The position numbers and the translations under genes are program-made. Positions 1 to 64,000 of a stretch of 64,000 nt of DNA are shown piece by piece (positions within the stretch are counted from its first letter, which is position 1; the number at the start of each line of letters is the position of its first letter). This stretch comes from an uncultured bacterium. Its GTDB lineage: Bacteria; Patescibacteriota; Microgenomatia; Levybacterales; UBA12049. Below the pieces are notes generated by a model. It worked only from the letters and a program-made list of their open reading frames with translations, had not been told where the DNA came from and made no database searches. The stretch lies in contig CAWGXL010000002.1 of assembly GCA_963826535.1 (NCBI GenBank), positions 96,654 through 160,653 of the forward strand, read 5' to 3'.

Positions 1-1203
1 CGCGGCGTCATTGGTATGCAAGGTAGATAGTACTAAATGGCCGGTTAAAGCAGCGTTTACGGCAATACCGGCAGTCTCCGAATCACGAATTTCTCCAACA
101 AAAATTATATTTGGGTCCTGACGGAGAATAGATCGGAGCCCGCTGGCAAAAGTGAGATTGGCTTTGGGATTAGCTTGGATTTGATTTACGCCTTTCATGC
201 GATATTCAACCGGATCTTCAATTGTGGTGATATTTTTCTCACGGCTATTGATAATTTTTAGAATTGAATAGATTGAGGTCGTTTTCCCTGACCCCGTGGG
301 GCCTGTGGAGAGAACCATACCGAATGATTTTTTGAAACCATTGGTTACTTTTTTAAGATCTACTTCATTCATTCCCAAATCAACCAGTGAGAATTGTCTA
401 AAACGGGAAGCGAGTAACCGCATCACTATTTTTTCACCATACACAATTGGTAGAATTGATACGCGGATATCAAGCTCCTCTTCAGTGAGCTCGATTCTCA
501 TTTTCCCGTCTTGAGGCGCCATGTGCTCATCAGTACGCAAACTGGCTAAGACTTTAATTCTGGTCACAATCTGTTCATGTAATTTTTTTGGCAAAACTAA
601 CACATCATGAAGAATTCCATCTATTCTAAATCTCACAACCGTATGATCTTCCTGCGGCTCAATGTGAATATCCGAAGTTCTATCTTGATAACTATAATTA
701 ATAATAAGTTCAACTATTTTGGCAACAGGAGCTGATTTGTCTTTTAATAATGCATCGAAAGTTTTTTGCAGTTCGCGCCGATACATCCAAAGTTTATTAT
801 CAATATCTCTTTCAGTAGCATAATAGGCAAAGGCGCGTTGGTTTGTCTTGCGTGTGATCATTTCCAGTACCAAGCTGTCATAAGGATTAACCATTGCCAC
901 CCTTACGCCCTCTTTGTCTCTCAAAAAGGGGATTGCTAGACGGGAGCGGGCAATTCTCTCAGGAATAATCCGAAAGACATCTTCGGCAACTGTAATTTTA
1001 CTCAGAACAATAAATGGGATTTTAAGAGAATCGGCAACAAGCATGCCAAGGTTCTCATCAGTAACTATGTCCTTTTCAATTAACGCATCGCCAAAGCCAA
1101 TATTGGAATTTTTGGCAAACTCAGTTGTTTCATCCAATATTTTTTGGTCTATTAATTTTACACCAAGGAGCAATGATTTTATCTTGTCATCAGATATCAG
1201 CAT
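1..1203 (-). CDS. pilB: Type IV pilus assembly / type II secretion ATPase, PilB/GspE family. Partial: the N-terminal ~400 aa are in the window and the C-terminus runs past the window start.
   Basis: Hand translation of the minus strand gives MLISDDKIKSLLLGVKLIDQ... and then ...VLSTGPTGSGKTTSIYSILK...IEDPVEYRMKGVNQIQANPKANLTFASGLRSILRQDPNIIFVGEIRDSETAGIAVNAALTGHLVLSTLHTNDAA. This contains the Walker A box, Asp box and His box typical of GspE/PilB. It is absent from the ORF track because it has no stop inside the window. Confidence 0.85.
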   Translation of the reverse strand, partial: MLISDDKIKSLLLGVKLIDQKILDETTEFAKNSNIGFGDALIEKDIVTDENLGMLVADSLKIPFIVLSKITVAEDVFRIIPERIARSRLAIPFLRDKEGVRVAMVNPYDSLVLEMITRKTNQRAFAYYATERDIDNKLWMYRRELQKTFDALLKDKSAPVAKIVELIINYSYQDRTSDIHIEPQEDHTVVRFRIDGILHDVLVLPKKLHEQIVTRIKVLASLRTDEHMAPQDGKMRIELTEEELDIRVSILPIVYGEKIVMRLLASRFRQFSLVDLGMNEVDLKKVTNGFKKSFGMVLSTGPTGSGKTTSIYSILKIINSREKNITTIEDPVEYRMKGVNQIQANPKANLTFASGLRSILRQDPNIIFVGEIRDSETAGIAVNAALTGHLVLSTLHTNDAA

Positions 1204-1234
1204 GTGCAGAGAGGTTTTCCCGATTTGATCGGGA

Positions 1235-1600
1235 TCACTTCTTACTTAATTGTAGAATCATTTTGAGTAGATTGTCAAAGTCGAAAAAACTTTTGTTCAC
1301 ATATCCCTTAGCACCTAATTGCTTCGCGCGGTCAACATCTTTTTGCTGGCCAAGCGTTGAGAATACTAATACTGGTATTTGACTCATGGCAGGATCCCGG
1401 CTTAGATCTTGAAGTAATTCAAACCCGTCCTTTTTCGGCATAATAAGGTCAAGTAGTATGAGTTCAGGCTTAAATTCGGGAATTATTTTTAACGCTTCTT
1501 CACCGTCACCGGCTTGTCCCACTTCTATATTTTTTCCTTTTAACTTGAACGCGTAAAACTCACGGAAAAATTTGTCATCTTCAACTAATAATACACGCAT
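1235..1600 (-). CDS. Stand-alone response-regulator receiver domain (CheY-like)
   Basis: 121 aa. MRVLLVEDD...LILLDLIMPKKDGFELL...VLVFSTLGQQKD...KGYVNKSF. The phospho-acceptor Asp and conserved Lys are in the expected receiver-domain positions. Confidence 0.8.
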   Translation of the reverse strand: MRVLLVEDDKFFREFYAFKLKGKNIEVGQAGDGEEALKIIPEFKPELILLDLIMPKKDGFELLQDLSRDPAMSQIPVLVFSTLGQQKDVDRAKQLGAKGYVNKSFFDFDNLLKMILQLSKK

Positions 1601-1637
1601 AAAACAGCTTTCTGCTTTCAGCTTTTTGCTTTCAGAC

Positions 1638-1662
1638 AGCTGACAGCTAAGAGCTGACAGCT
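1638..1662 (-). promoter_or_regulatory. Two tandem copies of a near-palindrome AGCTGACAGCT(AA) between the Hpt gene stop and the CheY-like gene. Candidate operator.
   Basis: Read directly: ...cagctgacagctaa gagctgacagctaa. Each unit is an inverted repeat AGCTG-a-CAGCT. Nearby GCTTTCAG also occurs twice. Confidence 0.3.
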
Positions 1663-1664
1663 AA

Positions 1665-2054
1665 TTATCCTTTCGCTTGTTCTAATTCATTAATTCTATC
1701 GGTTAAGTCTAGTTCTTTTCCCTGTGTTTCTATTTCATTCATTGAATCCTGGAGCCTGGTAATATCGGATTGGATTTTGATCAGCACATCATGATTTACA
1801 TGTACATTTTCTTTTTCGTCCTTATTAAATAAATATTCAATTATCTCAGAAATCTTCGCGATATTATTATATCCCATGATTTGACTTTGGCTTTTTAACG
1901 AATGCGCGTCAATGTGGACTTGTTTTACAGCAATTTGGATCTGTTCTCCTTTCAGCAGGTAAGAGATGGATGCTTGCATATTTTCCAAATAATTTCTAGC
2001 TGTTTGTAAATATAATTTTTTATATTTTACAACATCTTCTTGTGATAATGCCAT
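1665..2054 (-). CDS. Histidine phosphotransfer (Hpt) domain protein
   Basis: 129 aa. The HIDAHSLKSQSQIMGYNNIA motif (H-x2-K-G/S-x-S) is in a helical context typical of Hpt domains. Confidence 0.6.
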   Translation of the reverse strand: MALSQEDVVKYKKLYLQTARNYLENMQASISYLLKGEQIQIAVKQVHIDAHSLKSQSQIMGYNNIAKISEIIEYLFNKDEKENVHVNHDVLIKIQSDITRLQDSMNEIETQGKELDLTDRINELEQAKG

Positions 2055-2188
2055 ACTTTTTAACCTCTTTAATAAACTATACTTTGATTTTCTTTTGTTG
2101 TCAATGAATTTATTGTAGGCGCGTGTTATATAATTTTAGACCGCTAATTAGAATAGGGAATGTGGTAGACTATAAATAATTATAGTGT

Positions 2189-2815
2189 ATGGCTTATTTA
2201 ATCCTTGTTCGGCATGGAGAATCGGAATGGAACGCTAAGTCTTTATGGACAGGATTAACTGATGTTGACCTAACAGAAAAAGGGCGGGAACAAGCCCGTA
2301 GCGCTGCCGGAATTCTTAAAGATATAAAAATAGATATTTGTTTTACTTCCGCATTAAAACGGGCAAAAGAAACTTGGGAGGAAATTCGTAAAATTATTAA
2401 TGCAACACATATTCCAACAATTGCAGACAGCGCATTAAACGAACGGGATTATGGCGATTTAACCGGAAAAAATAAATGGAATATTAAAGAGGAGTACGGC
2501 GAAGAGCAATTTCAAAAATGGCGCAGAGGTTGGAACTCTCCTCCTCCGAACGGGGAATCGCTGCGGAATGTATACGAACGCGTCACCCCTTATTACACCT
2601 CACGGATATTGCCCCAGCTTGAACAAGGGAAGAATGTCATTATAGTCGCCCACGGAAATAGTCTGCGCGCACTGGTCAAATATTTGGAAAAAATTCCTGA
2701 TAATGAAATATCCAAGCTTGAACTTAAATTAGGCGAGCCATATGTTTATGAGATAAATAAAACAGGAAAGATTGTTTCAAAAGACATCCGCTCTATTGGA
2801 TCTGACGCGGCTTAA
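2189..2815 (+). CDS. gpmA: 2,3-bisphosphoglycerate-dependent phosphoglycerate mutase (histidine phosphatase superfamily)
   Basis: LVRHGESEWNAKSLWTGLTDVDLTEKG matches the dPGM signature RHGESxWN. Length is 208 aa. Confidence 0.8.
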   Translation: MAYLILVRHGESEWNAKSLWTGLTDVDLTEKGREQARSAAGILKDIKIDICFTSALKRAKETWEEIRKIINATHIPTIADSALNERDYGDLTGKNKWNIKEEYGEEQFQKWRRGWNSPPPNGESLRNVYERVTPYYTSRILPQLEQGKNVIIVAHGNSLRALVKYLEKIPDNEISKLELKLGEPYVYEINKTGKIVSKDIRSIGSDAA

Positions 2816-2822
2816 TAATAAC

Positions 2823-3425
2823 ATGTCAATTATAATTTCCGCTGATGAGATAAAGAAACTTCTTCCTAATTACTCTCCGGATAAAGCTGAAGCATTTCAT
2901 CGTGAATCAGCAAAACAAGCAGATAAGCTGTTTATAAAAGCAATAAAAGAGAGTAGTTATAAGGAAGTAATTTTGCTTAGCGGAGGGGCGGCATCGGGGA
3001 AAACGGAATTTTTAGCTACTCAGTTATTTAATAAAGATTGCATAATTATGGATACGACTTTATCTACGGAATTGGGTGCAAAGAACAAAATCAGGCAAAT
3101 TATTAAATCAGGGAAAATTCCTATTATTTATTCAGTAATTCCTGACGATTTAAAAAGAGCCTTTATTGCTTTTCTTAATAGAGATAGAAAGTTTAGCGAT
3201 AAGCATTTTTATAAAACTCATTCAGGTTCGAGAAAAACATTATTATGGATAGCAGCTAACTATCGGAAAATAGAAATTAATATTATTGAAAGTTCTTATA
3301 CTCCTAATGAGAAGTTACAATTTTCGAAAATAAAATTTGAGAATAGAAAGAAATTATTAACTTATTTAGCCAACAAACAATTGACGGAAGATGATATAAT
3401 TAGTAGCATAAGCTTTATAAGGTAG
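2823..3425 (+). CDS. P-loop NTPase, zeta-toxin/AAA_33-like kinase fold (hypothetical)
   Basis: Walker A LLSGGAASGKTEF. The start was moved to the internal Met (MSIIISADEIKK) to avoid overlap with gpmA. Confidence 0.5.
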   Translation: MSIIISADEIKKLLPNYSPDKAEAFHRESAKQADKLFIKAIKESSYKEVILLSGGAASGKTEFLATQLFNKDCIIMDTTLSTELGAKNKIRQIIKSGKIPIIYSVIPDDLKRAFIAFLNRDRKFSDKHFYKTHSGSRKTLLWIAANYRKIEINIIESSYTPNEKLQFSKIKFENRKKLLTYLANKQLTEDDIISSISFIR

Positions 3426-3434
3426 TACTTAATT

Positions 3435-3698
3435 ATGCAAAAAATACTCTATAAAACAGATCAGAATAATCCGGCTATCCGCGCATATAGAGATGCTGTT
3501 GAGAAAGGTAAGAAAAATCAGCATGTGCTTGCTTATGGAGAAAAATGGGCTGTAGGAAATTTATCTTCTGGGAAAATAGATAATTTATTTAATAGTAAAA
3601 AAGAGGCTATAGAATTTGCTAAGTCAAATGCTGCTCATGGAACAGCGGTTTTTATTCATGCCGCCGATGGCCGCATAAAAGAGAGAAAAGATTATTAA
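3435..3698 (+). CDS. DUF2188-like small protein
   Basis: 87 aa. WAVGNLSSGKIDNLFNSKKEAIEFAKSNAAHGTAVFIHAADGRIKERKDY resembles the DUF2188 consensus (GW.v..eg..r....f.tk.eA...A...A...g.el.iH..dG.Iqer). Confidence 0.5.
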   Translation: MQKILYKTDQNNPAIRAYRDAVEKGKKNQHVLAYGEKWAVGNLSSGKIDNLFNSKKEAIEFAKSNAAHGTAVFIHAADGRIKERKDY

Positions 3699-3733
3699 AC
3701 TACAGTAATATTTTAAGCTGCTCAGAAAGAGAG

Positions 3734-4273
3734 GTGATTGAGATGAGATTGAAAGAAGCTTTTGAAAGATATGTTCCAGAGGCGGCTAAAAAATTTATTC
3801 CTCTCGAAGCAGAATCTTTAGGGCATTTCGCAGACCTAGTTAAAAGCGAAAATTGCACCAGAGTTCGTACTATACCAGTCATAAAAATAAAGTATTATAG
3901 TCCTAGTTCAAGAAGAGCTATTCCCCTTGCAGAATACGAATTCTCAACAAGATATGCTTCAAAAACACGGGAACATAGACAAATTGTATTTAATGAGCCA
4001 CACACGCAGGGTAATTGTTATTTATATAATGGTGAGGATAAAGATAAATTTAGAAGGGCAGCGGAATTAAGGGGCCTTGTGACTGCTGAGGCTCGATTAG
4101 GAGAACTACATCATAGCCTAATTGTTGAACGAAATTATGGTGTGCGGACAGAAGGACCAACAAAACATTGGCATTTCAATGATAGAATCCAATTTCAAGT
4201 TGAAGTAGCAAGGCATGATATAAAGCCATACCCTAAATTAGTCCCTAAAAGCGATCTTAATCGCGCAGGTTAA
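3734..4273 (+). CDS. Hypothetical protein
   Basis: 179-aa ORF with no recognisable motif. Its 3' end overlaps the convergent rsmI by 17 nt. Confidence 0.45.
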   Translation: MIEMRLKEAFERYVPEAAKKFIPLEAESLGHFADLVKSENCTRVRTIPVIKIKYYSPSSRRAIPLAEYEFSTRYASKTREHRQIVFNEPHTQGNCYLYNGEDKDKFRRAAELRGLVTAEARLGELHHSLIVERNYGVRTEGPTKHWHFNDRIQFQVEVARHDIKPYPKLVPKSDLNRAG

Positions 4274-4982
4274 ACAGCAGAACAAACTCCCCTTTGGGAG
4301 CTATCTTTTGAAAATGCCTGAGCGCTTCTGAAATTTTTTCCCTGCGTATTTCTTCATGGACTTTAGTTAATTCCCGGCATAGAACTATTTGAATATCTCC
4401 TGTTTCCTTTTTTAATTCATCAAGCGTCGTAATTAATTTATGCGGAGCTACAAAGAGGATAACCGTTGATCTTATAAAGTCTTGTGATTTTTTAATGTTT
4501 TCAAAAAATTTCTGGCGGTGGCCTGATTTATGCGGAGGATAACCAAGAAATAGAAATTTATCCGTAGGTAATCCGGATAAAGCCAAGGCTGTTATTATTG
4601 CTGATGGGCCAGGAATTGCTTCGATTTTTATTCCCATGCGAATACATTCACGTATGAGTTTGAAACCTGGGTCAGAAATAGCAGGCGTACCCGCATCCGT
4701 CGCAAGCGCAATTTTTTGACCTTTTTGCAAAAGTGATAAAATTTCCGGGATCCGGCGTAATTCAATTTGCTCATAATAGGAGAGTAAGTGGGGTTTATGA
4801 CTTTTTGCACTGCCATTGCGAATCAAATCATGGTATGGCACACTCATCGTATCCAATAAAATACCTGTTCTTCGCGTATCTTCGCAAGCAATAACATCCA
4901 CTTCAAATAAAACTTTAATAGCTCGCAACGTAATGTCCTGCAAATTGCCAATCGGCGTTGATACAATATAAAGCGTCCCCAT
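4257..4982 (-). CDS. rsmI: 16S rRNA (cytidine1402-2'-O)-methyltransferase
   Basis: YIVSTPIGNLQDITLRAIKVL...DVIACEDTRRTGILL...GTPAISDPG are hallmark RsmI (tetrapyrrole-methylase fold) motifs. Length is 241 aa. Confidence 0.85.
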   Translation of the reverse strand: MGTLYIVSTPIGNLQDITLRAIKVLFEVDVIACEDTRRTGILLDTMSVPYHDLIRNGSAKSHKPHLLSYYEQIELRRIPEILSLLQKGQKIALATDAGTPAISDPGFKLIRECIRMGIKIEAIPGPSAIITALALSGLPTDKFLFLGYPPHKSGHRQKFFENIKKSQDFIRSTVILFVAPHKLITTLDELKKETGDIQIVLCRELTKVHEEIRREKISEALRHFQKIAPKGEFVLLFNLRD

Positions 4983-5003
4983 TCGGTGTATTATACATGA
5001 TTT

Positions 5004-5630
5004 TCAAAACTTTCTGACCAGGGCGACGACTTTCCCCTGGATGCGGATGCTTTTGGGGTAGATGGGTTCCATTTGTGAGTTGGCAGGTCTTAGGACGACA
5101 ACACCATCCTGAAGATAAAATTTCTTTAGAGTCGCCAGGTTATCATCCACCAGCGCGACAACTATTTCACCGTTTTTGGCTTGCTGCGCGCGTTCAATAA
5201 TAACGTAATCTCCATCCAGAATGCCGTCATCGATCATTGATTCTCCCTTTACTTGTAAAGCATAAGCTGTTTTTGTGCCGGTTATCATAGCGGCGGATAT
5301 TTGAAATGAAGCATTGGGGTCAACATGCGGCTCCAGGGGTTTGCCGGCCGCAATATAGCCCATAAGCGGCAGTTCAATCGAGGGCTCAACTCCCAAAAAA
5401 GTATGTAAGATATTTTCGTCCTTTATCTTTAAAACGCGCGCGTTTCCCTCTACCTTTTGCACATATCCCTTATCAACAAGACTTCGGATAATGACGTGAA
5501 TTGTCGAGACACTTCGGTGGCCTGTAGCTCTTGCTATTTCAACCAATGTTGGAGAATATGCATGTTTGTTTTGAAACTGCGCGAGGAATTCTAATACTTG
5601 TCTTTCTTTTTTATATAAAACTCCAGGCAT
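5004..5630 (-). CDS. lexA: LexA repressor (S24 peptidase, SOS regulator)
   Basis: N-terminal winged HTH. Ala-Gly cleavage site (IAAGKP). Ser-Lys dyad (GESM...K). Length is 208 aa. Confidence 0.85.
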   Translation of the reverse strand: MPGVLYKKERQVLEFLAQFQNKHAYSPTLVEIARATGHRSVSTIHVIIRSLVDKGYVQKVEGNARVLKIKDENILHTFLGVEPSIELPLMGYIAAGKPLEPHVDPNASFQISAAMITGTKTAYALQVKGESMIDDGILDGDYVIIERAQQAKNGEIVVALVDDNLATLKKFYLQDGVVVLRPANSQMEPIYPKSIRIQGKVVALVRKF

Positions 5631-5640
5631 TATAAAAAAA

Positions 5641-5667
5641 TATACGATATTCGTATAATTTTGTCAA
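5641..5667 (-). promoter_or_regulatory. lexA promoter with an overlapping perfect palindrome, candidate LexA operator
   Basis: The minus strand reads TTGACA-aaattatacgaatatcg-TATATT-tttttata-ATG. This is a -35 box, 17-nt spacer and -10 box, with the ATG about 8 nt after the -10 box (leaderless). TATACGA-N3-TCGTATA spans the spacer and the -10 box. Confidence 0.5.
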
Positions 5668-5791
5668 GTAGACTTAAGTGTACAAACAATATCATCTTTA
5701 GAAGTAGGTTGCTTTGTTTACTATAGTGTGATATTGTGCAAATAGTAAAAGCCCAGAACCTGCCTAACAATCGTGCCAGTCATTAAAAAAC

Positions 5792-7285
5792 ATGACTAAA
5801 CATAGGAAAGGCACAGATACATTTAAAAGGTTAATTACTCAAATCAGTAAGCCTTTATTAAGGTCAGAAATACTTTTCCCTGAATTATCCCGAGCCTCGC
5901 CTGCTCCAATTCTCATAGCTGATACCCGGACAAGAATATATTATGTTAACCCTGCATGGGAAAAGCTTTCCGGCTACAGTTTTAAAGAAGTTAAAGGTAA
6001 AAACCCTAAGTTCCTGCAAAGTGGTAAGACACCAAAACGGGTATTTAAAAAACTCTGGCAAGCACTTACGAAAGGGGAGTCTTTTACAACCGAAGAAATA
6101 ATAGACAGGCGGAAAGATGGCACAGAATATCAGTCCTACTCGATTTATTTTCCAATAAAAAGAAATGACAAAATAATGTATTATGTTCAGTTGCAGCATG
6201 ATATCACTGAACGTATGCGCCTCCTAAAGATAATTCATGAGAAGGAAGAAATGCTTCGCCTTATTATCGATAATGCGGTGGGCTACGCAATGTTCATGCT
6301 TGATAAACGAGGCAATATAGAGAGCTGGAATACAGGGGCAGAGCGATTGATTGGATATACGGGAAGGGAGGTTATAGGTAAGTATTTTTCTATGTTTTAC
6401 GCAAGAGATGATGTTACAAAGAGAAAACCCTGGAAACTACTGGCAAAAGTAGTTAAGAAGGGGCTCTTTGAGGAAGAGTTTTTGCAAGTCAAAAAAAACG
6501 GCACAAACTTTTGGGCGCATATAACCCTCTCTGCCGTAATGAGCAAAAGAGGAGCGTTAAAAGGATTTGTCCAAATTACCCGCAATATCTCAGCAGAAAG
6601 AGAGCTTGATCGGCAAAAAGACGCATTTATCGGTATTGCCTCTCATGAGTTAAAAACACCCATTACTACACTGAGCGCATATACTCAAATTCTGGAAAAA
6701 CGATTAAAAGATGATAAGAAAAATTCGTACTTCCTTTCAAATATTAAGGCGCAAACAGATAGGCTCGTGAGTCTTATCGATGATCTGTTAAATGTGAGTA
6801 GAATTGATTCAGGAAAACTAGATTTAAATTTAAAAAAATTTGACCTTAACACTCTAATCAAAAAAGTAGTTGTAGATTTCCAATACACAACGGATACTCA
6901 TATAATTACAGAAGAGGGAATCTTGGAAAATAAAGTAATTGGAGATGAGGTTCTTCTTGAACAAGTAATTATTAATTTACTTACAAATGCAATAAAATAC
7001 TCACCAATTGCAAACAAGGTTACCATCCACCTTTCAGCCAACCATAACCAGGCAATAGTCGCCGTGCAGGATTTTGGCATAGGAATTTCAAAAAAAGATA
7101 TTTCAAAAGTATTTGAGAGGTTTTATAGAATAAGAGATAAAGAAAAAGGGAGAGTCTTAGGGTTTGGGCTTGGACTGTATATTTCCTCAGAAATCATTAA
7201 AAAGCACCGAGGTAAAATTTGGGTTGAAAGCGAGAAAGGGAAAGGTAGCATCTTCTACTTCTCATTACCATTAGGGAAAAAATAA
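5792..7285 (+). CDS. Cytoplasmic sensor histidine kinase with two PAS domains
   Basis: PAS-like repeats, then the HisKA H-box ASHELKTPITTL and HATPase_c motifs NLLTNAIKYS, DFGIGIS, GFGLGLYIS. No TM segment. Confidence 0.85.
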   Translation: MTKHRKGTDTFKRLITQISKPLLRSEILFPELSRASPAPILIADTRTRIYYVNPAWEKLSGYSFKEVKGKNPKFLQSGKTPKRVFKKLWQALTKGESFTTEEIIDRRKDGTEYQSYSIYFPIKRNDKIMYYVQLQHDITERMRLLKIIHEKEEMLRLIIDNAVGYAMFMLDKRGNIESWNTGAERLIGYTGREVIGKYFSMFYARDDVTKRKPWKLLAKVVKKGLFEEEFLQVKKNGTNFWAHITLSAVMSKRGALKGFVQITRNISAERELDRQKDAFIGIASHELKTPITTLSAYTQILEKRLKDDKKNSYFLSNIKAQTDRLVSLIDDLLNVSRIDSGKLDLNLKKFDLNTLIKKVVVDFQYTTDTHIITEEGILENKVIGDEVLLEQVIINLLTNAIKYSPIANKVTIHLSANHNQAIVAVQDFGIGISKKDISKVFERFYRIRDKEKGRVLGFGLGLYISSEIIKKHRGKIWVESEKGKGSIFYFSLPLGKK

Positions 7286-7307
7286 ACTTGACAAACGGCG
7301 TACAGTA

Positions 7308-7598
7308 GTGTACATTCATATTATGAACAATGCTTCACTTACTGCGACTGAATTTCGTAATCGTTTGTTTGAAATCTTGAATTACACAATTAAAGGCAGC
7401 GAATTTGTTATCGAAAAAGATGGCAGACCTGCTGCCAGACTGGTTCCCTATGTGCCTAAGTCTTCATCTATGAAAGTTAAAAACATATTGAAGAATTTTA
7501 AAATTGTCTTTTCCAAAGTTGGTCAGAAAAAAGGCTGGTCGGTTTTGGAGAGTCCAGGATGGAAAGAAAAAGAAAAAAAATACCTTAAAAGTTTCTGA
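7308..7598 (+). CDS. Phd/YefM-family antitoxin
   Basis: ...LTATEFRNRLFEILNYTIKGSEFVIEKDGRPAARLVPY. The stop overlaps the start of the downstream PIN gene (ATGA). The true start may be the internal Met at about 7323. Confidence 0.6.
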   Translation: MYIHIMNNASLTATEFRNRLFEILNYTIKGSEFVIEKDGRPAARLVPYVPKSSSMKVKNILKNFKIVFSKVGQKKGWSVLESPGWKEKEKKYLKSF

Positions 7599-8011
7599 TG
7601 AAAAGAATAGTAATCGATACGAATATCCTAATTGACTATTCGAAAGGATTTGCTACTTGGCCCGAAGATTTACTTATCGCAAAAAAAAGAACCACAGATC
7701 TTATTATTCCAACCATTGTTATATCAGAATATTTCGCCTCAAGTTTTCTGGAAGAACCCAAGTTGAGGAAAGCAGCCGATGACTTATTTAGCCTCTTTCA
7801 TAAGGTTGATTTTAATGAAGAAATTGCCAAAATTCTCGCAAAAATCTTGCGCAGAAAAACATTTCCCAAAAGCGCAAGCCTTGCAGATCTTATAATTGCC
7901 TCTACAGCGATTTATTTGGACGCAGAGCTTGCTACTAGAAATAAATCCGATTTTACAAAAATCCCGTCCCTCCGCATTTTTGAAGTAAAAGAGAAGAAGA
8001 GTAGAAAATGA
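7598..8011 (+). CDS. vapC: PIN-domain toxin (VapC-like)
   Basis: IVIDTNILID...ADLIIASTAIYLDAELATRNKSDF. Acidic residues sit in PIN positions. Confidence 0.7.
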   Translation: MKRIVIDTNILIDYSKGFATWPEDLLIAKKRTTDLIIPTIVISEYFASSFLEEPKLRKAADDLFSLFHKVDFNEEIAKILAKILRRKTFPKSASLADLIIASTAIYLDAELATRNKSDFTKIPSLRIFEVKEKKSRK

Positions 8012-8192
8012 AACCACACAAATCATCTCAAAGGTGAATCAGAAAGGACTCTAAGCCGGGCTTGATGCGGTCAACCCCCGTCCCAAGTGAGGAACACCAT
8101 AAAAGTAGTCCAAAGAGGTTATCAGATTTCAGCTATATCAACTACAAGCCTACATTCTTTTATTCCGGAATGTTAGAATATAAACAGCAATT

Positions 8193-8942
8193 ATGATAAC
8201 GACCAAAAATTTGCATTGGAAGGTTAATAAGGAATTAGCGAAGAAGTACTCAATTCCTCTGGATAGACAATTATACTGTGACACACCTCTTTTAAATGCT
8301 CTGGGTAATGTTAAAGGCAGAACTATTATAGATATTGGCTGTGGTAACGGTGGTCTTACTCGAGCTATAGCTGATAAGGGAGCTCTTGTTACAGGTGTGG
8401 ATACCTCGGAAAAAATGCTAAAGCAGGCAAAACAGTTAAATCAAGACCTGAGTAATCTGCATTTTCAAGTTGGCGCAGCTGAGCAACTGCCATTTAATGA
8501 CAGTGAATTTGATAATGCTGTTTGCAGTATGACTGTTAATACATTTTCCAACAGAGATATGGTTGAGGGAATGTTCAAAGAAGCATCTCGAGTCACTAAA
8601 TCAAATGCAAAGGTAATAATTTCACTTCCGCATCCGTTTACTCTCGATCAAAGAACAAAGTTTCGTTGGACAGAATGGGCATTAGGCCAAACCCAACAAA
8701 ATCTTAAACCAGGTGACGCTGTTAAACGTAAGATTATGGGAAGAAATGGTGAAATGATTTCTGTTGTAAATTATTACTGGCCACCTGATTTTTTAAGTGT
8801 TATTGCAAATAAAAACAATCTTCCCCTGAAAGAAACCCTTGAATCATTAGCTAGTGAGGAGGAATTACACAAATACCCGGAACTAGATCCAGCATTAAAA
8901 GAAACTCCATTCTTCTTAGTTATGTCTTTTAGCAAAAAGTAA
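8193..8942 (+). CDS. Class I SAM-dependent methyltransferase
   Basis: Motif I IIDIGCGNGGLT and motif II VTGVDTSEKML (Methyltransf_11-like). Confidence 0.75.
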   Translation: MITTKNLHWKVNKELAKKYSIPLDRQLYCDTPLLNALGNVKGRTIIDIGCGNGGLTRAIADKGALVTGVDTSEKMLKQAKQLNQDLSNLHFQVGAAEQLPFNDSEFDNAVCSMTVNTFSNRDMVEGMFKEASRVTKSNAKVIISLPHPFTLDQRTKFRWTEWALGQTQQNLKPGDAVKRKIMGRNGEMISVVNYYWPPDFLSVIANKNNLPLKETLESLASEEELHKYPELDPALKETPFFLVMSFSKK

Positions 8943-8963
8943 TATATTTACTGCTGAGCTGAG

Positions 8964-9034
8964 TGAGCCTGGAGGGATTTGAACCCCCAACCCATTCCTT
9001 AAGAGGGAATTGCTCTACCATTGAGCTACAGGCC
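8964..9034 (-). tRNA. tRNA-Lys (anticodon CTT)
   Basis: The reverse complement folds as a cloverleaf: GGGCCTG-TA-GCTC-AATGGTA-GAGC-A-ATTCC-CTCTTAA-GGAAT-...GGGGG-TTCAAAT-CCCTC-CAGGCTC-A. Anticodon loop is C-U-CUU-A-A. CCA is not encoded. Confidence 0.8.
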
Positions 9035-9189
9035 CGGATTGGCTATATGATTTTACTTATTAGCTAATCTATAAGAACTTTCCTATTGTAACAAACTTCA
9101 CTAAATATTTCACTCAATATTTAAGCTATAACAAGGTTATTGATTATGCTCAGTAAAAGATATACTATTTTTATAGTAGTTATTTTTTT

Positions 9190-10563
9190 ATGGGTGAAAA
9201 TAAATCATTTTGGCTCTTAACTTCTGCGTTGGCTATTATTCTTATTGTAGGGCTTGTAATCTCAGTGATTCAAACTAAACATAAAAAAAACGTTCGGAGC
9301 GAGGCTGAGACTACTTCCTTGCAAGGTTGTACAGTGAGCGTTGATAAATTGAAGATATCAGAAGATGAGCAAAGCCTGTTTGATCAAATCAATATCTACC
9401 GCCAGCAATACGGATTGAATACTCTGACATGGTCTGATTCTTTAATAAGAGGGGCTAGCTGGATGAGCAATGATATGCTGGCTAGCGGGTCTTTAAGTCA
9501 TATAGATTCGATGGGGCGGAATGTACCAACAAGGATATCAAATTGTGGTTATACCTCGCATACTTCATTAGGGGAAAATATTGACAGTGGAACTCGCGAC
9601 AGCCAATCAATTCTTGACGCTTGGAAACACTCCGCGAGTCAAAACGCAAATTTGTTGAGCGCAAATTTTAAAGAAGTAGGTATTGCACTAGAGTCTGATC
9701 TGGCAAAGAGTTCTCACTATTGGACATTGGATTTGGGAAGTCGCGGCATATCACCTACACCATCAATTACTCTTACTGTTGCCCCTTCAATTATCTTAAG
9801 CCCAACAGTTATAAAAACCCCAACACCCGGCCCTACCTACGTTCCTATCCCCACAGTATCCCCTACAAAGCCCTTAAACCCAACCCCTACTGTGAAGAAG
9901 CCAACTCCGACTCAGTCTGTTCCAACCGCAAAACCAACATTAATACCACTGCCTACAAATCCACCAATACCAACCGTAACACCTATTCCAACCGTGGTTC
10001 CAACTCCCACAACACCACCTGACTATGTTCCAAATCCACAAGATATGCAACTTTTTGCCACTGTAAAACTTACAGGAATTGGCAATGACGCTAATCGCAA
10101 TCCGAAACATCTAACCCGCCATGTGGTTGTCGGTATTTATGATCTGGAAAATAAATTGGTTACTGAAGGCAACGGATTCATTATTTACGATAGAATAAAT
10201 TTGTTCAGAGGTGTAATTCATTTCGGTCCTGTAGAAAATGGTACATATTTTGTAAAGATTCTCAGTGATCATTTGCTACGCGCAGATGTTCAGCCGACAT
10301 TTCAAGTTTTGGAAAAAGAACGCTTGAACATTCTTCCCGAAGTAACTCTCATACAGGGAGATATTAATGATGACAATGTAGTTAATATTAAGGATTATAA
10401 TTTAGCTTTGTCCTGCTTCCAAAGTAAAAAATGTAAGGATAAAGATAAAATAACAGAAAAAGATAGTGATAAAGAGACTATTGATTTCAATGACGATGGA
10501 CTTTCAGATGTTATAGATTACAACATTCTTCTGCATAATTACTGGGAAACACTAGGAGATTAG
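9190..10563 (+). CDS. Secreted or membrane-anchored CAP/SCP (PR-1-like) domain protein with a Pro/Thr-rich linker and a C-terminal dockerin-like double calcium-binding repeat
   Basis: N-terminal TM helix. CAP-like core (YRQQYGLNTL...HSASQNANLLSANFKEVGIAL). PTPTV-type repeats. GDINDDNVVNIKDYNLAL and DFNDDGLSDVIDYNILL match the dockerin/EF-hand loop D-x-N-x-D-G. Confidence 0.65.
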   Translation: MGENKSFWLLTSALAIILIVGLVISVIQTKHKKNVRSEAETTSLQGCTVSVDKLKISEDEQSLFDQINIYRQQYGLNTLTWSDSLIRGASWMSNDMLASGSLSHIDSMGRNVPTRISNCGYTSHTSLGENIDSGTRDSQSILDAWKHSASQNANLLSANFKEVGIALESDLAKSSHYWTLDLGSRGISPTPSITLTVAPSIILSPTVIKTPTPGPTYVPIPTVSPTKPLNPTPTVKKPTPTQSVPTAKPTLIPLPTNPPIPTVTPIPTVVPTPTTPPDYVPNPQDMQLFATVKLTGIGNDANRNPKHLTRHVVVGIYDLENKLVTEGNGFIIYDRINLFRGVIHFGPVENGTYFVKILSDHLLRADVQPTFQVLEKERLNILPEVTLIQGDINDDNVVNIKDYNLALSCFQSKKCKDKDKITEKDSDKETIDFNDDGLSDVIDYNILLHNYWETLGD

Positions 10564-10566
10564 ATC

Positions 10567-12243
10567 ATGAGTCACACAAAAAAGCACTCGAGAAAAAAAC
10601 TTTTTCAAATTTTAATTGAGTACGGAATTCATCTGTGGATACTGATTTTTGTCTGCAATGTAGCTATATTTTATGGTTTTAGCTTTTTTATCAGGGCATC
10701 AACAGATACTTCTCCTCCCGCGTCTCCATCGCCTGCCCCGATTCAATCGGGGCCATCGCTGATTGCATCAGGTCTAACTCCAGTAGAGTCAGGGCTTAGC
10801 CCGGAGATTCCTTCCCCCACGCCTACTATAGTGATACCTGTTCCTACTGCTGCCGGTCCGGTTGTCAGCCTGAGCTTCAGTTTGTCAGGAATAGGTACTA
10901 ACGGAGGTAATTTAAAACCATTACACCCCGCGCGCGAAGTTTCGGTCTATCTTTATAGTCCTGATTCAAATACGGCTGCTAAAACTGTAAGACCATTGCA
11001 TACAATTAAAACTCACGCGACTTATGATGCTGATCCGAACAGTCCTACTTACACTCTTTTTGTTAATAAATATATAGATCTTGGTAGAAATGTAGGTGAG
11101 CGGGATCGTTTTCAAATTGCATTTAAAACGACGCAAACACTTACGCAGCTTATAAAAGAGCCAGGATCAAATTCTCCCGGAGGGAAAATTCTTACTACCC
11201 CTTCCTCTACAGGCATAGCATTGCCTTTGCCACATCAAGTTATGATTAGCGGAGATATATATCCCGTTTCAAATTCTAATAATATTATGGATATAAACGA
11301 TTACAATATGCTAGTAAATTGTTTTAGTAACAAAGCCAGTTCTAACCGATGTATCAGCGGTTCCAGGGCAGATCTAGATGATAATGGAGTTGTCGATGGA
11401 GTTGACTATAATATTATGCTTTTGAGTTTTAGATCATTGCTGGCACAAGGGCTACCGGTGCCAAGTCTTTTTGCACCAAAACCGGTAGCTATAAATCCTA
11501 TCATTTCAAGTCCTATTTCTCGTCTTAAATTGCCCGGCTTAAATAAAAGTAAGCTATCACCAACTCCGGTTAAAACGGGACAAATCTCTCCCACGAAAAT
11601 CCCGGTAAAGTCATCAAAGGGTGGGGGAGCCAATATATTATTAATCCTTTTTGGTTTACTTATCTTTATCGGCCTAATTTTATTTGGAGCCTTTAAGCTG
11701 CATTTGCTGGATAAATTTTTAAAAAAGATTCCCAAAGGCAATACGCCGCCGCAAACCCCGGCCGGTTCCGACTCTTCACAACCAATTCCCACAGCTGATA
11801 ATACTCCTTCAACCCCTAGTTCTCCCGATCAAATCGGGGTTGAATCGGGCTCAACTTCAAATGATACTCAAATCACTTCTCCAACCACTACTTCCGATAC
11901 TGCTACCATAAACCCGTTTGAATCGAAGCAGTCTCCTGAAACTAGCACAAACCCATTTGAACCGGGACCAACAAAAAACCCAACAGATCAGCCGGGTGCA
12001 GCAGCATCATCCACAACTGACGTTTCAGGCACTATTGAGAAGTCCGGATTTTTAAAAAAAGTAAAAGTTGATGAACAAGCAGAAGGCACTTGGGTTACTT
12101 TGGCTGATGATAGTGGTATAACTCGTGGATTATATCAGGGGACGAATGTCACTGATGGATTTGTAAAAGTTAAGGGGACAATGAAAAACGATGCGGATAA
12201 TAAGCCTTATATTTTAATTACAGAATTAACCCCCGAAGGCTAA
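10567..12243 (+). CDS. Large secreted/membrane protein with a dockerin-like repeat pair, a mid-protein TM helix and a Ser/Thr/Pro-rich region
   Basis: N-terminal TM. DINDYNMLVNCF...ADLDDNGVVDGVDYNIMLL. Second hydrophobic helix NILLILFGLLIFIGLILFGAF. Low-complexity STP tail. Confidence 0.6.
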   Translation: MSHTKKHSRKKLFQILIEYGIHLWILIFVCNVAIFYGFSFFIRASTDTSPPASPSPAPIQSGPSLIASGLTPVESGLSPEIPSPTPTIVIPVPTAAGPVVSLSFSLSGIGTNGGNLKPLHPAREVSVYLYSPDSNTAAKTVRPLHTIKTHATYDADPNSPTYTLFVNKYIDLGRNVGERDRFQIAFKTTQTLTQLIKEPGSNSPGGKILTTPSSTGIALPLPHQVMISGDIYPVSNSNNIMDINDYNMLVNCFSNKASSNRCISGSRADLDDNGVVDGVDYNIMLLSFRSLLAQGLPVPSLFAPKPVAINPIISSPISRLKLPGLNKSKLSPTPVKTGQISPTKIPVKSSKGGGANILLILFGLLIFIGLILFGAFKLHLLDKFLKKIPKGNTPPQTPAGSDSSQPIPTADNTPSTPSSPDQIGVESGSTSNDTQITSPTTTSDTATINPFESKQSPETSTNPFEPGPTKNPTDQPGAAASSTTDVSGTIEKSGFLKKVKVDEQAEGTWVTLADDSGITRGLYQGTNVTDGFVKVKGTMKNDADNKPYILITELTPEG

Positions 12244-12503
12244 ATTCATCAAAAACTCCTGAAATCTCTTTGTAAAGATTATGTAATCCATATATCAAGC
12301 CGAATTTCCCTATTCATATTACAATATCTTCAATATAAGGAGGAATTATGCAATTACTTAATCAATTAATAGAAATTTTATTTGCTTCGGGTAGGACAGA
12401 TGAGTCTGATAAATATATGAAGCTATTTTCTAAACGGGAGCGGAGGAAGGAGATTTCAAAATTGTATCCAATATTCTAATACAAGATTGAAATGAAACAA
12501 AAA

Positions 12504-13115
12504 TCACAGGAATTTTGTCAAATTAAACGACATGCGGTGAAGCGTACTTAATCCGTATTTTCTGATGGCCTCCTGGTGTTTTTTGGTTCCATAGCCCTTG
12601 TTTTGTGAGAAATTATATTGAGGATAGTTTTCGTGAAGTTTAACCATGAGCGCGTCCCGATAGACTTTGGCGATTATTGATGCGGCAGCAATAGAAATAC
12701 TTTTACCATCGCCGTGAACAATAGGTTTCTGGTTTTTTCTGTCTAAATTATCAATATAAAATGCGTCAATTAAAATATATTCAGGCGATTTAGTAAGCAT
12801 TTTAACCGCTTGCTCAAATGCTTTTTGTGTAGCTTTTCCAATGCCGATCTGATTGATCACTTCGACTGAGATTTGAGCGATAGAAAAGCTTACGGCATAT
12901 TTTTTAATTATTTTAGCCAGTTTGACGCGTTTATCAGGAGCAAGTAGTTTGGAATCATTGATCTCGTCAGTGGCATTAAACTCCTGAGGCAGAATTACTG
13001 CTGCCGCGACTACCGGTCCTGCGAAACAACCCCGGCCGACTTCATCTACACCGGCGATATATTTGTAGCCATTTTGCCAGAGAAGATTTTCTTCGTCAAG
13101 TGTAGGCTTTGTCAT
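12504..13115 (-). CDS. rnhB: Ribonuclease HII
   Basis: GVDEVGRGCFAGPVVAAAVIL...DSK... are RNase HII active-site motifs. Length is 203 aa. Confidence 0.85.
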   Translation of the reverse strand: MTKPTLDEENLLWQNGYKYIAGVDEVGRGCFAGPVVAAAVILPQEFNATDEINDSKLLAPDKRVKLAKIIKKYAVSFSIAQISVEVINQIGIGKATQKAFEQAVKMLTKSPEYILIDAFYIDNLDRKNQKPIVHGDGKSISIAAASIIAKVYRDALMVKLHENYPQYNFSQNKGYGTKKHQEAIRKYGLSTLHRMSFNLTKFL

Positions 13116-13120
13116 AAATA

Positions 13121-14254
13121 TTATTTACCTTCTTCCAACAATTCTAATCCCTGTATCTGTGGCACCGCTGCGGCGAGGATTCCTTTTAAGTCACCATGCA
13201 TGCCATATGTACTGTCAATTACCTGACGGATATTTTTTTCATCCCTTGCCCACTTATTGGAAAAATAGCGTTTTTCCTTTTCAACTTCCTGCTGCATATT
13301 TGTAAATGCCTCAATTATCGCTTCAATGCGGTTTTTGAATTCTGTTCCGGTCAGGTAAGCATACAACGCTTCCATTTTGACGTCTTTACCTTTCAAAGAA
13401 TTTTTAATTATGATTTGTTGAATAAGTTTAACCCGCAATGAATCTGTCAGTGGTAATACGAAGTTTCGCTGTGTGACCCAGACTCCATTTCGAAATCCTG
13501 CAACTTTAATATTGCCCGGCATTGCTTCTGTTATAAGTACCGCTTCATCGGCATTTATGGCACGCTTGTCTGCTTTTAATTTATCAATCCACGGTTCGCT
13601 CCAGGTTCTGGTATTTTTTAATTCCCAAATAATTTTGCCCGCATATTTACCATTACTGTCCCACACTTCCTGTACAATATCCGCGCCTTTTATCCCTTTA
13701 CCCACCGGCATAATTTTGTCATGCGGATATTGTTGTTGAAGCATTTGCTCAAATGACAATTCAAATACTTCCCCTTGATTCTGTTGTGATCCTTGTGTGA
13801 GTTTGCGTTTGGCATCTTCAAGTTCTTTCAGTGTATCCTGCAACTGCTTATCCTTTTCAAGAATTTTTAAATGTTGGGCTTCTTCCGCTTTTTTTTGTTC
13901 TTCCTGGCGGATTTTCTCTTCTTCACTGGCTAATTTTTTATGCATCTCCAATTCTCTTTGTTGGTCTTTGTCTTTTAGTTGCCTTATTAACTTGGTCATT
14001 TCCAAGAGTTGGGATTGAAGCATCTCAGCTTTTTTCTTATTTTCTTCCGATTCGTTTTGGGAATCCTTAAACTTGAACTCAAATTCTTTTCTGAATCGCA
14101 ATTCTGTTTCCTTTTTAATATCTTCTTTTTGTTTCTCAAGCTCTTGAACATGCTTGCTCTTAAACTCTCCAGCTACTTCCTCTTTGAGTTGATGCTTGAG
14201 CGCCTGACTAATTTCTACCTGTTTGCCGCAATGCGGACACAATACAAAGTTCAT
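13121..14254 (-). CDS. Coiled-coil protein with N-terminal zinc ribbon (DUF2130-like)
   Basis: N-terminal CPHCGKQ...C. Long charged coiled-coil (E/K-rich). Conserved-looking C-terminal domain. Family name recalled from memory, not verified. Confidence 0.5.
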   Translation of the reverse strand: MNFVLCPHCGKQVEISQALKHQLKEEVAGEFKSKHVQELEKQKEDIKKETELRFRKEFEFKFKDSQNESEENKKKAEMLQSQLLEMTKLIRQLKDKDQQRELEMHKKLASEEEKIRQEEQKKAEEAQHLKILEKDKQLQDTLKELEDAKRKLTQGSQQNQGEVFELSFEQMLQQQYPHDKIMPVGKGIKGADIVQEVWDSNGKYAGKIIWELKNTRTWSEPWIDKLKADKRAINADEAVLITEAMPGNIKVAGFRNGVWVTQRNFVLPLTDSLRVKLIQQIIIKNSLKGKDVKMEALYAYLTGTEFKNRIEAIIEAFTNMQQEVEKEKRYFSNKWARDEKNIRQVIDSTYGMHGDLKGILAAAVPQIQGLELLEEGK

Positions 14255-14351
14255 AGTTTTTAAGTATTCACTATCATAATGCTAAATTTGATATTGCGCA
14301 AGTGCAAAAACAAAAAGTTATTGATTGGAAAATAACGAATGAGTAATGAGG

Positions 14352-14630
14352 TTATGCCGGCCAGACTTGTTCTCCGGTTTCAGTATCGGTAATTACGATA
14401 GCCTTAGTTGGACAGGCTTGTGCTGCAAGTAGAATCATCTCAGCGGCATCTGTACTGTCTGCTTTTACTGTTGACTTGTGTTCGCTGTCCAATTCAAAAG
14501 TCATAGGCGCAACCGCCAAGCAGGATGCGGCTCCAATACAAGTATCCCGAAGCACTTTTATCTTATATTTTCCTACTGTAACTTCCTTATCCTCTGAAAG
14601 CTTACCTGGCTGGCTAGGTTGATCATTCAT
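14352..14630 (-). CDS. Small ferredoxin (single Fe-S cluster type)
   Basis: CIGAASC...AAQACP cysteine pattern. Start placed at the internal Met (MNDQPSQ) because the longer ORF's N-terminus looks non-coding. Confidence 0.6.
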   Translation of the reverse strand: MNDQPSQPGKLSEDKEVTVGKYKIKVLRDTCIGAASCLAVAPMTFELDSEHKSTVKADSTDAAEMILLAAQACPTKAIVITDTETGEQVWPA

Positions 14631-14685
14631 TTTTTTCAGTATAAATAGTTTAAAAAAAAATTGCAATAGGTTATAATATTATCGG

Positions 14686-15828
14686 ATGCGAAAATTTTAT
14701 AAAATACTTAGACTTGGCCGAACTCGGCCGGTATTTATTTATAGTTTTTCATTAATTACGACACTCTTTACATTTATCCTTGTAAGTTTATTAATTTATA
14801 GCATCCACGATGCCAGTCATTTTCTCTTTTTTATTCTTCCGGTAATTCTTAACGCCTGGTACGGCGGAATAAGGCCAGGGCTACTAACAGTATTTATTAG
14901 TACAATAGCTGTCTTCATGCTATTTTTAATTCCAATGTACCAATCATTTTTATTGTTAAACGATGCTTTCTATTTAGATTTAGTAAACTACATCCTTATT
15001 GGAGTTTTAGTTAGTTTTGTTATTGATTTTCATAAACAACCGGATCAATCAATTGCCTACGAAAAACTAATTCAAGAATATATTCACCTTCTCGCAAAGT
15101 TAGACAAAAATTATAAGAAAGCGCAGGAGGAAATTATAGCGCGTGATGAATTTCTGGCTGTTGCATCTCATGAATTAAAAACCCCGGTAACATCAATGCT
15201 ACTTCAGGTCCAAGCCGCTCTTCATAATATACGAAACGTATCACTGGCAAAGTTTTCGGTTGCTAACCTTTTACAAATGCTCAATAGCACAGAGCAGCAG
15301 AGCAAAAGACTTTCCAAAATGGTGAATGATCTTCTAAACACCTCGCTTATTACGACTGGGAGGTTAGAGCTGGAACTTGAAAATGTTGATTTGGCGAAGA
15401 CTGCACGTGATGTCAGTCATAGATTTTCTGAAAAACTAAAAAAAGAACACATAGACTTACTTCTTACAGCGGATAAGCCTATTTTTGGCCAATTGGATAA
15501 GCTTAGAATTGAACAAGTAGTTACAAATCTGCTCTCTAATGCGATTAAGTATGGTGGCGGAAAGCTGATTAAGCTTAGTGTTACAAATTCAAATTCCCGA
15601 GGTCATATCATTGTTCAAGATCAAGGTATTGGAATCCCGGCGGATCTTCAGGAGAAAATTTTCGGCCGTTTCAAAAGGGGAGTCTCGCCAAATGAATATA
15701 GGGGATTAGGTGTAGGATTGTATATAACAGATCAAATTGTAAAAGCTCACAAAGGCAAAATTAATGTAACTAGTAAAGAAGGAAAAGGTACAACCTTTAC
15801 TATAGAATTGCCGTTAAAAAGAACATAA
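14686..15828 (+). CDS. Membrane-bound sensor histidine kinase
   Basis: About 4 N-terminal TM helices. H-box ASHELKTPVTSM. HATPase_c motifs NLLSNAIKYGGG, DQGIGIP, GLGVGLYITDQIV. Confidence 0.85.
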   Translation: MRKFYKILRLGRTRPVFIYSFSLITTLFTFILVSLLIYSIHDASHFLFFILPVILNAWYGGIRPGLLTVFISTIAVFMLFLIPMYQSFLLLNDAFYLDLVNYILIGVLVSFVIDFHKQPDQSIAYEKLIQEYIHLLAKLDKNYKKAQEEIIARDEFLAVASHELKTPVTSMLLQVQAALHNIRNVSLAKFSVANLLQMLNSTEQQSKRLSKMVNDLLNTSLITTGRLELELENVDLAKTARDVSHRFSEKLKKEHIDLLLTADKPIFGQLDKLRIEQVVTNLLSNAIKYGGGKLIKLSVTNSNSRGHIIVQDQGIGIPADLQEKIFGRFKRGVSPNEYRGLGVGLYITDQIVKAHKGKINVTSKEGKGTTFTIELPLKRT

Positions 15829-15837
15829 AAAATTTAT

Positions 15838-16545
15838 ATGATTGTAAAAATAAAAGAAAAAAAAGAAATTGCCAAGGGAACATTAATGGTTGTTTTTGAT
15901 TTATTAGGCCAAGAATTAAATTTCAAACCCGGACAATTTAGTAAAGTAACACTTATAAATCCACCATACAGTGACGATCGCGGAAACAATCGCTTTTTGG
16001 GATTTACAACTAGTCCTTCTGATAAAGGGTCTTTCGCAATTGTGACAAGAATGGGAATTTCTGCTTTTAAAAGATCATTAGCTGAGCTTCCCATTGGAAC
16101 AGAAGTAGAAATTGGAGGTATCGATGGACGAATTAATCTACCTGAAGATCGTAACCAACCTCTGGTATATGTAACAGGTGGCATTGGAATTACGCCAATT
16201 ATGGGAATACTCAGATTTTGTCACGGAAACTCATGGCCCTACACAATCACTCTGGTATTCTCAAATAAAAATCGTGAATCCGCTCCCTTTTTTGAGGAAC
16301 TCGAAGGTTTTACAAAAGAAACTAAAAAATTCCATTTGATTGCCACCATGACGCAAGATCCGCAGTGGCCTGGAGAAAAACGAAAAATAAACGCGCAATT
16401 CATAAAAGATTATTTTCCTCAACCCGAAAAAAATATCTATTTTGTAACCGGAACCCCTAGATTTGTGCCAAATGTTTTCCTTGAAATAAAAAATGCAGGC
16501 GTGCCTATACAAAATATAAAAATGGAAATATTTACAGGATATTAA
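15838..16545 (+). CDS. FAD/NAD(P)-binding oxidoreductase, ferredoxin-reductase (FNR)-like fold
   Basis: RFLGFTTSP (R-x-Y/F-S/T FAD motif) and VYVTGGIGITPIMGIL (GxGxxP NAD(P)-binding motif). Confidence 0.6.
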   Translation: MIVKIKEKKEIAKGTLMVVFDLLGQELNFKPGQFSKVTLINPPYSDDRGNNRFLGFTTSPSDKGSFAIVTRMGISAFKRSLAELPIGTEVEIGGIDGRINLPEDRNQPLVYVTGGIGITPIMGILRFCHGNSWPYTITLVFSNKNRESAPFFEELEGFTKETKKFHLIATMTQDPQWPGEKRKINAQFIKDYFPQPEKNIYFVTGTPRFVPNVFLEIKNAGVPIQNIKMEIFTGY

Positions 16546-16547
16546 AT

Positions 16548-16595
16548 TAAATCCCCCTTCGCCCCCTTTAATAAAGGGGGTTGGGGGATTTTTAG
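16548..16595 (+). terminator. Rho-independent terminator
   Basis: aaatcccccttcgccccctttaataaagggggttgggggattttt. A long GC-rich inverted repeat is followed by a T-tract, immediately after the stop of the upstream gene. Confidence 0.7.
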
Positions 16596-16636
16596 CTTGA
16601 CATTTTTAAGTCTTTAGACTAATCTCTATTTAATAT

Positions 16637-17458
16637 ATGCCCGGGACTGCCCAGCCTCTCATTTTACCTACTGGAAAAAAGCCGAAACTTGTTTCGAATA
16701 AAAGCAAACTTTTTTTAGTCTGTATTATCATTCTTACTACTTATCTATCCGGAAAAATTACTATTTTAAACGAAATAGGAAAACACGGACAAACATTTCA
16801 AGAATTAGAAAGAGAAATTTCATCTGTTGCTTCTGCTCGGGCAAGTCAGGATTTTTCGTCAAAAGGTACTCTGGAAAATAAAACTGATACTGATAAATTT
16901 CAAATTAAACAAATCGCAATCGGCCAAAAAGCATCTCCAGCTTTAGATCAATCCGCCTCACCCCAGCGAATTTTGGGGGAAAGGGAGATTACGGACGCTC
17001 CGGCAGGGAATATATGGGGGATAGCGACAAAAATTGATACTCATACCTATACAATGCAAGTACAGGCAGACAGTGTTATGGCAAATCCGAAAGAAATACT
17101 AACCGCTTTGAATAATTATCGTAAGCAGCACGGCAGCGGAGAGCTTGTATGGGATGATAAACTCGCGGATTTTGCCAAAAAGCGCGCTGAATTTTTTACC
17201 GAAAAAGATAATCTCGATAATCATAAAGGTTTTTTAGATTATCTTAACAATCAGGATGGATTCAAAAAATTAGGCTTCTCAAGTATTGGAGAAAACTCGA
17301 GTATTGGATTTACTTTAAATGGAGTACATCTCATAGAATGGGTTTATGCCGGCGACGAAGAACACGATGGAAACCAGTTAAACACTGAATGGCATTACGC
17401 CGGCATTGGAATTAATGGTAATGCTACAGATCTCGTCTTTGCAGGACATAAATTATAA
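16637..17458 (+). CDS. Secreted CAP/SCP-like (YkwD-like) domain protein
   Basis: Signal-anchor. ANPKEILTALNNYRKQHGSGELVWDDKLADFAKKRAEF...EWHYAGIGINGNA resembles the CAP domain. Confidence 0.55.
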   Translation: MPGTAQPLILPTGKKPKLVSNKSKLFLVCIIILTTYLSGKITILNEIGKHGQTFQELEREISSVASARASQDFSSKGTLENKTDTDKFQIKQIAIGQKASPALDQSASPQRILGEREITDAPAGNIWGIATKIDTHTYTMQVQADSVMANPKEILTALNNYRKQHGSGELVWDDKLADFAKKRAEFFTEKDNLDNHKGFLDYLNNQDGFKKLGFSSIGENSSIGFTLNGVHLIEWVYAGDEEHDGNQLNTEWHYAGIGINGNATDLVFAGHKL

Positions 17459-17700
17459 TAGAAACTCCTTAATCCTTTTTACATTTCTCTTACTGATCTA
17501 TCATGTTTTTTTTATCCCTCTGCCTTAATATAAATTTATTATAAAACACTTGAGAAATATCACTATTTTTGGTAACGGTTTTCTCGGGTTAAAATTATGA
17601 AAGAAGCAGTTTTTAATCATCTTGTAAGACTATTACAAAGTGACTTATTTTCTTCATTCCGTAAAGTCTGGACAGCCCAGGTAAGATAGGGTATGTTGTA

Positions 17701-19158
17701 TTACTTCTTGTAGTCTACTCTTTCAAATAAATAAAAGTGCTCACTTCTGAACTTCACTTTATGAGTTTTACTTGATAGTAAGATAGGAATAAGTTCATTT
17801 TCGTATTCCTTTGGTTCATAATTACCAATAATTCTGTTTTGAGTTATTAAAGCAATAAACTGTGCCGATCGGGTTGCACTCGGCACAAACCAGACATTAC
17901 TTCTATGATTTACATGAGGCCTTACTTCCAAGGAAGCAGTTATTGATGCATCTTTGGGTATACTTTGTAGCTCTTTTTCAAACGCTTTATCTTCTTCTGT
18001 TACATTATAAATAAAACACCAGCATGATGGTGTTGTCGGGAGCGGACTATAATGGTAGTTTACCCGTAATGCTACTAGAACCATTCCCATGCACACCAAG
18101 TACATTATGTATTTGGAGTACGGTTTGACTTTTTTTATTTTGACCAAAAACCAAGAAAGATATGAAAAACCAAATATGGTAGCAATAACCAAAGATGGGA
18201 TTATTCCGGTTCCATAATGAAAAACGATATTCTTCGTGTCTCTAAGTACATTTATTAAAACTGACGGAAGAGACATTAAAATCCATGGCAGCCCCAAAAT
18301 AGGGATGAAGGCAAATGGTTTCAAAAGTAATGAATAATAATCCCTAGACTCCTTATCTAAAAGGAATGTATTCAAAAAATTTATAGGATTAACTTTATTT
18401 AAGACAGTAGATGGAACTATTTCTTGATCGTATTCTTTAAGTGCCCAGTGTATGCTATCAGGGCTAAAACCAGGCATGACAACAAATACCATTAGTATAA
18501 ACCAAAATATTCCACCAATAAAAGTTACAAGACCTATTTTTCTGTTTTTAAATACAAAAAATATCGCAAGCCCCATCATTGCAATATTTAAGGATTGATT
18601 TTCTTTTGTAAGAATGGCGAGGAGAACAAACATACTATACAGCACCCATCTTTTCGTATATGCAAAGTAAAAAGCGAATAAGAAAAATGGGACAACGAGA
18701 GACACCGGGTGAAAATCATAAATGTTAGTCCAAATCATCGGAGGATTTAGTAGAAATACCAAGACGATAGTGAGAGAAGCAATTTTATTTTTAAGAATTT
18801 TATATGCAAGAAGATAAGTAGGAATTCCGCCTAGCCCAAGAAAAAAAGCTTGAGATATAAGAAGTATACGCACGTCATCCCAGATAAGATAAAGAGGAGA
18901 TAGAAGAATTAAGATGAAGTCCGCATGGACCGATAACCGAGAAACATAATCATCATGAAACCGCAAAGAAAAGAAATTACCATACATCGTATTCCAGACA
19001 GTATGATCCATATTCGAGAGGTCAAAATTTGAAGCAAAGGCATTGTGGCGCAATATAGAAAATACTGAAAGCGTAACAACGTAGATAGTGATAAATAATA
19101 CAAGAAGAATCTTATCCCAATGTCTTCTGAGAAGCTTTGAATTAATCTTAATATTCAT
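17701..19158 (-). CDS. Polytopic integral membrane protein, DUF2079-like / GT-C-like
   Basis: 485 aa with more than 10 predicted TM helices. N-terminal ...RHNAFASNFDLSNMDHTVWN... resembles the DUF2079 signature. Family recalled from memory. Confidence 0.55.
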   Translation of the reverse strand: MNIKINSKLLRRHWDKILLVLFITIYVVTLSVFSILRHNAFASNFDLSNMDHTVWNTMYGNFFSLRFHDDYVSRLSVHADFILILLSPLYLIWDDVRILLISQAFFLGLGGIPTYLLAYKILKNKIASLTIVLVFLLNPPMIWTNIYDFHPVSLVVPFFLFAFYFAYTKRWVLYSMFVLLAILTKENQSLNIAMMGLAIFFVFKNRKIGLVTFIGGIFWFILMVFVVMPGFSPDSIHWALKEYDQEIVPSTVLNKVNPINFLNTFLLDKESRDYYSLLLKPFAFIPILGLPWILMSLPSVLINVLRDTKNIVFHYGTGIIPSLVIATIFGFSYLSWFLVKIKKVKPYSKYIMYLVCMGMVLVALRVNYHYSPLPTTPSCWCFIYNVTEEDKAFEKELQSIPKDASITASLEVRPHVNHRSNVWFVPSATRSAQFIALITQNRIIGNYEPKEYENELIPILLSSKTHKVKFRSEHFYLFERVDYKK

Positions 19159-19279
19159 ACTAATGTTTAATTACAACAGATACAAAAGAATAACAAGATT
19201 AGAATTTTATTGACAACACAATTTATTATAGCAACCAGATTAATTAGTATCTATATAGTAAGAGGCTTTCTAATCATCT

Positions 19280-19645
19280 CTATCTTTGTAGATTTTCCTT
19301 TATTCGAAATATAACAATTTTTCTCACTAAATCATATGGAATCGGCTTTCCTATCGGGAATCTTACCGAGCCCTTTGCTCCCTTATAAGGAGATAATTCT
19401 TTTTTAAATGCTTCATTGCCTGAGGGTGTGGCATAAAATCCGATATGATTTTTCCATGCTGCAAAATATACCAAATTCCTGCCATTTAGTTTGAATGCGG
19501 GCATTTGATAGCTAATTGTCTCTACAGCTTCAGGCGCCGCGTTTCGTATAGTCTCCCTTATTTTTTCAAGAATGCTTTGTATGTCTTCCGGGAAGGTTTT
19601 AATGTATTCATCTATCGTGTTTATGCCTTTTTTATTTGCATTCAT
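19280..19645 (-). CDS. DUF1801 (YdhG-like) domain protein
   Basis: IDEYIKTFPEDIQSILEKIRETIRNAAPEAVETISYQMPAFKLNGRNLVYFAAWKNHIGFY. Typical DUF1801 layout. Confidence 0.6.
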   Translation of the reverse strand: MNANKKGINTIDEYIKTFPEDIQSILEKIRETIRNAAPEAVETISYQMPAFKLNGRNLVYFAAWKNHIGFYATPSGNEAFKKELSPYKGAKGSVRFPIGKPIPYDLVRKIVIFRIKENLQR

Positions 19646-19656
19646 AAATTCTCGTT

Positions 19657-20514
19657 TTATCCAATATCCTGAAGAAAATCCCGAACTGTTTTTATATATT
19701 TTTCTCTTTCGGTCCAGTGTGCCATATGAGCACTCTTTTCAAAAACTTCCATCTTGGCATTGGGAATTAGACTTTGAAAGTATTTCGTTGATTCGGGTGA
19801 TGCTTCATCAAAACGCCCGCACATTAGAAGAACCGGAACATTTATTTTGTGCAGCTTATTGCTCAAATCAAAATTTTTAAGAGTCCCAATTGGGTTGAAT
19901 TCTTTAGGCCCCCACATATATGTATAAAGTTCAACATTCTTTTTATGTCTAGCTTTTAAGTTTCCTGTAGGGAGCTTATCAATTCTAGAAATATGCCGAT
20001 AAAAAAACTCATCCGAAGCTTTTTTGTATTCTTCTGACTTATCGTCACCTCTTTTAAGAGCTATCTGCATGGCTTTTGGAAATTGATTTAGAAGTTTTTC
20101 TACATCCTTCTCCCATTGAGGCGTACTGAGATATGGACTGGAAAGAGTAAGGCTTTTTATGCCTTTAGGGTTAGTAAGAGCAAATGTAACTCCAAGCGCA
20201 GCACCCCATGATTGTCCAAGTATGTGATATTGCTTTAGACCAAGTTTTTTAACAACTGTTTGAAGTTCACTGACGAAATAGTCAACTGTCCATTGGGATT
20301 TGTCTGTTGTCCTTTCTGAATTTCCGCACCCAAGCTGGTCATAAAAGATTATATTGCGTTCATCTGCAAGATCTTCTAATGACTCTATTGAATCATGAGG
20401 AAAGCCGGGTCCGCCGTGGAGAGTTAGAAGGGGAATTGAATTAGAATCACCAATTATTTCATACCAGACTTTACCCTTATCTGTAATAATGAAGCCTTCA
20501 TTCCTTCTTTTCAT
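19657..20514 (-). CDS. pip: Proline iminopeptidase-like alpha/beta hydrolase (S33 family)
   Basis: LTLHGGPGFPHD (GGPG motif). Nucleophile elbow GQSWGAAL. C-terminal His region. Confidence 0.7.
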   Translation of the reverse strand: MKRRNEGFIITDKGKVWYEIIGDSNSIPLLTLHGGPGFPHDSIESLEDLADERNIIFYDQLGCGNSERTTDKSQWTVDYFVSELQTVVKKLGLKQYHILGQSWGAALGVTFALTNPKGIKSLTLSSPYLSTPQWEKDVEKLLNQFPKAMQIALKRGDDKSEEYKKASDEFFYRHISRIDKLPTGNLKARHKKNVELYTYMWGPKEFNPIGTLKNFDLSNKLHKINVPVLLMCGRFDEASPESTKYFQSLIPNAKMEVFEKSAHMAHWTEREKYIKTVRDFLQDIG

Positions 20515-20566
20515 GAGGTAATTATATCAGAAGACCTGTTGTTTTAATTGATTTTCTAAAAACAGT

Positions 20567-21397
20567 TTACTGACCATCTTTTTGTCGAGCAGCATTAAAT
20601 CTATCAATTTGACTATTAATGCTCCTTGCTTGTGAATTAGAACCATCATAAAGAGACCGCATAATATCAGATCCTAGTTTTTGAATTGCAATGTCTCTTT
20701 CGCTAGCCTGATTATCAAATGCTTTCACTGCATCACTATTACCACCAATTGCTTGCTGGGCTAATGATTTTATATTTACATCCTCAACAAAGCTAAGTAG
20801 CTCTGTGGCAACATCACTTCGTGGTGAATTACCCGTTCCGGCTCTTATAGCAGCTTTTGCTTCTTCCATATCTAAATTTTCTTCTGCCATCGCCCTAATA
20901 TTCGGGTTTGCAATTAAATTTACAGCCTCTTCGCGAGCAGTTGCTTCTTTATTATTGTGGTTATGTGCATCTATGAATGTGTAAAAATTATTACTAGCAT
21001 ATCTGGTTGTTTCTGCCAAACGACTATCTATGTAATCATTGGTTCGTCGACTAATAAGTGGGCTACCGATCTTGTTTGCGAGATTACGTGCTTTTGCCAC
21101 ATCTTGCTTCTCGGTCTTCGTTACTATTACATCTTGGACGATATAACCTGCATCTAAGCCTTTATCTTTGAGCGCTCCAGTCGAACCATTTAGCACTTGA
21201 TTTGTCGAAAGCTCTTTTGAGGTTGGATCAAAGAGGGTGGTGGGTTCTGTTACTGTACATGAAGCGTTTTTGGCTTCAGCGGATGTTTCTTGTCCATTCT
21301 CGCATCCGGAAAGAAAACCTACACCAATACCCGTTGTTAACGCAACGACGGCAAGCCTTTTTCCTAAATATCTTTTTGCTTCAATTGACCCCGACAT
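20567..21397 (-). CDS. Putative lipoprotein, function unknown
   Basis: Signal peptide with a lipobox (LSGC). The rest is polar. A TTGACA-18-TATAAT promoter ends 7 nt before the ATG. Confidence 0.55.
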   Translation of the reverse strand: MSGSIEAKRYLGKRLAVVALTTGIGVGFLSGCENGQETSAEAKNASCTVTEPTTLFDPTSKELSTNQVLNGSTGALKDKGLDAGYIVQDVIVTKTEKQDVAKARNLANKIGSPLISRRTNDYIDSRLAETTRYASNNFYTFIDAHNHNNKEATAREEAVNLIANPNIRAMAEENLDMEEAKAAIRAGTGNSPRSDVATELLSFVEDVNIKSLAQQAIGGNSDAVKAFDNQASERDIAIQKLGSDIMRSLYDGSNSQARSINSQIDRFNAARQKDGQ

Positions 21398-21654
21398 AGA
21401 TTTGCATTATATTACAACTATAGGTCATTTGTCAAACGTTTTCACTGAAATAATTAGGTTTTGGCAATAATAATAATCATTAATCTTTTCGTTCTCACGC
21501 TTGCTCGCCTTGGGAGGGAATGCGGGTGACACCATGAATTAGGTAGTACGTTGTGGTGAATCCAATAGGCACAAATAAATTCCCTTTAGCAACTTCTGAA
21601 AGATTCCTTTTTTTCTCTATTGCTCCGCCTTATAGACAATTTCAGAAACTTCTA

Positions 21655-22563
21655 TCAAGCTAATTGAGCTGCAATATATTCCTTTAACTGCTTTAAAAGT
21701 AAATCAATATTAGAAGAATCATTTCTTTCAATGGATTCGTAGAGATTTGTTACCGGTAAATCTCCTGCATAGAATTTCCGTCTTTTATCAAAATATTCAT
21801 CAACTTCTAAATAGTTTTTATAAACAGTTTTTAAGAAAATCTCACCATATCTATCAAAAAACTTAAAGTCATTAGCTGGATCTGCTATGCGTAATGAGAA
21901 ATCAATAATCCCGTTCATCTTGTGTGTCACCGGATCAATAATTATATGTTCAGGAAGCATATCAGAATGCGTAACCCTCATTTCAAATGGATGGTCTTTA
22001 GTTAAGATGTAAAAGTCCTTTACTGATTGTTCAATCCATTTTTGTTCCTGGACTGATAAAAGTGAAAAAAAAGATTCTCTGTCCTTTTCTAAAAATTCCT
22101 TAAAGTATTCCCCATAATCTTGAGGACTCACAAGCGATTCAATACCCATTTTTAGTGCATCTTCTTTCGAAAACGAATGGAGGCTTGAAAGAAAATTCCC
22201 CATGTCTATCGCTATATTAACTAACTCCTGTTCTGTCAAAGAAGAAGCCATTTTTCTTGAAAGTCTAATTCCGGGAATGAATTCATAAGTTTGATAATTT
22301 ATCCCGGACTCATTATCGAAATGACCAGTAATTTGTTGAATTGCTACAGGTGAGATCTGAGCAAATTTTATTAGTAAAGCGTTTTCAACACGGTCACTCT
22401 CTCCAAGTGCTTCCGTCCGCGGAAATCGAAATGCATGAAGATTATCTACCAATAAAACATAGTGATCATATCCATCATCAAATAATTTAATTTTATCAGA
22501 AGTGATATCCGGGTAATGTTTTACAAGGATAGGTAAATATTTTTCTATTACATCAATTACCAT
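21655..22563 (-). CDS. Aminoglycoside/choline-kinase-like phosphotransferase (APH family)
   Basis: Catalytic loop HSDMLPEHIIID (H-x-D-x4-N-like). IDFS DFG-equivalent. Confidence 0.65.
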   Translation of the reverse strand: MVIDVIEKYLPILVKHYPDITSDKIKLFDDGYDHYVLLVDNLHAFRFPRTEALGESDRVENALLIKFAQISPVAIQQITGHFDNESGINYQTYEFIPGIRLSRKMASSLTEQELVNIAIDMGNFLSSLHSFSKEDALKMGIESLVSPQDYGEYFKEFLEKDRESFFSLLSVQEQKWIEQSVKDFYILTKDHPFEMRVTHSDMLPEHIIIDPVTHKMNGIIDFSLRIADPANDFKFFDRYGEIFLKTVYKNYLEVDEYFDKRRKFYAGDLPVTNLYESIERNDSSNIDLLLKQLKEYIAAQLA

Positions 22564-22638
22564 ATTTGAATTATATCAAAATGTCTAAAATCCGAAGAAA
22601 ACCATATAAATTTCTCTTCCTGTTCGATGAGGTTAAAA

Positions 22639-23037
22639 TTATTCTTTTTTGGAGCGTGCTACATGTTGGTCAACAAGAACCGGATTTCCATCGGGATCAA
22701 CAATTATGAAACTTGCCGGTCCGGTGCCATCTTTTGCTTCTTGTTCAAATTTAACATCTGATACTTTTAATTTTTTTTGAATATCCCGGATGTCAGTAAA
22801 ATTTTTCAATTCCTTACCGTTCTGATCCCACCCTGGATTGAAAGTTAAAGTATTCTTCTCAATTATTCCTTGAAACAAGCCAATATTTGCGTCTCCGTTT
22901 TTCAAAATAGCCCAGCCCTGTTTTTCATTGCCTTGAATCATAGTAAATCCAAGATTTTCGTAAAAAACCTTAGAAGCGCCTATGTCTTTTACGTTCAAAC
23001 TAATAGAAAAATTTCCTATTTGCATATTTTTATCCAA
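22639..23037 (-). CDS. VOC/glyoxalase-family protein
   Basis: VFYENLGFTMI...GWAILKNGDANIGLFQ. Beta-alpha-beta-beta-beta VOC pattern. Confidence 0.6.
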   Translation of the reverse strand: MDKNMQIGNFSISLNVKDIGASKVFYENLGFTMIQGNEKQGWAILKNGDANIGLFQGIIEKNTLTFNPGWDQNGKELKNFTDIRDIQKKLKVSDVKFEQEAKDGTGPASFIIVDPDGNPVLVDQHVARSKKE

Positions 23038-23144
23038 AGATATTTATGATTGGCTTATATAGAAAGAGTATACAATATACCCCTTCACAAGAAAAGTATA
23101 GAAACTTTATGCCACGAGATAGATGCTATTCGAATGCGTTTTAC

Positions 23145-23636
23145 CTACTTATCTTTTAATTTTGCAATTCTAACTCGTGTTCTTTGCTGCAATTGCTGCA
23201 ATGCATCCTCAGGCTTACTACCAGCCACAGTGAATAAAGTTATCACTTCTTCATTATTATGCAGCGCTACTCCCAATCCCAAAACAATCGAAGGCTCACC
23301 TTGTATAGCAGAACGAAGTTCTAAAGCTTGAACTATATTTGGATTCGTTGGTAATGACTTTGTTAGTTTATTTAGCCGATCTGTCATTTTTAAGTTTAAA
23401 ATCTTTTGATAGAGTTTATCTGCAGCAGAAGGAACCTCAGAGACAATGGCAAATCCACTTTCTTGTTTAGGATTTATAAATGGAAATATGCCGACAAAAG
23501 TCTTGTAATGGGTGGGGACATCTAACGGACCTTGAAAAGTAAATGAGCTTACTCTTCTTTCAGTTATTCCAACTTGCACAAATTCTGATACCTTGTTCCA
23601 GGGCTCTCTTGGATCGATCTCACTCTCAATTGGCAT
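23145..23636 (-). CDS. Hypothetical protein
   Basis: 163-aa ORF consistent with neighbours in codon usage. No motif recognised. Confidence 0.45.
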   Translation of the reverse strand: MPIESEIDPREPWNKVSEFVQVGITERRVSSFTFQGPLDVPTHYKTFVGIFPFINPKQESGFAIVSEVPSAADKLYQKILNLKMTDRLNKLTKSLPTNPNIVQALELRSAIQGEPSIVLGLGVALHNNEEVITLFTVAGSKPEDALQQLQQRTRVRIAKLKDK

Positions 23637-23866
23637 AGAAGTGAATTATACAAATTTAGCTTTAAATGTCAAATTGACGCCGGATTTCCAGCACCCCCTT
23701 AGTGGCAAATCTCTAACTCTAAACGGGGATGGGGCCTATCCAACATTAACCCTAATGACCACATCCATCCATCATTTAAAGGCACAGATTTTATAAGCCG
23801 GGAAATTGCAAACTTTATTTACGAGAATCAAATTCTACCGAGGTGAAACCAACGCATATATAATAT

Positions 23867-24286
23867 TTATTTGTGTTTCTCTTTCATACGTTTAAACGAT
23901 TTTTCGATTAGCTTTGCAAGTACTGTTTGGTTTACATCAGAAAGCCGGTTGATATGTAAACACCCTCCGCTTGCCTTGTGTTTACCCAATCCTTTCAACT
24001 CTTCTCGATTGTCTTTATTACCTTCCAGGATATAAAGTGTTATGTTTTGTTTCCGTGGAGAAAAAGCTATTAAAGGCCAGTCTCCTTCCTGCTTACTTCT
24101 TTCTGACTTATAGTGGAATAATCCAAAACCAACGATACTTGTTCCCCACATGACAGCTTTTTCTCCGGTAATTTTTTCCATCATCGCAAGAATTTCAAAA
24201 CTGTTACTCCGTTTTTCATCCGGTTCAACGGTATTTAAAAATTCCGTTACGCTTTGACTTGTAGCTTTTGTTTTTAATTCTGACAT
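23867..24286 (-). CDS. DUF1801-like domain protein
   Basis: SVTEFLNTVEPDEKRSNSFEILAMMEKITGEKAVMWGTSIVGFGLFHYKSE... A truncated paralogous fragment lies at 31205-31299. Confidence 0.5.
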   Translation of the reverse strand: MSELKTKATSQSVTEFLNTVEPDEKRSNSFEILAMMEKITGEKAVMWGTSIVGFGLFHYKSERSKQEGDWPLIAFSPRKQNITLYILEGNKDNREELKGLGKHKASGGCLHINRLSDVNQTVLAKLIEKSFKRMKEKHK

Positions 24287-24311
24287 AGCCCAATTTTACC
24301 TGAGATACTTA

Positions 24312-24698
24312 CTATTTTTTCTTCATCCCAAACTTACCGCCATACCAAACAGCGAGTGCGGAAGTTATGACAAGGGATATTGGATACCAGTGTTGTGAAA
24401 GATTCCATCCTGCAATTACTCCAAGAAGCCCCATTACTGTTCCAATGATCAGTAAAATTTTTACATGACGCTTAGGTTTCGCGGGAGCTAATTTAGCTGT
24501 AACATATCCACCAAGAAATGCATATACAGTTCGGTAAATAAGAGCAATAAGTAATAGTGTTGGATCAAATAGCCCTTTAGAAGGCGGTGGGAAAAAGCCT
24601 ACTGCTTCAAGTATTGCATCGGTTGCAATAGATAAAATCACAACCGTCAGAATTCCTGCCAGAACAGCCCAAATACTTTTTAGTACATTTTTATTCAT
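24312..24698 (-). CDS. Small integral membrane protein (4 TM)
   Basis: Hydrophobic helices throughout. Length is 128 aa. Confidence 0.5.
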   Translation of the reverse strand: MNKNVLKSIWAVLAGILTVVILSIATDAILEAVGFFPPPSKGLFDPTLLLIALIYRTVYAFLGGYVTAKLAPAKPKRHVKILLIIGTVMGLLGVIAGWNLSQHWYPISLVITSALAVWYGGKFGMKKK

Positions 24699-24727
24699 AG
24701 CAACCTAATAATATCACCTGCATGATA

Positions 24728-25087
24728 TTAGACTTTTTTTGCGTAATTTGACATCCCGGTAATATCAATTGTTACCATAGGTTCATTTCCTACAACCCAT
24801 GCATTATGCCCCGGTTGAACAACACCGAAATCTCCTGGCCCGAACTCCTCCTCTGTTCCGTCATCCATTCTAACATGCAATCTTCCGGATATATGGTAGC
24901 CGGTATGCAATTGTTGACAGCTTTCCGTTTTCACAATTGGTTTAACGCATTCTGACCATTTCCATCCGGGTTCAAATGTCGCCCTACCAAATGTAACACC
25001 TTCAAGATTTACCAATTCAACCTTCCCTTTTGGAAAAGTCCGTGTCTCATCAGGATTATTTATACTTTTTTTCTGAATTTTTCCCAT
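24728..25087 (-). CDS. Cupin-domain protein
   Basis: G(x)5HxH-like and PG motifs (HTGYHISGRLHV...GPGDFGVVQPGHNAWV). Confidence 0.6.
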   Translation of the reverse strand: MGKIQKKSINNPDETRTFPKGKVELVNLEGVTFGRATFEPGWKWSECVKPIVKTESCQQLHTGYHISGRLHVRMDDGTEEEFGPGDFGVVQPGHNAWVVGNEPMVTIDITGMSNYAKKV

Positions 25088-25332
25088 ATTTTCTCACCCC
25101 CTTCCGAATAAGATTATACAACTTTTATAGATTTTATTAGTATAGTATATGTCTCCGAAGAAATCCATAGAAAACGGCATGAAAATTGTAGGAAAATTTA
25201 TAGCGTTTCAATTTGCGTATTATTATTTTGAAAACATCTTAATAATACCAACATATCTTTTTAACTTGCTCCTCCCTCTAACTTACAACTCCTCCAATTC
25301 AGCTTGACAACATTATTACACTTATTCTTATA

Positions 25333-26604
25333 ATGGATATACAACAGATGAAAAAAACTTCAGCATATCCTCACTATCTTATCTTGTTAGCTGGTTTAAC
25401 TTTTCTTGCATCTCTTTTCTGGTACTTAAAAATGTCATTTAGTGATACATTGATAATGTACAAGTTTGATTTACAAGTATATACTGTTGCTGCCCAAAAC
25501 GTCCTTTCCGGTGATAGCATTTATCAAACAGGTTTATTCTATTATGATCGCCTATTCTATTTTATCTACCCTCCCTTTGCTGCGCTTTTTTTCGTTCCCC
25601 TGGCAAACCTGTCATTGGAAGACAGTAAGTATATTTCAATACTGACAAATATAGCTGCACTTGTGTCTATAGCATGGATTTGTTGGGGGTTGCTTGAACA
25701 TTCGTGGGGAAGGAAGAGGTTAGTACTCACCTTATTTACTTCCGCACTATTATTATGGACAGAACCTGTTCAGGGAACATTATATTATGGCCAAATTAAT
25801 CTTTTACTCATGTTGCTGGTCTTAGCAGGTTTTTCAATGCGGAGAAACTCGATTTGGCAAGGGATATTAATCGGCGTAGCTACAAGTATCAAGTTAACTC
25901 CTGTAATTTTCATTGCCTATCTTTTTTTAACTCAACGCGTACGTGCCGGTATTATTGCTATTGGCACTTGTATCCTCGCCATAATTATTGGTTTTCTGCT
26001 CTTGCCCGATGACTCGCTTCGTTATTGGAGTGAGTTGCGTTATGGAGCAGGCTTGGTGGATGTTGGTATAAAATCATCATCCCTCAATGGTGTCTTGTTA
26101 AGGTTAATCAATCATACTGGAACTGCTAATGTTATTTGGTACATTGCTGCATCGGCGGTTGGAATATTGGGTATGTACCTTGCTGTACATAATAGTAAAA
26201 GGGGGAATGAGCTATTAGGATTACTTCTTTGTGCAATTACCGGATTACTAATATCACCTTTTTCCTGGACTCATCATTGGATATGGATGATTCTATTTAT
26301 TCCTTTGTTGCTCCATATATCTCTTCAAAAAAGAAACAGCCTTGGTTGGGTGAGTATATTGGTGTTGTGTGTTGTACTCCTCTCTTTCCGTCCTGGATAC
26401 CACCCTTTCCTTGGCGCAATTAGTAACGCTCTCGTCAATAAAAACCTACTTCTCTTTCACTTGTTTGATGCTATTACTCAAAACCTCTATAGTTTGGTCG
26501 GCATGATCATTTTAGGTTGCTCGGCTTTTATCGTGCTTTTTCATAATCGTTATAAAACTGACCCCGATCTAACTAACAAAATCATTGAGGACTCCCCGAT
26601 TTGA
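25333..26604 (+). CDS. GT87/DUF2029-family polytopic membrane glycosyltransferase-like protein
   Basis: DLQVYTVAAQNVLSGDSIYQ...YYDRLFYFIYPPFAALFFVPLANL is the DUF2029 N-terminal signature. 423 aa, multi-TM. Confidence 0.65.
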   Translation: MDIQQMKKTSAYPHYLILLAGLTFLASLFWYLKMSFSDTLIMYKFDLQVYTVAAQNVLSGDSIYQTGLFYYDRLFYFIYPPFAALFFVPLANLSLEDSKYISILTNIAALVSIAWICWGLLEHSWGRKRLVLTLFTSALLLWTEPVQGTLYYGQINLLLMLLVLAGFSMRRNSIWQGILIGVATSIKLTPVIFIAYLFLTQRVRAGIIAIGTCILAIIIGFLLLPDDSLRYWSELRYGAGLVDVGIKSSSLNGVLLRLINHTGTANVIWYIAASAVGILGMYLAVHNSKRGNELLGLLLCAITGLLISPFSWTHHWIWMILFIPLLLHISLQKRNSLGWVSILVLCVVLLSFRPGYHPFLGAISNALVNKNLLLFHLFDAITQNLYSLVGMIILGCSAFIVLFHNRYKTDPDLTNKIIEDSPI

Positions 26605-26722
26605 TTATAAATTAGGGATTTACCTATTCAACAGCTGTTTTGTATCTGAAATCTTATGAGTAAACGATATAAATAATAGTTTTGGTATTGTTAAAAAGGG
26701 GACATGCTTAGTTAGAAAATAA

Positions 26723-28801
26723 ATGAGAAATAACCTAGAACAAATAAAAACCTTCGTTAAAGCTTACAGGCGGATAATCATAATTGCTGCTCTCCTAATT
26801 TTTTCTCTAATCAACCCTCTCGTTTTTAATTACTACTATGGTAATCATGAAAAACTCTCTGAAACCTCTTATATCCTCCAGGATACTAAAAAATACGGTC
26901 CTGAATATTACGTTCATGCCCGTTTCCTTTATGAGGGCTATAAAAATCTTAAACTTGGCCGGTTTAATACACTATCTATAATTGATGAGAGTAATCCACT
27001 CTTTTCCTTTCCGCATTTTCAATTTTATAACATAGGACCCTCATTTATCCTCGCTGTTGCTAATTTCTATTTTCAGGATCCTATCAATAGCTATATCTTT
27101 GGAATTTGGTTAGCAACTTTTTTGTACGCTACAGGCGTCTATCTCCTCACTAAGAAACTAACCCGCTCTACCCAAACCAGTCTTCTACTTTCTTTTATTT
27201 TTATTACGAGCCCTTACTATATTACTATTTTTTTAAGTAGAAGTGCCTTTTCCGAATACATTGCTATCTCACTTATTCCAATTATTATATTGCAAATTTA
27301 TCACTTCTTGCAAACTTGCAAGGAACGGAACCCTAAATCTTTTTGGTTAAAATATTTATTCCTTTCAAGCCTACTAGTTATAAGTTCTACCATTTTTCTT
27401 CTTACTCATAATATAACCACCTTATTTTTCATAATAATTCTTGGGACTCCTGCTCTTATTCTCCTGGGTACAAAAGTAAAACCGGATGTTAAATCACTTT
27501 TATTGTTTATACCACCATCAGTTCTCATTCTTAGTAATATTTTATTTTATTGGATTCCCGTAATCACTTATGGTAACAAAACTAATATCAGTTCTACTTA
27601 TTCTCTACTACAAACCGGTCTACAGTGGAGTCCCTGGAATGTAGTTCTAGCCATTTTCCCAACCTCATCTCCCGGAGCAGTTAATACCGAGCTTTATTTA
27701 CAAATTGGCCTACCGACCCTATTACTATTTATCCTCTTTTTTAATTGGAGAAAAGCTTACATTCACCTACTAATTATATTGAGCTTTATTCTGGTTTGTT
27801 TCAATGTTTGGTCATATATTCCTCCTCTTTTCCATACTGTACAGTTTTCTTTAAGATTGTTGGCTTTTATACCACTCCTTCTTTTATTTGCAGCTAAGAG
27901 GCTTGGCAAAATTTCCTTCTATCTCCTTCTTTTTTCAACAATTTTTACTGCAATATTATTTTATCAAAGAGACACATCTTTTTATTTTCCGGCTCAAAAA
28001 TCGTTTAGCACTTTCCCAACTATAAATGATTGGGGTTTTTACCAAAATAGCGATTATAATGTTGCGCTTAAACCTAGTATGGACATTAAGAAGAGCCGGA
28101 TAAATGTTCGTGGAGAAACGGTAAATAATAATCAGGTATTCATTTTGGATAAAGTTAAAAATTCACTAGCGGTTACTTTCGAAATTAGTTTGAAAACTGA
28201 ATCTAACAAATTTGATAGTATAATATTTATCGACAGCCGACGTGATGAAAAAGGTGAGAGTATAAATTCCGAGATTCCTTATTCTGAAGTAAATGGTAAA
28301 TTTATTTATACTACCTGTCTGACAAATACTAAAGATGCCGACTTTTTTATTGTAAACAAAGGACAAGCTAATATTGTTTTTTTACAGATAAATAAGTACA
28401 ATGATTCACAGAACTCGTATATCGACGGTTTGTATCCCTACACTTGCAACTATAAATATAATCCGGTCAATCACAATTTTGATTTCAAGTTCGATAGGAA
28501 AGGCGAACAAGTTATTCTCCCTATTTATTACTCAACAGACAACCGGATTACTTCGTCAAATGATAAAGATATTGCCCCTTTTGGCGGCCTCCTTTACGCG
28601 GGTCACTCCTATACCGTTTTAGATAAAGATAAACTTGAAAGTAACCATGTCACAGTCAGTTTATTAGCTAATAATAGATTTATTCCTTTGGCTAAAACCT
28701 CACTGATGCTAACTTTATCAATACTTATTATTAGTTTAGTATTATTAACCACCAAAAAATTAAGAGCTTCAAAGTTTATAAACAAACTTAATAAAAAATA
28801 A
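26723..28801 (+). CDS. Large polytopic membrane protein (GT-C-like) with a C-terminal extracytoplasmic domain and a terminal TM anchor
   Basis: 692 aa. About 10 N-terminal TM helices, then a ~300-aa soluble region, then a TM helix. Confidence 0.55.
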   Translation: MRNNLEQIKTFVKAYRRIIIIAALLIFSLINPLVFNYYYGNHEKLSETSYILQDTKKYGPEYYVHARFLYEGYKNLKLGRFNTLSIIDESNPLFSFPHFQFYNIGPSFILAVANFYFQDPINSYIFGIWLATFLYATGVYLLTKKLTRSTQTSLLLSFIFITSPYYITIFLSRSAFSEYIAISLIPIIILQIYHFLQTCKERNPKSFWLKYLFLSSLLVISSTIFLLTHNITTLFFIIILGTPALILLGTKVKPDVKSLLLFIPPSVLILSNILFYWIPVITYGNKTNISSTYSLLQTGLQWSPWNVVLAIFPTSSPGAVNTELYLQIGLPTLLLFILFFNWRKAYIHLLIILSFILVCFNVWSYIPPLFHTVQFSLRLLAFIPLLLLFAAKRLGKISFYLLLFSTIFTAILFYQRDTSFYFPAQKSFSTFPTINDWGFYQNSDYNVALKPSMDIKKSRINVRGETVNNNQVFILDKVKNSLAVTFEISLKTESNKFDSIIFIDSRRDEKGESINSEIPYSEVNGKFIYTTCLTNTKDADFFIVNKGQANIVFLQINKYNDSQNSYIDGLYPYTCNYKYNPVNHNFDFKFDRKGEQVILPIYYSTDNRITSSNDKDIAPFGGLLYAGHSYTVLDKDKLESNHVTVSLLANNRFIPLAKTSLMLTLSILIISLVLLTTKKLRASKFINKLNKK

Positions 28802-29003
28802 TTCTTTCAAAATTATGATACTGACACTGAAAACTTTTCTAACCGGTTTAGTTTGCATATAAAGAAGTATTGCGGACTGAAAGATTTATGGTTCTTTTAT
28901 TGCTTTAATTATGGCAGGAATCTAAACTATATCTTGTTCCCCGAGGCTTGGATAAATATAACAAGATTACAAAATGGAATACCTCAAAAAAATGTTCAGG
29001 ATG

Positions 29004-29429
29004 CTAATGTACTTTACTTAGATCTCGGTTAACAAATGTTACTCCAAAAGCAAGCAGTTCTTCTTTATGCGGCGCGCTTTCTTCAATTGGATTCCAGATA
29101 TAAATCGCCTTTTTTAAATAAAAGGCGAGACCGATTTCCATAAGAACATTTGCACCGATATAACCCTTAATGCCATTCTTTTCATTATTGATGACTAAAA
29201 TACTATCTCCTTTTGCGATTTCATTAAAATTAGTTAAGATGAATTCCCTTTTTTGTTCAGGACTATTAACATCTTTAAAATGGGAGACCTCAAAGTCGTT
29301 CTTCTTTTTCATTATCTGTGCGGATACAGGTATATTTACCTTGAATCCTTTTACAATTAGCTCTTTTTCAATCTCAACCAACTCATTATAAAATGCCATA
29401 CTGGCACAAAGAAAAATTGTCTTTTTCAT
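29004..29429 (-). CDS. Nucleoside 2-deoxyribosyltransferase-like protein
   Basis: IFLCASMAFYNE...GYIGANVLMEIGLAFYLKKAIYIW fits the PF05014-like core (G..D.GT.fE.G.A.a..KP). Confidence 0.5.
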   Translation of the reverse strand: MKKTIFLCASMAFYNELVEIEKELIVKGFKVNIPVSAQIMKKKNDFEVSHFKDVNSPEQKREFILTNFNEIAKGDSILVINNEKNGIKGYIGANVLMEIGLAFYLKKAIYIWNPIEESAPHKEELLAFGVTFVNRDLSKVH

Positions 29430-29517
29430 ATTTAGATTATATCAGAGGAATAGTCATGATAATCCTAAGAAATCGATTAAAAACCTCATGAATTATGTAG
29501 AAATATTTGGGAGTTAT

Positions 29518-29793
29518 CTAAATTGCTTTTAATTTTTTTGTAAATATCTTAATTATACCAATTAAAAGAAACAACGGCCCACATCCATGAAAAATCACAC
29601 TTGCTGCGTTTTCTAGTCCATAAGACCAGTGAATTAAATTAGCATTACTAAGATGAGCAAGCACGAAACCAAATAAAATAAAAGAGGCACCAAGTATTAA
29701 CCAAAATTTTACGGGCCACTTTTTGATATTCATAATCAGATCATAACAGAAAGTTCTTTTAGAAGTTTTTGTTATCTTTTGTTTATTACCCAT
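29518..29793 (-). CDS. Small membrane protein
   Basis: 91 aa, two hydrophobic helices. Confidence 0.4.
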   Translation of the reverse strand: MGNKQKITKTSKRTFCYDLIMNIKKWPVKFWLILGASFILFGFVLAHLSNANLIHWSYGLENAASVIFHGCGPLFLLIGIIKIFTKKLKAI

Positions 29794-29891
29794 TTCAATA
29801 AATATTTTTCATCAAGATTTTCCATTTGTACTTGATTGACTCACTCTGTATCGTCAACTGTTAATTAATTCGAATATGATATTATAATTTT

Positions 29892-31133
29892 GTGTTTATA
29901 AAAAATAAAAGTTTTTTACTACTGGGATTATTAATTTTTATTGCTATTTTAATCCGCACCATCCACTTTCCAGAATATTTAAATTTTTCTCATGATCAGG
30001 GCGATTTTTCACTAAGGGCGTTTGAATTATACCAAACAAAATCAGTTGTCTTGATTGGGCCATCCACATCATTTATATGGAACGGACATGAATTTTATCA
30101 GGGATCAGTTATCTACTATATGTTTCTGCTTTTTCTATTACCTGCCAACTTCGATCCAATGAATGCTTCCTATTTATTTATGATATTTGCTGTAATAATG
30201 ATTATCCCGCTTTTTTTGGGCGTAAAGTATCTGCTAAATGAAAAATCTGCGTATCTGATTTCAGTCTTTTATGCGCTCCTGCCTTTATATATAGATTATA
30301 CAAAATTTTTATGGAACCCTAATTTCCAATTTGCATTATTACCTGTACTAGTCTTTCTTATGGGAATGTATCAGAAGTATAAAAGCACCATTTTATTTTT
30401 ATTTATTGGAGTATGGTTGGGGTTTTTACTAATGTTTCATTATCAGTTTGCACTTATTATTCTGGGAATAATGATCTATTATTTCGTTATAAAAAAAGAA
30501 AAAATAAAATTACTTCCATTATTAGTTTTAGGACTCGCGATTGGCTTCTCGCCGATAATTTTATTTGAACTGCGGAATAATTTTTATAATTTGAGAACGA
30601 TTTTATTAATCCTACCTCATTTCAACGAAATACATGAACCGAATAGCATATTACCGGTCCACTATTTTTTAAGTATATCTTTATTCGCTTTGATAATAAT
30701 TATCAGTTTTTTCAAACGTTTTATAACTTACCCGTTAATTATTTCAATATGTTTAATCCTATTTTTTTACTCACTTGTATTTTATAGTCTGAAGCTCGAA
30801 GCATTCAGTAATGAAACCGACTTGAAGTATCAAGGCTTACAAAAAATAGCGATAAAGATTAAAAAAGATGCCCCATCGAATTTTAATATCGTTGATCAAC
30901 ACACCCGAGACAATCAAGCAGCTGCCTTGAGATATCTCCTTACAGTTCAGTCTGTTGTACCTAATTCAAAAGATGATTACCATTCAGCCAATACGCTTTA
31001 TATTTACTCAAAAGAATCATTAGAAGATCTACTAAGAAATCCAATCTATGAAATTAAATCCTTTTTGCCTTATAAAAAAGCTACTTCTAGAAGAATAGAC
31101 AATCAATTATTTCTCTATACTCTTACTAAATAA
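29892..31133 (+). CDS. Polytopic membrane protein, GT-C (ArnT/PMT-like) glycosyltransferase fold candidate
   Basis: 413 aa. Multi-TM with a DQGDFSLRAFE-type first-loop motif resembling GT39/83 proteins. Confidence 0.5.
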   Translation: MFIKNKSFLLLGLLIFIAILIRTIHFPEYLNFSHDQGDFSLRAFELYQTKSVVLIGPSTSFIWNGHEFYQGSVIYYMFLLFLLPANFDPMNASYLFMIFAVIMIIPLFLGVKYLLNEKSAYLISVFYALLPLYIDYTKFLWNPNFQFALLPVLVFLMGMYQKYKSTILFLFIGVWLGFLLMFHYQFALIILGIMIYYFVIKKEKIKLLPLLVLGLAIGFSPIILFELRNNFYNLRTILLILPHFNEIHEPNSILPVHYFLSISLFALIIIISFFKRFITYPLIISICLILFFYSLVFYSLKLEAFSNETDLKYQGLQKIAIKIKKDAPSNFNIVDQHTRDNQAAALRYLLTVQSVVPNSKDDYHSANTLYIYSKESLEDLLRNPIYEIKSFLPYKKATSRRIDNQLFLYTLTK

Positions 31134-31204
31134 ATCTACGGAATGCATGATTCTAAATTTATTTAATAAACTCCCTTCAGCTCCGCCTGGTGAAAAATGT
31201 CCGA

Positions 31205-31299
31205 ACCTATTTTATGTATTCCCGTCTGCCTTTTTTTGCTCGGTTTCAATCGTCTCGAGAAATTTTTTAGGATTCTGATTTGTAGCTTGTGTTTTTAAT
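31205..31299 (-). pseudogene. Short remnant homologous to the N-terminus of the DUF1801-like gene at 23867-24286
   Basis: The minus strand encodes MAELKTQATNQNPKKFLETIETEQKKADGNT*, matching MSELKTKATSQSVTEFLNTVEPDEK.... The nucleotide stretch tgatttgtagcttgtgtttttaattccgccat matches tgacttgtagcttttgtttttaattctgacat near 24255-24290. Confidence 0.5.
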
Positions 31300-31345
31300 T
31301 CCGCCATAGGTTTATCCTCTCAAAAGAGGAAAGTATTATTCCTCT

Positions 31346-32650
31346 TCAATTTTTGTGATTTTTCAATGTAAAATTTACCCTAGATGATATCCCCTTGGTC
31401 AACGTTTGCATATCCTTACTGAAATGCTTCCAATCAATAAATTCAGAGGCGATGAAAAATAGGCTTACTACAGAGATCAGCTGAATCCGATACGTAAACC
31501 ACACATGTATATAAGAGTGGTTTGCAGCTATTAGATACCAGCCATAAGGCATAAAGCCAATAAGTATCCATGGGAGAATGTTTTTAATTTTCTGCTTATC
31601 AAAACGGAAATACTTTATCAAGAAGAGGAGAAGTAAAATTGCAAAAGACAAAACAATAACTTTATTGGTTTTATTATATCCAATCAGCTGAAAAAAGTTC
31701 AGCTTAATGACAGCAAGGTGGCTGAAGTTTGCGTCTGCCTGAGTAATGGTCCGGTTCATGATTTGATGTAATGCTGTCGAGATGGCTTGAGGAGTAAAAA
31801 ATAATTGAACCAACGCCCACTTGCTAAACCATAATGATAGATATCCCAGCGACCAGAAGAAAGCATGCAATAAAATGCGCATTATGTTTTTATCTACCGA
31901 TGCGGTAATAAGAAGTATAAGCCCCAGAGTCACAAGTGGTGCAGTTAAAAGATCAAAAAAAGTTGTTATTGCCCCAACAATAAAAAAGATGAGATAATGC
32001 AGCTGATTCTTATGCAGCGGTTTTTTAAGAAGGATTACAGCGCTGAGCAATGCGATTAAAAAAACAGCCGAGAATTGCATTGATCTGCTTAGATAGAAAT
32101 AATCCACTGAAAGGAGCCCCAAAACAAAAAAGGCTGTTTTCTTTCTTCCTAATCTTTTCCATGATAATGTGACGAATAACGCAAAAGCTACTAAATGAGC
32201 GGCGGTAAGGAGTATCCTGATCTCATTGTATGAAAATATGGTCAATAGCGGCCGCAAATAGACCAGATATCCGTGCCAGTATCTCTCATTTCCTGTTTGC
32301 GGCTTTGCGTTTTCTGTATATAACTTTTTTAAATTTGCTACTTGATTTACGCTATCAACTTCTGCTTCATACCTATAATTAACAAAAGCAGACCAGGCTG
32401 GCTTACTCTCGTCCACCGAATAAGCTGTATTTAGCATAATTGAATCCGTAAAGTTGTCGAGACCTATTTGCCGCCAAGGTACTCCGAAAACTGGATAAAT
32501 CCCCTCTTTTTCCATTACGCTTATTGACTTAGCAATATTACTTTCCAAATATGATGATGGAATCATACACGCCAAAATCAAAGATAGCGCAAAAGCTGAT
32601 AATAAAATAAGATAGGTTGCCAGCAATTGGTAGATAATTTTTACAATCAT
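31346..32650 (-). CDS. Polytopic membrane protein (GT-C-like / hypothetical)
   Basis: 434 aa with more than 10 TM helices. Confidence 0.5.
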   Translation of the reverse strand: MIVKIIYQLLATYLILLSAFALSLILACMIPSSYLESNIAKSISVMEKEGIYPVFGVPWRQIGLDNFTDSIMLNTAYSVDESKPAWSAFVNYRYEAEVDSVNQVANLKKLYTENAKPQTGNERYWHGYLVYLRPLLTIFSYNEIRILLTAAHLVAFALFVTLSWKRLGRKKTAFFVLGLLSVDYFYLSRSMQFSAVFLIALLSAVILLKKPLHKNQLHYLIFFIVGAITTFFDLLTAPLVTLGLILLITASVDKNIMRILLHAFFWSLGYLSLWFSKWALVQLFFTPQAISTALHQIMNRTITQADANFSHLAVIKLNFFQLIGYNKTNKVIVLSFAILLLLFLIKYFRFDKQKIKNILPWILIGFMPYGWYLIAANHSYIHVWFTYRIQLISVVSLFFIASEFIDWKHFSKDMQTLTKGISSRVNFTLKNHKN

Positions 32651-32793
32651 ACGGTAATTCTACAATGAAAGCTCTACTAATTCAAAGAACGAGTGGTAGG
32701 GAATGGAAGGTAAATTGGCAGGAAGCGGAGCCTGTCTTTATTGCTCCAAAAGAGTTTTCACTTGCTGGCCGATAGAAGAAGACCTAAAAAATA

Positions 32794-32940
32794 ATGTTGC
32801 TCCCCCAGCCGAGGATTAGTATAAATATAGACTTTACGGCTATTATACAGGCTTTTCAGGATATTCGATATATGGGAGAACTAAGACAAAGGTGGAGTGA
32901 AATTAAAAAGTTACAAGTTGATAGTTTTGCTTTTACTTAA
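32794..32940 (+). CDS. Small conserved ORF (48 aa), copy A of a three-member repeat family
   Basis: MLLPQPRISINIDFTAIIQAFQDIRYMGELRQRWSEIKKLQVDSFAFT. About 75% nucleotide identity to 36884-37030. Confidence 0.4.
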   Translation: MLLPQPRISINIDFTAIIQAFQDIRYMGELRQRWSEIKKLQVDSFAFT

Positions 32941-33490
32941 TAACTTTTAATAGAACACTCGTTCTTACTGTTGTTACCTCTTCTACTTTTATTTTTTCAA
33001 GCTTTACCTTATCTGTGTCTATATTTTCAAATAGTCTTAGGCCTTTTCCAAGGAGAACAGGCATAATATCTATCTGCAACTCATCGCATAGCCCAGCATT
33101 AAGGCATTGCTGAATGGTGCTTGCGCCTATTACCTGAACATCTTTCTCACTCGCTGCTTTCTTTGCCTTAAGAATTGCACTCTCAATACCATCAGTTACA
33201 AATGTAAAAGTAAGTTTGTCATTTCCTTTGGGATACTTTGCTGGAGGTGTATGTGTCAAGACAAAAATGGGAGTTTGAAATTCATAGTCATCGTTAGCCC
33301 ACGAAAATGGGTCTGCCATCTCATACACATGTCTCCCCATAATAACAGCACCTGTGTTTTTAATCATTTCCTGAAAAGTTGGAGCATCATGGAGTTCACT
33401 AAAATCTGAATAAAGCTTTTCCACACTTCCATTACTGTCATTGATAAACCCGTCCAAAGACATGGTCATACCAGCGATTACTTTTCCCAT
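32933..33490 (-). CDS. Dihydrofolate reductase-family protein (RibD C-terminal domain-like)
   Basis: MTMSLDGFINDSNG...VIMGRHVYE...VIGASTIQQCL...LLGKGLRLFE pattern. Confidence 0.65.
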   Translation of the reverse strand: MGKVIAGMTMSLDGFINDSNGSVEKLYSDFSELHDAPTFQEMIKNTGAVIMGRHVYEMADPFSWANDDYEFQTPIFVLTHTPPAKYPKGNDKLTFTFVTDGIESAILKAKKAASEKDVQVIGASTIQQCLNAGLCDELQIDIMPVLLGKGLRLFENIDTDKVKLEKIKVEEVTTVRTSVLLKVIK

Positions 33491-33633
33491 AGAAGAATTA
33501 TATCAAATGAAGCATCTTAAATCCGAAAAAATCCATAGAAAACCAAAGCAATGCTCCACCTGTATAAGAGCGTCTAAATATTTTAAATCAAACTAAAAGT
33601 TAAAAGATTTTGATATAATTCTAATTAATTACT

Positions 33634-34413
33634 ATGATAGACGGTCAAGAACAACCTAGTAAGACCCGCATTGAGGCAATTCAGCATATGTCTAATGAAG
33701 CTTTTGCAAGAAAGTATTCTACTGAAACTACTCCCCCTAGTCACTTCTCAGATAAAATAGGTTATTTTATTACCAATGAAAACGATTATCCATGGTCGTT
33801 GAAAGATATTAAAGTACGTGGAGGAATTCATCTTGCCGTTATGGGAGGGGTTGATCCCGTTTTAGGTCAGATAGCAGCAGCTTCTCCTGATTTAACAATA
33901 ATGATCGACATCAACCAAAGTTCCCTACAGGTTACTACGGAAGGAAGAATAAAACCCATTGCAGAATCACAAAATAGTACAGAATATTGGAGAAAAGTAG
34001 GAGATTATTTCAATAATACCGTAAAAAAGATTAATCCAAATCGCTGGGACTTCCCTATAGATCAAGACAGTATGAATGGTGGATGGTCATCCCCTGAGCA
34101 TTTTCCTAAAGTGAAAGACGCGGTAGCCAGAGGTAGAGTCAAATGGGCAGCAGGAGATTTAACCAAAGATGGAATTGAATTGGCATTGAAGTTAGCCAAT
34201 GAAACAGAAAGCCAAGTTCGGCTAGTCTATGTTTCTAATATTTTTGACTACTCCAAGCATAATAAAGAGGAGTTTGCAAAAAGATTAGCTAAAGGAATTG
34301 AAGAAGGGACATTAGATCCTCACGCGCAAATTATTCATACTGCTTCGATAGAAGGACTTAAGACCGAGATTTACGATGTCGCAGATTACATACATGCTAA
34401 TACTTCAGAATAA
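33634..34413 (+). CDS. Hypothetical protein
   Basis: 259-aa ORF, no motif recognised. Confidence 0.45.
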   Translation: MIDGQEQPSKTRIEAIQHMSNEAFARKYSTETTPPSHFSDKIGYFITNENDYPWSLKDIKVRGGIHLAVMGGVDPVLGQIAAASPDLTIMIDINQSSLQVTTEGRIKPIAESQNSTEYWRKVGDYFNNTVKKINPNRWDFPIDQDSMNGGWSSPEHFPKVKDAVARGRVKWAAGDLTKDGIELALKLANETESQVRLVYVSNIFDYSKHNKEEFAKRLAKGIEEGTLDPHAQIIHTASIEGLKTEIYDVADYIHANTSE

Positions 34414-34511
34414 TTAGATTCAATCCTCCCAACCGTTGTATTCCAAAAATGAGGCTAAAATATTCTGCTCCTTGGGCTAGACAGTGTTAGAACCTAATGC
34501 CTGAAGACTTA

Positions 34512-34862
34512 TTATTTCCGCAAAATCTTCTCCATCGCTTTGCCCTTTGATAACTCATCGATCAGCTTATCCAAATAGCGAATTGCCTGCATAGTTGGCT
34601 CTTCGATGTCTTCTACTCGGACACCGCAGATCACACCTTTGATCAAAGCCCGCGAAGGATTAAGCTTCGGAGCTTCCGCAAAGAAGGTCTCAAAGTCTGT
34701 CTTTTTTTCCAGTTGCGCTCTCAACTCTTCCTGGCCATACCCTGTCAGCCAACGGATGATTTCATTAACTTCTGTTTTTGTACGTCCTTTTTTCTCCGCC
34801 TTAGCAACATAAAAGGGATAGACACTCGCGAAGCTCATTGTATAAATTCGATGTTTTATCAT
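34512..34862 (-). CDS. DUF2200-family protein
   Basis: [34 protein letters not shown]...[39 protein letters not shown]. Conserved DUF2200 signature, recalled from memory. Confidence 0.55.
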
Positions 34863-34957
34863 GATACCTCCTTGCTTCTATAGTTTTCTTTATTTTATCA
34901 CGAGAATATAGGGCTCCGCCTGTTAGAAAATACCAGAATCTATTTCTTTACTTTACG

Positions 34958-35305
34958 TTAATCACAATTAGGAACGCCCATAAAGCAAGGCCATTGGTCA
35001 ACAATCCAGCTTCCCCAAATATAAGCAATAAGTGCCAGACCCGCGACTCGCAATAAAAAGTTTATAGGATTTTTTGTTAAAGATTTTCCAGACGTTATGT
35101 TTTTTACAATTGGTGCGAGTATTAGTACGAAAACTGTTTGAAGCAACCAAGTAAAGGTAAAAAGAGCCACAGGAAAGCCTTTGTTAAATTTCCATCTATT
35201 TACAAGCTCAAGAGCGATAAAAGGGATAAGAAAAATAAAACCTAAAGCTGCCGCCGAGATAAAAGTGGATTTTTCAAGAAGTTTTTGCATAATGTAATTA
35301 TACAA
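34958..35305 (-). CDS. Small membrane protein
   Basis: 115 aa, 3-4 TM helices. Confidence 0.45.
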   Translation of the reverse strand: MYNYIMQKLLEKSTFISAAALGFIFLIPFIALELVNRWKFNKGFPVALFTFTWLLQTVFVLILAPIVKNITSGKSLTKNPINFLLRVAGLALIAYIWGSWIVDQWPCFMGVPNCD

Positions 35306-35350
35306 AATTGACCTTGATCCGCCTAATGGACGAATTCAGAACCTATTTTA

Positions 35351-35944
35351 CTAAAACGAGCCGGTTTTAACTTTTCCAAAGCGCTTATAGTTTGCGAATA
35401 TTATTCCGCTTGGAGAAGTTTTAGATTCTAATAATTTAAAGGCTGCTGGAATAGTACCATTATCAAACAAGCGTTTTCCCTTCCCAAGAGTTATTGGGAA
35501 AATTTTTAGCCAAAGCTCATCGACTAAATCATTTTTAAGAAGTGTTTGAATTAAATTTCCGCTGCCGTAAACTTTAAAATCCGGACCATCTTGTTGTTTA
35601 AGTTTTTTTAATTCTTCAACTACATTGTTGTTTATGAACACAGAGTTACTCCATTTGTGTTTTTTAAGAGAATTTGAAACAACATACTTTGTAGCATCGT
35701 TAACACCGGGCCATGCATTTTCATGCTGGGGCCAATAAGAAGCAAATATCTCAAACGTTTTTCTGCCAAGAAGTAAGCTGAAAGGCTGCTTCATCTGCTC
35801 GGCCATGACTTTTCCTGAAAAATCATCAAAATAAGGGGCAGTCCACCCACCGTATTTAAAATCACCTGAGGTATCTTCTTCTGGTCCGCCGGGGGCTTGC
35901 ATAACACCATCAAGCGTAATAAATTCAAGAACAACTATCTTTCT
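35351..35944 (-). CDS. Dihydrofolate reductase-family protein (RibD_C-like), second paralog
   Basis: Start set at internal MRKIVVLEFITLDGVMQAPGG.... The upstream extension in the ORF track looks non-coding, and a TGTTATAAT box sits 6 nt before this ATG. Confidence 0.65.
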   Translation of the reverse strand, partial: RKIVVLEFITLDGVMQAPGGPEEDTSGDFKYGGWTAPYFDDFSGKVMAEQMKQPFSLLLGRKTFEIFASYWPQHENAWPGVNDATKYVVSNSLKKHKWSNSVFINNNVVEELKKLKQQDGPDFKVYGSGNLIQTLLKNDLVDELWLKIFPITLGKGKRLFDNGTIPAAFKLLESKTSPSGIIFANYKRFGKVKTGSF

Positions 35945-36139
35945 CATATAGCTATTATAACATACGATTTTGAGGATAATTTTTAGCTCCACCTCATGGA
36001 CAACGTCAGAACCTTTTTTATGAATTCTATATGAAGGAGGCCTCAAAATAACACTAAATATTGAATAACGGTAATAATATATTGACAAACGATAAGATAT
36101 TTATTATGATAAGGCTATCTAATACTAAGTGAGGTATTT

Positions 36140-36617
36140 ATGAAAAAAGGTTCAACATTATTCTTAAAAGTAGTAATTTTACTTATCGCAATTGGCGTGC
36201 TTGCATGGCTGATTTGGTTTCCTCAAATTGAAGGAAGAGCTGCTAACTTAGATCTAATCAGTATTTATACAGATCCGCTTATTATCTATGGTTATATAGC
36301 TTCAATCCCATTTTTTGTTGCGTTATATCAGGCATTTAAGCTTTTAGGCTATATTGATAGCAATAAAGTTTTTTCTCAATCATGCAGTGAAAGCAGTGAG
36401 GAATATAAAATACTGTGCAATCATAATCAGTGGCTTAATTGTGCTAGGAATACTATACATAAGGTTATTTGTTAACGGTGACGACCCGGCAGGTCCTACT
36501 GCCTTGGGCATTTTTACTACTTTTGCTTCTATCGTAATTGCAACTGCTGCTGCTGTTTTTCAAAGACTTCTCCAAAATGCCGTAGACATAAAATCAGAAA
36601 ATGATTTAACTGTATGA
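36140..36617 (+). pseudogene. DUF2975-like membrane protein gene interrupted by a frameshift near a T6 run (about 36369-36374)
   Basis: Two overlapping ORFs (36140-36475 and 36354-36617) in different frames together give a ~160-aa 4-TM protein. It lies immediately upstream of a YozG-like XRE regulator. This is the classical DUF2975-YozG pairing. Confidence 0.5.
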
Positions 36618-36626
36618 GGTGCAATT

Positions 36627-36833
36627 ATGGCAATAATAATAAATATCGATGTCATGCTGGCAAAGCGAAAAATGAGCGTCACTGAACTTACAGAGAAGGT
36701 TGGTATAACCATGGCTAATCTTTCCATCTTGAAAAATGGAAAGGCAAAAGCTATCCGTTTCTCAACTTTGGAAGCGATTTGCAAAGCCTTAGATTGTCAG
36801 CCTGGAGATATTCTGGAATACAAAAACGACTAA
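36627..36833 (+). CDS. XRE-family HTH transcriptional regulator (YozG-like)
   Basis: 68 aa. MSVTELTEKVGITMANLSILKNGKAKAIRFSTLEAICKALDCQPGDIL. Confidence 0.75.
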   Translation: MAIIINIDVMLAKRKMSVTELTEKVGITMANLSILKNGKAKAIRFSTLEAICKALDCQPGDILEYKND

Positions 36834-36883
36834 AACGCCGACGGATAATTTTGGACGATCGATTTAATGGTTGTTTCAATACC

Positions 36884-37030
36884 TTGCTCCGTGAGCCTTG
36901 GATTAATATAACCCTAGACTTTGAAGCTATTATACACGCATTTCAGGACTTACACTATATTGGGGAAATGCGGCAAAGGTGGAATGAGATCAAAAAACTA
37001 CATGTCGGTGTTCCATTATCAACTATTTAG
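36884..37030 (+). CDS. Small conserved ORF (48 aa), copy B of the repeat family (TTG start)
   Basis: LLREPWINITLDFEAIIHAFQDLHYIGEMRQRWNEIKKLHVGVPLSTI. Same 147-nt length as copy A. Confidence 0.4.
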   Translation: MLREPWINITLDFEAIIHAFQDLHYIGEMRQRWNEIKKLHVGVPLSTI

Positions 37031-37173
37031 AGTGTAATGGTTAGTCAAAAAACGAGCAACTTACAAAAAAGAATTCTGACGACCATATATGTAGGAGGTG
37101 AGTGTGAAAATATAGTTTCAGTTATGGAATCGCTTACCCATTTTGGACTTAGAACAATGTTTGAAAGACTATT

Positions 37174-37603
37174 TCATTTAGTAGGAGAAAATTCAATGAT
37201 CCACTCAATACCGTATTTATCTCGAAACATACCCGCATATGAGCCCCACGGACTGTCTCCTATAGATCCTTCTACTTCTCCTCCAGCCGAAAGGCCAGTA
37301 AATAATCTGTCCGCCTCTTCTTTACTTTCCGTACTTACCAAAATTTTGCTTCGATTTTCATGCTCATTTACTCGCCCCAAAACCTCCGGAACATCATTGG
37401 CTATCAGCATAGTACTGATACCAATAGGTAAGGCAATATGCATTATTTTATTTTCTTCTTTTTCTGGCACTGGGAATTCAGTCACTCGCAATGTCTTTGA
37501 AACGTACTACTTTCGCAAACTCTCCGCCGAATACTGATTTATAAAACGTAAATGCTTCTTCTGCATTACCGTTGAAGTTAATCCAAGGATTTATTGTTGC
37601 CAT
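37174..37603 (-). pseudogene. PhnB-like VOC-family protein gene with a frameshift near 37493
   Basis: The upstream frame encodes MATINPWINFNGNAEEAFTFYKSVFGGEFAKVVRFKDIASD* (PhnB N-terminal signature). The downstream frame continues ...PVPEKEENKIMHIALPIG...SPWGSYAGMFRDKYGIEWII. Confidence 0.55.
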
Positions 37604-37643
37604 ACGTTATATGATATCAAATTAAAGTAATTTGATAAAGAGC

Positions 37644-37718
37644 TTTTATTTGGCTCCCCCGCGAGGACTCGAACCTCGAACCAATCGATTAACAGTCGAT
37701 TGCTCTACCATTGAGCTA
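37644..37718 (-). tRNA. tRNA-Asn (anticodon GTT), CCA encoded
   Basis: The reverse complement gives TCCCCTG-TA-GCTC-AATGGTA-GAGC-A-ATCGA-CTGTTAA-TCGAT-TGGTT-CGAGG-TTCGAGT-CCTCG-CGGGGGA-G-CCA. Confidence 0.8.
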
Positions 37719-37802
37719 CAGGGGAATGTCAAAAGTTCCTGCCGGGTTTGAAGCGGCGGAACGTATCCGTTATTTTATCATTAAAGAATGCATAAATCCA
37801 TA

Positions 37803-38711
37803 CTAAATCTTCCACCCAAGCTCTATCTTAATCTCCTTCACTGCTTTTTCATATTTGTCTTTCGTTAGCTGGTTATTTAATATGCAATACTTTTTACTAG
37901 TTAGTCCAAAGCAACCGATGCAATCAGAGCAGTTTGTTAGCCTTTCACTATAGTAACAATTTGAGCAACCTTGACTTGATACAAGAAACGCAGAGTCATA
38001 GCAGTCGGTTACCTCTATCGTTTCATAACATCGCTCGCATGCAGTTTTTATTACAGGGTTTCCATATGTGAAAAGGACATCCCAACAATTCTTTGTGTTA
38101 AAACCACTATTATACATATATCCGCAGTTTTCAGCAGTATAAGTATTAAAGCCCCAATAACAGTTCTTTGAATCATATATGTAATCTCCATATGGACTGT
38201 TTTCGCTATTAAGTTGAATGCTTGCAGGATGTGGAATCTGTTTTTTTAACTCAAACATTTGTTTTAGAATTTTTTCAGGTTTTTCCTTATTTAGTACTTC
38301 CACCTTTTTCAAATATTCATCTTTGGTATATTGCCGGTTAAATATACAATATTTTTTATGAGTTAGTGCAACACAACCAAAACAATCAGTGCAAGTGTTT
38401 AAAAATGATGAATAATGGCAATCAGTAGAGTTATTACAATTTATAAGATAAGTACAGCTATTACAATTATTGCAATCAATAGATTCATAACATTTTTCTG
38501 AGAATACCATCTGATAAGAATCTACGACCTTATTACCATTTGCCAATGTTGTATAGATAGAATCTGATAGTTCTAATACACAGAAGCAGTAAAAGCAATT
38601 CTTGATATTATCTACAAAATCTACGTATACACTATCAACAGCTGAGCGAATCATAGCAGACGGTACAGGAATCGATTTTTTCAGAAGTTCATATTTTTCC
38701 AGAAAATTCAT
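37803..38711 (-). CDS. Cys-rich protein, paralog B (internally duplicated CxxC-rich modules), unknown family
   Basis: MNFLEKYELLKKSIPVP.... Two modules each contain NC..C...LINCNNSTDCH.S..LN.C.DC.GC..L..KKYCI.N.Q.TK. C-terminus is LGWKI. Confidence 0.6.
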   Translation of the reverse strand: MNFLEKYELLKKSIPVPSAMIRSAVDSVYVDFVDNIKNCFYCFCVLELSDSIYTTLANGNKVVDSYQMVFSEKCYESIDCNNCNSCTYLINCNNSTDCHYSSFLNTCTDCFGCVALTHKKYCIFNRQYTKDEYLKKVEVLNKEKPEKILKQMFELKKQIPHPASIQLNSENSPYGDYIYDSKNCYWGFNTYTAENCGYMYNSGFNTKNCWDVLFTYGNPVIKTACERCYETIEVTDCYDSAFLVSSQGCSNCYYSERLTNCSDCIGCFGLTSKKYCILNNQLTKDKYEKAVKEIKIELGWKI

Positions 38712-38715
38712 AATC

Positions 38716-39624
38716 TTATACCTTCCACCCAAGCCCTTTTTTTATATCTATTAAAGCTTTTTCATATTGCACTTTTGTTAGCTGATTATTAAGTATACAA
38801 TATTTTTTATTCTTCAAACCCACACACCCGAAACAGTCAGAGCAGTTTAAGAGCTTTGTACCGTAGTGACAATTCATGCAACCCTCACTATATGTTAAAA
38901 AAGCGCAGTTATAACAAAAATCAGTATAAACATTCTCATAACATAGCTCTGCAAAACGATTAGTCTCCGGAGTCCCTCCAGTATGAAATATATCCCAACA
39001 ATGCTTCGTTAAACCACAGAAGTACATAAATCCGGAATTTTCAGAATAGTAACCTTGAAATGCCCAGTAACAGTTCTTTGAGTTATAGATATAATTACCA
39101 TATGGACAGTTCTCGCTATTGGATTGCTGACTTGCAGGATGAGGGATTTTAGGTTTAATTTCAAGCATTTGGTTAAGAATCTTTTGAGGATCTTGCTTTT
39201 TTAAATCCTCAACTTTTTTCAAATATTCATCTTTGGTATATTGCCGGTTAAATATACAATATTTTTTGTGATTTAACCCGACGCATCCAAAACAGTCAGA
39301 GCAAGAGTTTAATAAAGCGGAAAAATGGCAATCTGTAGAATTATTACAATCAATTAAATATGTGGAGCTATAACACTTAGTACTTTCAATACATTCGTAG
39401 CATTTTTCCGACTCAGTCACAAAATCACAATCTACAAGTTTATTCCCCCAACCATAATATGTATAAATACTATCAAAAAGCCTAGTTCCATCAAAGCAAT
39501 AATAGTCGTTCTTTCCTATATAGACAGCATCTACATATTCGCACTCAACTGTATTAGGACCGATTGTTATCGCTGGCACGGGAACAGATTTCTTCAGAAG
39601 CTCATATTTTTCAAGGAAAGTCAT
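38716..39624 (-). CDS. Cys-rich protein, paralog A (internally duplicated CxxC-rich modules), unknown family
   Basis: MTFLEKYELLKKSVPVP.... Same architecture as paralog B, with about 60% identity by eye. C-terminus is LGWKV. Confidence 0.6.
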   Translation of the reverse strand: MTFLEKYELLKKSVPVPAITIGPNTVECEYVDAVYIGKNDYYCFDGTRLFDSIYTYYGWGNKLVDCDFVTESEKCYECIESTKCYSSTYLIDCNNSTDCHFSALLNSCSDCFGCVGLNHKKYCIFNRQYTKDEYLKKVEDLKKQDPQKILNQMLEIKPKIPHPASQQSNSENCPYGNYIYNSKNCYWAFQGYYSENSGFMYFCGLTKHCWDIFHTGGTPETNRFAELCYENVYTDFCYNCAFLTYSEGCMNCHYGTKLLNCSDCFGCVGLKNKKYCILNNQLTKVQYEKALIDIKKGLGWKV

Positions 39625-39639
39625 TGTACCTAATTTTTA

Positions 39640-42000
39640 CTATAATCTTGCCCGTTGGGAGATTTCGGCTTCGATTACCTCGGCGTTGCGGCCGAATTTA
39701 AGTCTCGAGAGTTCTTTTATCAGGTCGGCGACTCTTACGTTGCTAAGTTCTTTTTCGCGGCTAATATCTTTAGTGGTATCAAGCGAGAAAGGCGGTACAG
39801 GCTCACCGTTTACCAGGGTTCTCATATAAGCATTATATTTGTCAACATTTATTAAATCTGTTTCATTAAACATCGGTTGGAATTCGCGCTGTAAATAGCT
39901 GGCATCATTGACGCCGACCCGGAATGAAGCAATTGTCCCCACGTTTCCGAAAATTGCGTTTTTAATCTCTTCCTCCATCTGGCCTATGAATTGATTTGCC
40001 ACGATAAGATTGAGGCGGTATTTACGGGCTTCGGAAAGGATTTGGGCAAAATCGGGAGTAGCGAAATTTTGGAATTCGTCAACGTAGAGGTAGAAGTCTC
40101 GTCGTTTGTCCATATCCATATCCTGGCGTGACATAGCGGCAACCAGTATCTTGGGAACTAAGACCAAGCCCAAAAAGCTGGCGTTTTCTTCGCCGATTTT
40201 TCCTTTAGATAAATTAATAAGAAGGATTTTTCTTTCATCCATAACTTTACGGAAATCGAATGAGCTTTTGGATTGGCCAATTATATTTCTTATCATTTTA
40301 TTTGTAACGAAACGGCCGAATTTAGAGACAATATAATCCATAACCTCGGATTTGTGAAAGTCGGATGTTGTCGCGATTTGATCAGTCCAGTAACGGCGGA
40401 TAATAGGATCCTGAACTTTGGGCAATAACTCCTGTACATAGGCTGGATCCGTAAGAATACGTACAACCTCAATAAAGGTGCTTCCCGGCTCGTACATGAC
40501 AGTTAACATAGCATTTCGAACAGCATGTTCAAAACGTGGTCCGATAATACCGGTTTTATTTGGATCGAAGAGCTTATACATTAACCCTATTATAGAGTTG
40601 GTAACAAAATGTTTTTGTTGTTCTGTCTGGGCATCAAGCATATTGAACCCCATCGGCCGCTCTAAATCTGATGGATCAAATAAAATAACTTCTTCGGCGC
40701 GGTTGGGCGGAATTTGGCGCAATACATCTTCTACTAAATCTCCATGTGGATCAACAACGGCTATTCCTTCGCCCGCGTGAATATCTTGCATGATCATACT
40801 TTTAAGGAATTCGCTTTTTCCGGTACCTGTTTTTCCGATGATATACGTATGCCTTCTTCTATCGTCTTGGCTAACATATACTCCACGATTGAGACCACGG
40901 AATGTGCTTTTGCCAAGGTAAAGACCGCTTGTCGGTAGATTGGATGGCGCCGGTGCACGTTTGGATGTCAGCCAGTGAATACCGGGCGTTGTTATACTTT
41001 TATTTGGGAAATGGAAGATGGTTGCGAGTTCCTCACTGGTATGTAATGATGACTGACCCCACAGCGGGAAGTATCTATAAATAAAATCATGCATAAAAAA
41101 ACCTTTCATGAGGTGTTTGTTTTTTCTGAAATAATTTTGACCGGCGTATTGACCGAAAGTATTGATAATATTATTTAAGTGTGATTGTGCTGCTTGTTTT
41201 GTAGTAGAACATACAACAATCCTTATAACAGTATCAAACCCAACTTTGTTGATAGAACCTTCAATGCCCTCAAGCTCTTTCGCATCGGTTTTATATTTAG
41301 CAGTTTCCGGGCTGGCTTCATTTTTTTTAGTTTTACTAATATATCCCCTCCCTGATTTTTTCCAGTGATCACCTGCAGGCCTGACCAATATTTGAATTGT
41401 CGCCCCTTCTCCTTCACCCATTTTTGCAAGGACAGAGGTAATCGATGACAACGGGTCAACCGGCATATCTTTGAAGACTCTTATAGGTATATAGGAACTA
41501 TTTTTCTGATGTAATGAAGCAAAAGCTACTTTTCCATTTTCAGTAAAGATTTGGTATTCAGTTCCTACTACGTTGCCCGCTTTCTGTTTTGCAGTTGGAT
41601 CATTGACCGGCACGACTTCAGCATCCGGATAGGAGCCATTAATTTGCTTTTCTATGAAATCCCGATGTTTATTCGGAACCCAGACATAGAAACGAATTTC
41701 ACCCGGAAGTCCTACGACTTCAAAAGACAGGTGAGGTTGTGTTTTAAAGAATTCGAGCCATCCGATTTCCCTAAGCGATGCAAGTCCCGAAAACATTTGC
41801 TCGGCGGCATCTATTTTGATCTCATTTTCCCGTGGAACTGTTACCTGCAATAGGGTCGAATTTAGTGACTCTTGTTCGCGGTTTCTATTCCGAAACCAGA
41901 TAAGCAATGTATATCCAAATAACCACAAAAACCCTATCGTAACTGAAATAACAATTAAAGTAATAATAACGGTTATAATGAGAGAATTTATATTATCCAT
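39640..42000 (-). CDS. Membrane-anchored P-loop ATPase of the type IV secretion coupling-protein superfamily (TraG/TraD/VirD4-like, with a TraM-recognition-type C-terminal region)
   Basis: N-terminal hydrophobic hairpin. Walker A YIIGKTGTGKSEF. Walker B LYVDEFQNF. C-terminal ...ANQFIGQMEEEIKNAIFGNVGTIASFRVGVNDASYLQREF resembles TraG-D_C. Confidence 0.65.
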   Translation of the reverse strand: MDNINSLIITVIITLIVISVTIGFLWLFGYTLLIWFRNRNREQESLNSTLLQVTVPRENEIKIDAAEQMFSGLASLREIGWLEFFKTQPHLSFEVVGLPGEIRFYVWVPNKHRDFIEKQINGSYPDAEVVPVNDPTAKQKAGNVVGTEYQIFTENGKVAFASLHQKNSSYIPIRVFKDMPVDPLSSITSVLAKMGEGEGATIQILVRPAGDHWKKSGRGYISKTKKNEASPETAKYKTDAKELEGIEGSINKVGFDTVIRIVVCSTTKQAAQSHLNNIINTFGQYAGQNYFRKNKHLMKGFFMHDFIYRYFPLWGQSSLHTSEELATIFHFPNKSITTPGIHWLTSKRAPAPSNLPTSGLYLGKSTFRGLNRGVYVSQDDRRRHTYIIGKTGTGKSEFLKSMIMQDIHAGEGIAVVDPHGDLVEDVLRQIPPNRAEEVILFDPSDLERPMGFNMLDAQTEQQKHFVTNSIIGLMYKLFDPNKTGIIGPRFEHAVRNAMLTVMYEPGSTFIEVVRILTDPAYVQELLPKVQDPIIRRYWTDQIATTSDFHKSEVMDYIVSKFGRFVTNKMIRNIIGQSKSSFDFRKVMDERKILLINLSKGKIGEENASFLGLVLVPKILVAAMSRQDMDMDKRRDFYLYVDEFQNFATPDFAQILSEARKYRLNLIVANQFIGQMEEEIKNAIFGNVGTIASFRVGVNDASYLQREFQPMFNETDLINVDKYNAYMRTLVNGEPVPPFSLDTTKDISREKELSNVRVADLIKELSRLKFGRNAEVIEAEISQRARL

Positions 42001-42006
42001 TTTTCT

Positions 42007-42534
42007 TTAAATTGAGGCTTGTTTATTTTGTTTTACATCTTTGACTGCATCCGGGTCGTATTTACACCATTGGTACATTATCATAGCCGCAAGCCAATGG
42101 GTTGAGTCTAAAAATTCAGTATTTTTTAACTTTTGCAGCGCTTGTGGATAATTCATTGGGAGGTGGATCGTACCGGTTGGAGTCTTGATAATTGGCGTTG
42201 AATCTACGGCAGGAGTAACTGCCGTAACCTTTTGAATTTCTTTTTCTAATTTTAACTCGCGGCCATCAGGACCATGTTCGACTATATTTTTTAATTCTTG
42301 CGGAATCATAACTTCGGGGGATAACGAAGTAGTTATTTCAGGCGTTACAGTTTCCGCGCTATGAGTGGATTCGGATACCGGCACAGCAATTGTTGGCTCC
42401 TGTTCTTTATTCCCGGTGATTACCGCCGGTTCAGGCATATCTCCGCTTTGTTGCCCAGCTGTTGCAGCCGGTTGACCCGTTATATTTGTTTGAGGTGGAA
42501 CTGTTTGTTTTTGTAATTGTTTTGGATCCTGCAT
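42007..42534 (-). CDS. Hypothetical protein with a disordered Pro/Thr/Gln-rich N-terminal half
   Basis: 175-aa ORF immediately upstream of, and co-oriented with, the ATPase. Confidence 0.45.
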   Translation of the reverse strand: MQDPKQLQKQTVPPQTNITGQPAATAGQQSGDMPEPAVITGNKEQEPTIAVPVSESTHSAETVTPEITTSLSPEVMIPQELKNIVEHGPDGRELKLEKEIQKVTAVTPAVDSTPIIKTPTGTIHLPMNYPQALQKLKNTEFLDSTHWLAAMIMYQWCKYDPDAVKDVKQNKQASI

Positions 42535-42613
42535 ATGTCTATCTTACCATGTGGATTTGAAATAAACAATTAAATTAGCCTGACACTTTCATTACAAAAC
42601 GATTATTATCTGC

Positions 42614-43831
42614 TTATTTGGTTAAAATATAATCAACAACCTCATCAGCAATCTCTCTTTTAGATTTATGTGAAAATTTTTTAGATTTCCCGTTCTTTGA
42701 AACTACTATAACTTCATTCGTGTCTTCATTAATACCTTGATTTGGCTTTCCCACATCATTAATAACAAGTATATCAATGGGCGTTTTTTTCAGTTTTTCG
42801 CGTGCTTCTATTACTAACTCTTTATCTGTTTTCTGCCATTCTGCTTTAAAAGCGATTAAATTAATTTTAGGATTGGCTTTTTTAATGTAAGTATATATTT
42901 TATCTCTTTTTTTTAACCTAATTGTTACCGCTTTTTCACTCGGTATTTTCCCATCCCATGCTGTGGGTTTAAAATCAGATACAGCAGCAGCATGAAAACA
43001 AATATCAGAATCTGGGGAATATTTTTTTACGAGTTCCGCGAGCTCATCAGCCGTTTCAAATTCATGTTGTTCTATCTGAAAACGTGGAATAACAGATGTT
43101 TTAGAACGAAGCAAAATTACCTTTGCCCCCCGTAAATAACAACTTTCCGCAATTGCCACTCCCATTTTCCCTGAACTTTTGTTTAAAATAAATCTGACAT
43201 CATCAATTTTTTCCATAGTTCCGCCGGCTGTTACTAATATTCTTTCCCCTTTTAATAATTCATTTCTTTTTAATAACCGCAATGACTCATCAAAAATTTT
43301 GGTAATATCTGTCAAGCGCCCGGCACCTTCATAACCACAAGCCAGTAATCCGGAATCAGGATTTATTATTTGATAACCTCTCCCTTTAAGTTTATGAACA
43401 TTTTCTTGCGTCGTCGGATTGTGCCACATATTCACATTCATAGATGGAAAAATAAGAATAGGAGCTTTGGTAGCAAGTAGGGTAGTGGCAAGAAAGTCAT
43501 CTGCAATTCCATGTGCCATTTTGGCAATAATATTTGCCGTAGCAGGCGCAACAAGAAATAAATCCGCTTTATCTGCAAGTTGAATATGGTCAACTTCTCT
43601 TTTTTCCAGTATTTCTTTGTAATCAAAGTCTTTGGAAAATAAATATCTATAAACTTTGTTGCCGGTTAGATTTTCAAATTCATCTGGCGAAATCATTTTT
43701 GTAGCATTATCCGTCATGATTACAAAAACTTTTATACCTAGTTTCTTAAAAGCAGTTATGAGCTCCTTGATCTTAAAAGCAGCAATTCCTCCACATATAC
43801 CAATAACAACAGTTTTCGTACGAAAATCCAT
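42614..43831 (-). CDS. coaBC: Bifunctional phosphopantothenoylcysteine decarboxylase / phosphopantothenate-cysteine ligase
   Basis: N-terminal flavoprotein domain (KTVVIGICGGIAAFKIKELI) and C-terminal DFP/CoaB domain. Length is 405 aa. Confidence 0.85.
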   Translation of the reverse strand: MDFRTKTVVIGICGGIAAFKIKELITAFKKLGIKVFVIMTDNATKMISPDEFENLTGNKVYRYLFSKDFDYKEILEKREVDHIQLADKADLFLVAPATANIIAKMAHGIADDFLATTLLATKAPILIFPSMNVNMWHNPTTQENVHKLKGRGYQIINPDSGLLACGYEGAGRLTDITKIFDESLRLLKRNELLKGERILVTAGGTMEKIDDVRFILNKSSGKMGVAIAESCYLRGAKVILLRSKTSVIPRFQIEQHEFETADELAELVKKYSPDSDICFHAAAVSDFKPTAWDGKIPSEKAVTIRLKKRDKIYTYIKKANPKINLIAFKAEWQKTDKELVIEAREKLKKTPIDILVINDVGKPNQGINEDTNEVIVVSKNGKSKKFSHKSKREIADEVVDYILTK

Positions 43832-43850
43832 AATAATAAATTATTATAAC

Positions 43851-44000
43851 CTACTTTCCGGGCTTCCAACCGCAGAGTGGGCAGGCTGTTAAATCGCCTT
43901 TTTGAATATTTAGTGTATCTTCATCATCCGCCACCCATCCACATTCTTTGCAAATGATTTTGAAACAAACCTCACATTTATTAGTTTTATTAGAGCTCAT
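43851..44000 (-). CDS. Small zinc-ribbon protein
   Basis: CEVC...CKEC...CPLC motifs. Start placed at the internal Met to avoid overlap with the upstream gene. Confidence 0.35.
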   Translation of the reverse strand: MSSNKTNKCEVCFKIICKECGWVADDEDTLNIQKGDLTACPLCGWKPGK

Positions 44001-44008
44001 ATTATAGC

Positions 44009-44863
44009 TTAACAAGCATACGGAGCACTGCACCCATTTACAGGACATTTAATCCTGCCATTACTTATAGTTGCGTCGATATCAGCTACACCACAAACCG
44101 GGCAATTTTTGCAGTGTAAAGTCTTCTCCCCAAATGAAATTTTTTCTGAATCAACAACACCTAATCTTGGAGTTACTGAATTTACTACAACAGTTTTACC
44201 TGAAGCTCCTCCGCCACCAGCACATCCTGGCTGTTCCGCAATAGCATTCAATATACTTCCAAAAGACTTCACATCAATCTGATTTGGCTTATACCACGTA
44301 TCGGGTTTTAATATAACTCTTTGTTTTTTTGCCGCTTCTTCGGTATAGTACAACTGAGACATACGAAGAATTGTCGCAGCAATAGCTTTTTGTAAATCAT
44401 GCTTGGTTAGTCCCTCTTGCAGACAATAAACCTCAAAATCTGCGATCATTTGTTGCGTTTTCTCATTGAATTGATATAGCCTTTCGCCTTGCAATATATC
44501 CTTATATACATCCTCCCATCCTGTTTTTTCCTGTGTGACTGAGTTTTTAAAAGCATGAGTTGATCTAACTTTCTCTAAGACTCCCACCACATCACTCACG
44601 CTTTGTATCTCTTCACTCTCTCCCGGTTTTATAGCAGCAACTGCCTCTACATATTCTTCAATCGATGCCATGACCGGAAGTCTTTTTCCTGTAAGCCTGT
44701 AAATAACTTCACGACTTTCCTGATGTGTAAAGTTTGTTTTCACTGTATAGTTAGTAACTGAATCAGCTTTCTTCTGCATTATAAAAAAGTATGAATCGGG
44801 ATATGTTATTTGTTCACCACTATCTGTTGTTAATCCGGAATCTCCTTTTGGACTTGTCATCAC
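44009..44863 (-). CDS. Hypothetical protein with a C-terminal Cys-rich (zinc-ribbon-like) tail
   Basis: 284 aa, ending ...HCKNCPVCGVADIDATISNGRIKCPVNGCSAPYAC. Confidence 0.5.
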   Translation of the reverse strand: MMTSPKGDSGLTTDSGEQITYPDSYFFIMQKKADSVTNYTVKTNFTHQESREVIYRLTGKRLPVMASIEEYVEAVAAIKPGESEEIQSVSDVVGVLEKVRSTHAFKNSVTQEKTGWEDVYKDILQGERLYQFNEKTQQMIADFEVYCLQEGLTKHDLQKAIAATILRMSQLYYTEEAAKKQRVILKPDTWYKPNQIDVKSFGSILNAIAEQPGCAGGGGASGKTVVVNSVTPRLGVVDSEKISFGEKTLHCKNCPVCGVADIDATISNGRIKCPVNGCSAPYAC

Positions 44864-44876
44864 AGCTATTGACCCA

Positions 44877-45479
44877 TCAGGAGTATCTTTCGGAAAGAAA
44901 AAACTTTTTCATTGCCATTATGGATCTCTTTACTGATCCGTTTCTTTCATTTTCTGAAACAATCTCTTCCATATCTGAATATGAATTTCTTGAGCGCTCT
45001 GATTTTCCATAAGAACGATCTTCAAGCCTATTTGGATCTATAGGATCTCTAAAATATTTAGTAGGATAAACCAGATGATTTGATAAATATTCAAGCTTAA
45101 AGCCTAATAAGTCTTTTTCTGTTTTCTGAACCCAGTCCGACATATCTCCCGAACTATTTAGATCTTTTATTAAAGCGAGTTGTAATTTCATAATAAAACC
45201 GACTTCTGATTTTTTTCCCCGTAAATTGTACCAATCCTTAGGTAACTTTTCTTTTAGCCAGTTGTAGTCAAAGTGGCTGATATAATCTGCTAACGTACTA
45301 TTCTCGGTATGCTTTTTTTCTTTTACCTCTTCCTTTTTTCGTTGGCGGTAATTATCTAAATAAAATATTTTTGCGTCATGAATAGGTGGTCGGGGATACT
45401 CAATAATCCTTGTACGCGCAGTATTTCTTACTTTGAATAATTGTTCATCCTGGGGTAAATATCTCGCTGCTTCTACCAT
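44877..45479 (-). CDS. Hypothetical protein
   Basis: 200-aa charged protein. No motif recognised. Confidence 0.45.
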   Translation of the reverse strand: MVEAARYLPQDEQLFKVRNTARTRIIEYPRPPIHDAKIFYLDNYRQRKKEEVKEKKHTENSTLADYISHFDYNWLKEKLPKDWYNLRGKKSEVGFIMKLQLALIKDLNSSGDMSDWVQKTEKDLLGFKLEYLSNHLVYPTKYFRDPIDPNRLEDRSYGKSERSRNSYSDMEEIVSENERNGSVKRSIMAMKKFFLSERYS

Positions 45480-45502
45480 ATTAATTTTATCATTTCCTGT
45501 GT

Positions 45503-46045
45503 TTACTTTTTAATCCACTTTGTTTCTCTCTTTTTTTCTCTGAAATTAACGTATCGTGCAATGGTAAAGAAGAGATCGGATAGGCGGTTGAGATAAATCA
45601 TAATTGCAATATCTACATCTTCATTCTTCATCAAAGCAACAACGCGGCGTTCTGCTCGTCTGGCAATAGTACGGCATATATGTAATTGGGAGCCTGTTTT
45701 TCCTCCGCCCGGTAAAATAAAATTTTTAAGTGGCGGGAGCTTAATTGTCAATTTATCGATTAACTTTTCAAAATCCAGCGGACGTTTCTCAAGTCCGGGG
45801 ATCGGCTCCGCTTCCGGTGTAGATAAAGCTGATCCTATTTCAAATAGATCGTGCTGAATCTCTTCAAGTTCTTTTTTGAGTTGTTTAAATTTTTTTGGAG
45901 AAAGAAATGCAAGAGCAACACCAATGGAACTATTGAGCTCATCAATTGTGCCGTATGTTTCAACGCGCGCGTTTGCTTTAGAAACTCTAGTCCCATCGAT
46001 AAGCGAAGTTTTCCCTTTATCTCCGGTACGGGTATAGATTGGCAT
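45503..46045 (-). CDS. pduO: ATP:cob(I)alamin adenosyltransferase, PduO/MMAB type
   Basis: MPIYTRTGDKGKTSLIDGTRVSKANARVETYGTIDELNSSIG is the PduO-type N-terminal signature. The internal Met was chosen as the start. Confidence 0.75.
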   Translation of the reverse strand: MPIYTRTGDKGKTSLIDGTRVSKANARVETYGTIDELNSSIGVALAFLSPKKFKQLKKELEEIQHDLFEIGSALSTPEAEPIPGLEKRPLDFEKLIDKLTIKLPPLKNFILPGGGKTGSQLHICRTIARRAERRVVALMKNEDVDIAIMIYLNRLSDLFFTIARYVNFREKKRETKWIKK

Positions 46046-46078
46046 AATAGTTAAAAGTTTAAAGTACAAAATTAAAAG

Positions 46079-46627
46079 TTAAACTTGCGTATTGGCAGCT
46101 TGTAAGTTTTTTCTTAATCTCAAGGCTGCTTCGTAACCCATAAAGAATAAACCTGTATAGAGGAAGTCGCCGATTAATGTATTTCTAAAAAAAGGAATTG
46201 CTGCCACAAAACAGTCAATCAGCCCTGAAAATGTTTTAGGGTACATGGTACCAATTAGCCAAACACCAAAGTTAGTAATGAGATAAAAAAGTAAGGAAGA
46301 CAAAAGAGTGGCAATTATAATGTTTGTTGTTTTTTTGTGTTTTTTTAGCCAAATACCAATGCAGCCGATAAGTAAAAAACTGCCATAGACAAACACCATC
46401 TTTTCCATACCGTAAAAACCGAGAAATAGATCTGAAAAGAATAAAGCTAAGAGGGGAATTATGATAGCGTATTTTTTGTCCAGGTAAGCTCCGCCGAATA
46501 AAGCCATAGCGGCGATTGGAGCGATGTTGGGTGGGTGCGGAAGCAAGCGCAATACTGCGGCAATAGTGATTATTACCAGTGGACTAATGAAGTAGCTAAT
46601 TTTCAATTTAAAATTTTTAATTTTCAT
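46079..46627 (-). CDS. ECF-transporter S-component-like membrane protein. Candidate cobalamin/corrinoid substrate-capture subunit by context.
   Basis: 182 aa, 5-6 TM helices. LPHPPNIAPIAAMALFGGAY resembles ECF S-component N-termini. It lies between DUF4430 and pduO. Confidence 0.45.
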   Translation of the reverse strand: MKIKNFKLKISYFISPLVIITIAAVLRLLPHPPNIAPIAAMALFGGAYLDKKYAIIIPLLALFFSDLFLGFYGMEKMVFVYGSFLLIGCIGIWLKKHKKTTNIIIATLLSSLLFYLITNFGVWLIGTMYPKTFSGLIDCFVAAIPFFRNTLIGDFLYTGLFFMGYEAALRLRKNLQAANTQV

Positions 46628-46635
46628 TTTAGTAT

Positions 46636-46762
46636 TTCAAATTACTCAGATTATTGTCATTCCCCTGCACAGGGGAATCCAGAAGATATAAATAACTTTT
46701 CCTTATAACAAGTAAATGTAATAACTTGTTTTACCTCCTGGATTCCCGCGTTCGCGGGAATG
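46636..46762. repeat. Pair of imperfect inverted hairpin repeats flanking about 65 bp (REP/MITE-like or bidirectional terminator)
   Basis: Left: ttgtcattcccctgcacaggggaatccag. Right: cctggattcccgcgttcgcgggaatgacaa. Each is itself a hairpin and the two are mutually inverted. The centre has a further palindrome aacaagt...acttgtt. Confidence 0.5.
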
Positions 46763-46777
46763 ACAACTGCTTATGAG

Positions 46778-47152
46778 TTAATATTTTTCTATTTTCCATT
46801 CAATCGTATCTGTGTCTTGCGTTTGGTACTCTGCCGGTCCAACTTCTGACATTTTGCTGTTTATGTAAAATGCCCAGTATTCATGCTTGGAATTATCGGC
46901 CTCGCGGCCATTGATAGTTGTGACCAGGCCTGACTTGTCTTGTTTAATTCCATATTTTTGCTTGAGGAGTGTAAGAGCGTCTTTGCCTTTTTGGCCTTTA
47001 TATGTATAGTTTTGGGAGTGGGTTTCTTGTTGAACTGTTTTAGTAGGAGCAATTGTAGGTTTTGGCTGTATAAATAGCGGGACAGAAGAAATTAAAGCTA
47101 CGAATATAATAATTAAGAAGATATTTTTTTGGTTTAGAAATGTTTTTCTCAT
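46778..47152 (-). CDS. DUF4430-domain protein (transcobalamin/intrinsic-factor beta-domain-like, putative B12-binding)
   Basis: Signal-anchor, then ...GKDALTLLKQKYGIKQDKSGLVTTINGREADNSKHEYWAFYINSKMSEVGPAEYQTQDTDTIEWKIEKY fits the DUF4430 pattern (G..A...L......G.fv..InG.....W.fyvN....vGa..y.l.dgD.i.w.y). Confidence 0.65.
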   Translation of the reverse strand: MRKTFLNQKNIFLIIIFVALISSVPLFIQPKPTIAPTKTVQQETHSQNYTYKGQKGKDALTLLKQKYGIKQDKSGLVTTINGREADNSKHEYWAFYINSKMSEVGPAEYQTQDTDTIEWKIEKY

Positions 47153-47335
47153 AAAAAAATCCCTCTCGTTTTTTGTCCCGAGAAGGATACGTAATTTTGA
47201 TTCCAGTCAGGCACAAGTCTATGCCTGACCCCGCTCTGCGGGGCTCGGGACGAAATAATGCTCTCTAGTTTTCTGGCTATACAGTTGCGGCTCAGCCATG
47301 GATTTTCACCATGATTGCCTAAAAGAGCGTTCTAA
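47153..47335 (-). ncRNA. Putative cobalamin (B12) riboswitch in the 5' leader of the DUF4430 gene
   Basis: The minus strand reads ...UAGGCAAUCAUGGUGAAAAUCCAUGGCUGAGCCGCAACUGUAUAGCC.... This resembles the conserved aAGGGAAnccGGUGaaAAUCC...CCGCnACUGUa core. It is followed by hairpins GUCAGGCAUAGACUUGUGCCUGAC and CCCCGCagaGCGGGG. A final helix CCUUCUCGGG/CGAGAGGG sequesters the SD GAGAGGG 8 nt before the AUG. Confidence 0.5.
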
Positions 47336-47398
47336 TTTAAATCAATAATACACTTAATTTTTTGTTTTAGCAAGGTTTAATTTTTTTTAATTAGGGCT

Positions 47399-47845
47399 CT
47401 AAATTTTTGTTTTCAATTCCTTACGAAACTTGTTTATAAAATCTCCGGGTTTTAACACTTCAATCGGCTTTAGGTACTCAATAACACCCTTTTTGAAAAA
47501 TCCTTTATCAAAAGAAATAACGAACTGAATACGTGTAGCCCGTTTTGCTGCGGCAATGATTGGCTCATCTTTGAAATTACTAAACGCGTCGTGCGCTTTT
47601 TTAATCTCTTCTTCGGTGGCATCATCGACAATTGTAAGAATGTTTTTACTGAGTATCGCTTCAAATCTGAGCGTTTCTTGCTCATTCCCATCTTTTATAT
47701 TGTTATTTTGCACTTCAAATACGACTTTTTTCGAAATATAGCATTTCAGTTTCCCCCGTATACAGTAGTCTATAATGAACGCAGAGGCTCCCTTTTTGGA
47801 TCTACAGAATGACAGCAGTACCGATGAGTCAAGAAATATATGCAT
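47399..47845 (-). CDS. PIN-domain toxin (VapC-like)
   Basis: MHIFLDSSVLLSF... N-terminal PIN signature with acidic residues. Its start overlaps the stop of the upstream antitoxin gene. Confidence 0.6.
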   Translation of the reverse strand: MHIFLDSSVLLSFCRSKKGASAFIIDYCIRGKLKCYISKKVVFEVQNNNIKDGNEQETLRFEAILSKNILTIVDDATEEEIKKAHDAFSNFKDEPIIAAAKRATRIQFVISFDKGFFKKGVIEYLKPIEVLKPGDFINKFRKELKTKI

Positions 47846-48126
47846 TATGGGAGATCAGACAAACGTTTTTCAACCTCGGAAGCAAGCGGCTCCGGCAGCT
47901 TATCTTCTTTCACCCATTCATCAATTTGATTTTTGCTAAACTTCCTGTAGTCAGCATAATGTGCAACTTTTCTTGATTGAATAATGAGCTTATCTCCCTC
48001 CACTTTCGCTTTTGCCACGTCTCCTTCGTCAAGACCCAATTGTTTACGAAATTGTTTTGGAATAGTGATGACCCCTTTCGGCAAAATCTTGATCCATGTT
48101 TCCCGTGATTTAATTTGTGTTTGCAT
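47845..48126 (-). CDS. AbrB/MazE/SpoVT-family antitoxin
   Basis: KGVITIPKQFRKQLGLDEGDVAKAKVEGDKLII is a swapped-hairpin AbrB-type DNA-binding domain. Length is 93 aa. Confidence 0.6.
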   Translation of the reverse strand: MQTQIKSRETWIKILPKGVITIPKQFRKQLGLDEGDVAKAKVEGDKLIIQSRKVAHYADYRKFSKNQIDEWVKEDKLPEPLASEVEKRLSDLP

Positions 48127-48247
48127 ATTTCACCTTCTATGGAATTAACAGAATTCCATATTGCCATATTAAGTTATTACGAGAGGGAAGTCAAGCTCAA
48201 ATTTAGGATAAATGTCAACTTTGCTACTAATTTTACAAACTAATGGT

Positions 48248-48658
48248 TTAGCGGGGCATTGGCTTGTAAATGATTGCTGATTTATTACAAGAAACTTTTA
48301 GATCAATTATTGTAGTTTTATCGTTCCCGGGTTTTGGTGTTATATCGTATTTTTTTATACTTCTTAGATCCCAAAAGGAAAACATTTCTCTATGAGAAAT
48401 GGTTTGCGGTAACTCATTACTTAAATCTGGGTTGTTTATTTTAGTTTCCTCTGTAGCCCTTATCTCTAGAGAACCACCATTTTTAACTATTGCTAGCAAG
48501 CCTCCTATTTTTTCCGGCTCATTTATTGTCGGATGTATGATTTTGCCTTTTTCTTTTGGTCCTGTATTGCAATCAACTAAATCTGATCTATCTCCTTCTG
48601 CACAACCTACAAGTAAAGTTGTTGCTAAGGCAAGCTCTCCTAGTTCTATTCCTCTCAT
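48248..48658 (-). CDS. Putative lipoprotein
   Basis: Signal peptide with a lipobox (LLVGC). Confidence 0.5.
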   Translation of the reverse strand: MRGIELGELALATTLLVGCAEGDRSDLVDCNTGPKEKGKIIHPTINEPEKIGGLLAIVKNGGSLEIRATEETKINNPDLSNELPQTISHREMFSFWDLRSIKKYDITPKPGNDKTTIIDLKVSCNKSAIIYKPMPR

Positions 48659-48707
48659 AGGTGCATTATAACACGTCTTATAAGACTGTCAACGCCTGAG
48701 TTAATTT

Positions 48708-51113
48708 TTAACTTATAAGTAATTGAATATTGCTTGCACCGTCAATTCCCACATTAACATTTTTTCCTCTGGCAATTTCTCCTGTTAATTTTTGCTTGGC
48801 AATCAAGTCTTCAATATTATCTTGAATATAGCGTTTGATCGGTCTGGCCCCGAATTGCGGATCAAACCCTTCCTGGGCAATTTTTTCAATCACCGCCTCG
48901 TCGAAAGTTATTTTGATATCCTGCTTATCCAAGTCCATCGTTATTTTCTTAAGGAGCAAATTTACTACTTTTTTCACGTCTGACGGACTCAAGGGCTTGA
49001 AGGTAATAACACCATCAAAGCGATTTAATAATTCCGGTTTGAATATTTTTTCGGTTTGTAAGTGATCCAAAAGCCTTGTGTGAAATTTTTTATCAAGCAT
49101 AGTTCCTTTATTCACTTCTTGTCTTATAAATTCCGAGCCTGCATTTGAAGTGGCTATGATAAGGGCATTGTCAAAAGACACAGTTACTCCTTTGTTATCG
49201 GTTAACCTTCCATCATCAAAAACTTGTAAAAATAAATTAAGGATTTTAGGATGTGCTTTTTCAAATTCATCAAGCAACACAAGCGACGCAGGCGCGTCTT
49301 TAATTTTATCGGTTAATTCTCCTCTTTCATTTCCTTCGCCAGGTGGAGCTCCCAAAAGTCTTCGCATCCCAATCTCATCTGTATATTCACTCATATCCAG
49401 CCGTATCATCTTGCTCTCTCCTCCGTAATATAGATCCGCTAGCGCTTTAGTTGTTTCGGTTTTACCCACACCGGTTGGACCAAGGAAGAGAAAGGATATT
49501 GGTTTTTGAGACGTTGCCATACCTGAACGCGCTCTGCGCATAGCCTCAGCAATAGCAGTTACAGCTTCTTTCTGGTCAATGATCCGTTCATGTAATTTAT
49601 CTTCTAAATGGAGAAGTACATCTATTTCTTTCTTATCAGGCATGGCAATCGCCACATGCACCGTATCTTCAACATGTTTGACGATATGTTCTGCTAAGAC
49701 TATTTTTTTATTAATATGTTCAAAATTAGGTACAGCCGAAAGAGCAACTTTGTTTGCAACACTTTGGATCAAGGAAACTGCGTTCCCGGGCAGAGATTGA
49801 TCTTGAAAAAAGCGGTCTGCCAACTCTACCGCGCTATCAATTGCACGATAGCTTATGATGACTTTGTTCTTTTCTTCTATATCATGTGTTTTTTTCATAA
49901 CCATTTGGATGGCAGTATTTTTATCCGGTGGCTTGAGTTGTATAACTGTAAATACTTCTTTAAGTGGATTGCGATCCATATAAGATTTGTAATTTCCTGA
50001 AGATATTGTGGCTATTACCGGCAAATTACCGGATTTCAAATATGGCAGAAGCGCGCCGGAAATATCAAGATTGTAAGATGATGCTCCCATGATATTTTGA
50101 AGTTCAGGAATGTATAGAATTACATCAACCGCATGAGAAACTTCGGCGATTATTGTTTGTAAGCGTGTTTCAAGTTCATTTCGATTGCCTACCCCGGCAA
50201 TAAAAGTACCAAGCATAAGTTCTAATACACGGTGGTCATTTAGAAATGAAACAAGGTTGCCCTCAGCGCTGTTATATGCGAATGCTCTCACAATATTTTC
50301 TTTCCCACTGCCTGTATTTCCAACAAGGAGAACATTATTATTTTCAGCTCTTATCAACCCTTCTAATAGAGTCTTAAATTCTATTTCCCGGCCTGTGATC
50401 TGTGGTTTATTTTTATATGCTTCATAAGTGAAATTTTGAGTATATTTTTTGGTTTCAGGTGTCCAACCGGTTGTTAAGAAATCACCAATTCCTCCACCCG
50501 AAAAATGCAAACTGTGTTTTGGCGGGAATTCTTCGTCTGTGTATTCGGATCTTACCCAATAAAGTAAATTATTTAAATCATCTGTTTTTAATTGTTTGGC
50601 AAACAAGAGTTTACTTTCCGATTCGGTAAACATCAGATAAGCTATAAATATATCGAGTGTAGTAACAAATTTTCCTTTGAATGTTTTGGCAACCTCTAGT
50701 GCGCTTGAAGCAAGCGCCTGCGTTGCAAGAGCCTGCATAGCGATGTCCTTTTCGTTCATATTCGTTTTCTGCATAAAGCAGCGCACAGCCGGATATTTAA
50801 ATAATCTCCGAATAATTGCCGGCGTTGTGTTTTCGTTTAAAAACAGCGATAGGGCAGGCATAGTAAATGATTCATAGATTTTTTCACCGTTATTTTTATC
50901 AACTGTAAGTTTTGGGACAATTTTACTTATTTTATATCTGAAGAATATTTCGTTTATAAGAAATAGGTTTAGCAAAAATAAAGGAATTCGCAGAGACTCA
51001 TTTTGTGAAAATAAATATATTATAATTGAAATTAAAAAGAAGAAAATAAGCAAGCGAATTGACCTCACATATGCTTTGCGAAAAAATAAATTTAATTTTG
51101 TGTAAAGTTGCAT
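48708..51113 (-). CDS. Membrane-anchored ClpA/ClpB/ClpC-family AAA+ protein with two nucleotide-binding domains. The first appears catalytically inactivated.
   Basis: N-terminal TM helices. Clp_N-like repeats. D1 Walker A is GNTGSGKE (Thr replaced by Glu) and D1 Walker B is ILYIPELQ (Asp replaced by Pro). D2 is canonical (FLGPTGVGKTE, LVLLDEFEKAHP) with a ClpB_D2-small C-terminal domain. Confidence 0.75.
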   Translation of the reverse strand: MQLYTKLNLFFRKAYVRSIRLLIFFFLISIIIYLFSQNESLRIPLFLLNLFLINEIFFRYKISKIVPKLTVDKNNGEKIYESFTMPALSLFLNENTTPAIIRRLFKYPAVRCFMQKTNMNEKDIAMQALATQALASSALEVAKTFKGKFVTTLDIFIAYLMFTESESKLLFAKQLKTDDLNNLLYWVRSEYTDEEFPPKHSLHFSGGGIGDFLTTGWTPETKKYTQNFTYEAYKNKPQITGREIEFKTLLEGLIRAENNNVLLVGNTGSGKENIVRAFAYNSAEGNLVSFLNDHRVLELMLGTFIAGVGNRNELETRLQTIIAEVSHAVDVILYIPELQNIMGASSYNLDISGALLPYLKSGNLPVIATISSGNYKSYMDRNPLKEVFTVIQLKPPDKNTAIQMVMKKTHDIEEKNKVIISYRAIDSAVELADRFFQDQSLPGNAVSLIQSVANKVALSAVPNFEHINKKIVLAEHIVKHVEDTVHVAIAMPDKKEIDVLLHLEDKLHERIIDQKEAVTAIAEAMRRARSGMATSQKPISFLFLGPTGVGKTETTKALADLYYGGESKMIRLDMSEYTDEIGMRRLLGAPPGEGNERGELTDKIKDAPASLVLLDEFEKAHPKILNLFLQVFDDGRLTDNKGVTVSFDNALIIATSNAGSEFIRQEVNKGTMLDKKFHTRLLDHLQTEKIFKPELLNRFDGVITFKPLSPSDVKKVVNLLLKKITMDLDKQDIKITFDEAVIEKIAQEGFDPQFGARPIKRYIQDNIEDLIAKQKLTGEIARGKNVNVGIDGASNIQLLIS

Positions 51114-51116
51114 AAG

Positions 51117-51446
51117 CTATAAGAATAATATTAATACAGTGGCTATAGGAAATATCAGAAAAGAAAAGATTACTACGAATTCAATTAAAATTAAAATGAG
51201 GAAAATAAAAATATTTGCTATAATCAATCCGGTCTTGACGAGTATTCCGATTGCTCGGGAGAATCCTACTAATCCTTCTCTATATTCATTCTTAAGAGGC
51301 TTAAAGTAAGTTTTAATGCATAGAGAGAGAGCTGATAATTGAATGAAATAATTATTTAATGATACAAAATATACCAACATATCCCGCGGAGCATCTATAT
51401 ACCAAAATTTTAAAAAAGTAAAAGATAACAGCCATGAATTATTCAT
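51117..51446 (-). CDS. Small membrane protein
   Basis: 109 aa with a long hydrophobic C-terminal half. Confidence 0.4.
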   Translation of the reverse strand: MNNSWLLSFTFLKFWYIDAPRDMLVYFVSLNNYFIQLSALSLCIKTYFKPLKNEYREGLVGFSRAIGILVKTGLIIANIFIFLILILIEFVVIFSFLIFPIATVLILFL

Positions 51447-51582
51447 AGGTCTTTTTAAGTATATACCCCTCAGCTTTCAAAATTCAAATTAAAAATACCT
51501 GAGAGTTACCCGGCTTTAGCTCCATGCGGATTAGCATAAAAATTTCAGGTATAATTTACAACTGAAGGTAGTTTTTAAGAAG

Positions 51583-53193
51583 CTATTTTAGCGAGCCTAA
51601 AAGTTGTTGAAGTAGTGCAAGAATCTTTGCTAGAAGCTCCATAATCATTTGTATAATGCCTGATTCCCCGCCGCCGCCTTTACGGGAAGTTTTTTGCAAT
51701 GAACTTGGCTCTGCTGAGCTTGGTTCTATTTTCTCATTAGGAACCGATGATGGTTGTTGACCGCTATCACCTGGGGATTTAAGCTCTGGTTGACCGTCTG
51801 GTGATTTAAGCGTTTGTTTATCGACTGGTTTTGTAGGAACATCCGTGGTACAGGGATCACCACTCAGACAGTAAAAGTTGGTGGGGGAAATGTAGGGCGA
51901 AGATGGGTTGGGACCTTGAGGGGAAGTAGGGTTGTTACTCTGTGTGGGAAGAGCTGCAGTTTCTGCCACTATTGCCTTGCCCGCGTTTATACGACCATAT
52001 TGCCAGTTTTGTCCTGTTCCGGTAATTTTGTCTGCAGTTTCAAACAACCGTTGTACAACAGATGTTGCAGAAGTTCCGTATGAAGATGACCAGATAAGTC
52101 CCACAACGCCTGCGACCATTGGTGTTGACATGGATGTTCCGCTGAGGTAATCATAGTTTGTCTTTAAACCAGGTTTTAATTGCTGTAGCTTATAAGAGCT
52201 TATTGGAAGTGTTGAATAAATAACACTACCCGGAGCTGCAACGTCAACCCATGTCCCATAAGTTGAGAATGAAGACAACGCGTCTTTATTATCGGTTGAG
52301 GCAACCGCGATAACATTTTCGCAGTGAGCGGGGTAGTTAACCGTTTTGTTACCAAAGTTTCCTGCCGCAGCAGCCATAATTACACCTTTGTCCCAGGCAT
52401 ATTTCACAGCTTCACATTTTATATCTTGTCCGCTAGTGCCTCCCAGGCTCATATTTATTACTTTAGCTCCATTATCTGCTGCCCAGATAATCCCTTCCGC
52501 AACTGCTGAATCAGGACCGTAACCTTCATCATCTAAGATTTTCCCGATTATTAGATTACACCCAGGACACACGCCGGCAGTACCCACGGAATTATTAGTC
52601 GCAGCTGCAATAATGCCGGCGATATGTGTTCCATGACCGAACCCGTCGTCAATTCCGGACCCGCTAAAATCTTTCTTGCCGGTAATTTTCGCGGAAAGTT
52701 CAGGCTGATTGGAGTCAATACCGGTATCAAGGACAGCGATTAAAATACCATTGCCGAGGGTAACATCCCAGGCTGGTTCTACGTTAATATCGGCATGCAG
52801 CGATCCCGCTTCCCCCTTAATGGTTTGTCCTGTATTACTCAACCCCCATTGCTGATTATAATCAGGATCATTTGGAACCAAAAATGCTTGATTTAGATAA
52901 TCAGGCTCTGCCACTTCTATTAAATTATCTTTTTTCAACTGTTCAAGTATGGCATCTCCCTGGCCCTCCGGCACTTGGATTACAAGTCTATTGATCGCAT
53001 CAATCCGTTTAATAATCCGGGCATTATATTTATTTAAGTGTTCATTTATTGATTGCTCGGATACTCCTGGCTTATATTTTATAATTATTTGATCTTCAAC
53101 CCGTGGGCTGGAAGGGGAGGGAGGTAATGGTATTGAAGGCACTGTGCTCGATGGAGGTTCAATTACCTTTTCCTCTTGCCTTAATACAGCCAT
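51583..53193 (-). CDS. Subtilisin-like serine protease (peptidase S8) with an I9-type propeptide, a Pro/Ser-rich linker and a C-terminal hydrophobic tail
   Basis: Catalytic triad motifs VLDTGID, HGTHIAGIIAA, GTSMSTPMVAGV. An in-frame hydrophobic segment KKYILIFVVAAFLLLIIL lies immediately upstream of the first canonical ATG. The true start may therefore be upstream and non-canonical. Confidence 0.8.
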   Translation of the reverse strand: MAVLRQEEKVIEPPSSTVPSIPLPPSPSSPRVEDQIIIKYKPGVSEQSINEHLNKYNARIIKRIDAINRLVIQVPEGQGDAILEQLKKDNLIEVAEPDYLNQAFLVPNDPDYNQQWGLSNTGQTIKGEAGSLHADINVEPAWDVTLGNGILIAVLDTGIDSNQPELSAKITGKKDFSGSGIDDGFGHGTHIAGIIAAATNNSVGTAGVCPGCNLIIGKILDDEGYGPDSAVAEGIIWAADNGAKVINMSLGGTSGQDIKCEAVKYAWDKGVIMAAAAGNFGNKTVNYPAHCENVIAVASTDNKDALSSFSTYGTWVDVAAPGSVIYSTLPISSYKLQQLKPGLKTNYDYLSGTSMSTPMVAGVVGLIWSSSYGTSATSVVQRLFETADKITGTGQNWQYGRINAGKAIVAETAALPTQSNNPTSPQGPNPSSPYISPTNFYCLSGDPCTTDVPTKPVDKQTLKSPDGQPELKSPGDSGQQPSSVPNEKIEPSSAEPSSLQKTSRKGGGGESGIIQMIMELLAKILALLQQLLGSLK

Positions 53194-53718
53194 TAGAATT
53201 ATGAGAAGTAGAAACGCTGCAACAACGAAAATAAGAATATATTTTTTGGAGGTTTTAGATTTTTGCCCATCACCCGGTGTAGTACTGTCAGGTACCTTGC
53301 TCTGTAGGTTACCCTCTGGTACCTGGCTTTGGTCTTGTGATTGTGGTTTTTCTTGAGTATTTATTTCTTTTATAGTTAATTATTAGTGTAATATACATTT
53401 TTAATCCTTGTCAACAGGAAGACTGTTAGCTGACAAAGTGCTCGATCAGTCACGGTTTTCAATCGTGGTTAAAACTACATATATTATAGTATCGAAAAAA
53501 TCATCAAACAATTTTACCGTATAATTGAATTTTTTAAGGCTTTTGAGTGCGACAACACAGACTTACATATCAAAGAAATTGCATTTATTAAAGTCTCAAT
53601 AAAAATCCGGTTGCAAAGCGGAATGTAGAAGATATAATATATAAATCTAAAACGAACGCGACCCATAACGGAAATTTGTGCGCTCAGGCAGAATCGCTAT
53701 TCTAAAAGATAATAAAAT

Positions 53719-55044
53719 ATGAATATTACTATTGAGCATATAGAAGATGCTGCAAAGAGATTGAATGGTGTTATTTCAAAAACTCCCTTGCAATTTTCCA
53801 AAAGATTATCGGAAAAATTTGGAGCAAAAATTTATCTCAAAAGGGAGGACCAGCAGGAAGTGCGGTCTTTCAAGATACGCGGAGCATATAATAAAATTGC
53901 TTCTTTAACGTCCATTGAAAGAAGAAAAGGAGTTGTCAGTGCCAGTGCCGGTAATCATGCCCAGGGAGTAGCATACAGTTGTTCAGCACTCAAAATAAAA
54001 GGGACAATTTTCATGCCCGTAATTACGCCGACTCAAAAAATTGACAAAGTAAAACATTTTGGCCGGGAATTTGTAGAAGTGCGCTTAGTTGGCAACACTT
54101 ATGATGACGCCAGTATTGCTGCACACAAATTTTGTGATGAAAAAAACGCAGTATACGTACATCCGTTTGATGACCCACTTATAATTGCCGGACAGGGAAC
54201 GATCGGTAAAGAAATCTTTAATTCCCTCTCCCTTGAGGGGCGGACAGAGCGAAGCGAAGGAGCCCGCCTGCTTGACAGGGGCGAAGAGGGTCAGGGTGAG
54301 GGTGGAAAGATAGGAGATAATTTAGTAGTTATCGCTGCGATTGGTGGAGGTGGACTTATTTCAGGTATATCTTCATATCTCAAACAAAAAAATCCCAAAA
54401 TCTCAATAATCGGTATTGAGCCTGAGGGAGCTGCTGCAATGCATGAGTCACTCAAGCATAAAAAATTAGTAACGCTTGAGAAAATTGACACATTTGTAGA
54501 TGGAGCCGCAGTTAGAAGAGTTGGAGAAACTACGTTTGAAATTTGTAAAAAATATGTGGAAAGTGTTTACGTAGTGCCTGAAGGATTGATTTGCTCAATT
54601 ATGATTGAACTATACCAAAATGAAGGTATTATTGCCGAGCCTGCAGGAGCGCTTAGTGTCTCAGCGCTATTAACTCTAAAAGAAAAAATAAAAGGAAAGA
54701 CTGTTGTCTGCATTCTTAGCGGAGGCAATAATGATCTTTTGCGTTATCCTGAAATTATGGAGCGAAGCCTGGTTTATCAGGGAAGAAAACATTACTTTAT
54801 AATAGAATTCACACAAAAACCCGGACATCTGCGTAAATTTGTAGATCAGGCATTAGGACCAAATGACGACATTGCGCGTTTTGAGTATATTAAAAAAACA
54901 AATAAAGAAAAAGGCGCTGCGCTTATTGGTATTGAACTGCAAGACAAGAAAGATTTAGAACCACTTTTAAAACGTATGAAAGCGATCGAGTTAAATTTCC
55001 GCATACTGACAAGCGAAGAACTTCTATACAAGTATTTGATATAA
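53719..55044 (+). CDS. ilvA: Threonine ammonia-lyase (threonine dehydratase), PLP-dependent, with a C-terminal regulatory domain and an unusual ~28-aa GC-rich insertion
   Basis: KTPLQ...FKIRGAYNKI (PLP Lys), SAGNHAQGVAY, GGGGLISG. The insertion LEGRTERSEGARLLDRGEEGQGEGGKIG lies at 54235-54320. Confidence 0.75.
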   Translation: MNITIEHIEDAAKRLNGVISKTPLQFSKRLSEKFGAKIYLKREDQQEVRSFKIRGAYNKIASLTSIERRKGVVSASAGNHAQGVAYSCSALKIKGTIFMPVITPTQKIDKVKHFGREFVEVRLVGNTYDDASIAAHKFCDEKNAVYVHPFDDPLIIAGQGTIGKEIFNSLSLEGRTERSEGARLLDRGEEGQGEGGKIGDNLVVIAAIGGGGLISGISSYLKQKNPKISIIGIEPEGAAAMHESLKHKKLVTLEKIDTFVDGAAVRRVGETTFEICKKYVESVYVVPEGLICSIMIELYQNEGIIAEPAGALSVSALLTLKEKIKGKTVVCILSGGNNDLLRYPEIMERSLVYQGRKHYFIIEFTQKPGHLRKFVDQALGPNDDIARFEYIKKTNKEKGAALIGIELQDKKDLEPLLKRMKAIELNFRILTSEELLYKYLI

Positions 55045-55072
55045 TTGTACAAATTCTTATTTAAATGTATTT

Positions 55073-55453
55073 ATGATCAAAGCAATTCATACAAACAAAG
55101 CTCCTGCAGCAATATATCCCTATTCACAGGCAATGGTAGCAAATGGATTTATCTTTTGTTCCGGTCAAATCGGTTTAAATCCGAAAAACGGCAATCTGGT
55201 AGTTGGATTGGAAAATCAGACTAGGCAGGTTATAAACAATTTAAAAGAAGTATTAAAAGCATCTGATTCTGACCTGGATTTTGTCGTAAAAACTACAATT
55301 TATCTAAAAAATATTTCTGACTTTATGAGTGTAAATTCTATTTACGGCGAATACTTTTCTACTCACAAACCCGCACGATCTACTTTTGAAGTTGCCGCTT
55401 TACCCAAAGGAGCCCTTATTGAAATAGATGCAATAGCAATTAAGAAAGAATAA
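55073..55453 (+). CDS. ridA: RidA/YjgF-family reactive-intermediate deaminase
   Basis: 126 aa. ...AIYPYSQAMVANGFIFCSGQIGLNP... with C-terminal IEIDAIA. Confidence 0.75.
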   Translation: MIKAIHTNKAPAAIYPYSQAMVANGFIFCSGQIGLNPKNGNLVVGLENQTRQVINNLKEVLKASDSDLDFVVKTTIYLKNISDFMSVNSIYGEYFSTHKPARSTFEVAALPKGALIEIDAIAIKKE

Positions 55454-56357
55454 TTGCTCTCCAATCAGCTGCGAATCGCTGAATACCTGTAGTTGTAAGC
55501 TCATGTCTAATGTCAAGTTTATTTCCCTCTATTGCCCCCATAAACTCCGAAATTGTTTTGATTTTAATCAATTCCGGAGGCGGTTGCCAATAGGGTATAT
55601 CAGCAAGTCCTTTTGCATAAGCTTTCGCATCAAGCTCATTTTGTTGAATCTGAGAAAGCTTGAACCATTCGCGATACGCGCTTGCAGGAGCTGTTATGAT
55701 CTCAGCATTTAATTCAATACTTTGTTTGATATGCTCAACTTTTCGTAAAGATGAGGCAAGCATCCAAGTAATTGGCCCCTTTTCTTTAGTTAAAAAATGA
55801 CCTTTTATTTTCATGCCATTTTCTATAAGCCTTATACCATTCTGTCCTTTATCATCAAGCCTTCCGACAAACGGAGAAATAAATGGAGGCCATTGGTTTG
55901 AAGCATTTTTATTTGATTCTCTGATTATCCTCTCATGCAAATTGATCGCGAAAATTTGCTGTTGTGAGAATACAAGCGTATTATTGATCGGAATATTTTT
56001 TTCACGCAGCGATGAACGCGCCTTGAACCCTTCAAGTGTAGTTGGTAATTTTACGTAAATTCTTTTATCCCAACTTGCAATATCCTCCCCTTGTTCTATC
56101 ATCTCATCTGCGGTAGTTGATTCATCAGCATATACTTCGGCAGATACAGCGCCCGGAACCAATCCCAGAATTTCCATAACAATTTCCTTTTGCAATTCAA
56201 ATGCCTCACTTTGTCTAAGCTTGCGGTCTTTAAGCGTCTTTGCAATCAGAGTAGGATTGGTTGTAGCACCCCAGAGTCCAGAATTTTTTTCTTTGGCCAA
56301 TTTTGCTATTTCTTTATATTCCTGAACATCACCTGAATCGAGTAGAAACTTTGTCAT
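55440..56357 (-). CDS. tal: Transaldolase-family protein
   Basis: FLLDSGDVQEY...WGATTNPTLI are transaldolase/FSA motifs. Length is 305 aa. Confidence 0.7.
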   Translation of the reverse strand: MTKFLLDSGDVQEYKEIAKLAKEKNSGLWGATTNPTLIAKTLKDRKLRQSEAFELQKEIVMEILGLVPGAVSAEVYADESTTADEMIEQGEDIASWDKRIYVKLPTTLEGFKARSSLREKNIPINNTLVFSQQQIFAINLHERIIRESNKNASNQWPPFISPFVGRLDDKGQNGIRLIENGMKIKGHFLTKEKGPITWMLASSLRKVEHIKQSIELNAEIITAPASAYREWFKLSQIQQNELDAKAYAKGLADIPYWQPPPELIKIKTISEFMGAIEGNKLDIRHELTTTGIQRFAADWRAIILS

Positions 56358-56418
56358 GAAATTATAATACCATTTTTGGGTATTGACATCAATTGTTTTG
56401 TGTTATAAATTATATTTA

Positions 56419-56979
56419 ATGTCTAGTTTAACTGATAGTTTAAAAAACGCTCTTTCATCTTTAGTTTCTGGTGCAGGAGATGTTGTTGGTACAACCCGCG
56501 ATGTAGCAAAAGACACAGTTGTTAAAACTGTGAAAGCAAGCGGTGATATTGCCACAACATCGGTAGACACAGCAGGAAATGTTGTCACCGAAGGAGTTAC
56601 AGTCGCTTCTCAAACTGGAGTATCTACAATTCAAGCAGTAACCGGTTTGGTTACCGGCGCAATTGAAGGAGTTAAAGAAGTCGGAGGAAATGTAGGCGGT
56701 GCAGCTACAGAAGTTTCCCGGGATGCGGTAAAAGGCGTTAAAGCAATTGGCGGAGATGTAGGAGAAGCAGCAGTATCTGCGGTTGTAGGTTCAATTCAAG
56801 CCGCCCGTGATATTGGAGCTGATACCGGAGAACTTGCGAAAGATGCAGTAATGGGTACGTTAAAAGCAGCTGACGAAATCGGAAGCGAAGCCGGAAGTAT
56901 AGTTCGAAAAGCCCTTCTTAATGCAGCTGCACTGCCTCATGATATTATTGACGCGCTTCTGACCGGTAAAAAAGAATAA
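56419..56979 (+). CDS. Low-complexity Ala/Val/Gly/Thr-rich repeat protein (about 11-residue amphipathic repeats)
   Basis: Repeats of the form VxTxGxVxxxAxDxG. Start set at the internal ATG (MSSLTDSLK). Confidence 0.45.
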   Translation: MSSLTDSLKNALSSLVSGAGDVVGTTRDVAKDTVVKTVKASGDIATTSVDTAGNVVTEGVTVASQTGVSTIQAVTGLVTGAIEGVKEVGGNVGGAATEVSRDAVKGVKAIGGDVGEAAVSAVVGSIQAARDIGADTGELAKDAVMGTLKAADEIGSEAGSIVRKALLNAAALPHDIIDALLTGKKE

Positions 56980-56989
56980 AAAACTGCTT

Positions 56990-58159
56990 ATGGCAGAACA
57001 TATCCTCTACTTAGGTTATTGGTACCAAAGAACCTCGCTACATCTATCGGAAGTTTACGACTTTCTTAAATATGGTACAAGTCCCCTTAATTTAAACAAA
57101 GAGAAATTACAGCATTTACTTTCAGAAATGACTTTGAAAAAAGTTTCATTTACAATCGATATTTTAGAATATATCGAATTGGAAGCTGAAGATAATATAA
57201 AAATAAGATTTTACGAGGACGGTTTGGTAGTTATGGCAAAACCATTCCATAAAATCGAGGAAGCAAAAACACAACTTTCTGAATATTATGCAAATCGTTT
57301 TATCCCGGCCATCAGTTATCTTTTCAGTCTTGGTGCTCCTGTCCCCAAAGAATTGGCAAAAACAAAATCTACATACACCTATTTTTTGATCACACAACAC
57401 GCAAATAAAGAAGCAGTAGATATTTTACTCAAAGAATTGGGCGAGAAAGAATATTTTGAGTTTATGAACGAAGATATTGCAATCTACAGAGGAGACACTC
57501 ATTATGTGATCAACAGCAATAAAGATTTTGCAGGTATTGAACAATTGATAGAGATGTTTATTTTCTTTAGTGAATTTAAAGCACAGCTGCATCAATATCT
57601 CGATCTGCATAGGTCTGTTTGGGAAAAGATTGAGAAAATAAAAGAGCAAGGTGCTATTCTCGGCAGAAATATTGAAAAGCAGCGTCATGAACTTGAAAGT
57701 TACAAAAAAAGTATAGAACTTATTGATGGCCGAATGGAGCAAATGGGATTATATATTTCGACCAGGTCCAGTATTGTCCAAAAAAGCGGGTGGGGAGATG
57801 TTTTGACTAAGGTATTGGAATTTAAGTACGAAAATCTGCGCCACAATCTTGACTATGTGAAGTCATTATGGAAAATGACCAAACAATATGTTGATTCCGC
57901 TATACAACTTTTTAATGAGATAAATCAAACAAGTACCAAGTATGCTGTAAATGTACTGACGATTATCTCAAGCGTCGGTATCGTAGGAGTAATTCTCTCG
58001 CACCTTGTGAAAACAGAATATCCGCAAGTATCAAGTATCGGCATTTTTTACCTTTTACTACTTCTCTCAGTTTCGTTCTTTATCCACAGGTTTACTGGTT
58101 TTATCTTCAAGTCCATACGATACAAGATAAGCAATGTTGATTATAAAAAAGAGCTCTAA
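56990..58159 (+). CDS. Hypothetical protein with two C-terminal TM helices (CorA-like topology but no GMN motif)
   Basis: 389 aa. Soluble helical N-terminal domain plus 2 TM helices at the C-terminus. Confidence 0.5.
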   Translation: MAEHILYLGYWYQRTSLHLSEVYDFLKYGTSPLNLNKEKLQHLLSEMTLKKVSFTIDILEYIELEAEDNIKIRFYEDGLVVMAKPFHKIEEAKTQLSEYYANRFIPAISYLFSLGAPVPKELAKTKSTYTYFLITQHANKEAVDILLKELGEKEYFEFMNEDIAIYRGDTHYVINSNKDFAGIEQLIEMFIFFSEFKAQLHQYLDLHRSVWEKIEKIKEQGAILGRNIEKQRHELESYKKSIELIDGRMEQMGLYISTRSSIVQKSGWGDVLTKVLEFKYENLRHNLDYVKSLWKMTKQYVDSAIQLFNEINQTSTKYAVNVLTIISSVGIVGVILSHLVKTEYPQVSSIGIFYLLLLLSVSFFIHRFTGFIFKSIRYKISNVDYKKEL

Positions 58160-58267
58160 CCACGCCTGCTTCCTTACTCATCTGTCAGGTTCCTGTCAAG
58201 TAGAAGTGGATCATCAGGGATATAATTTGGCTTATAGTATAGATATTGAGTTATTCTTAAATTTACT

Positions 58268-59425
58268 ATGCAAAGGTTAGAACAGGCAATACCTGGAATA
58301 ATCGATGGAGTCAATGGTTTTGCACCATGGGAAGCGCCTCATCGTGAAGCGATTAAACCTCAACAGGTTCCATTTGCTATGCATAATGGGAAAGAACGAC
58401 GTCCGACACATTCCATAGACCACGGTGATTTTCAGATAATAGCAATTCCTGGATTAATGGGTATTTTTAATATCACAGCATTCCCAAGAGATAATGATTC
58501 GACGCATCTTCTAGGACGACAACTAATTGATCGTCAAAAAATTACTATTGGAACACCGGATACTTCAAGACTAGTATGGCTTACGATGAATAATAGGCAT
58601 TTAGAAACGACCCCGGAACAGAGTATTTGGGAACCAGGCGATACACTTGGTTACAATTTGGAAGATCCAAGAGCTGTTGTTGTTAGTAAAAGTAAAAGAG
58701 TAGCTCTGGGATTATCAGCGTTGTCAGAAAAACCAGACGACAATGGAATCTATCTTCCATACCCTGCTCGGGCGTATGTTGACAGTATAAATCCTACAGC
58801 CCTGGTAGACTTGGAGGTCATAACAGAGTTTGGGCCAGGGAAAAACTTCGTGTCACTAGGCTATCCGGGAGAAGAAGATAATTGGTGGGGTTTTAGACGT
58901 GAAGGTGAAGGCTTAGGACATGAATTACTAGTTCTCCATGATGATGGAAAGAAATTCCGAGCAGTGGGAACATTACCTCTTCCAAAGGATATACCTGGTT
59001 TCGGATTAAAGGCAGGTGCCTCTGCAACGCCGGTATGGATTGATGAACAATGGGGAATTATCCCTTTCCACGGTATGGAATTTGAAAATGGTTTATTTGT
59101 TTACTCGCAAGGAGTAGCGATACTAGAAAGAGGGACTTCTCATGAGCAACCATTCGCTGTTAAAAATCCGATACCAACCCTACACCCCGACCACTTTAAT
59201 CCTCTTAGAGGCGAAGATCTAACGGCTCTAGAATTAAATCCCATAATTAGAAGAGCAACATATAGCACCGGCTTGCATGTTGATGTTTCAAATGACATAT
59301 TCAGAACCTTAGTTAGCGTTGGAGATACTGTTACTGTTTTTGAAAATCGAAAATTATCAAAAGTGAAAGAAATGCTCAGAACCAAAAAATCAGGAGTAAT
59401 TTATCCTAGCTCCCAGGCTGCTTAA
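58268..59425 (+). CDS. Hypothetical protein. GC content is visibly above the local background.
   Basis: 385-aa ORF with no motif recognised. By eye about 42-45% GC against about 35% for neighbours. Confidence 0.5.
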   Translation: MQRLEQAIPGIIDGVNGFAPWEAPHREAIKPQQVPFAMHNGKERRPTHSIDHGDFQIIAIPGLMGIFNITAFPRDNDSTHLLGRQLIDRQKITIGTPDTSRLVWLTMNNRHLETTPEQSIWEPGDTLGYNLEDPRAVVVSKSKRVALGLSALSEKPDDNGIYLPYPARAYVDSINPTALVDLEVITEFGPGKNFVSLGYPGEEDNWWGFRREGEGLGHELLVLHDDGKKFRAVGTLPLPKDIPGFGLKAGASATPVWIDEQWGIIPFHGMEFENGLFVYSQGVAILERGTSHEQPFAVKNPIPTLHPDHFNPLRGEDLTALELNPIIRRATYSTGLHVDVSNDIFRTLVSVGDTVTVFENRKLSKVKEMLRTKKSGVIYPSSQAA

Positions 59426-59805
59426 TCATTTATAAAACTTTTTTTGTGAATTCCATTTCTCAACGCATTTAATATAAGCAGCGCACATTTCATTCTTGTT
59501 GGAGTGAGAGTAATACCCAGTAAGTCGAGTACAACTTCTGCATCAATTTTTCGAAGATCAGTTACCGATTTTTGTTTTATTTCCTCGGTAAAAAGAGAAG
59601 CAGAGGCTTTGGAAATAGCACAACCCTCGCCAATAAACGCGACTTCCTTAACTCTATTATTTTTTAATTTAATTGTAAGACGGATCCTGTCCCCGCAATA
59701 CGGATTATCTTCCTCAACATCAATATCAGGATCTTGTACCACACCGTAATTCTGTGGGTTTTTCCAATGTTCCAAAATAATGTCGCGATATAATTGATCC
59801 TGCAT
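59422..59805 (-). CDS. sufU: SUF-system Fe-S assembly protein SufU (NifU-N/IscU-like)
   Basis: LYRDIILEHWKNPQNYG...CGDRIRL...GEGCAISKASASL...RMKCALL conserved Cys/Asp ligands. Confidence 0.8.
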   Translation of the reverse strand: MQDQLYRDIILEHWKNPQNYGVVQDPDIDVEEDNPYCGDRIRLTIKLKNNRVKEVAFIGEGCAISKASASLFTEEIKQKSVTDLRKIDAEVVLDLLGITLTPTRMKCALLILNALRNGIHKKSFIND

Positions 59806-59807
59806 AA

Positions 59808-60376
59808 TTAAATTTTCAAAGTTTTTTTTACAACGTTAATTCCTTCGACTAATCTATCAACATCCTCCTTAGTATTATATAAATACAGAGATGCTCTCGC
59901 TGTAGCCGGTACACCTAGAGCTTGCATAGTAATTTGTGCGCAGTGATGGCCGGAGCGGATTGCAATATTTTGTCCATCGAGAATTTGAGCGATATCATGC
60001 GCATGGGCGTTTGTTATATTAAAAGAAAAAATACCGAGCCGGTCTTTATATGTTTTTGGACCGTATAATTTTAAGAAAGGTAAATTTTTTAATTTTTCAA
60101 GTGCATATTTAGTTAGTTCATTTTCATAACTAGCGATTTTTTCCCAACCAATTTTTTTTAAATATGAAATTGAGGCTGACAAACCTACAACCCCTTCAAG
60201 ATTACCGGTTCCTGCTTCAAATTTATCAGGAAGATCAGCCCAAGTTGCTTTATTTTTGGTTACAGTTTTTATCATATGACTACCGACATGAAGCGGATCC
60301 ATTGTTTCGAGCAAATCTTCCTTTGCCCATAGCACACCGACCCCCGTTGGCCCAAGCATTTTGTGAGCGGAGAAGG
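59808..60376 (-). CDS. sufS: Cysteine desulfurase SufS, C-terminal half only. The 5' part is truncated at the low-GC/high-GC junction.
   Basis: ...AFSAHKMLGPTGVGVLWAKEDLLETMDPL...RSGHHCAQ.... The PLP-Lys motif (FS-A/G-HK) is the first recognisable element. Everything N-terminal in the ORF track is translated from unrelated high-GC DNA. Confidence 0.75.
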
Positions 60377-61328
60377 CAAGACGTTCTTCCTGGGGTATGC
60401 CGCGGTGCAGGCGGGAGGCGACCCCTCGCTGCTGTTCGATGACCTCGTCCGCAACGCGCCGGGATTCTCGAAGCCCTGGCTGCAAGCCGCCTTCGTGCTG
60501 CTCGTGGTCGGGTATGGAACGAAGATGGGATTGGCCCCCATGCATACGTGGAAGCCCGACGCGTATGGCGAGGCGCCGGGGATCGTGGGCGCCCTGATGG
60601 CCGGCGCCCTGACGAGCTGCGCCTTCCTCGCTCTTTCCCGGGTCTTTCACGTTCTGACCGCCGCGGGAGAGGGAGCATTTGCTGGGCGCATCCTGGTCGT
60701 GCTCGGGCTCTTCTCCATGGCCGTCGCCGGCGTGTTCACGGTCCGTCAGCGAGACCTGAAGCGCATGCTGGCGTATTCGAGCGTCGAGCACATGGGAATT
60801 CTGGCGTTCGGTCTCGGCCTCGGCGGCAGCGGTATCTTCGGCGCCTTCCTGCACATGCTGAACAACGGGATCATCAAGGGCGTGATGTTCCTCTCGGCCG
60901 GGAACATCCACCGGGCCTACGACAGCAAGTACGTCGAGGACGTGTCGGGGGCGCTCCGGCGCGTCCCGTGGTCCGGCGCCTTGTTCCTGGCCGGGTTCTT
61001 CGCGGTGACCGGCTCTCCGCCCTTTGGCCCGTTCGTCAGCGAGCTGTCCATTCTCAATGCCGCGATGGAACAGCATCGCTGGGGCGTCGCGGCGGCCATG
61101 CTGGGTCTGCTTCTCGTCGTGTTCATGGGGATGGGGGTGACGGTGCTCGGAGTCGTCCAGGGCGAGGCGGGGCCGAGCTCGAGCCAGTCCCGATTCCGGG
61201 ACGGCGTTCTCAACACATTGCCGGCGCTGGTGCTCCTGGCCATGTCGTTCGGCATGGGAGTGGCCATGCCCGACGCGATCCAGTCGATGGTCCGGGAGGC
61301 CGCGGACTACGTCGGAGGCCGGCGATGA
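60363..61328 (+). CDS. NuoL/NuoM/NuoN- or HyfB/HycC-like proton-translocating membrane subunit. C-terminal ~320 aa only, 5'-truncated at the junction.
   Basis: MGLAPMHTWKPDAYGEAPGIVGALMAG and KRMLAYSSVEHMGI are complex-I antiporter-subunit signatures. High GC. Its stop overlaps the next gene's ATG (ATGA). Confidence 0.7.
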   Translation: MSGEGKTFFLGYAAVQAGGDPSLLFDDLVRNAPGFSKPWLQAAFVLLVVGYGTKMGLAPMHTWKPDAYGEAPGIVGALMAGALTSCAFLALSRVFHVLTAAGEGAFAGRILVVLGLFSMAVAGVFTVRQRDLKRMLAYSSVEHMGILAFGLGLGGSGIFGAFLHMLNNGIIKGVMFLSAGNIHRAYDSKYVEDVSGALRRVPWSGALFLAGFFAVTGSPPFGPFVSELSILNAAMEQHRWGVAAAMLGLLLVVFMGMGVTVLGVVQGEAGPSSSQSRFRDGVLNTLPALVLLAMSFGMGVAMPDAIQSMVREAADYVGGRR

Positions 61329-62860
61329 GCCTCCGGGCGGGGCGCGCGGTCGAGAATGGCGAAGCCGTCCCGGTGGGCGAAGTCCCCGAGCTGTCGAACG
61401 AGGAGTTCCGGCAGGTCGTGATCGAGGCCTGCCGTCGGGAGCGGCGAGTGTCGGCGCTGTTCGGCGACTCGAGAGACGGCGAGGGTGGCCGCGATCTCGT
61501 GGAGCTCTACGCGGTACTGGCCGAGGAGGACACGGCGTCGCTGCTCCTCGCCCGGACCCGGATCGAGGCCGACGTCTTCGAGTCGCTGACGCCGGATTGC
61601 CCGCAGGTGCACCTGTTCGAGCGCGAGATTGCCGAGCAGTACGGGTGCGTGCCGCGGGGGCACCCGTGGCTGAAGCCCGTTCGGTTCCATGCCCCGTACC
61701 GTCGCCCGGCCTCGGGCGTCGAGACGGGGCCCAGGCCGCCCGTGGTCGGAGTGATGGACTACTACCGGGTCGAGGGCGACGAGGTGCACGAGGTGGCGGT
61801 CGGGCCCGTGCACGCGGGGATCATCGAGCCGGGCCACTTTCGCTTCCAGTGCCACGGGGAGACGGTGTTCCACCTCGAGATCTCGCTCGGCTACCAGCAC
61901 CGGGGCATCGAGCGGCACCTCGTCGGCGGTCCGACGCCCAGGACCGTGCACTACATGGAGACGCTCGCCGGCGACACGACGCTCGGTCACGCGACCGCGT
62001 ACTGCCACGCCGTGGAAGCCCTGGCCCGGATCCACGCCCCGGCGAAGGCGCAGTTCATTCGCGGCATCGCGCTCGAGCTGGAGCGACTGGCGAACCACGT
62101 CGGCGATCTCGGTGCTCTCGCGGGCGATGTCGGCTATCTGCCCACGGCCTCGTTCTGCGGGCGCATCCGCGGCGACTACCTGAACATGAGCGCGCTCTTG
62201 TGCGGGAATCGATTCGGCCGGGACCTGACTCGCGTGGGCGGCGTGCGCTTCGACATCGACGAAGCGGTGCGAGAGAGCCTTGTCACGCGGCTGGACGCCG
62301 CGGAGCGGGACACCGCGAGTGCCGTGAACCTGCTCTGGGAGTCGTCGTCGGTGATGTCGCGGTTCGAGGATGCCGGGAGCATCTCGGAGGAGGTCGCGCG
62401 GGAGATCGGTCTCGTGGGCCCGGCCGCCCGCGCCAGTGGCCTGGGACGCGACGTGCGAACCGACTTTCCCAAGGGCGTCTACCGCTACAGCCACGTGCCG
62501 ATGTGCACGTGGAGCACCGGTGATGTCTTTGCGCGGGCGTACGTCCGCTGGCTCGAGATCCAGAACTCGATCCGCTTTATCCGCGAGGAGCTTCAGGAGC
62601 TGCCGGAAGGCGCGCTCCAGGTGAGTGTGCCCATCTTGATGCCCGAGAGCATCGTGGTGTCGCTCGTCGAGGGCTGGCGTGGGGAGATCTGCCACGTGGC
62701 GATCACCGACGAGGCGGGGAAGTTCCGCCGCTACAAGGTCGTCGACCCCTCGTTCCACAACTGGTCCGGTCTCGCGCTCGCCCTCCGCGGACAGGAGATC
62801 TCGGACTTTCCGTTGTGCAACAAGAGCTTCAACCTGTCCTACGCGGGCTTCGACCTGTGA
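61325..62860 (+). CDS. NuoC-NuoD fusion / HycE-like large subunit of a group-4 hydrogenase-related complex, apparently lacking the [NiFe] cysteine ligands
   Basis: NuoC-like FEREIAEQYGCVPRGHPWLKPV, then GPVHAGIIEPGHFRF. At the L1 position it reads ETLAGDTTLGHATAYCHAVE (no CxxC). At the C-terminus it reads VDPSFHNWSG (no DPCxxC). Start taken at the ATG at 61325 rather than the track's 60548. Confidence 0.7.
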   Translation: MSLRAGRAVENGEAVPVGEVPELSNEEFRQVVIEACRRERRVSALFGDSRDGEGGRDLVELYAVLAEEDTASLLLARTRIEADVFESLTPDCPQVHLFEREIAEQYGCVPRGHPWLKPVRFHAPYRRPASGVETGPRPPVVGVMDYYRVEGDEVHEVAVGPVHAGIIEPGHFRFQCHGETVFHLEISLGYQHRGIERHLVGGPTPRTVHYMETLAGDTTLGHATAYCHAVEALARIHAPAKAQFIRGIALELERLANHVGDLGALAGDVGYLPTASFCGRIRGDYLNMSALLCGNRFGRDLTRVGGVRFDIDEAVRESLVTRLDAAERDTASAVNLLWESSSVMSRFEDAGSISEEVAREIGLVGPAARASGLGRDVRTDFPKGVYRYSHVPMCTWSTGDVFARAYVRWLEIQNSIRFIREELQELPEGALQVSVPILMPESIVVSLVEGWRGEICHVAITDEAGKFRRYKVVDPSFHNWSGLALALRGQEISDFPLCNKSFNLSYAGFDL

Positions 62861-62901
62861 TTCGTCTCCTTCGAGCTCGAGTGCTTCAGGGTCATCGGAC
62901 C

Positions 62902-63729
62902 ATGCCGTTTCCGGACGGGCCTCCGCCGGAGCTGCCCGCGCGGTTTCGCGGCCGGCCCGAGATCGACGCCGGCCTGTGCCGGTCCGGCTGCCGCGCGTGC
63001 GCGGAGGCCTGTCCGACCCAGGCGATCACGGGCGGGGAGTCGGCTCAGATCGACCTCGGCCGCTGCCTCTTCTGCACCGACTGCGTGGAGGCCTGTCCCG
63101 AGGGCGCGATCTCCTTCACCAATGACTATCGTCTCGCGGTGCGCCGGCGCGAGGACCTCGTGGTCTGCGGCAATCAGGATGCGCTCCCGCTCGCCGCGGA
63201 GCTGGGTGCGGAGCTGCATCGCCTGCTCGGGCGGTCGCTCAAGCTGCGCCAGGTATCGGCGGGCGGCTGCAATGGGTGCGAGCTCGATACCAATGTCCTC
63301 AACACGGTGGGCTGGGACCTCGGGCGGTTCGGGGTGCAATTCGTGGCGTCTCCTCGACACGCGGACGGCCTGCTCATCACCGGCGCGGTCTCCCAGAACA
63401 TGAAGCTCGCGCTCCAGAAGACCTACGATGCGATCCCCGCGCCGAAGATCGTCATCGCCGTGGGGGCATGCGCCGTCGGCGGCGGCCCGTTCGCCGGCCA
63501 CGCGGAGGTGAACGACGGGGCCACCGATCTGCTGCCGATCGACCTGCTGATACCGGGCTGTCCGCCGCACCCCCTCACGATCCTCGACGGCATCCTCCGG
63601 TTGCTGGGTCGAGTGGACGGCGGGAAGCCCCGGTCGAGTCCGGCGATCGAGCAACCCGGGCAGTCAGCGTGGCGAGCCAGGCCGGGTGGTGGCACGCCGC
63701 CCGGCCGTGTGGGCGAACAGCGGCCGTGA
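62902..63729 (+). CDS. Fusion of a 2x[4Fe-4S] ferredoxin (HycF/NuoI-like) with a NuoB/HycG-like small subunit
   Basis: CRSGCRACAEACP and CLFCTDCVEACP cluster motifs. Then GGCNGCE...VASPRHADGLLITGAVS...VGACAVGGGPF...IPGCPPHP (N2-cluster-type ligands). An alternative upstream start at 62815 is possible. Confidence 0.7.
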   Translation: MPFPDGPPPELPARFRGRPEIDAGLCRSGCRACAEACPTQAITGGESAQIDLGRCLFCTDCVEACPEGAISFTNDYRLAVRRREDLVVCGNQDALPLAAELGAELHRLLGRSLKLRQVSAGGCNGCELDTNVLNTVGWDLGRFGVQFVASPRHADGLLITGAVSQNMKLALQKTYDAIPAPKIVIAVGACAVGGGPFAGHAEVNDGATDLLPIDLLIPGCPPHPLTILDGILRLLGRVDGGKPRSSPAIEQPGQSAWRARPGGGTPPGRVGEQRP

Positions 63730-64000
63730 TCTGGCCCGTCCGTCGCCGGTCCTCACGCCACGCGCCAAGCGTGACCCGCGGGCCGGCCCTAGGCCTGCGG
63801 CCTGGCGATTCCTTGCAGCCCTAAATTTTAGGGCTGCGGGATACGCGGACGGCGCCGCGCAACCTATTCAGAATTGGAGGTCATCCGCCTGTCCAGCGTA
63901 AAGTATGGCGCGAGTGAGGAAAACGCCCGCACCATGAACCTGCTCCAGACCTGCATACCTGCCGACGCGCGCAGCGTCTGCCGTCTTACGGAGCCGGATA

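What the first reader, a model, noticed from the sequence alone, without database searches (positions are those of the whole stretch)
5631..5670. Perfect palindrome TATACGA-N3-TCGTATA overlapping a leaderless lexA promoter: candidate lineage-specific SOS box
On the lexA coding strand the upstream region reads TTGACA-(17 nt)-TATATT and then 8 nt to the ATG, so the transcript is probably leaderless. The 17-nt palindrome covers the spacer and the -10 box. This is the classic position for LexA autorepression.

The motif does not match the E. coli (CTGT-N8-ACAG) or Gram-positive (CGAAC-N4-GTTCG) boxes. It may define the SOS operator of this lineage.
Basis: partly seen in the sequence, partly recalled or inferred. 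Interest (0 to 1): 0.65.

Follow-up and report, generated by a model that had tools for sequence, protein, structure and literature searches.

The report
Palindromic LexA operator in Levybacteria
A 17-base palindrome sits inside the promoter of the DNA-damage repressor gene lexA of an uncultured Levybacteria (CPR) bacterium; it is conserved in about 35 related species and is most likely the repressor's own binding site, but in mirrored form, whereas relatives use two copies pointing the same way.

Summary
TATACGA-TAT-TCGTATA lies at 5641-5657. On the lexA strand the layout is TTGACA, 17 nt, TATATT, 8 nt, ATG. The gene (5004-5630, minus strand) is a bona fide LexA with cleavage site and catalytic dyad.

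A 7-N3-7 palindrome is not rare here: 10 occur in 60 kb against about 7 expected. Its weight comes from conservation. Thirty lexA promoters of a Levybacteria crown group plus five from its closest relatives carry TAYRCGA-N(3-5)-TCGTATA at the same place, while the flanks drift.

Deeper Levybacteria, Curtissbacteria and Parcubacteria carry direct repeats with an 11-nt period instead. That is the architecture the literature reports for Patescibacteria. In one Parcubacteria locus the direct repeat also precedes recA.

The window's palindrome therefore looks like a LexA operator whose upstream half-site was flipped. The recognition helix is unchanged. One wing residue (64) tracks the switch.

The leaderless reading is supported and is genome-wide, not special to lexA.

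No second site was found in about 620 kb of related DNA. uvrA lacks it. recA of this clade could not be reached. Autorepression is well supported by inference; a wider SOS regulon is untested.

The parts
5641..5657 (.). Perfect inverted repeat TATACGA-N3-TCGTATA, the proposed LexA operator. Arms are 5641-5647 and 5651-5657.
   Evidence: Sequence. The same dyad sits at the same promoter position in 30 crown-group lexA promoters and in L201-L205.
5662..5667 (-). -35 hexamer TTGACA of the lexA promoter.
   Evidence: Conserved as TTGACA, TTGATA or TTGAAA in relatives.
5639..5644 (-). -10 hexamer TATATT. Its first four bases are the outer TATA of the promoter-proximal arm of the palindrome.
   Evidence: TATATT or TATAAA is invariant in relatives.
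5631..5638 (-). The 8 nt (TTTTTATA) between the -10 box and the ATG. There is no Shine-Dalgarno sequence. The expected transcription start is at or within 3 nt of the A of the ATG (leaderless, or a 1-3 nt leader).
   Evidence: The same 8-nt gap occurs in L001 and L201-L205. Genome-wide, -10 boxes peak at 6 and 8 nt before ATGs.
5658..5661 (-). A-rich flank (AAAT) between the -35 box and the dyad. It mirrors the T-run after the other arm (5634-5640), giving an imperfect extended symmetry AAAWTATACGA...TCGTATATTTT.
   Evidence: The consensus AAAATAyACGAA.t.TCGTATAttTTtt is seen in 24 N4 relatives. In L022 the symmetry extends to 16-nt arms.
5004..5630 (-). lexA coding sequence, 208 aa. Recognition helix at residues 40-51 (SVSTIHVIIRSL), wing G62-N63-A64-R65, cleavage site A95-G96, catalytic residues S131 and K169.

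Best explanation
The dyad is the autoregulatory operator of LexA.

Proposed mechanism: a LexA dimer binds the two TCGTATA half-sites, which face each other. These lie in the spacer and the upstream part of the -10 box of the single strong lexA promoter. Binding keeps RNA polymerase off the promoter. After DNA damage, RecA-stimulated self-cleavage at A95-G96 (catalysed by S131 and K169) releases the promoter. A transcript that starts at or next to the ATG is then made.

Proposed origin: the site is a derivative of the Patescibacteria direct-repeat LexA box. The promoter-proximal half-site (T)TCGTATA is retained. The upstream TTC half-site, 11 nt away, has been replaced by an inverted copy (TAYRCGAA) in the same slot between the -35 box and the proximal half-site.

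Shown here: the sequence anatomy, LexA identity, conservation of the dyad, the direct-repeat versus inverted-repeat distribution across lineages, and the unchanged recognition helix.

Inferred: LexA binding, repression, inducibility, the transcription start, and the direction of the evolutionary change.
For: 1. Protein identity. The protein is a LexA equivalog with intact cleavage and catalytic residues aligned to E. coli LexA.

2. Position. The dyad overlaps the spacer and -10 box of the best promoter in the region.

3. Conservation.
- All 30 crown and grade lexA promoters with the inverted repeat score 13-24 bits with a half-site matrix. Nothing else in 540 kb of the same loci reaches 13 bits.
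- The closest relatives, L201-L205, also carry it.
- CGAA and TCGTATA are invariant, while sequence upstream of the -35 box is not conserved.

4. Not a divergent promoter. The dyad is kept in L204, where the upstream neighbour runs in the same direction as lexA.

5. Continuity with the known box.
- Deeper Levybacteria have TTC-N8-TTCGTATA.
- Curtissbacteria have TTCGGGTTTTCTTTGG.
- Parcubacteria and Uhrbacteria have GTTCTATTTTTGTTCTAT at the same promoter position.
- In L066 the same repeat lies 3 nt before the recA ATG.
- PMC7739468 cites the Patescibacteria study as a case of a direct-repeat LexA motif.

6. Operator and protein co-vary between clades. Helix 3 is SVSTIHxxIRSL with TTCGTATA, SLATVHEHL with TTCGGG, and SPSTVHVHIQAL with GTTCTAT.

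7. Within Levybacteria helix 3 is the same in both groups. Wing residue 64 is A or S in 29 of 30 inverted-repeat proteins and T, L, N or M in 20 of 20 direct-repeat proteins.
Against: - No second copy was found. None occurs in the window. None occurs in about 620 kb around lexA in crown-group genomes, even at low stringency: 22 weak hits against about 56 in shuffles.
- uvrA and uvrC, 3-9 kb from lexA in an 87% relative, have plain promoters.
- The gap between arms varies between species (N3, N4, N5). That is unusual for a LexA box, which is normally measured rigidly (own knowledge of the E. coli LexA-DNA structure, 3JSO).
- The promoter-proximal arm cannot be separated from selection on the -10 box.
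- Variation in the left arm (TAYRCGA) is not mirrored in the right arm, so there is no compensatory evidence for dyad symmetry.
- There are no binding or expression data.
Confidence: 0.72

Rival explanations
1. The dyad is the operator of a different dimeric transcription factor that controls lexA in this clade. LexA itself would bind elsewhere or not autoregulate.
For: No second site at any repair gene was found. The same words, TATACGA-N5-TCGTATA, occur as tandem promoter-embedded palindromes in unrelated metagenome contigs such as L178, so other regulators use similar sites.
Against: The proximal half-site is continuous with the TTC-type LexA repeats of all sister lineages at the same promoter position. 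Operator type tracks LexA sequence, through helix 3 between clades and residue 64 within Levybacteria. No conserved neighbouring regulator gene is seen, and the gene neighbours differ between L201 and L204.
Confidence: 0.1
2. It is a promoter-architecture element with no repressor. Either the spacer and -10 context is conserved for RNA polymerase, or the two arms are back-to-back -10 boxes of divergent promoters: TATATT for lexA and TATAAT at 5654-5659 on the plus strand towards the PAS kinase gene.
For: The plus strand reads TCGTATAAT, a perfect -10 hexamer. The right arm overlaps the lexA -10 box. This genome relies heavily on -10 elements.
Against: - The invariant bases are CGAA and TCG, which are not -10 consensus bases.
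- Left arms such as TACACGA and TACGCGA destroy the plus-strand TATAAT in many relatives.
- The dyad persists where the upstream gene runs in the same direction as lexA (L204).
- Other promoters in the window lack it.
- There is no usable -35 box for the plus-strand hexamer.
Confidence: 0.08
3. It is a chance palindrome in AT-rich intergenic DNA.
For: Ten perfect 7-N3-7 palindromes occur in 60.3 kb against 6.8 expected. The pattern with up to 3 mismatches is not enriched.
Against: It is present at the same promoter position in about 35 species whose LexA proteins are only 66-91% identical and whose flanking DNA is unconserved.
Confidence: 0.02
4. It is a structural hairpin or cruciform element (RNA or DNA) rather than a protein-binding site.
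For: As single-stranded DNA the 40-mer folds at -5.5 kcal/mol, z = -3.0 against shuffles.
Against: The stem is 7 AT-rich pairs with only two G-C pairs. It lies upstream of the predicted transcription start, so it is not in the lexA mRNA. No terminator-like site is called. Changes in the left arm are not compensated in the right arm, which argues against selection for pairing.
Confidence: 0.03

Closest known systems
Patescibacteria LexA-binding motif (Sanchez-Osuna, Barbe and Erill 2017, Environ Microbiol 19:3465). The paper could not be read here. PMC7739468 cites it as a direct-repeat LexA motif.
   Same: Same superphylum and same repressor family. Same location in the lexA promoter. The promoter-proximal half-site (T)TCGTATA is shared with direct-repeat Levybacteria. 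The centre-to-centre distance of the half-sites is about 10-12 bp, against an 11-bp period in the direct repeats.
   Different: The upstream half-site is in inverted, not direct, orientation. There is no TTC 11 nt upstream. The gap varies from N3 to N5 between species. A recA site was shown here only for the direct-repeat type (L066).
Gram-positive (Cheo) SOS box CGAAC-N4-GTTCG of Firmicutes and Actinobacteria
   Same: It is a palindrome with CGAA and TTCG cores facing each other, and it serves LexA autoregulation.
   Different: CGAA and TTCG are 6 nt apart in the Cheo box but only 1-3 nt apart here. The outer bases here are TATA, not C/G. No GAAC-N4-GTTC occurs in the lexA promoter.
Alphaproteobacterial direct repeat GTTC-N7-GTTC
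   Same: The Parcubacteria and Uhrbacteria relatives in this data set carry GTTC-N7-GTTC literally. The Levybacteria half-site keeps the TTC core.
   Different: The window's site has no such repeat. Its half-sites are inverted.
E. coli LexA box CTGT-N8-ACAG, with autorepression of lexA
   Same: The logic is the same: a dyad operator overlaps the repressor's own promoter and is relieved by RecA-dependent self-cleavage. The cleavage and catalytic residues align.
   Different: The half-site sequence is unrelated and the dyad is shorter (17 bp against 20 bp). No CTGT-N8-ACAG occurs in the promoter. E. coli lexA has a leader and two boxes (own knowledge).
Bdellovibrio bacteriovorus LexA box TTAC-N3-GTAA
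   Same: It is a short palindrome with a 3-nt gap (quoted in PMC8565304).
   Different: The half-site differs (TTAC against TACGA), and there is no phylogenetic link.

Membership tests
LexA repressor (protein) | N-terminal winged-helix LexA DNA-binding domain plus C-terminal S24 peptidase domain, scoring above the family cut-off. | tested here: met
   PF01726 at 1.7e-9 and PF00717 at 9.7e-28. TIGR00498 equivalog at 167 bits against a cut-off of 110.95.
LexA repressor (protein) | Ala-Gly cleavage site and Ser/Lys catalytic dyad. | tested here: met
   A95-G96, S131 and K169 align with E. coli A84-G85, S119 and K156 in the alignments to 7b5g and 3k2z.
LexA operator (SOS box) | Lies in the promoter of lexA itself and overlaps RNA polymerase recognition elements. 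| tested here: met
   The dyad at 5641-5657 spans the spacer and 4 nt of the -10 box.
LexA operator (SOS box) | Conserved at orthologous lexA promoters while the flanks diverge. | tested here: met
   30 of 30 inverted-repeat promoters score at least 13 bits. L201-L205 also carry it. See the information profile.
LexA operator (SOS box) | Further copies upstream of recA or other damage-response genes in the same genome. | tested here: inconclusive
   None were found in the window or in about 620 kb of crown-group loci. uvrA and uvrC lack it, but uvrA also lacks the direct-repeat box in sister lineages. recA of this clade was not present in any DNA that could be fetched.
LexA operator (SOS box) | Specific binding by the cognate LexA and de-repression after DNA damage. 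| not testable with these tools
   This needs EMSA or footprinting and expression data.
Patescibacteria direct-repeat LexA box | Two TTC-containing half-sites in the same orientation with an 11-nt period. | tested here: not met
   The window and the whole crown group have no TTC 11 nt upstream of TCG. They have CGA 3-5 nt upstream instead. Deep Levybacteria, Curtissbacteria and Parcubacteria do meet this feature.
Gram-positive Cheo box | GAAC-N4-GTTC core. | tested here: not met
   No match with up to 1 mismatch in 5631-5791.
E. coli-type SOS box | CTGT-N8-ACAG. | tested here: not met
   No match with up to 1 mismatch in 5631-5791.
Leaderless mRNA | The -10 box lies 6-9 nt before the start codon, and there is no Shine-Dalgarno sequence. 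| tested here: met
   The gap is 8 nt (TTTTTATA). Fifteen of 57 genes have a -10-like hexamer ending 6 or 8 nt before the ATG, and only 6 of 57 have an SD-like sequence.
Leaderless mRNA | A mapped 5' end at the start codon. | not testable with these tools
   This needs 5'-RACE or dRNA-seq.

The most novel reading that the evidence does not exclude
Within one candidate phylum, LexA switched its operator from a direct repeat to an inverted repeat by flipping the upstream half-site in place. The recognition helix did not change. The half-site spacing now drifts between species (N3, N4, N5), and one wing residue (A/S64 against T/L/N/M) tracks the switch.

This would mean that the two DNA-binding domains of patescibacterial LexA are tethered loosely enough to accept either orientation. 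It would also suggest that a very small regulon, possibly lexA plus recA only, lets operator architecture evolve freely.
Probability: 0.35. Interest if true: 0.7.

Novelty: new variant of a known kind. Interest (0 to 1): 0.5.

Why it matters
LexA is the textbook case of a repressor whose binding motif has changed repeatedly during evolution. How a dimer moves between palindromic and direct-repeat sites is an open question in that field.

This data set offers a fine-grained series. Levybacteria species with 60-90% identical LexA proteins and identical recognition helices carry either architecture at the same promoter slot. A single candidate residue tracks the difference. That makes the question testable with a handful of proteins and probes.

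For annotation, it gives a usable search pattern for the SOS box of a widespread group of uncultured bacteria. It also shows that this genome is largely leaderless, which matters for calling start codons.

Tried and rejected
1. Metagenome-wide scan for TATACGA-N(3-5)-TCGTATA. None was next to lexA or looked like CPR DNA. L088 looked promoter-like but has no ORFs near the site.

2. Fetching the window's own contig. The look-up of encoding contigs found no record for three window proteins, including LexA.

3. recA of the crown clade. tblastn with E. coli RecA found recA only in L066, a Parcubacteria locus.

4. Low-stringency matrix scan for weak sites. There were fewer hits than in shuffles.

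5. Testing uvrA and uvrC as regulon members. They were negative in both inverted-repeat and direct-repeat lineages, so they do not discriminate.

6. Known box types. Cheo, E. coli and GTTC-N7-GTTC boxes are absent from the promoter and not enriched in the window.

7. Literature. Neither the 2017 Patescibacteria SOS paper nor the 2010 LexA-DNA structure paper is held. Only a citing sentence could be used.

8. Automatic anchoring of promoters mis-anchored several loci. Counts therefore rest.

9. A second lexA paralogue near lexA. None was found in any locus.

Full report
**What is in the sequence.** The plus strand at 5641-5657 reads TATACGA TAT TCGTATA, a perfect 7-N3-7 inverted repeat. The minus strand reads TTGACA (5667-5662), a 17-nt spacer, TATATT (5644-5639), then TTTTTATA and ATG (5630-5628). 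The promoter scan rates this 11 of 12, the best promoter-like site between 4900 and 5900. The dyad fills most of the spacer and the first four bases of the -10 box.

**The gene.** The ORF 5004-5630 (minus strand, 208 aa) has the LexA DNA-binding and S24 peptidase domains. It passes the NCBIfam LexA equivalog cut-off at 167 against 111 bits. It aligns along its whole length with solved LexA structures. A95-G96, S131 and K169 fall on the E. coli cleavage site and catalytic dyad.

**Is it more than chance?** Not by itself. The 60.3 kb low-GC part of the window holds 10 perfect 7-N3-7 palindromes against 6.8 expected. The pattern with up to three mismatches is not enriched, and neither is the half-site. 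The case rests on position and conservation.

**Lineage.** Homologues named by their sources are Candidatus Levybacteria or Levyibacteriota, in the Microgenomates group of the Patescibacteria/CPR.

**Conservation across 85 lexA loci.** One genome-collection scan returned 80 lexA loci spanning 91% to 41% protein identity. Two look-ups added five loci from the closest relatives. Four promoter types appear.
- (a) A crown group that includes the window, plus some members of the grade below it. All have TTGACA-AAAA-TAYRCGA-N(3-5)-TCGTATA(T/A)(T/A)T. CGAA and TCGTATA are invariant, and A- and T-runs extend the symmetry. Sequence upstream of the -35 box is not conserved.
- (b) Deeper Levybacteria. 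They keep the promoter-proximal TTTCGTATA but have TTC (or TTT) exactly 11 nt upstream. This is a direct repeat, for example TTCGTATATTT TTCGTATATTT in L055. Some have a third unit.
- (c) Curtissbacteria-like loci have TTCGGGTTTTCTTTGG.
- (d) Parcubacteria and Uhrbacteria have GTTCTATTTTTGTTCTAT, which is literally GTTC-N7-GTTC.

A half-site matrix built from the left arms scores all 30 type (a) promoters at 13-24 bits. Nothing else in 540 kb of the same loci reaches 13 bits.

**Link to what is known.** The 2017 Patescibacteria SOS paper is not held. PMC7739468 cites it among the cases where LexA evolved recognition of a direct repeat. That matches types (b) to (d). In L066 the type (d) repeat also ends 3 nt before the recA start codon. 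So in that lineage the lexA-promoter repeat behaves as an SOS box.

Operator half-site and recognition helix change together between clades:
- SVSTIHxxIRSL goes with TTCGTATA.
- SLATVHEHL goes with TTCGGG.
- SPSTVHVHIQAL goes with GTTCTAT.

This is the main reason to assign the window's dyad to LexA rather than to another factor.

**The inverted-repeat group.** A neighbour-joining tree of the LexA proteins places all direct-repeat promoters at the base of Levybacteria and an all-inverted crown group that contains the window. Between them lies a poorly resolved grade with both types and some degenerate left halves (L024, L039, L040).

In both types the variable element occupies the same slot between the -35 box and the proximal half-site. 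Half-site centres are 10-12 bp apart, against the 11-bp period of the direct repeats. The simplest reading is that the upstream half-site was flipped in place.

Helix 3 does not differ between the two Levybacteria types. The only position in residues 1-74 that separates them is residue 64, in the wing (G-N-X-R). It is A or S in 29 of 30 inverted-repeat proteins and T, L, N or M in 20 of 20 direct-repeat proteins. It aligns with S63 of E. coli LexA, next to R64. This correlation is not corrected for shared ancestry and is only a lead.

**Spacing.** The window and its nearest relatives (87-91% identity: L001, L201-L205) have N3. Most of the crown group has N4. L035, L036 and probably L011 have N5. 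If 8-nt half-sites (TATACGAA and TTCGTATA) are used instead, the gaps are 1-3, and L042 is a perfect 8-N1-8 palindrome.

This variability is unusual for a LexA box. E. coli LexA measures its box rigidly (own knowledge of structure 3JSO). I count it as evidence against, or as a sign of loosely tethered DNA-binding domains combined with a very small regulon.

**Leaderless reading.**
- The closest relatives keep 8 nt between the -10 box and the ATG.
- About half of all Levybacteria lexA genes have 6-10 nt there. The rest have leaders of 30-70 nt.
- In the window, -10-like hexamers end 6 nt (9 genes) or 8 nt (6 genes) before the ATG of 57 ORFs, against about one per other offset.
- Only 6 of 57 ORFs have an SD-like run.

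A leaderless lexA is therefore plausible, but it is the genome's normal style, not a special feature.

**Regulon test.** This is the weak point.
- No other site exists in the window.
- None exists in about 620 kb around lexA in crown-group genomes, even at 8 bits: 22 weak hits against about 56 in shuffles.
- uvrA and uvrC near lexA in L204 and L205 have ordinary promoters.
- uvrA is equally bare in direct-repeat Levybacteria and Curtissbacteria, so it is not a regulon member anywhere sampled and does not discriminate.
- recA of the crown group was in none of the DNA I could fetch.

**Rivals.**
- Another transcription factor (0.10). This is disfavoured by the continuity with LexA boxes and by the protein-operator co-variation.
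- A pure promoter element, or back-to-back -10 boxes (0.08). The plus strand does read TATAAT at 5654-5659. However, the invariant bases are CGAA and TCG, many relatives lose that hexamer, and L204 keeps the dyad with an upstream gene that runs in the same direction as lexA.
- Chance (0.02). This is excluded by conservation.
- A hairpin (0.03). The fold is weak at -5.5 kcal/mol, lies upstream of the transcription start, and shows no compensatory changes.

**Verdict.** The interpretation as a LexA autorepression site overlapping a probably leaderless promoter is well supported by comparative evidence (confidence about 0.7). The claim that it is the SOS box of a regulon is untested. It is a new variant of a known kind: a palindromic derivative, restricted to a crown group of Levybacteria, of the direct-repeat Patescibacteria LexA box.

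Noticed in passing
window 60,330-64,000: GC content jumps from about 0.35 to 0.63-0.70 within about 50 bp near 60,330-60,360. A low-GC SufS-like gene (59808 onwards, minus strand) is cut off there. The high-GC part encodes NuoD/hydrogenase-like and NuoB-like proteins. This looks like a chimeric assembly or two joined contigs from different organisms.
   Followed up: partly
window 1-60,300, for example 19657-20514(-), 21655-22563(-), 29004-29429(-), 32933-33490(-), 48248-48658(-), 4257-4982(-): Leaderless organisation is genome-wide. TATAAT-like hexamers, often preceded by TG, end 6 nt (9 genes) or 8 nt (6 genes) before the ATG of 57 ORFs. Only 6 of 57 have an SD-like sequence. rsmI, just downstream of lexA, has its own such -10 box.
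   Followed up: partly
window about 5668-5720 (minus strand); clearer in L010, L013-L015, L021, L047-L052: Upstream of the lexA -35 box, Levybacteria promoters carry phased TTTG(T/A)(C/A) repeats about 10-11 nt apart, for example TTTTGACCCC TTTAGTATCTC TTTGTACGA TTGACA in L013. This could be an UP-like or curved-DNA element, or the site of a second regulator.
   Followed up: no
L066 10690-10715: In a Parcubacteria contig, recA lies 8.6 kb from lexA. It has GTTCTATTATTGTTCTA, the lexA-promoter direct repeat, on the opposite strand, ending 3 nt before its ATG.
   Followed up: partly
L204/L205 13,833-19,856; L043-L058 and L061-L065 upstream of lexA: uvrA and uvrC are linked to lexA (2-9 kb away) in many Levybacteria and Curtissbacteria, but they have plain promoters with no LexA-type repeat.
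   Followed up: yes
window 37803-42000 (minus strand): Two tandem paralogous Cys-rich repeat proteins (309 and 302 aa) lie next to a 786-aa VirD4/TraG-like ATPase. Relatives have a T4SS_pilin-domain gene near lexA.
   Followed up: no
L178 2626-2666; also L109, L156, L124: Unrelated metagenome contigs carry the same TATACGA-N(3-5)-TCGTATA words inside promoters, twice in tandem in L178, next to phage-like HTH genes. Similar palindromes therefore serve as operators for other regulators.
   Followed up: partly
L023 9966-10000; L004 9950-10000: Some crown-group lexA leaders contain extra half-site-like words. L023 has TATACGAAAT abutting the ATG. L004 has TTCGTAC...ATACGAA in its leader.
   Followed up: no
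window 5654-5659 (plus strand): The opposite strand of the palindrome reads a perfect TATAAT pointing towards the PAS histidine-kinase gene (5792-7285). It has no usable -35 box, and the leader would be 133 nt.
   Followed up: partly
LexA alignment, linker region (window residues about 79-82): Deep direct-repeat Levybacteria LexA proteins (L043-L057) have a 5-residue insertion in the linker between the DNA-binding domain and the cleavage site. The crown group and the grade below it lack it.
   Followed up: no

Follow-up and report, generated by a model that had tools for sequence, protein, structure and literature searches.

Repeated 48-codon reading frames in a patescibacterial cassette array as probable severed C-terminal tails of large serine recombinases that insert at tRNA-Asn

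In the window examined here, the whole 64,000-nucleotide stretch of DNA analysed from an uncultured member of the Levybacterales, a reading frame of only 48 codons occurs repeatedly, and the question raised by this locus is what such a unit represents. The initial annotation, made from the sequence alone, offered three candidates: a selfish mini-element, the relic C-terminus of a lost gene, or a bona fide small-protein family. It placed all of the copies on the plus strand, which is correct, and a single orientation is likewise found at every related locus. It also placed them at the 3' ends of unrelated genes. This too is correct, but the genes that converge on the copies and the tRNA gene that terminates the series are more telling.

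The repeated unit and its relatives

Copy A (32794..32940, plus strand) begins with an ATG and carries the core G/CTCCCC at 32799. The core is followed by about 26 bp of a putative att right arm and then by codons for a predicted helical tail (LLPQPRISINIDFTAIIQAFQDIRYMGELRQRWSEIKKLQ...) of the kind found at the end of large serine recombinases (LSRs). Copy B (36884..37030, plus strand), the last such peptide-type junction before a tRNA-Asn gene, has its core at 36886 and begins at an in-frame TTG inside a longer ORF (36779-37030). Both consist of 48 codons and a stop. A repeat search of the window aligns 32797-32918 with 36884-37005 at 75% identity over 122 nt, and the two peptides have 27 invariant positions in common. 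When a profile of unrelated homologues is compared with six-frame pieces of the window, A is found at E=1e-28 and B at E=7e-31, and the next piece at E=0.055. The likeness of A and B is far beyond chance, and the initial description of the pair, as 48 codons each with about 75% nucleotide identity if B is read from its TTG, stands.

The third copy, C (28934..29032, plus strand), consists of an att core and a right-arm remnant at 28936-28965, with the remaining tail codons lost; its region is overlapped by the 3' end of a minus-strand gene (29004-29429). Membership of C in the family is limited to the first 30 nt or so (TTGTTCCCCGAGGCTTGGATAAATATAAC). A position matrix of these first 30 nt, built from other loci only, gives 38.6 bits for A, 41.8 for B and 25.6 for C, whereas the best other plus-strand site in the 64 kb reaches 5.6 bits. 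At the protein level, C is not significant in the homologue profile search (E=0.89). Copy C is therefore a real but truncated member of the family, and the QD pair that had been read in it is not supported. Each of the three copies is convergent with a minus-strand cargo gene, and the series closes at a minus-strand tRNA-Asn.

No Pfam family is matched by the three peptides, and no Rfam family is matched at the repeats, either at the gathering threshold or at a relaxed E-value. Single-strand DNA folding of A and B, on both strands, is no better than that of shuffled sequences (z +0.72 to -0.38). Features of a type I toxin are likewise not seen: the peptide is charged and helical, and Rfam provides no matching RNA. 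The earlier argument that a charged peptide is not such a toxin thus agrees with the prediction of a soluble two-helix tail.

Relatives are numerous. A search of 5.8 billion proteins yields 20 small predicted proteins of 43-83 aa that have the core LPEPWxNITLDFEAIIxAFQDxRYIGELRQRWNEIKKLQ in common but have unrelated N-termini. A locus scan with one genome per species gives 75 loci, all of them from metagenome-assembled genomes (MAGs), in which repeats may be mis-joined. Most belong to CPR/Patescibacteria (Levy-, Gottesman-, Roizman-, Davies-, Ames-, Shapiro- and Woesebacteria, and Saccharimonadales), and the remainder to MAGs labelled Gammaproteobacteria, Acidobacteriota or Chloroflexota. Six-frame profile searches find 132 copies in 79 sources, up to eight per 13 kb; 95 are near-complete and 37 (about 28%) are truncated or frameshifted. 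The strand is uniform within each locus, so that all 132 copies in the 79 sources are in a single orientation. A scan of viral contigs found no relatives.

The unit is under coding constraint. The dN/dS check proposed in the initial annotation gives about 0.12 for A against B (dN 0.19, dS 1.59), and 55 ungapped copies from many loci have a pN of 0.25 and a pS of 0.73 in the proposed frame; these values speak against a decaying non-coding repeat. The other two frames of the same 55 copies give pN/pS values of 0.34/0.34 and 0.35/0.27, and the closest intact detached pairs, of which there are only 5, have a pN/pS of 0.18. The constraint differs along the unit. Codon periodicity is absent in codons 1-10, where the entropy is 0.86, 0.93 and 0.98 at codon positions 1, 2 and 3, and is marked in codons 11-40, where third-position variation is strong. 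Constraint thus acts on the DNA over the first 30 nt or so and on the protein over the rest. Two other readings of the repeats have been set aside. A diversity-generating retroelement, with a template and a variable repeat, was rejected because the mismatches between A and B are not adenine-specific and dozens of loci keep the protein sequence. The idea that the repeats are displaced 3' ends of an ordinary chromosomal gene was dropped once the long ORFs proved to be LSRs.

Homology to the C-terminus of large serine recombinases

When the ORFs of the related loci are clustered, one cluster is always on the same strand as the copies, and its members are LSRs with Resolvase, Recombinase and Zn_ribbon_recom domains. 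In loci L004, L057, L062, L072 and L078, the peptide forms the last 40-48 residues of LSRs of 530-614 aa. Copy A is 72% identical to the C-terminus of the L004 LSR (P0021), and the tail of this protein matches A at E=1e-31 and B at E=1e-29.

The best 120 database homologues of the L004 LSR mostly align over 91% of its length only, and their C-termini are of several kinds. Among these 120, 35 run into tRNA-like sequence (..LLPRVDSNHEP), at least 46 end one or two codons past LLP, and the peptide tail is present in 5; at least 10 have a different tail, LL-R-x-M-D-x-V-R-T-Y, and 3 have a third, LVDxFRNREIE. Other LSRs of the cluster end in ...W-L-P-R-V-D-S-N-H-E-P, with the DNA continuing into a reverse-complement tRNA-Asn. 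At the point of fusion, the codons TGG CTC CCC coincide with the acceptor stem of the tRNA and its CCA end. CTC CCC is read as Leu-Pro in LSR bodies and in fragments alike, that is, the breakpoint is common to both and the frame is kept.

As judged from sequence homology, the 48-codon unit is the C-terminal tail of an LSR, detached at a fixed point, and is not a product of decay. Of the three options in the initial annotation, the relic C-terminus of a lost gene comes closest: the unit does correspond to a C-terminus, that of an LSR, but its detachment is site-specific, at a fixed junction, and not the result of decay. The selfish mini-element is right in that the fragments belong to mobile cassettes or islands, but the 147-nt unit itself is not the element. 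A bona fide small-protein family is not retained as the main reading, given that 37 of the 132 copies are broken and that the N-terminal boundary appears to be a DNA crossover site and not a conserved start, although detached copies may still be translated on their own. The role of the tail may lie in activity, directionality or stability. Many of the peptide tails end in small hydrophobic or alanine residues (LAFA, LSLA, LVVA), and by analogy these ends recall C-terminal degradation tags.

Structure prediction is consistent with a separable tail. The lone peptide is modelled (mean pLDDT 74) with an extended N-terminal segment and then two helices, residues 14-22 and 24-47. For the full LSR P0021, the predicted folded body extends to about residue 537. 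A low-confidence stretch, residues 541-572, contains the codons of the LLP core and connects the body to a tail with helices at 571-579 and 581-599. On these models, the break would fall in a flexible linker, so that the truncated protein would keep all of its catalytic and DNA-binding domains.

The DNA around the breakpoint resembles an attachment site. In a stack of 85 junctions, conservation starts sharply at G/CTCCCC, at the position of the stroke, and is high up to +25, which is the expected length of half a serine-integrase attP site. In LSRs of the L037 type, the right arm ATTATTATAAC at +15 to +25 has its inverted counterpart in the left arm GTTATAATAAG, 11-21 nt ahead of the core, and these arms suggest that the symmetry centre of the att site lies inside CTCC.

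The arrangement of complete inserts shows where the two parts of the gene are found. In L037 and L052, the LSR ORF continues into an intact reverse-complement tRNA-Asn, and a peptide copy is located to the left of the LSR and tRNA-Asn at a distance of 7.6 kb in L037 and 10 kb in L052, at the opposite end of the insert. The gene halves therefore flank one insert. In L057, L062 and L078, the units are in tandem, and the tail of the next unit completes the preceding LSR. An LSR body occurs in the same locus as a peptide fragment in L037, L052, L057, L062, L069 and L078. Polarity with respect to the tRNA is strict: in the 26 sources with a tRNA-Asn 3' end in matching orientation, all 38 peptide copies are on its left and none is on its right. 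Across loci, tRNA-like arms are found 28 times on the plus strand and three times on the minus strand. Loci L033 and L058 additionally hold a tRNA-Asn in the opposite orientation, an observation that counts against the split-gene reading.

Nine of the tRNA arms belong to tRNA-Asn genes that were missed by ARAGORN because they are interrupted by a group I intron. What had seemed to be tRNA half fragments after some LSRs are these intron-containing genes, and the former interpretation was rejected. Many CPR loci have rpoD and dnaG after the tRNA, and that flank is therefore chromosomal. Clustering of neighbouring genes reveals no conserved partner, such as a directionality factor, beyond the LSR and the chromosomal rpoD and dnaG. 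In complete LSR units, the LSR alone is conserved between units and the defence cargo varies, including SMODS/AGS_C (CBASS-like) genes, BglI-type and type I/IIG restriction-modification systems, HerA-like ATPases, Qat and Shedu. Neither an excised circular form nor an empty attB was seen among the compared loci, which are metagenome assemblies.

The array adjoining tRNA-Asn

The three copies in the window are part of a longer series. The LSR-less array or island that adjoins tRNA-Asn occupies 21622..37725, with a provisional left limit, as accessory-type genes extend to about 19.3 kb. Its right end, which is probably derived from attB, is the tRNA-Asn (GTT) gene on the minus strand at 37651..37725 (71.9 bits). 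The 3' end of this gene reads TGGCTCCCCCGCGAGGACTCGAACC on the plus strand, with the same core at 37653, and in translation it gives LPREDSNLEP, the tail of LSR P0054. Junction cores occur, all on the plus strand, at 21622, 28936, 31180, 32799, 33553, 34913, 35316, 35986, 36886 and finally 37653. There are nine junctions before the tRNA, of which three are of the peptide type and five to six belong to a second repeat family, D4 (LRLMDNVRTYF).

The D4 family is absent from the initial annotation and marks five to six more junctions of the same array. The leftmost recognised junction (21622..21654, plus strand) consists of the core and a short LSR tail of the DxVRTY type (LRLIDNFRNFYQ). Further D4-type junctions are located, again on the plus strand, at 31180..31212 (LRLVKNVRTYFM), 34913..34945 (LRLLENTRIYFF), 35316..35348 (IRLMDEFRTYFT) and 35986..36018 (LHLMDNVRTFFM). 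The one at 35316 matches the tail of LSR P0079 (LLRAMDAVRTYFT) at E=6e-4, and the one at 35986 matches an LSR tail at E=0.015. A degenerate D4-type junction is present at 33553..33585 on the plus strand (GCTCCACCTG...), and is preceded by a left-arm motif, ATCCATAGAAAACC, that recurs at many other loci. The D4 repeats are in the same frame, LRL[MLIV][DEK]N[VTF]R[TIN][YF][FY], and over all loci ten D4-type arms are on the plus strand and none is on the minus strand. The possibility that the D4 repeats are decayed tRNA 3' halves was rejected; their likeness to a tRNA arm is real, but they match a natural LSR tail motif.

The units between junctions are 0.4-2.2 kb long, and their genes are mostly on the minus strand. 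The cargo of cassette A is a RibD_C (dihydrofolate-reductase-like) gene (32933..33490, minus strand), which has 85% nucleotide identity to genes in L043 and L067. It is followed by a DUF7790 gene (33634-34413, plus strand), a DUF2200 gene (34512-34862, minus strand), a gene encoding 115 aa (34958-35305, minus strand), a second RibD_C gene (35351 to about 35950, minus strand), and a DUF2975 gene with an HTH_26 regulator (36140-36833, plus strand). The cargo of cassette B is a glyoxalase/bleomycin-resistance-like gene (37174..37491, minus strand), the upstream region of which extends to the core at 37653. DUF1801, APH and glyoxalase-like genes are also found between junctions. No LSR body was detected in the window by tblastn, profile search or Pfam, and no other recombinase among its annotated ORFs, with ORFs of at least 140 aa considered throughout and shorter ones between 17 and 42 kb. 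The enzyme would therefore have to act in trans, unless it has been lost. Beyond the array, the last 3.7 kb of the window are of foreign composition.

Cargo genes of the window are found again in loci labelled as other taxa (66-94% nucleotide identity), where their neighbours and arm types differ. The glyoxalase unit (37170-37658) has 77-90% nucleotide identity to L011, L018, L073, L009 and L022, and a partial match in L036. In L011 and L073, where a core follows, the homology ends at the core. What follows is the tRNA in the window, a peptide copy in L011 and L018, and another arm in L073. L043, L067 and L060 also have RibD_C units. The DUF2975/HTH unit is found again in L035 and L044, and in inverted form in L031 and L008, and the cargo units of 33634-36833 are common to L060, L026, L035 and L044 and reversed in L031 and L008. 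Homologous cargo may be found with different arms, as is the case for cargo that has the peptide type in the window and the D4 type in L011 and L023. Such differences in arm type on homologous cargo are not predicted by simple excision and reinsertion of cassettes, and they count against the model proposed below.

Mechanism, alternatives and known systems

It is very probable, from the sequence comparisons above, that these LSRs carry attP inside the 3' region of their own coding sequence, that attB is the 3' end of tRNA-Asn, and that integration splits the gene, so that the 48-codon units are the severed LSR 3' ends. The putative attP would be located at the codons for Leu-Leu/Trp-Leu-Pro (TTG/TGG CTC CCC), where the sequence copies tRNA-Asn (acceptor stem and CCA end, read on the other strand), and the 3' end of this tRNA gene would be the chromosomal target. 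After integration catalysed by the LSR, the body of its gene would adjoin the tRNA and read into it. The last 45 or so codons would be moved to the far end of the insert, where they would look like an orphan small ORF. These codons would comprise the right att arm (the P' arm, in the first 26 bp or so) and the part that encodes the two-helix tail. Repeated insertion at one core would produce a one-directional array, and a junction of an LSR body, a core and the tail of the next unit would restore a full-length LSR, as might an excised circle. In the window, the enzyme that moved the LSR-less cassettes was presumably an LSR with its gene elsewhere, acting in trans. Purifying selection on the detached copies fits the split-gene model only on condition that units pass repeatedly through a state with a translated tail. 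The tail could be translated when a unit is excised, or when it sits directly downstream of an LSR body, and either situation would maintain constraint at the protein level.

A broader version of this model is possible, and is put forward tentatively. It may be that these loci represent an integron-like cassette system, driven by LSRs and present mainly in CPR bacteria, in which the site in the 3' end of the recombinase gene mimics tRNA-Asn, each cassette has an exon-like tail module, and single-gene cassettes cross phyla in trans. With a tail module on every cassette, insertion or excision beside the recombinase would swap or remove its C-terminal tail. If this is the case, the swap or loss of a tail would be a built-in switch of recombinase activity, stability or directionality.

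Individual mobility of the short units is the point on which a rival model differs. The LSR-less units could instead be deletion remnants of successive full LSR islands stacked at tRNA-Asn, as is suggested by the many degenerate arms (copy C and the junction at 33553 among them), by the window without an LSR, by left arms that resemble LSR 3' coding ends, and by the full islands of 7-10 kb with defence cargo found at the same site in other loci. Against this, the same units of one or two genes recur in several loci labelled as different taxa, with different neighbours, in another order and sometimes inverted; in L011 and L073, where a core comes next, it is also the limit of homology; and L003, L007 and L012 again have units of 0.4-2 kb in which the genes are intact. 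The remnant model is rather unlikely, but it deserves to be weighed. A structured non-coding repeat, either an integron attC-like site or a MITE/REP-like element, could be suspected from the small accessory genes, mostly on the same strand and separated by repeats of about 125 nt, and from cargo that is typical of integron cassettes. This suspicion is effectively refuted by the folding of A and B (no better than that of the shuffled controls, with the z values given above), by codon-periodic substitutions and by homology to a protein C-terminus; Rfam provides no match, and no tyrosine recombinase was found in the window.

A stand-alone small-protein gene, encoding for example a regulator or a recombination directionality factor, is a further alternative, albeit an improbable one. 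The 5' end of such a gene would be the preferred target of the LSR, so the LSR-peptide fusions would be products of integration and not the native gene. Purifying selection in frame is strong and includes the detached copies, in most of which an ATG, GTG or TTG directly precedes CTC CCC. A GAGG is present 5-10 nt upstream in some left arms, gene callers predict proteins of 43-83 aa, and the peptide is modelled as a two-helix unit. However, the NTG coincides with the conserved TG of the att core, and position -3 is nearly without information. The truncated or frameshifted fraction (37 of 132) is also difficult to reconcile with an independent gene, as are the position of the peptide at the far end of single tRNA-Asn inserts (L037, L052), the occurrence of two other, unrelated tail types at the same position in the same LSR family, and the complete lack of copies to the right of the tRNA or in the opposite orientation.

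The split-gene model has parallels in several known systems. In suicidal (SSV-type, class I) integrases, which are exclusively archaeal, the integrase gene contains att, insertion is into a tRNA gene, and fragments of the integrase gene flank the element (2021 review, PMC8371274). The arrangement here appears similar in all of these respects, as judged from both ends of the L037 and L052 inserts and from truncated homologues: att in the integrase gene, a tRNA gene as the target, and a gene partitioned by integration. However, the SSV-type enzymes are archaeal tyrosine recombinases, whereas the enzyme here is an LSR, from an unrelated family, in bacterial MAGs that are mostly CPR. In addition, the break here is predicted to remove only a C-terminal tail of about 45 residues behind a disordered linker, leaving the folded domains intact. 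As far as is known, tDNAs are targeted only by integrases of the tyrosine family (Islander paper, PMC4383910). Islands at tDNAs, as catalogued by Islander and TIGER, resemble these loci in that one end is an intact tRNA whose 3' end is repeated, in one orientation, at the other junctions; complete units have an integrase gene beside the tRNA, accretion at one site is in tandem, and the cargo is variable. They differ in the enzyme, an LSR here and not a tyrosine integrase, and in the repeat, which here is short (core and arm) and within the integrase's own frame.

Bacterial LSRs provide a further comparison. In SCC elements, the Ccr LSRs insert at the 3' end of rlmH/orfX, units without a recombinase are mobilised in trans, and composite tandem arrays are bounded by direct repeats of the insertion site. 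Insertion by an LSR into the 3' end of a conserved gene, tandem arrays and units without their own recombinase are thus features of both systems, but here the target is a tRNA gene, att is inside the recombinase gene, and units may be as small as single genes of 0.4-2 kb. The resemblance to integrons is that small cassettes of accessory genes, with a recombination site bounding each, form a one-directional series that may lack the recombinase (as in CALIN-like arrays). Unlike integrons, these arrays have no attC hairpin, and IntI was not found. Their repeats code for a recombinase tail, and a tRNA gene serves as the anchor of the array. In mycobacteriophages with integration-dependent immunity, attP reportedly lies inside the repressor gene and the integrase is a tyrosine recombinase. 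There too, an attP in coding sequence leads to an altered C-terminus of an element-encoded protein upon integration, but the gene altered is that of the repressor, and here it is that of the recombinase. In a literature search that covered part of the journals, no serine recombinase was described, from CPR bacteria or any other group, as inserting at a tRNA gene or as being split when its element integrates. The accretion of islands and cassettes at a specific site in a tRNA gene is known, and what is unexpected here is the enzyme family, an LSR, with the site located inside the enzyme's reading frame.

These findings indicate that serine integrases can target a tRNA gene, which was not known according to a 2014 reference work, and that the gene-splitting ('suicidal') arrangement of archaeal tyrosine integrases has an independent bacterial counterpart. 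LSRs with a defined attP of about 50 bp and a natural attB in a tRNA gene could also be useful in genome engineering. What looked like an orphan micro-protein family becomes a precise marker of recombination junctions. Each copy marks the edge of a mobile unit, so CPR islands and cassettes can be mapped to the base even in poorly annotated genomes. Complete units carry defence systems, and short units carry detoxification-like or resistance-like genes; the arrays are therefore probably a site at which adaptive genes are exchanged in these very small genomes.

Additional junctions and the extent of the array

The window contains a second repeat family, GCTCCGCCT...CAGAACCTATTT, which codes for LRLMDNVRTYF-like peptides in the same reading frame as copies A and B, the 48-codon peptide units at 32794-32940 and 36884-37030. 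Its members lie at 21622-21654, 31180-31212, 33553-33585, 34913-34945, 35316-35348 and 35986-36018, and they match another natural C-terminal tail of the recombinase family to which copies A and B belong. These repeats mark additional junctions of the array. In the peptide copies themselves, the last 8-10 residues, beyond the KKLQ that ends the conserved core, are variable (as seen in the alignment of copies and in the proteins P0021, a full-length large serine recombinase, and P0038). Small hydrophobic or alanine residues are frequent at the very end (LAFA, LSLA, LSTA, LVVA, FAGA), and such endings are reminiscent of ssrA-like degradation tags.

A series of small accessory genes occupies 19280-25087 on the minus strand, encoding two DUF1801 proteins, an alpha/beta hydrolase, an APH phosphotransferase, a bleomycin-resistance-like glyoxalase and a cupin. 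This run suggests that the left end of the island lies beyond the outermost junction that can be recognised on that side. Additionally, a position matrix for the first 30 nt of peptide-type junctions, built from other loci, gives a single strong match on the opposite strand (~11600-11630, minus, 21 bits, TTGGCTCCCCCACCCTTTGATGAC). It falls within a plus-strand gene (10567-12243), and may be due to chance or may represent a secondary target site.

The tRNA-Asn gene and its opposite flank

In nine related loci (L008, L024, L028, L029, L045, L048, L049, L057 and L063), a group I intron, matching Rfam RF00028 at 56-97 bits, splits the tRNA-Asn gene at the anticodon loop, as at 13297-13485 on the minus strand of L045; ARAGORN therefore misses the tRNA-Asn genes of these loci. 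The majority are CPR, and some are labelled Gammaproteobacteria. The tRNA-Asn of the window lacks an intron.

Directly beyond the latter gene, on the side away from the array, are tandem paralogous genes without Pfam matches (37803-38732 and 38716-39624, both minus), with 71-82% nucleotide identity over repeated stretches. Next comes the gene for an ATPase resembling type IV secretion coupling proteins (39640-42000), and together these genes may constitute another mobile element.

Other features of the window

An AdoCbl-II (cobalamin) riboswitch (47258-47330, minus, 40.4 bits) precedes genes encoding a DUF6580 protein (46079-46627) and a cobalamin adenosyltransferase (45503-46069). At ~60300, G+C rises from ~35% to ~67% across ~200 nt, and long ORFs on both strands overlap beyond this jump. 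The region ~60300-64000 probably derives from another organism or contig through a chimeric join.

Cargo of the units

The 48-nt stretch at 34954-35001, the 3' end of a 115-aa gene, is 94-96% identical to positions 10164-10211 of related locus L018 and 5680-5727 of L003, whereas the overall identity of the encoded proteins is only ~41%.

Complete recombinase-bearing units at the tRNA site shared with the window's array (L037 10120-14536, L052 11399-16455, L001 2703-7609 and L002 706-9329) carry anti-phage defence genes. Among them are CBASS-like SMODS/AGS_C genes, restriction-modification genes of BglI type and of type I/IIG, the Qat genes (KAP NTPase, QatB and TatD), and SduA (Shedu) alongside a methylase and Vsr.

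What the first reader, a model, noticed from the sequence alone, without database searches (positions are those of the whole stretch)
37644..43831. tRNA-Asn-proximal operon: coaBC, hypothetical, T4 coupling-protein-like ATPase, two Cys-rich paralogs
All five genes are co-oriented on the minus strand with short gaps and end about 85 nt from tRNA-Asn. The 786-aa ATPase has a membrane hairpin, Walker A and B boxes, and a TraG/TraD-type C-terminal region. No other T4SS or conjugation genes (VirB4, relaxase, integrase) are visible nearby.

It may be a DNA-translocation component repurposed in a small-genome organism. Alternatively it may be the decayed remnant of a tRNA-inserted mobile element.
Basis: partly seen in the sequence, partly recalled or inferred. 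Interest (0 to 1): 0.55.

Follow-up and report, generated by a model that had tools for sequence, protein, structure and literature searches.

The report
Orphan coupling ATPase with Cys-rich paralogues
An ATPase descended from plasmid-conjugation "coupling proteins" is a fixed, highly conserved chromosomal gene in these ultra-small (CPR) bacteria, not mobile-element debris, and the two cysteine-rich genes beside it belong to a large unnamed protein family that elsewhere forms long gene arrays, often next to sister ATPases.

Summary
The five co-oriented genes and tRNA-Asn are real, but they are not one conserved operon and not a decayed tRNA-inserted element.

- **Fixed unit:** only h175 + ATPase is fixed. 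h175 sits directly upstream in 44 relatives, usually with a -4 to +6 nt gap.
- **Conserved context:** the pair lies in a gene order (B12 unit, ~470-aa Zn-ribbon protein, Zn65, h175, ATPase) shared across Levybacteria/Microgenomatia. Orthologues are 71-82% identical.
- **Local additions:** coaBC and the Cys-rich pair are absent from all 57 related loci.
- **No mobile-element signs:** no att repeat, integrase or GC anomaly.

The ATPase is a DUF8128 + VirD4-like coupling-protein homologue. On Bacillus and Embleya plasmids its homologues sit in real conjugation modules. Orphan coupling proteins in Patescibacteria were already reported in 2025.

New here: CysA and CysB are core-only members of an uncharacterised CPR family of at least 5,800 proteins (zinc finger, period-3 Cys/Ser core, zinc finger). 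The family forms tandem arrays of up to 11 genes. These arrays are about 12-fold enriched for paralogous, mostly soluble T4CP-like ATPases (P about 1e-16). In one locus the trio lies inside an origin-proximal T4SS cluster. Function is inferred only.

The parts
39640..42000 (-). 'Type-1' DUF8128 + VirD4-like (T4CP-like) ATPase, 786 aa
   Evidence: Pfam T4SS-DNA_transf 38.7, TrwB_AAD_bind 34.2, DUF87 29.4 and TraG-D_C 26.3 bits, all above their gathering scores. Precomputed PF26449/DUF8128 on homologues. More than 6,800 homologues, with the top 120 at 71-82% identity over the full length. It falls in the tight syntenic clade of the tree.
41887..42000 (-). N-terminal membrane anchor (residues 1-38): one long hydrophobic helix
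   Evidence: The AF2 model has a helix at residues 2-38. Kyte-Doolittle maximum 2.89 at residue 7. It is the least conserved part, 28% identity. 53 of 61 type-1 ORFs have such a segment.
40921..41880 (-). DUF8128 N-domain (residues about 41-360)
   Evidence: No hit in the local Pfam copy, but PF26449 is precomputed on homologues. Searched alone it finds 1,921 representative clusters, always starting about 40-100 residues into the protein. 68% identity among orthologues. The model here is low confidence.
39766..40920 (-). P-loop ATPase domain (residues 361-745), with Walker A at 40813-40836 and Walker B at 40075-40092
   Evidence: Motifs located. Foldseek matches DotL, Cagbeta, TrwB and HerA over this half, and VirB4/TrwK over the full length. 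85% identity among orthologues.
40276..40623 (-). All-helical insertion between Walker A and B (residues 460-575), in the position of the T4CP all-alpha domain
   Evidence: Helices only in the AF2 model, with block pLDDT from about 50 to 83, mostly 74-83. It is the most conserved region, 90% identity across 42 orthologues.
42007..42534 (-). h175: constant partner of the type-1 ATPase, with a low-complexity P/T/Q/E-rich N-part and a conserved C-terminal motif (...lP...s..Wla.l..y.w.k)
   Evidence: A jackhmmer-detectable homologue lies directly upstream of the ATPase in 44 type-1 loci, typically with a -4 to +6 nt gap. It is never upstream of type-2 ATPases. The gap here is 6 nt. No Pfam, NCBIfam, PHROG or PADLOC hit. 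No hydrophobic segment.
38716..39624 (-). CysA: core-only member of the CPR 'zf / period-3 Cys-Ser core / zf' family, 302 aa, 25 Cys
   Evidence: 1,014 homologues, none with a Pfam domain. Two invariant Cx2Cx2Cx8C motifs. Cys or Ser at every third residue. AF2 pLDDT 71.6 with two beta-rich repeat modules. No significant PDB fold match, only weak beta-helix hits. 15-nt gap after the ATPase stop.
37803..38711 (-). CysB: tandem paralogue of CysA. The likely start is the ATG at 38711 (302 aa), not the TTG at 38732.
   Evidence: 61% identical to CysA, aligning from its residue 8. DNA-level tandem repeat with 910-913 nt spacing.
42614..43831 (-). coaBC (bifunctional PPC synthetase/decarboxylase): a lineage-specific insertion between Zn65 and h175
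   Evidence: TIGR00521 395.5 bits against a cut-off of 219.7. Absent from this position in 57 of 57 related loci. The closest relative, L003, has a different 2-kb insert (rhodanese, ArsR, thioredoxin) at the same site.
43851..44048 (-). Zn65: small Cys-rich zinc-ribbon-like protein, a conserved upstream neighbour
   Evidence: tblastn hits at 40-72% identity upstream of the ATPase in 24 related loci. Only a weak FYVE_2 Pfam hit.
44009..45479 (-). h200 + h284: one conserved 436-576-aa protein with a C-terminal Zn ribbon in relatives, split here by a frame change
   Evidence: Single ORFs in L003, L007, L020, L024, L025, L031, L037 and L058. The frame change follows an A5/T6 homopolymer run.
45503..47330 (-). 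Upstream B12 unit: AdoCbl-II riboswitch (47258-47330), DUF4430 (46778-47152), DUF6580 (46079-46627), PduO-type adenosyltransferase (45503-46069). This is conserved syntenic context, not part of the ATPase module.
   Evidence: Rfam RF01689 40.4 bits against a gathering score of 36.5. Pfam hits. DUF6580-CobAT lies upstream of the ATPase in most related loci.
37651..37725 (-). tRNA-Asn(GTT), at a synteny breakpoint and not an att site
   Evidence: ARAGORN and Rfam. No second copy of its 3' end with up to 3 mismatches. Relatives have tRNA-Ile(TAT) after the ATPase instead.

Best explanation
What it is (shown). The region is a co-directional gene string assembled from parts of different ages.

1. 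The ancient, fixed part is a two-gene module. It consists of a small soluble protein (h175) with a 6-nt gap to (probably translationally coupled with) a 786-aa 'type-1' ATPase. The ATPase has a single membrane-anchor helix, a DUF8128 domain, and a VirD4/TraG-type P-loop motor with an all-alpha insertion. It descends from the coupling protein (T4CP) of monoderm (MPF-FATA-type) conjugation systems. In Levybacteria/Microgenomatia it is a chromosomal, syntenic, strongly purified gene without a relaxase or VirB4 beside it.
2. coaBC is a local insertion at a permissive site between Zn65 and h175.
3. CysA and CysB are a local tandem pair. They belong to a large, unnamed CPR protein family (treble-clef zinc finger, period-3 Cys/Ser core, treble-clef zinc finger) that elsewhere forms long tandem arrays preferentially next to paralogous T4CP-like ATPases.
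4. tRNA-Asn simply marks the synteny breakpoint after the ATPase.

How it most likely works (inferred). The type-1 ATPase forms a membrane-tethered hexameric motor, as T4CPs do. Its highly conserved all-alpha and DUF8128 surfaces, together with h175, bind a conserved ligand. The motor hands a macromolecular substrate (protein rather than relaxase-DNA, since relaxases are lacking) to the relaxase-less Patescibacteria T4SS encoded elsewhere, or acts as a T4SS-independent exapted translocase. The Cys-rich proteins are soluble and probably metal-binding. They are the best candidates for clients or adaptors of this ATPase family. Their position 15 nt downstream of the type-1 gene would give co-expression.
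For: - **Identity and ancestry:** Pfam T4CP domains score above their gathering cut-offs. Full-length 24-31% identity homologues occur on Bacillus, Streptomycetaceae and haloarchaeal plasmids. On NZ_CP035190 and NZ_CP108778 the homologue sits next to a replication-relaxation relaxase, a VirB4-like ATPase, PrgI and NlpC/P60. Foldseek finds VirB4, DotL, Cagbeta, TrwB and HerA. An all-helical block lies between Walker A and B.
- **Core gene, not mobile:** there are more than 6,800 homologues, the top 120 at 71-82% identity. In 57 species-level loci the order DUF6580-CobAT-h470-Zn65-h175-ATPase is conserved, and CobAT...ATPase extends to Gottesman- and Woesebacteria. The gene sits in a tight, short-branched clade. 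No att repeat, flanking repeat, integrase or GC deviation was found.
- **h175 coupling:** 44 loci have it, with gaps mostly -4 to +6 nt.
- **Conservation pattern:** the all-alpha block is 90% identical, the ATPase domain 85%, the N-domain 68% and the TM helix 28%.
- **Cys-rich family:** 1,014 hits for the core-only form and at least 5,837 for the full-length form, all 'hypothetical'.
- **Arrays:** arrays reach 11 genes, with 4-18 nt gaps in L087.
- **Association:** 22 ATPase ORFs lie in 918 kb retrieved with the Cys core alone, against 1.8 expected (P about 1e-16). 13 of 25 loci of at least 15 kb carry one. 21 of 25 ATPase ORFs listed lie within 450 nt of a family gene and 23 of 25 are co-oriented. 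10 of 62 visible array ends have an ATPase within 1.5 kb, against roughly 0.2 expected (my estimate).
- **T4SS link:** in L065 the order is PrgI, dnaN/dnaA, rnpA, ATPase, zf93, Cys-rich, yidC, VirB4. In L045 a type-1 orthologue lies about 4 kb from a PrgI-VirB4 pair.
- **Literature:** orphan T4CPs are common in Patescibacteria and exaptation has been proposed (PMC12102498). The role of the T4SS is 'completely unknown' (PMC11665869).
Against: - The window is the only one of 58 type-1 loci with Cys-rich genes beside the type-1 ATPase. All array-linked ATPases belong to other, long-branched clades. The local adjacency could therefore be a chance insertion at a breakpoint.
- Most array-linked (type-2) ATPases lack any N-terminal hydrophobic segment. 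This does not fit a membrane translocation motor.
- Most arrays have no ATPase at their visible ends: 52 of 62 ends, and 12 of 14 clusters with both ends visible.
- Arrays are not enriched near VirB4: 1 locus in 918 kb, about the chance level.
- The T4CP of Southlakia epibionticum was reported as non-essential while other T4SS genes are essential (PMC12102498).
- NCBIfam equivalog cut-offs for VirD4-like and TraD families are far from met: 60 against 250 bits.
- The ATPase model is only moderate (pLDDT 60), and the DUF8128 part is poorly predicted.
- No transcript, interaction or localisation data exist.
Confidence: 0.6

Rival explanations
1. Decayed remnant of a mobile element (ICE or genomic island) that integrated at tRNA-Asn. 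The ATPase would be its surviving coupling protein, and coaBC and the Cys-rich genes its cargo.
For: A T4CP-type ATPase lies near a tRNA gene. CysA/B and coaBC are lineage-specific. One relative, L001, has a tyrosine recombinase about 0.5 kb after the ATPase and its tRNA-Ile.
Against: - The ATPase and its upstream neighbours are syntenic in 57 species-level genomes, and the ATPase is the best-conserved gene of the neighbourhood.
- No copy of the tRNA 3' end exists elsewhere in the 64 kb, and there are no flanking repeats.
- No integrase, relaxase or transposase is among the classified ORFs.
- GC is 0.35-0.40, like the flanks.
- The ATPase is separated from tRNA-Asn by different genes in the closest relative, and it abuts tRNA-Ile in most others.
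Confidence: 0.03
2. The type-1 ATPase is fully exapted and independent of any T4SS. It would be a membrane-tethered FtsK/HerA-class motor working with h175 on DNA (uptake, segregation or repair) or on another cellular substrate. The Cys-rich pair would be an unrelated insertion at the synteny breakpoint after the gene.
For: - Nearly all Patescibacteria T4CP homologues are far from virB4, and the one tested was dispensable while the T4SS was essential (PMC12102498).
- Conservation is extreme, including the all-alpha block, which suggests an invariant ligand such as DNA or a core protein.
- 57 of 58 type-1 loci have no Cys-rich neighbour.
- Downstream of the ATPase is a rearrangement hot spot.
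- There are PADLOC mad8, DndH and HerA similarities.
Against: - T4CP genes are often encoded away from virB4 even in working systems (PMC12102498).
- L045 places a type-1 orthologue about 4 kb from PrgI-VirB4.
- The Cys-rich family is strongly enriched next to paralogues of this same ATPase family. A chance landing precisely 15 nt downstream and co-oriented has a prior of roughly 1-2%, which is my estimate from gene counts.
- The protein has no FtsK gamma domain, and its FtsK_SpoIIIE score is below the Pfam cut-off.
Confidence: 0.3
3. The DUF8128 ATPases and the Cys-rich/zinc-finger arrays form a cytoplasmic conflict (anti-phage or anti-host) system. Many fast-diverging paralogous 'sensor' or binder proteins would work with a HerA/T4CP-like ATPase effector. 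The window would hold a reduced version.
For: - Type-2 ATPases are mostly soluble and fast-evolving.
- The arrays are large, and their members are only about 27-36% identical to CysA.
- PADLOC mad8 hit at 9e-15, plus HerA and DndH hits.
- A full-length homologue occurs in SPO1-like phages, and phrog_5156 matches at 6e-85.
- Zinc fingers suggest intracellular nucleic-acid or protein binding.
Against: - No known defence effector domain was found in the arrays.
- The window's ATPase is the slow-evolving, membrane-anchored, syntenic type, which is atypical for defence genes.
- L065 embeds the trio in a T4SS/origin region.
- The PADLOC hits cover only the generic ATPase core.
Confidence: 0.1

Closest known systems
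Type IV coupling proteins of monoderm (MPF-FATA) conjugative plasmids, e.g. the DUF87 / 'type IV secretory system conjugative DNA transfer family' proteins of B. licheniformis plasmid NZ_CP035190 and Embleya plasmid NZ_CP108778
   Same: The architecture is alignable from about residue 50-80 to about 745-766: DUF8128-type N-domain plus a P-loop motor with the TraG-D_C region (24-26% identity, E 1e-45 to 1e-62). The Pfam T4CP domains are shared.
   Different: The plasmid genes sit beside a relaxase, VirB4, PrgI and a cell-wall hydrolase. The window gene has none of these. It is chromosomal and syntenic, and has its own partner h175.
Orphan VirD4-like T4CP homologues of Patescibacteria (Quinonero-Coronel et al. 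2025, PMC12102498)
   Same: Same phenomenon: 5,713 T4CP homologues in 2,918 genomes, only 148 near virB4, almost no relaxases, and exaptation suggested. The window gene is one of these.
   Different: In what I read of that paper (term search), it does not separate the slow, TM-anchored, h175-coupled clade from the soluble array-linked clades. Nor does it mention the Cys-rich/zinc-finger arrays or DUF8128. No paper in the library mentions DUF8128.
Canonical Gram-negative T4CPs with solved structures (TrwB R388, DotL, Cagbeta)
   Same: The nucleotide-binding domain fold with an all-alpha insertion. Foldseek E 3e-9 to 1e-7 and TM(target) 0.44-0.50 over about 400 columns.
   Different: Sequence similarity is limited to the P-loop region. 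There is one TM helix, where (from general knowledge) canonical T4CPs have two. An extra 300-residue DUF8128 domain makes the full length resemble the two-domain VirB4/TrwK layout (E 5e-12, TM about 0.4).
T7SS EssC/EccC loci and Bartonella/Legionella effector repertoires. This is an analogy only, from general knowledge.
   Same: An FtsK/HerA-superfamily ATPase encoded next to variable tandem sets of paralogous small proteins that lack Sec signals.
   Different: There is no homology to WXG/LXG or BID proteins. Most array-linked ATPases here are soluble, and secretion is untested.

Membership tests
Type IV coupling protein (VirD4/TraG/TraD superfamily) | P-loop NBD of the FtsK/HerA/T4CP class with Walker A and B | tested here: met
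   GKTGTGKS at 389-396 and YLYVDE at 637-642, invariant in 43 orthologues. Foldseek finds TrwB, DotL and Cagbeta.
Type IV coupling protein (VirD4/TraG/TraD superfamily) | Curated profile scores: Pfam T4SS-DNA_transf, TrwB_AAD_bind and TraG-D_C above gathering score | tested here: met
   38.7 against 20.1, 34.2 against 20.5, and 26.3 against 22 bits. The margins are modest and each hit is partial.
Type IV coupling protein (VirD4/TraG/TraD superfamily) | Membership of a named equivalog (VirD4-like CD1115, TraD SXT/TOL/F) | tested here: not met
   Best is NF045973 at 60.4 bits against a cut-off of 250. TraD families score 17-53 bits against cut-offs of 366-647.
Type IV coupling protein (VirD4/TraG/TraD superfamily) | All-alpha domain inserted in the NBD | tested here: inconclusive
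   The AF2 model shows only helices at 460-575 between Walker A and B, with block pLDDT about 50-83. The domain was not superposed separately on the TrwB all-alpha domain.
Type IV coupling protein (VirD4/TraG/TraD superfamily) | N-terminal membrane anchor | tested here: met
   One long hydrophobic helix at residues 2-38. Canonical T4CPs have two TM helices (general knowledge).
Type IV coupling protein (VirD4/TraG/TraD superfamily) | Genomic or functional link to a relaxase and a VirB4-type T4SS | tested here: not met
   None among the classified ORFs of the window or in 56 of 57 related loci. The exception is L045, with PrgI-VirB4 about 4 kb away. The rest of the genome could not be searched.
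Type IV coupling protein (VirD4/TraG/TraD superfamily) | Substrate recruitment to and transfer through a T4SS | not testable with these tools
   Needs genetics or biochemistry.
VirB4/TrwK | VirB4 family profiles (TIGR00929; CagE_TrbE_VirB / AAA_10 / P-loop_TraG) | tested here: not met
   TIGR00929 scores 20.6 bits against 643. No VirB4 Pfam hit, whereas the true VirB4 of L065 hits P-loop_TraG and AAA_10. Only the two-domain layout resembles VirB4 in Foldseek, with TM about 0.4.
FtsK/SpoIIIE DNA translocase | FtsK_SpoIIIE profile above cut-off; gamma (KOPS-binding) domain; multi-span N-terminal domain | tested here: not met
   PF01580 scores 20.7 bits against a cut-off of 24, over 30 residues only. 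No gamma-domain hit, and a single TM helix.
HerA helicase | HerA equivalog score; HAS-barrel; NurA partner | tested here: not met
   NF040819 scores 14.7 bits against 970. The DUF87 domain hit (29.4 bits) is shared by the whole superfamily. No NurA-like neighbour.
tRNA-integrated genomic island / ICE remnant | Direct repeat of the tRNA 3' end (attL/attR) | tested here: not met
   Only the tRNA itself matches, with up to 3 mismatches, in the 64 kb.
tRNA-integrated genomic island / ICE remnant | Integrase, relaxase or transposase, or their remnants | tested here: not met
   Neighbours are RibD_C, DUF2975/HTH_26, glyoxalase and DUF7790.
tRNA-integrated genomic island / ICE remnant | Patchy presence among relatives and compositional deviation | tested here: not met
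   The ATPase module is present and syntenic in 57 of 57 loci. GC is like the flanks. Only coaBC and CysA/B are patchy.
CoaBC (Dfp) | TIGR00521 equivalog; Flavoprotein + DFP domains | tested here: met
   395.5 bits against 219.7. PF02441 and PF04127 both match over their full length.
CPR 'zf_Tbcl / Cys-Ser core / zf_Tbcl_2' array family (unnamed) | Cys-rich core with two Cx2Cx2Cx8C motifs and period-3 Cys/Ser positions | tested here: met
   CysA and CysB match the core HMM at 2e-142 and 8e-135. The motifs are invariant and the periodicity is clear.
CPR 'zf_Tbcl / Cys-Ser core / zf_Tbcl_2' array family (unnamed) | Flanking treble-clef zinc fingers (fused, or as a separate zf92 gene) | tested here: not met
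   The zf92 query gave no reported tblastn hit on the window. The gaps are only 15 nt between the ATPase and CysA and 4 nt between CysA and CysB. The window has the core-only form.

The most novel reading that the evidence does not exclude
The zinc-finger/Cys-rich proteins (at least 5,800 members, arrays of up to 11 genes, 2-3% of some ~1-Mb genomes) are the clients of the DUF8128 coupling-type ATPases. They would be either cargo delivered by the relaxase-less Patescibacteria T4SS to host cells, or adaptors that define what the ATPases recruit. The window would then capture the one case where such clients have been placed directly behind the conserved, membrane-anchored type-1 ATPase. That would give the first concrete candidates for what the essential but functionally 'completely unknown' CPR T4SS handles.
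Probability: 0.15. Interest if true: 0.85.

Novelty: new variant of a known kind. Interest (0 to 1): 0.58.

Why it matters
Patescibacteria make up a large share of bacterial diversity and live attached to host cells. Their T4SS is essential in the one species tested, but what it transports is unknown (PMC11665869). Orphan coupling-protein homologues are known to be common (PMC12102498), but they have no partners or substrates assigned.

This analysis gives three testable handles:
1. A sharply defined, highly conserved h175 + type-1 ATPase module in Microgenomatia.
2. A second class of soluble, fast-evolving paralogues.
3. A large, unannotated zinc-finger/Cys-rich array family that is statistically linked to those ATPases and, in one genome, embedded in the origin-proximal T4SS region.

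If the link is functional, it names candidate clients for a major unexplained machine of 'microbial dark matter'. If it is not, the arrays are still a conspicuous, undescribed investment of tiny genomes. For the window itself, the practical result is that the mobile-element reading can be dropped.

Tried and rejected
- **Mobile-element reading:** rejected. There is no att repeat, no flanking repeat and no integrase, and the ATPase module is syntenic.
- **Promoter and terminator scans:** counts equal those of shuffled sequence, so they do not define transcription units.
- **PDB sequence search:** only the P-loop region matches DotL and TrwB, which is too little to classify.
- **CysA fold search:** no significant hit (best E 0.018, TM below 0.2). 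'Beta-solenoid-like' is therefore only a description of a moderate model.
- **Cys-occupancy covariation:** the aim was to tell disulfide pairs from four-ligand metal sites. The correlations are diffuse and lineage-driven, so the test is inconclusive.
- **C-terminal secretion signal:** I considered the conserved ELGW tail of CysA/B as one, then dropped the idea. In full-length family members this motif is internal and followed by a zinc finger.
- **Paralogues on large contigs:** locating the window's own contig and the 894-kb contig with 28 paralogues failed, because they are not on record. The genome-wide arrangement in Levybacteria is therefore unknown.
- **VirB4 enrichment near arrays:** not found (1 locus in 918 kb).
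- **Universal array-ATPase linkage:** rejected. Only 10 of 62 visible array ends and 2 of 14 fully visible clusters have the ATPase.
- **Taxon labels:** many related MAG records carry implausible labels ('uncultured Gammaproteobacteria', 'Limnocylindrales' and others). I relied on the consistent Levybacteria/Microgenomates titles.

Full report
**1. Observation**

- The window holds the minus-strand ORFs described: coaBC (42614-43831), a 175-aa hypothetical (42007-42534), a 786-aa ATPase (39640-42000) and two Cys-rich paralogues (38716-39624 and 37803-38711/38732).
- tRNA-Asn(GTT) lies at 37651-37725.
- Gaps are short: 79, 6, 15, 4 and 77 nt.
- The same orientation and spacing continue upstream through Zn65, a split 200+284-aa gene, a PduO-type adenosyltransferase, DUF6580 and DUF4430, up to an AdoCbl-II riboswitch at 47258-47330.
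- GC is uniform, 0.35-0.40, across the region.

**2. The ATPase**

- *Profile hits.* Residues 375-703 pass the Pfam gathering scores for T4SS-DNA_transf, TrwB_AAD_bind, DUF87 and TraG-D_C. All NCBIfam equivalogs are far below their cut-offs; the best is VirD4-like CD1115, 60 bits against 250.
- *Motifs.* Walker A is at 389-396 and Walker B at 637-642.
- *N-domain.* Homologues carry a precomputed PF26449 (DUF8128) on the N-terminal 300 residues. No paper in the searchable library mentions DUF8128. Searched alone, this domain finds about 1,900 representative clusters. It nearly always starts 40-100 residues into proteins that are either 800-1,100 aa long or about 400 aa long.
- *Model.* The AF2 model is moderate (pLDDT 60). 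It shows one long N-terminal helix, not a hairpin, and an all-helical block (460-575) between the Walker motifs.
- *Fold search.* Foldseek finds VirB4/TrwK over the full two-domain length (E 5e-12, TM about 0.4). DotL, Cagbeta, TrwB and HerA match over the ATPase half.
- *Homologues outside CPR.* Full-length homologues at 20-31% identity occur in SPO1-like Bacillus phages and on Bacillus, Streptomycetaceae, haloarchaeal and Sulfolobus plasmids.
- *Conjugation context.* On B. licheniformis plasmid NZ_CP035190 and Embleya plasmid NZ_CP108778 the homologue sits beside a replication-relaxation relaxase, a VirB4-like ATPase, PrgI and NlpC/P60. The protein therefore descends from the coupling protein of monoderm conjugation systems.

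**3. Core gene, not mobile debris**

- More than 6,800 homologues were scored, and the best 120 are 71-82% identical over the full length.
- A scan of one genome per GTDB species returned 57 loci, mostly titled Levybacteria/Microgenomates.
- Mapping the window's genes onto them shows DUF6580-CobAT-h200/h284-Zn65-h175-ATPase conserved in Levybacteria. CobAT...ATPase extends to Gottesman- and Woesebacteria.
- coaBC and CysA/B occur in none of the 57 loci.
- A jackhmmer-detectable h175 homologue lies directly upstream of the ATPase in 44 type-1 loci, typically with a -4 to +6 nt gap.
- The closest relative, L003 (81% identity), has a different 2-kb insert (rhodanese, ArsR, thioredoxin) exactly where the window has coaBC. 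It also has 5.8 kb of unrelated genes between the ATPase and tRNA-Asn.
- Most relatives have tRNA-Ile(TAT) within about 100 nt of the ATPase stop, followed by a tRNA-Met pair.
- There is no second copy of the tRNA-Asn 3' end in the 64 kb and no flanking repeats.
- No integrase, relaxase or T4SS gene is among the classified ORFs.
- Within the protein, the all-alpha block is the most conserved part (90%) and the membrane helix the least (28%).

**4. Literature**

- Quinonero-Coronel et al. 2025 (PMC12102498) report 5,713 VirD4-like T4CP homologues in 2,918 Patescibacteria genomes. Only 148 are near virB4, and relaxases are almost absent.
- They note that the T4CP was dispensable in Southlakia epibionticum while other T4SS genes were essential, and they suggest exaptation.
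- A 2024 perspective (PMC11665869) calls the role of the T4SS 'completely unknown'.
- The existence of orphan T4CPs in CPR is therefore already known.

**5. The Cys-rich genes**

- *Sequence features.* CysA and CysB are 61% identical. Each is a duplication of two halves (36% identity, E 2e-24) and contains about 8% Cys. No library recognises them.
- *Paralogue expansion.* CysA has 1,014 homologues.
- *Conserved motifs.* Only two Cx2Cx2Cx8C motifs are invariant; other Cys positions alternate with Ser. Cys or Ser occupies every third residue over long runs.
- *Structure.* The AF2 model (pLDDT 71.6) shows two beta-rich repeat modules joined by helices. Foldseek gives no significant match, and the weak hits are all beta-helices.
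- *Metagenome loci.* A metagenome scan with the core alignment returned 80 loci. In most CPR lineages the family protein is about 550 aa: zf_Tbcl, then the core, then zf_Tbcl_2.
- *Arrays.* Genes are packed head-to-tail in arrays of up to 11, with 4-18 nt gaps in L087.
- *Family size.* The full-length form has at least 5,837 homologues in Gracilibacteria, Peregrinibacteria, Peribacteria and others, essentially all 'hypothetical'.
- *Literature.* I found no paper describing these arrays.

**6. Link between the family and the ATPases**

- In L060 and L061 (Beckwithbacteria) the order is ATPase, zf92, then 2-3 core-only genes.
- In the 80 loci retrieved with the Cys core alone (918 kb, 242 family genes) there are 22 T4CP-like ATPase ORFs in 18 loci, against about 1.8 expected at two per Mb (Poisson about 1e-16).
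- 13 of 25 loci of at least 15 kb carry an ATPase. 21 of 25 ATPase ORFs listed lie within 450 nt of a family gene and 23 of 25 are co-oriented.
- In L065 the trio lies in an origin-proximal T4SS region: PrgI, dnaN/dnaA, rnpA, ATPase, zf93, Cys-rich, yidC, jag, rnhA, VirB4. In L045 a type-1 orthologue is about 4 kb from PrgI-VirB4.

*Caveats.*
- An NJ tree puts all array-linked ATPases in long-branched clades, separate from the tight syntenic clade that contains the window's gene.
- Most array-linked ATPases lack an N-terminal hydrophobic segment.
- Only 10 of 62 visible array ends, and 2 of 14 fully visible clusters, have an ATPase nearby.
- Arrays are not enriched near VirB4.
- The window is the only type-1 locus of 58 with Cys-rich neighbours.

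**7. Interpretation**

*Shown.*
- The ATPase is a chromosomally fixed, strongly conserved descendant of a monoderm conjugative coupling protein.
- It has a constant small partner, h175.
- coaBC and the Cys-rich pair are local additions at two rearrangement-prone sites.
- The Cys-rich pair belongs to a large uncharacterised CPR array family that is genomically linked to paralogues of the same ATPase family.

*Inferred.*
- The ATPase forms a hexameric, membrane-tethered motor.
- It binds ligand through the conserved all-alpha and DUF8128 surfaces together with h175.
- It either hands substrate to the relaxase-less T4SS or has a T4SS-independent role.
- The Cys-rich proteins act as clients or adaptors.

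The mobile-element reading is rejected. The main live rival is full exaptation, with a coincidental Cys-rich insertion. A cytoplasmic conflict-system reading of the arrays is also open.

**8. Verdict**

Its 'repurposed' reading agrees with published work, and its 'element remnant' reading is refuted. What raises interest above routine is the unreported Cys-rich/zinc-finger array family and its statistical link to T4CP-like ATPases. That link makes the question 'what do CPR coupling proteins and T4SSs act on?' more directly testable.

Interest is 0.58. Novelty is a new variant of a known kind.

Noticed in passing
window 60200-64000: GC jumps from about 0.35 to 0.68 within roughly 200 nt at about 60.3 kb. 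A class-V aminotransferase ORF (59808-61076, minus strand) matches Pfam only in its low-GC part, so it is cut at the junction. Beyond the junction lie complex-I/[NiFe]-hydrogenase-like subunits (Complex1_49kDa/30kDa, Oxidored_q6+Fer4) at about 69% GC. This looks like a chimeric assembly join or a concatenation of two organisms.
   Followed up: partly
window 45503-47330 (minus strand): An AdoCbl-II riboswitch (RF01689, 40.4 bits against a gathering score of 36.5) precedes DUF4430, DUF6580 and a PduO-type cob(I)alamin adenosyltransferase. This is a B12 uptake/salvage unit in a CPR genome. DUF6580 may be its membrane transporter component.
   Followed up: partly
window 44009-45479; 37174-37603; 36140-36617: Three genes within 10 kb are split by frame changes, while relatives or the Pfam profile indicate one ORF each. 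They are the h200/h284 Zn-ribbon protein (the change follows an A5/T6 run), the glyoxalase-fold gene after tRNA-Asn (intact 142 aa in L003), and DUF2975. This suggests indel errors of a long-read assembly, or recent pseudogenes.
   Followed up: partly
L004-L057, about 20-100 nt (up to about 3 kb in a few) after the ATPase stop: In most type-1 loci a tRNA-Ile with anticodon TAT follows the ATPase, and in many a tRNA-Met(CAT) pair lies a few kb further on. This is a conserved tRNA neighbourhood. The tRNA-Ile(UAU) gene is a relatively unusual way of reading AUA.
   Followed up: no
window 41450-41464 and 42467-42481: A perfect 15-nt inverted repeat (AACGGGTCAACCGGC / GCCGGTTGACCCGTT). One arm lies in the ATPase N-domain coding region and the other in the h175 coding region, 1,002 nt apart. 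It may be chance.
   Followed up: no
L045 4541-5914: A Fic/DOC-domain protein lies between the PrgI-VirB4 pair and the type-1 ATPase orthologue. Fic proteins are classic T4SS effectors in other bacteria, from general knowledge.
   Followed up: no
phage records H1-H12 (e.g. SPO1 FJ230960.1 92864-94891, gp27.4): SPO1-like Bacillus phages encode a near-full-length homologue of the DUF8128 ATPase at about 21% identity. phrog_5156 (unknown function) matches the window protein at 6e-85.
   Followed up: partly
L117 1358-4600; L125 1972-5639; L106: In some array loci the DUF8128 domain (with its TM segment) and the ATPase domain are separate adjacent genes. Two different ATPase subtypes can occur within one array region.
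   Followed up: partly
window 26723-28801, 10567-12243, 31346-32650: Three large ORFs (692, 558 and 434 aa) have no Pfam family. The first lies in the lowest-GC stretch of the window (0.31-0.33), next to GT87- and PMT_2-like glycosyltransferases.
   Followed up: no
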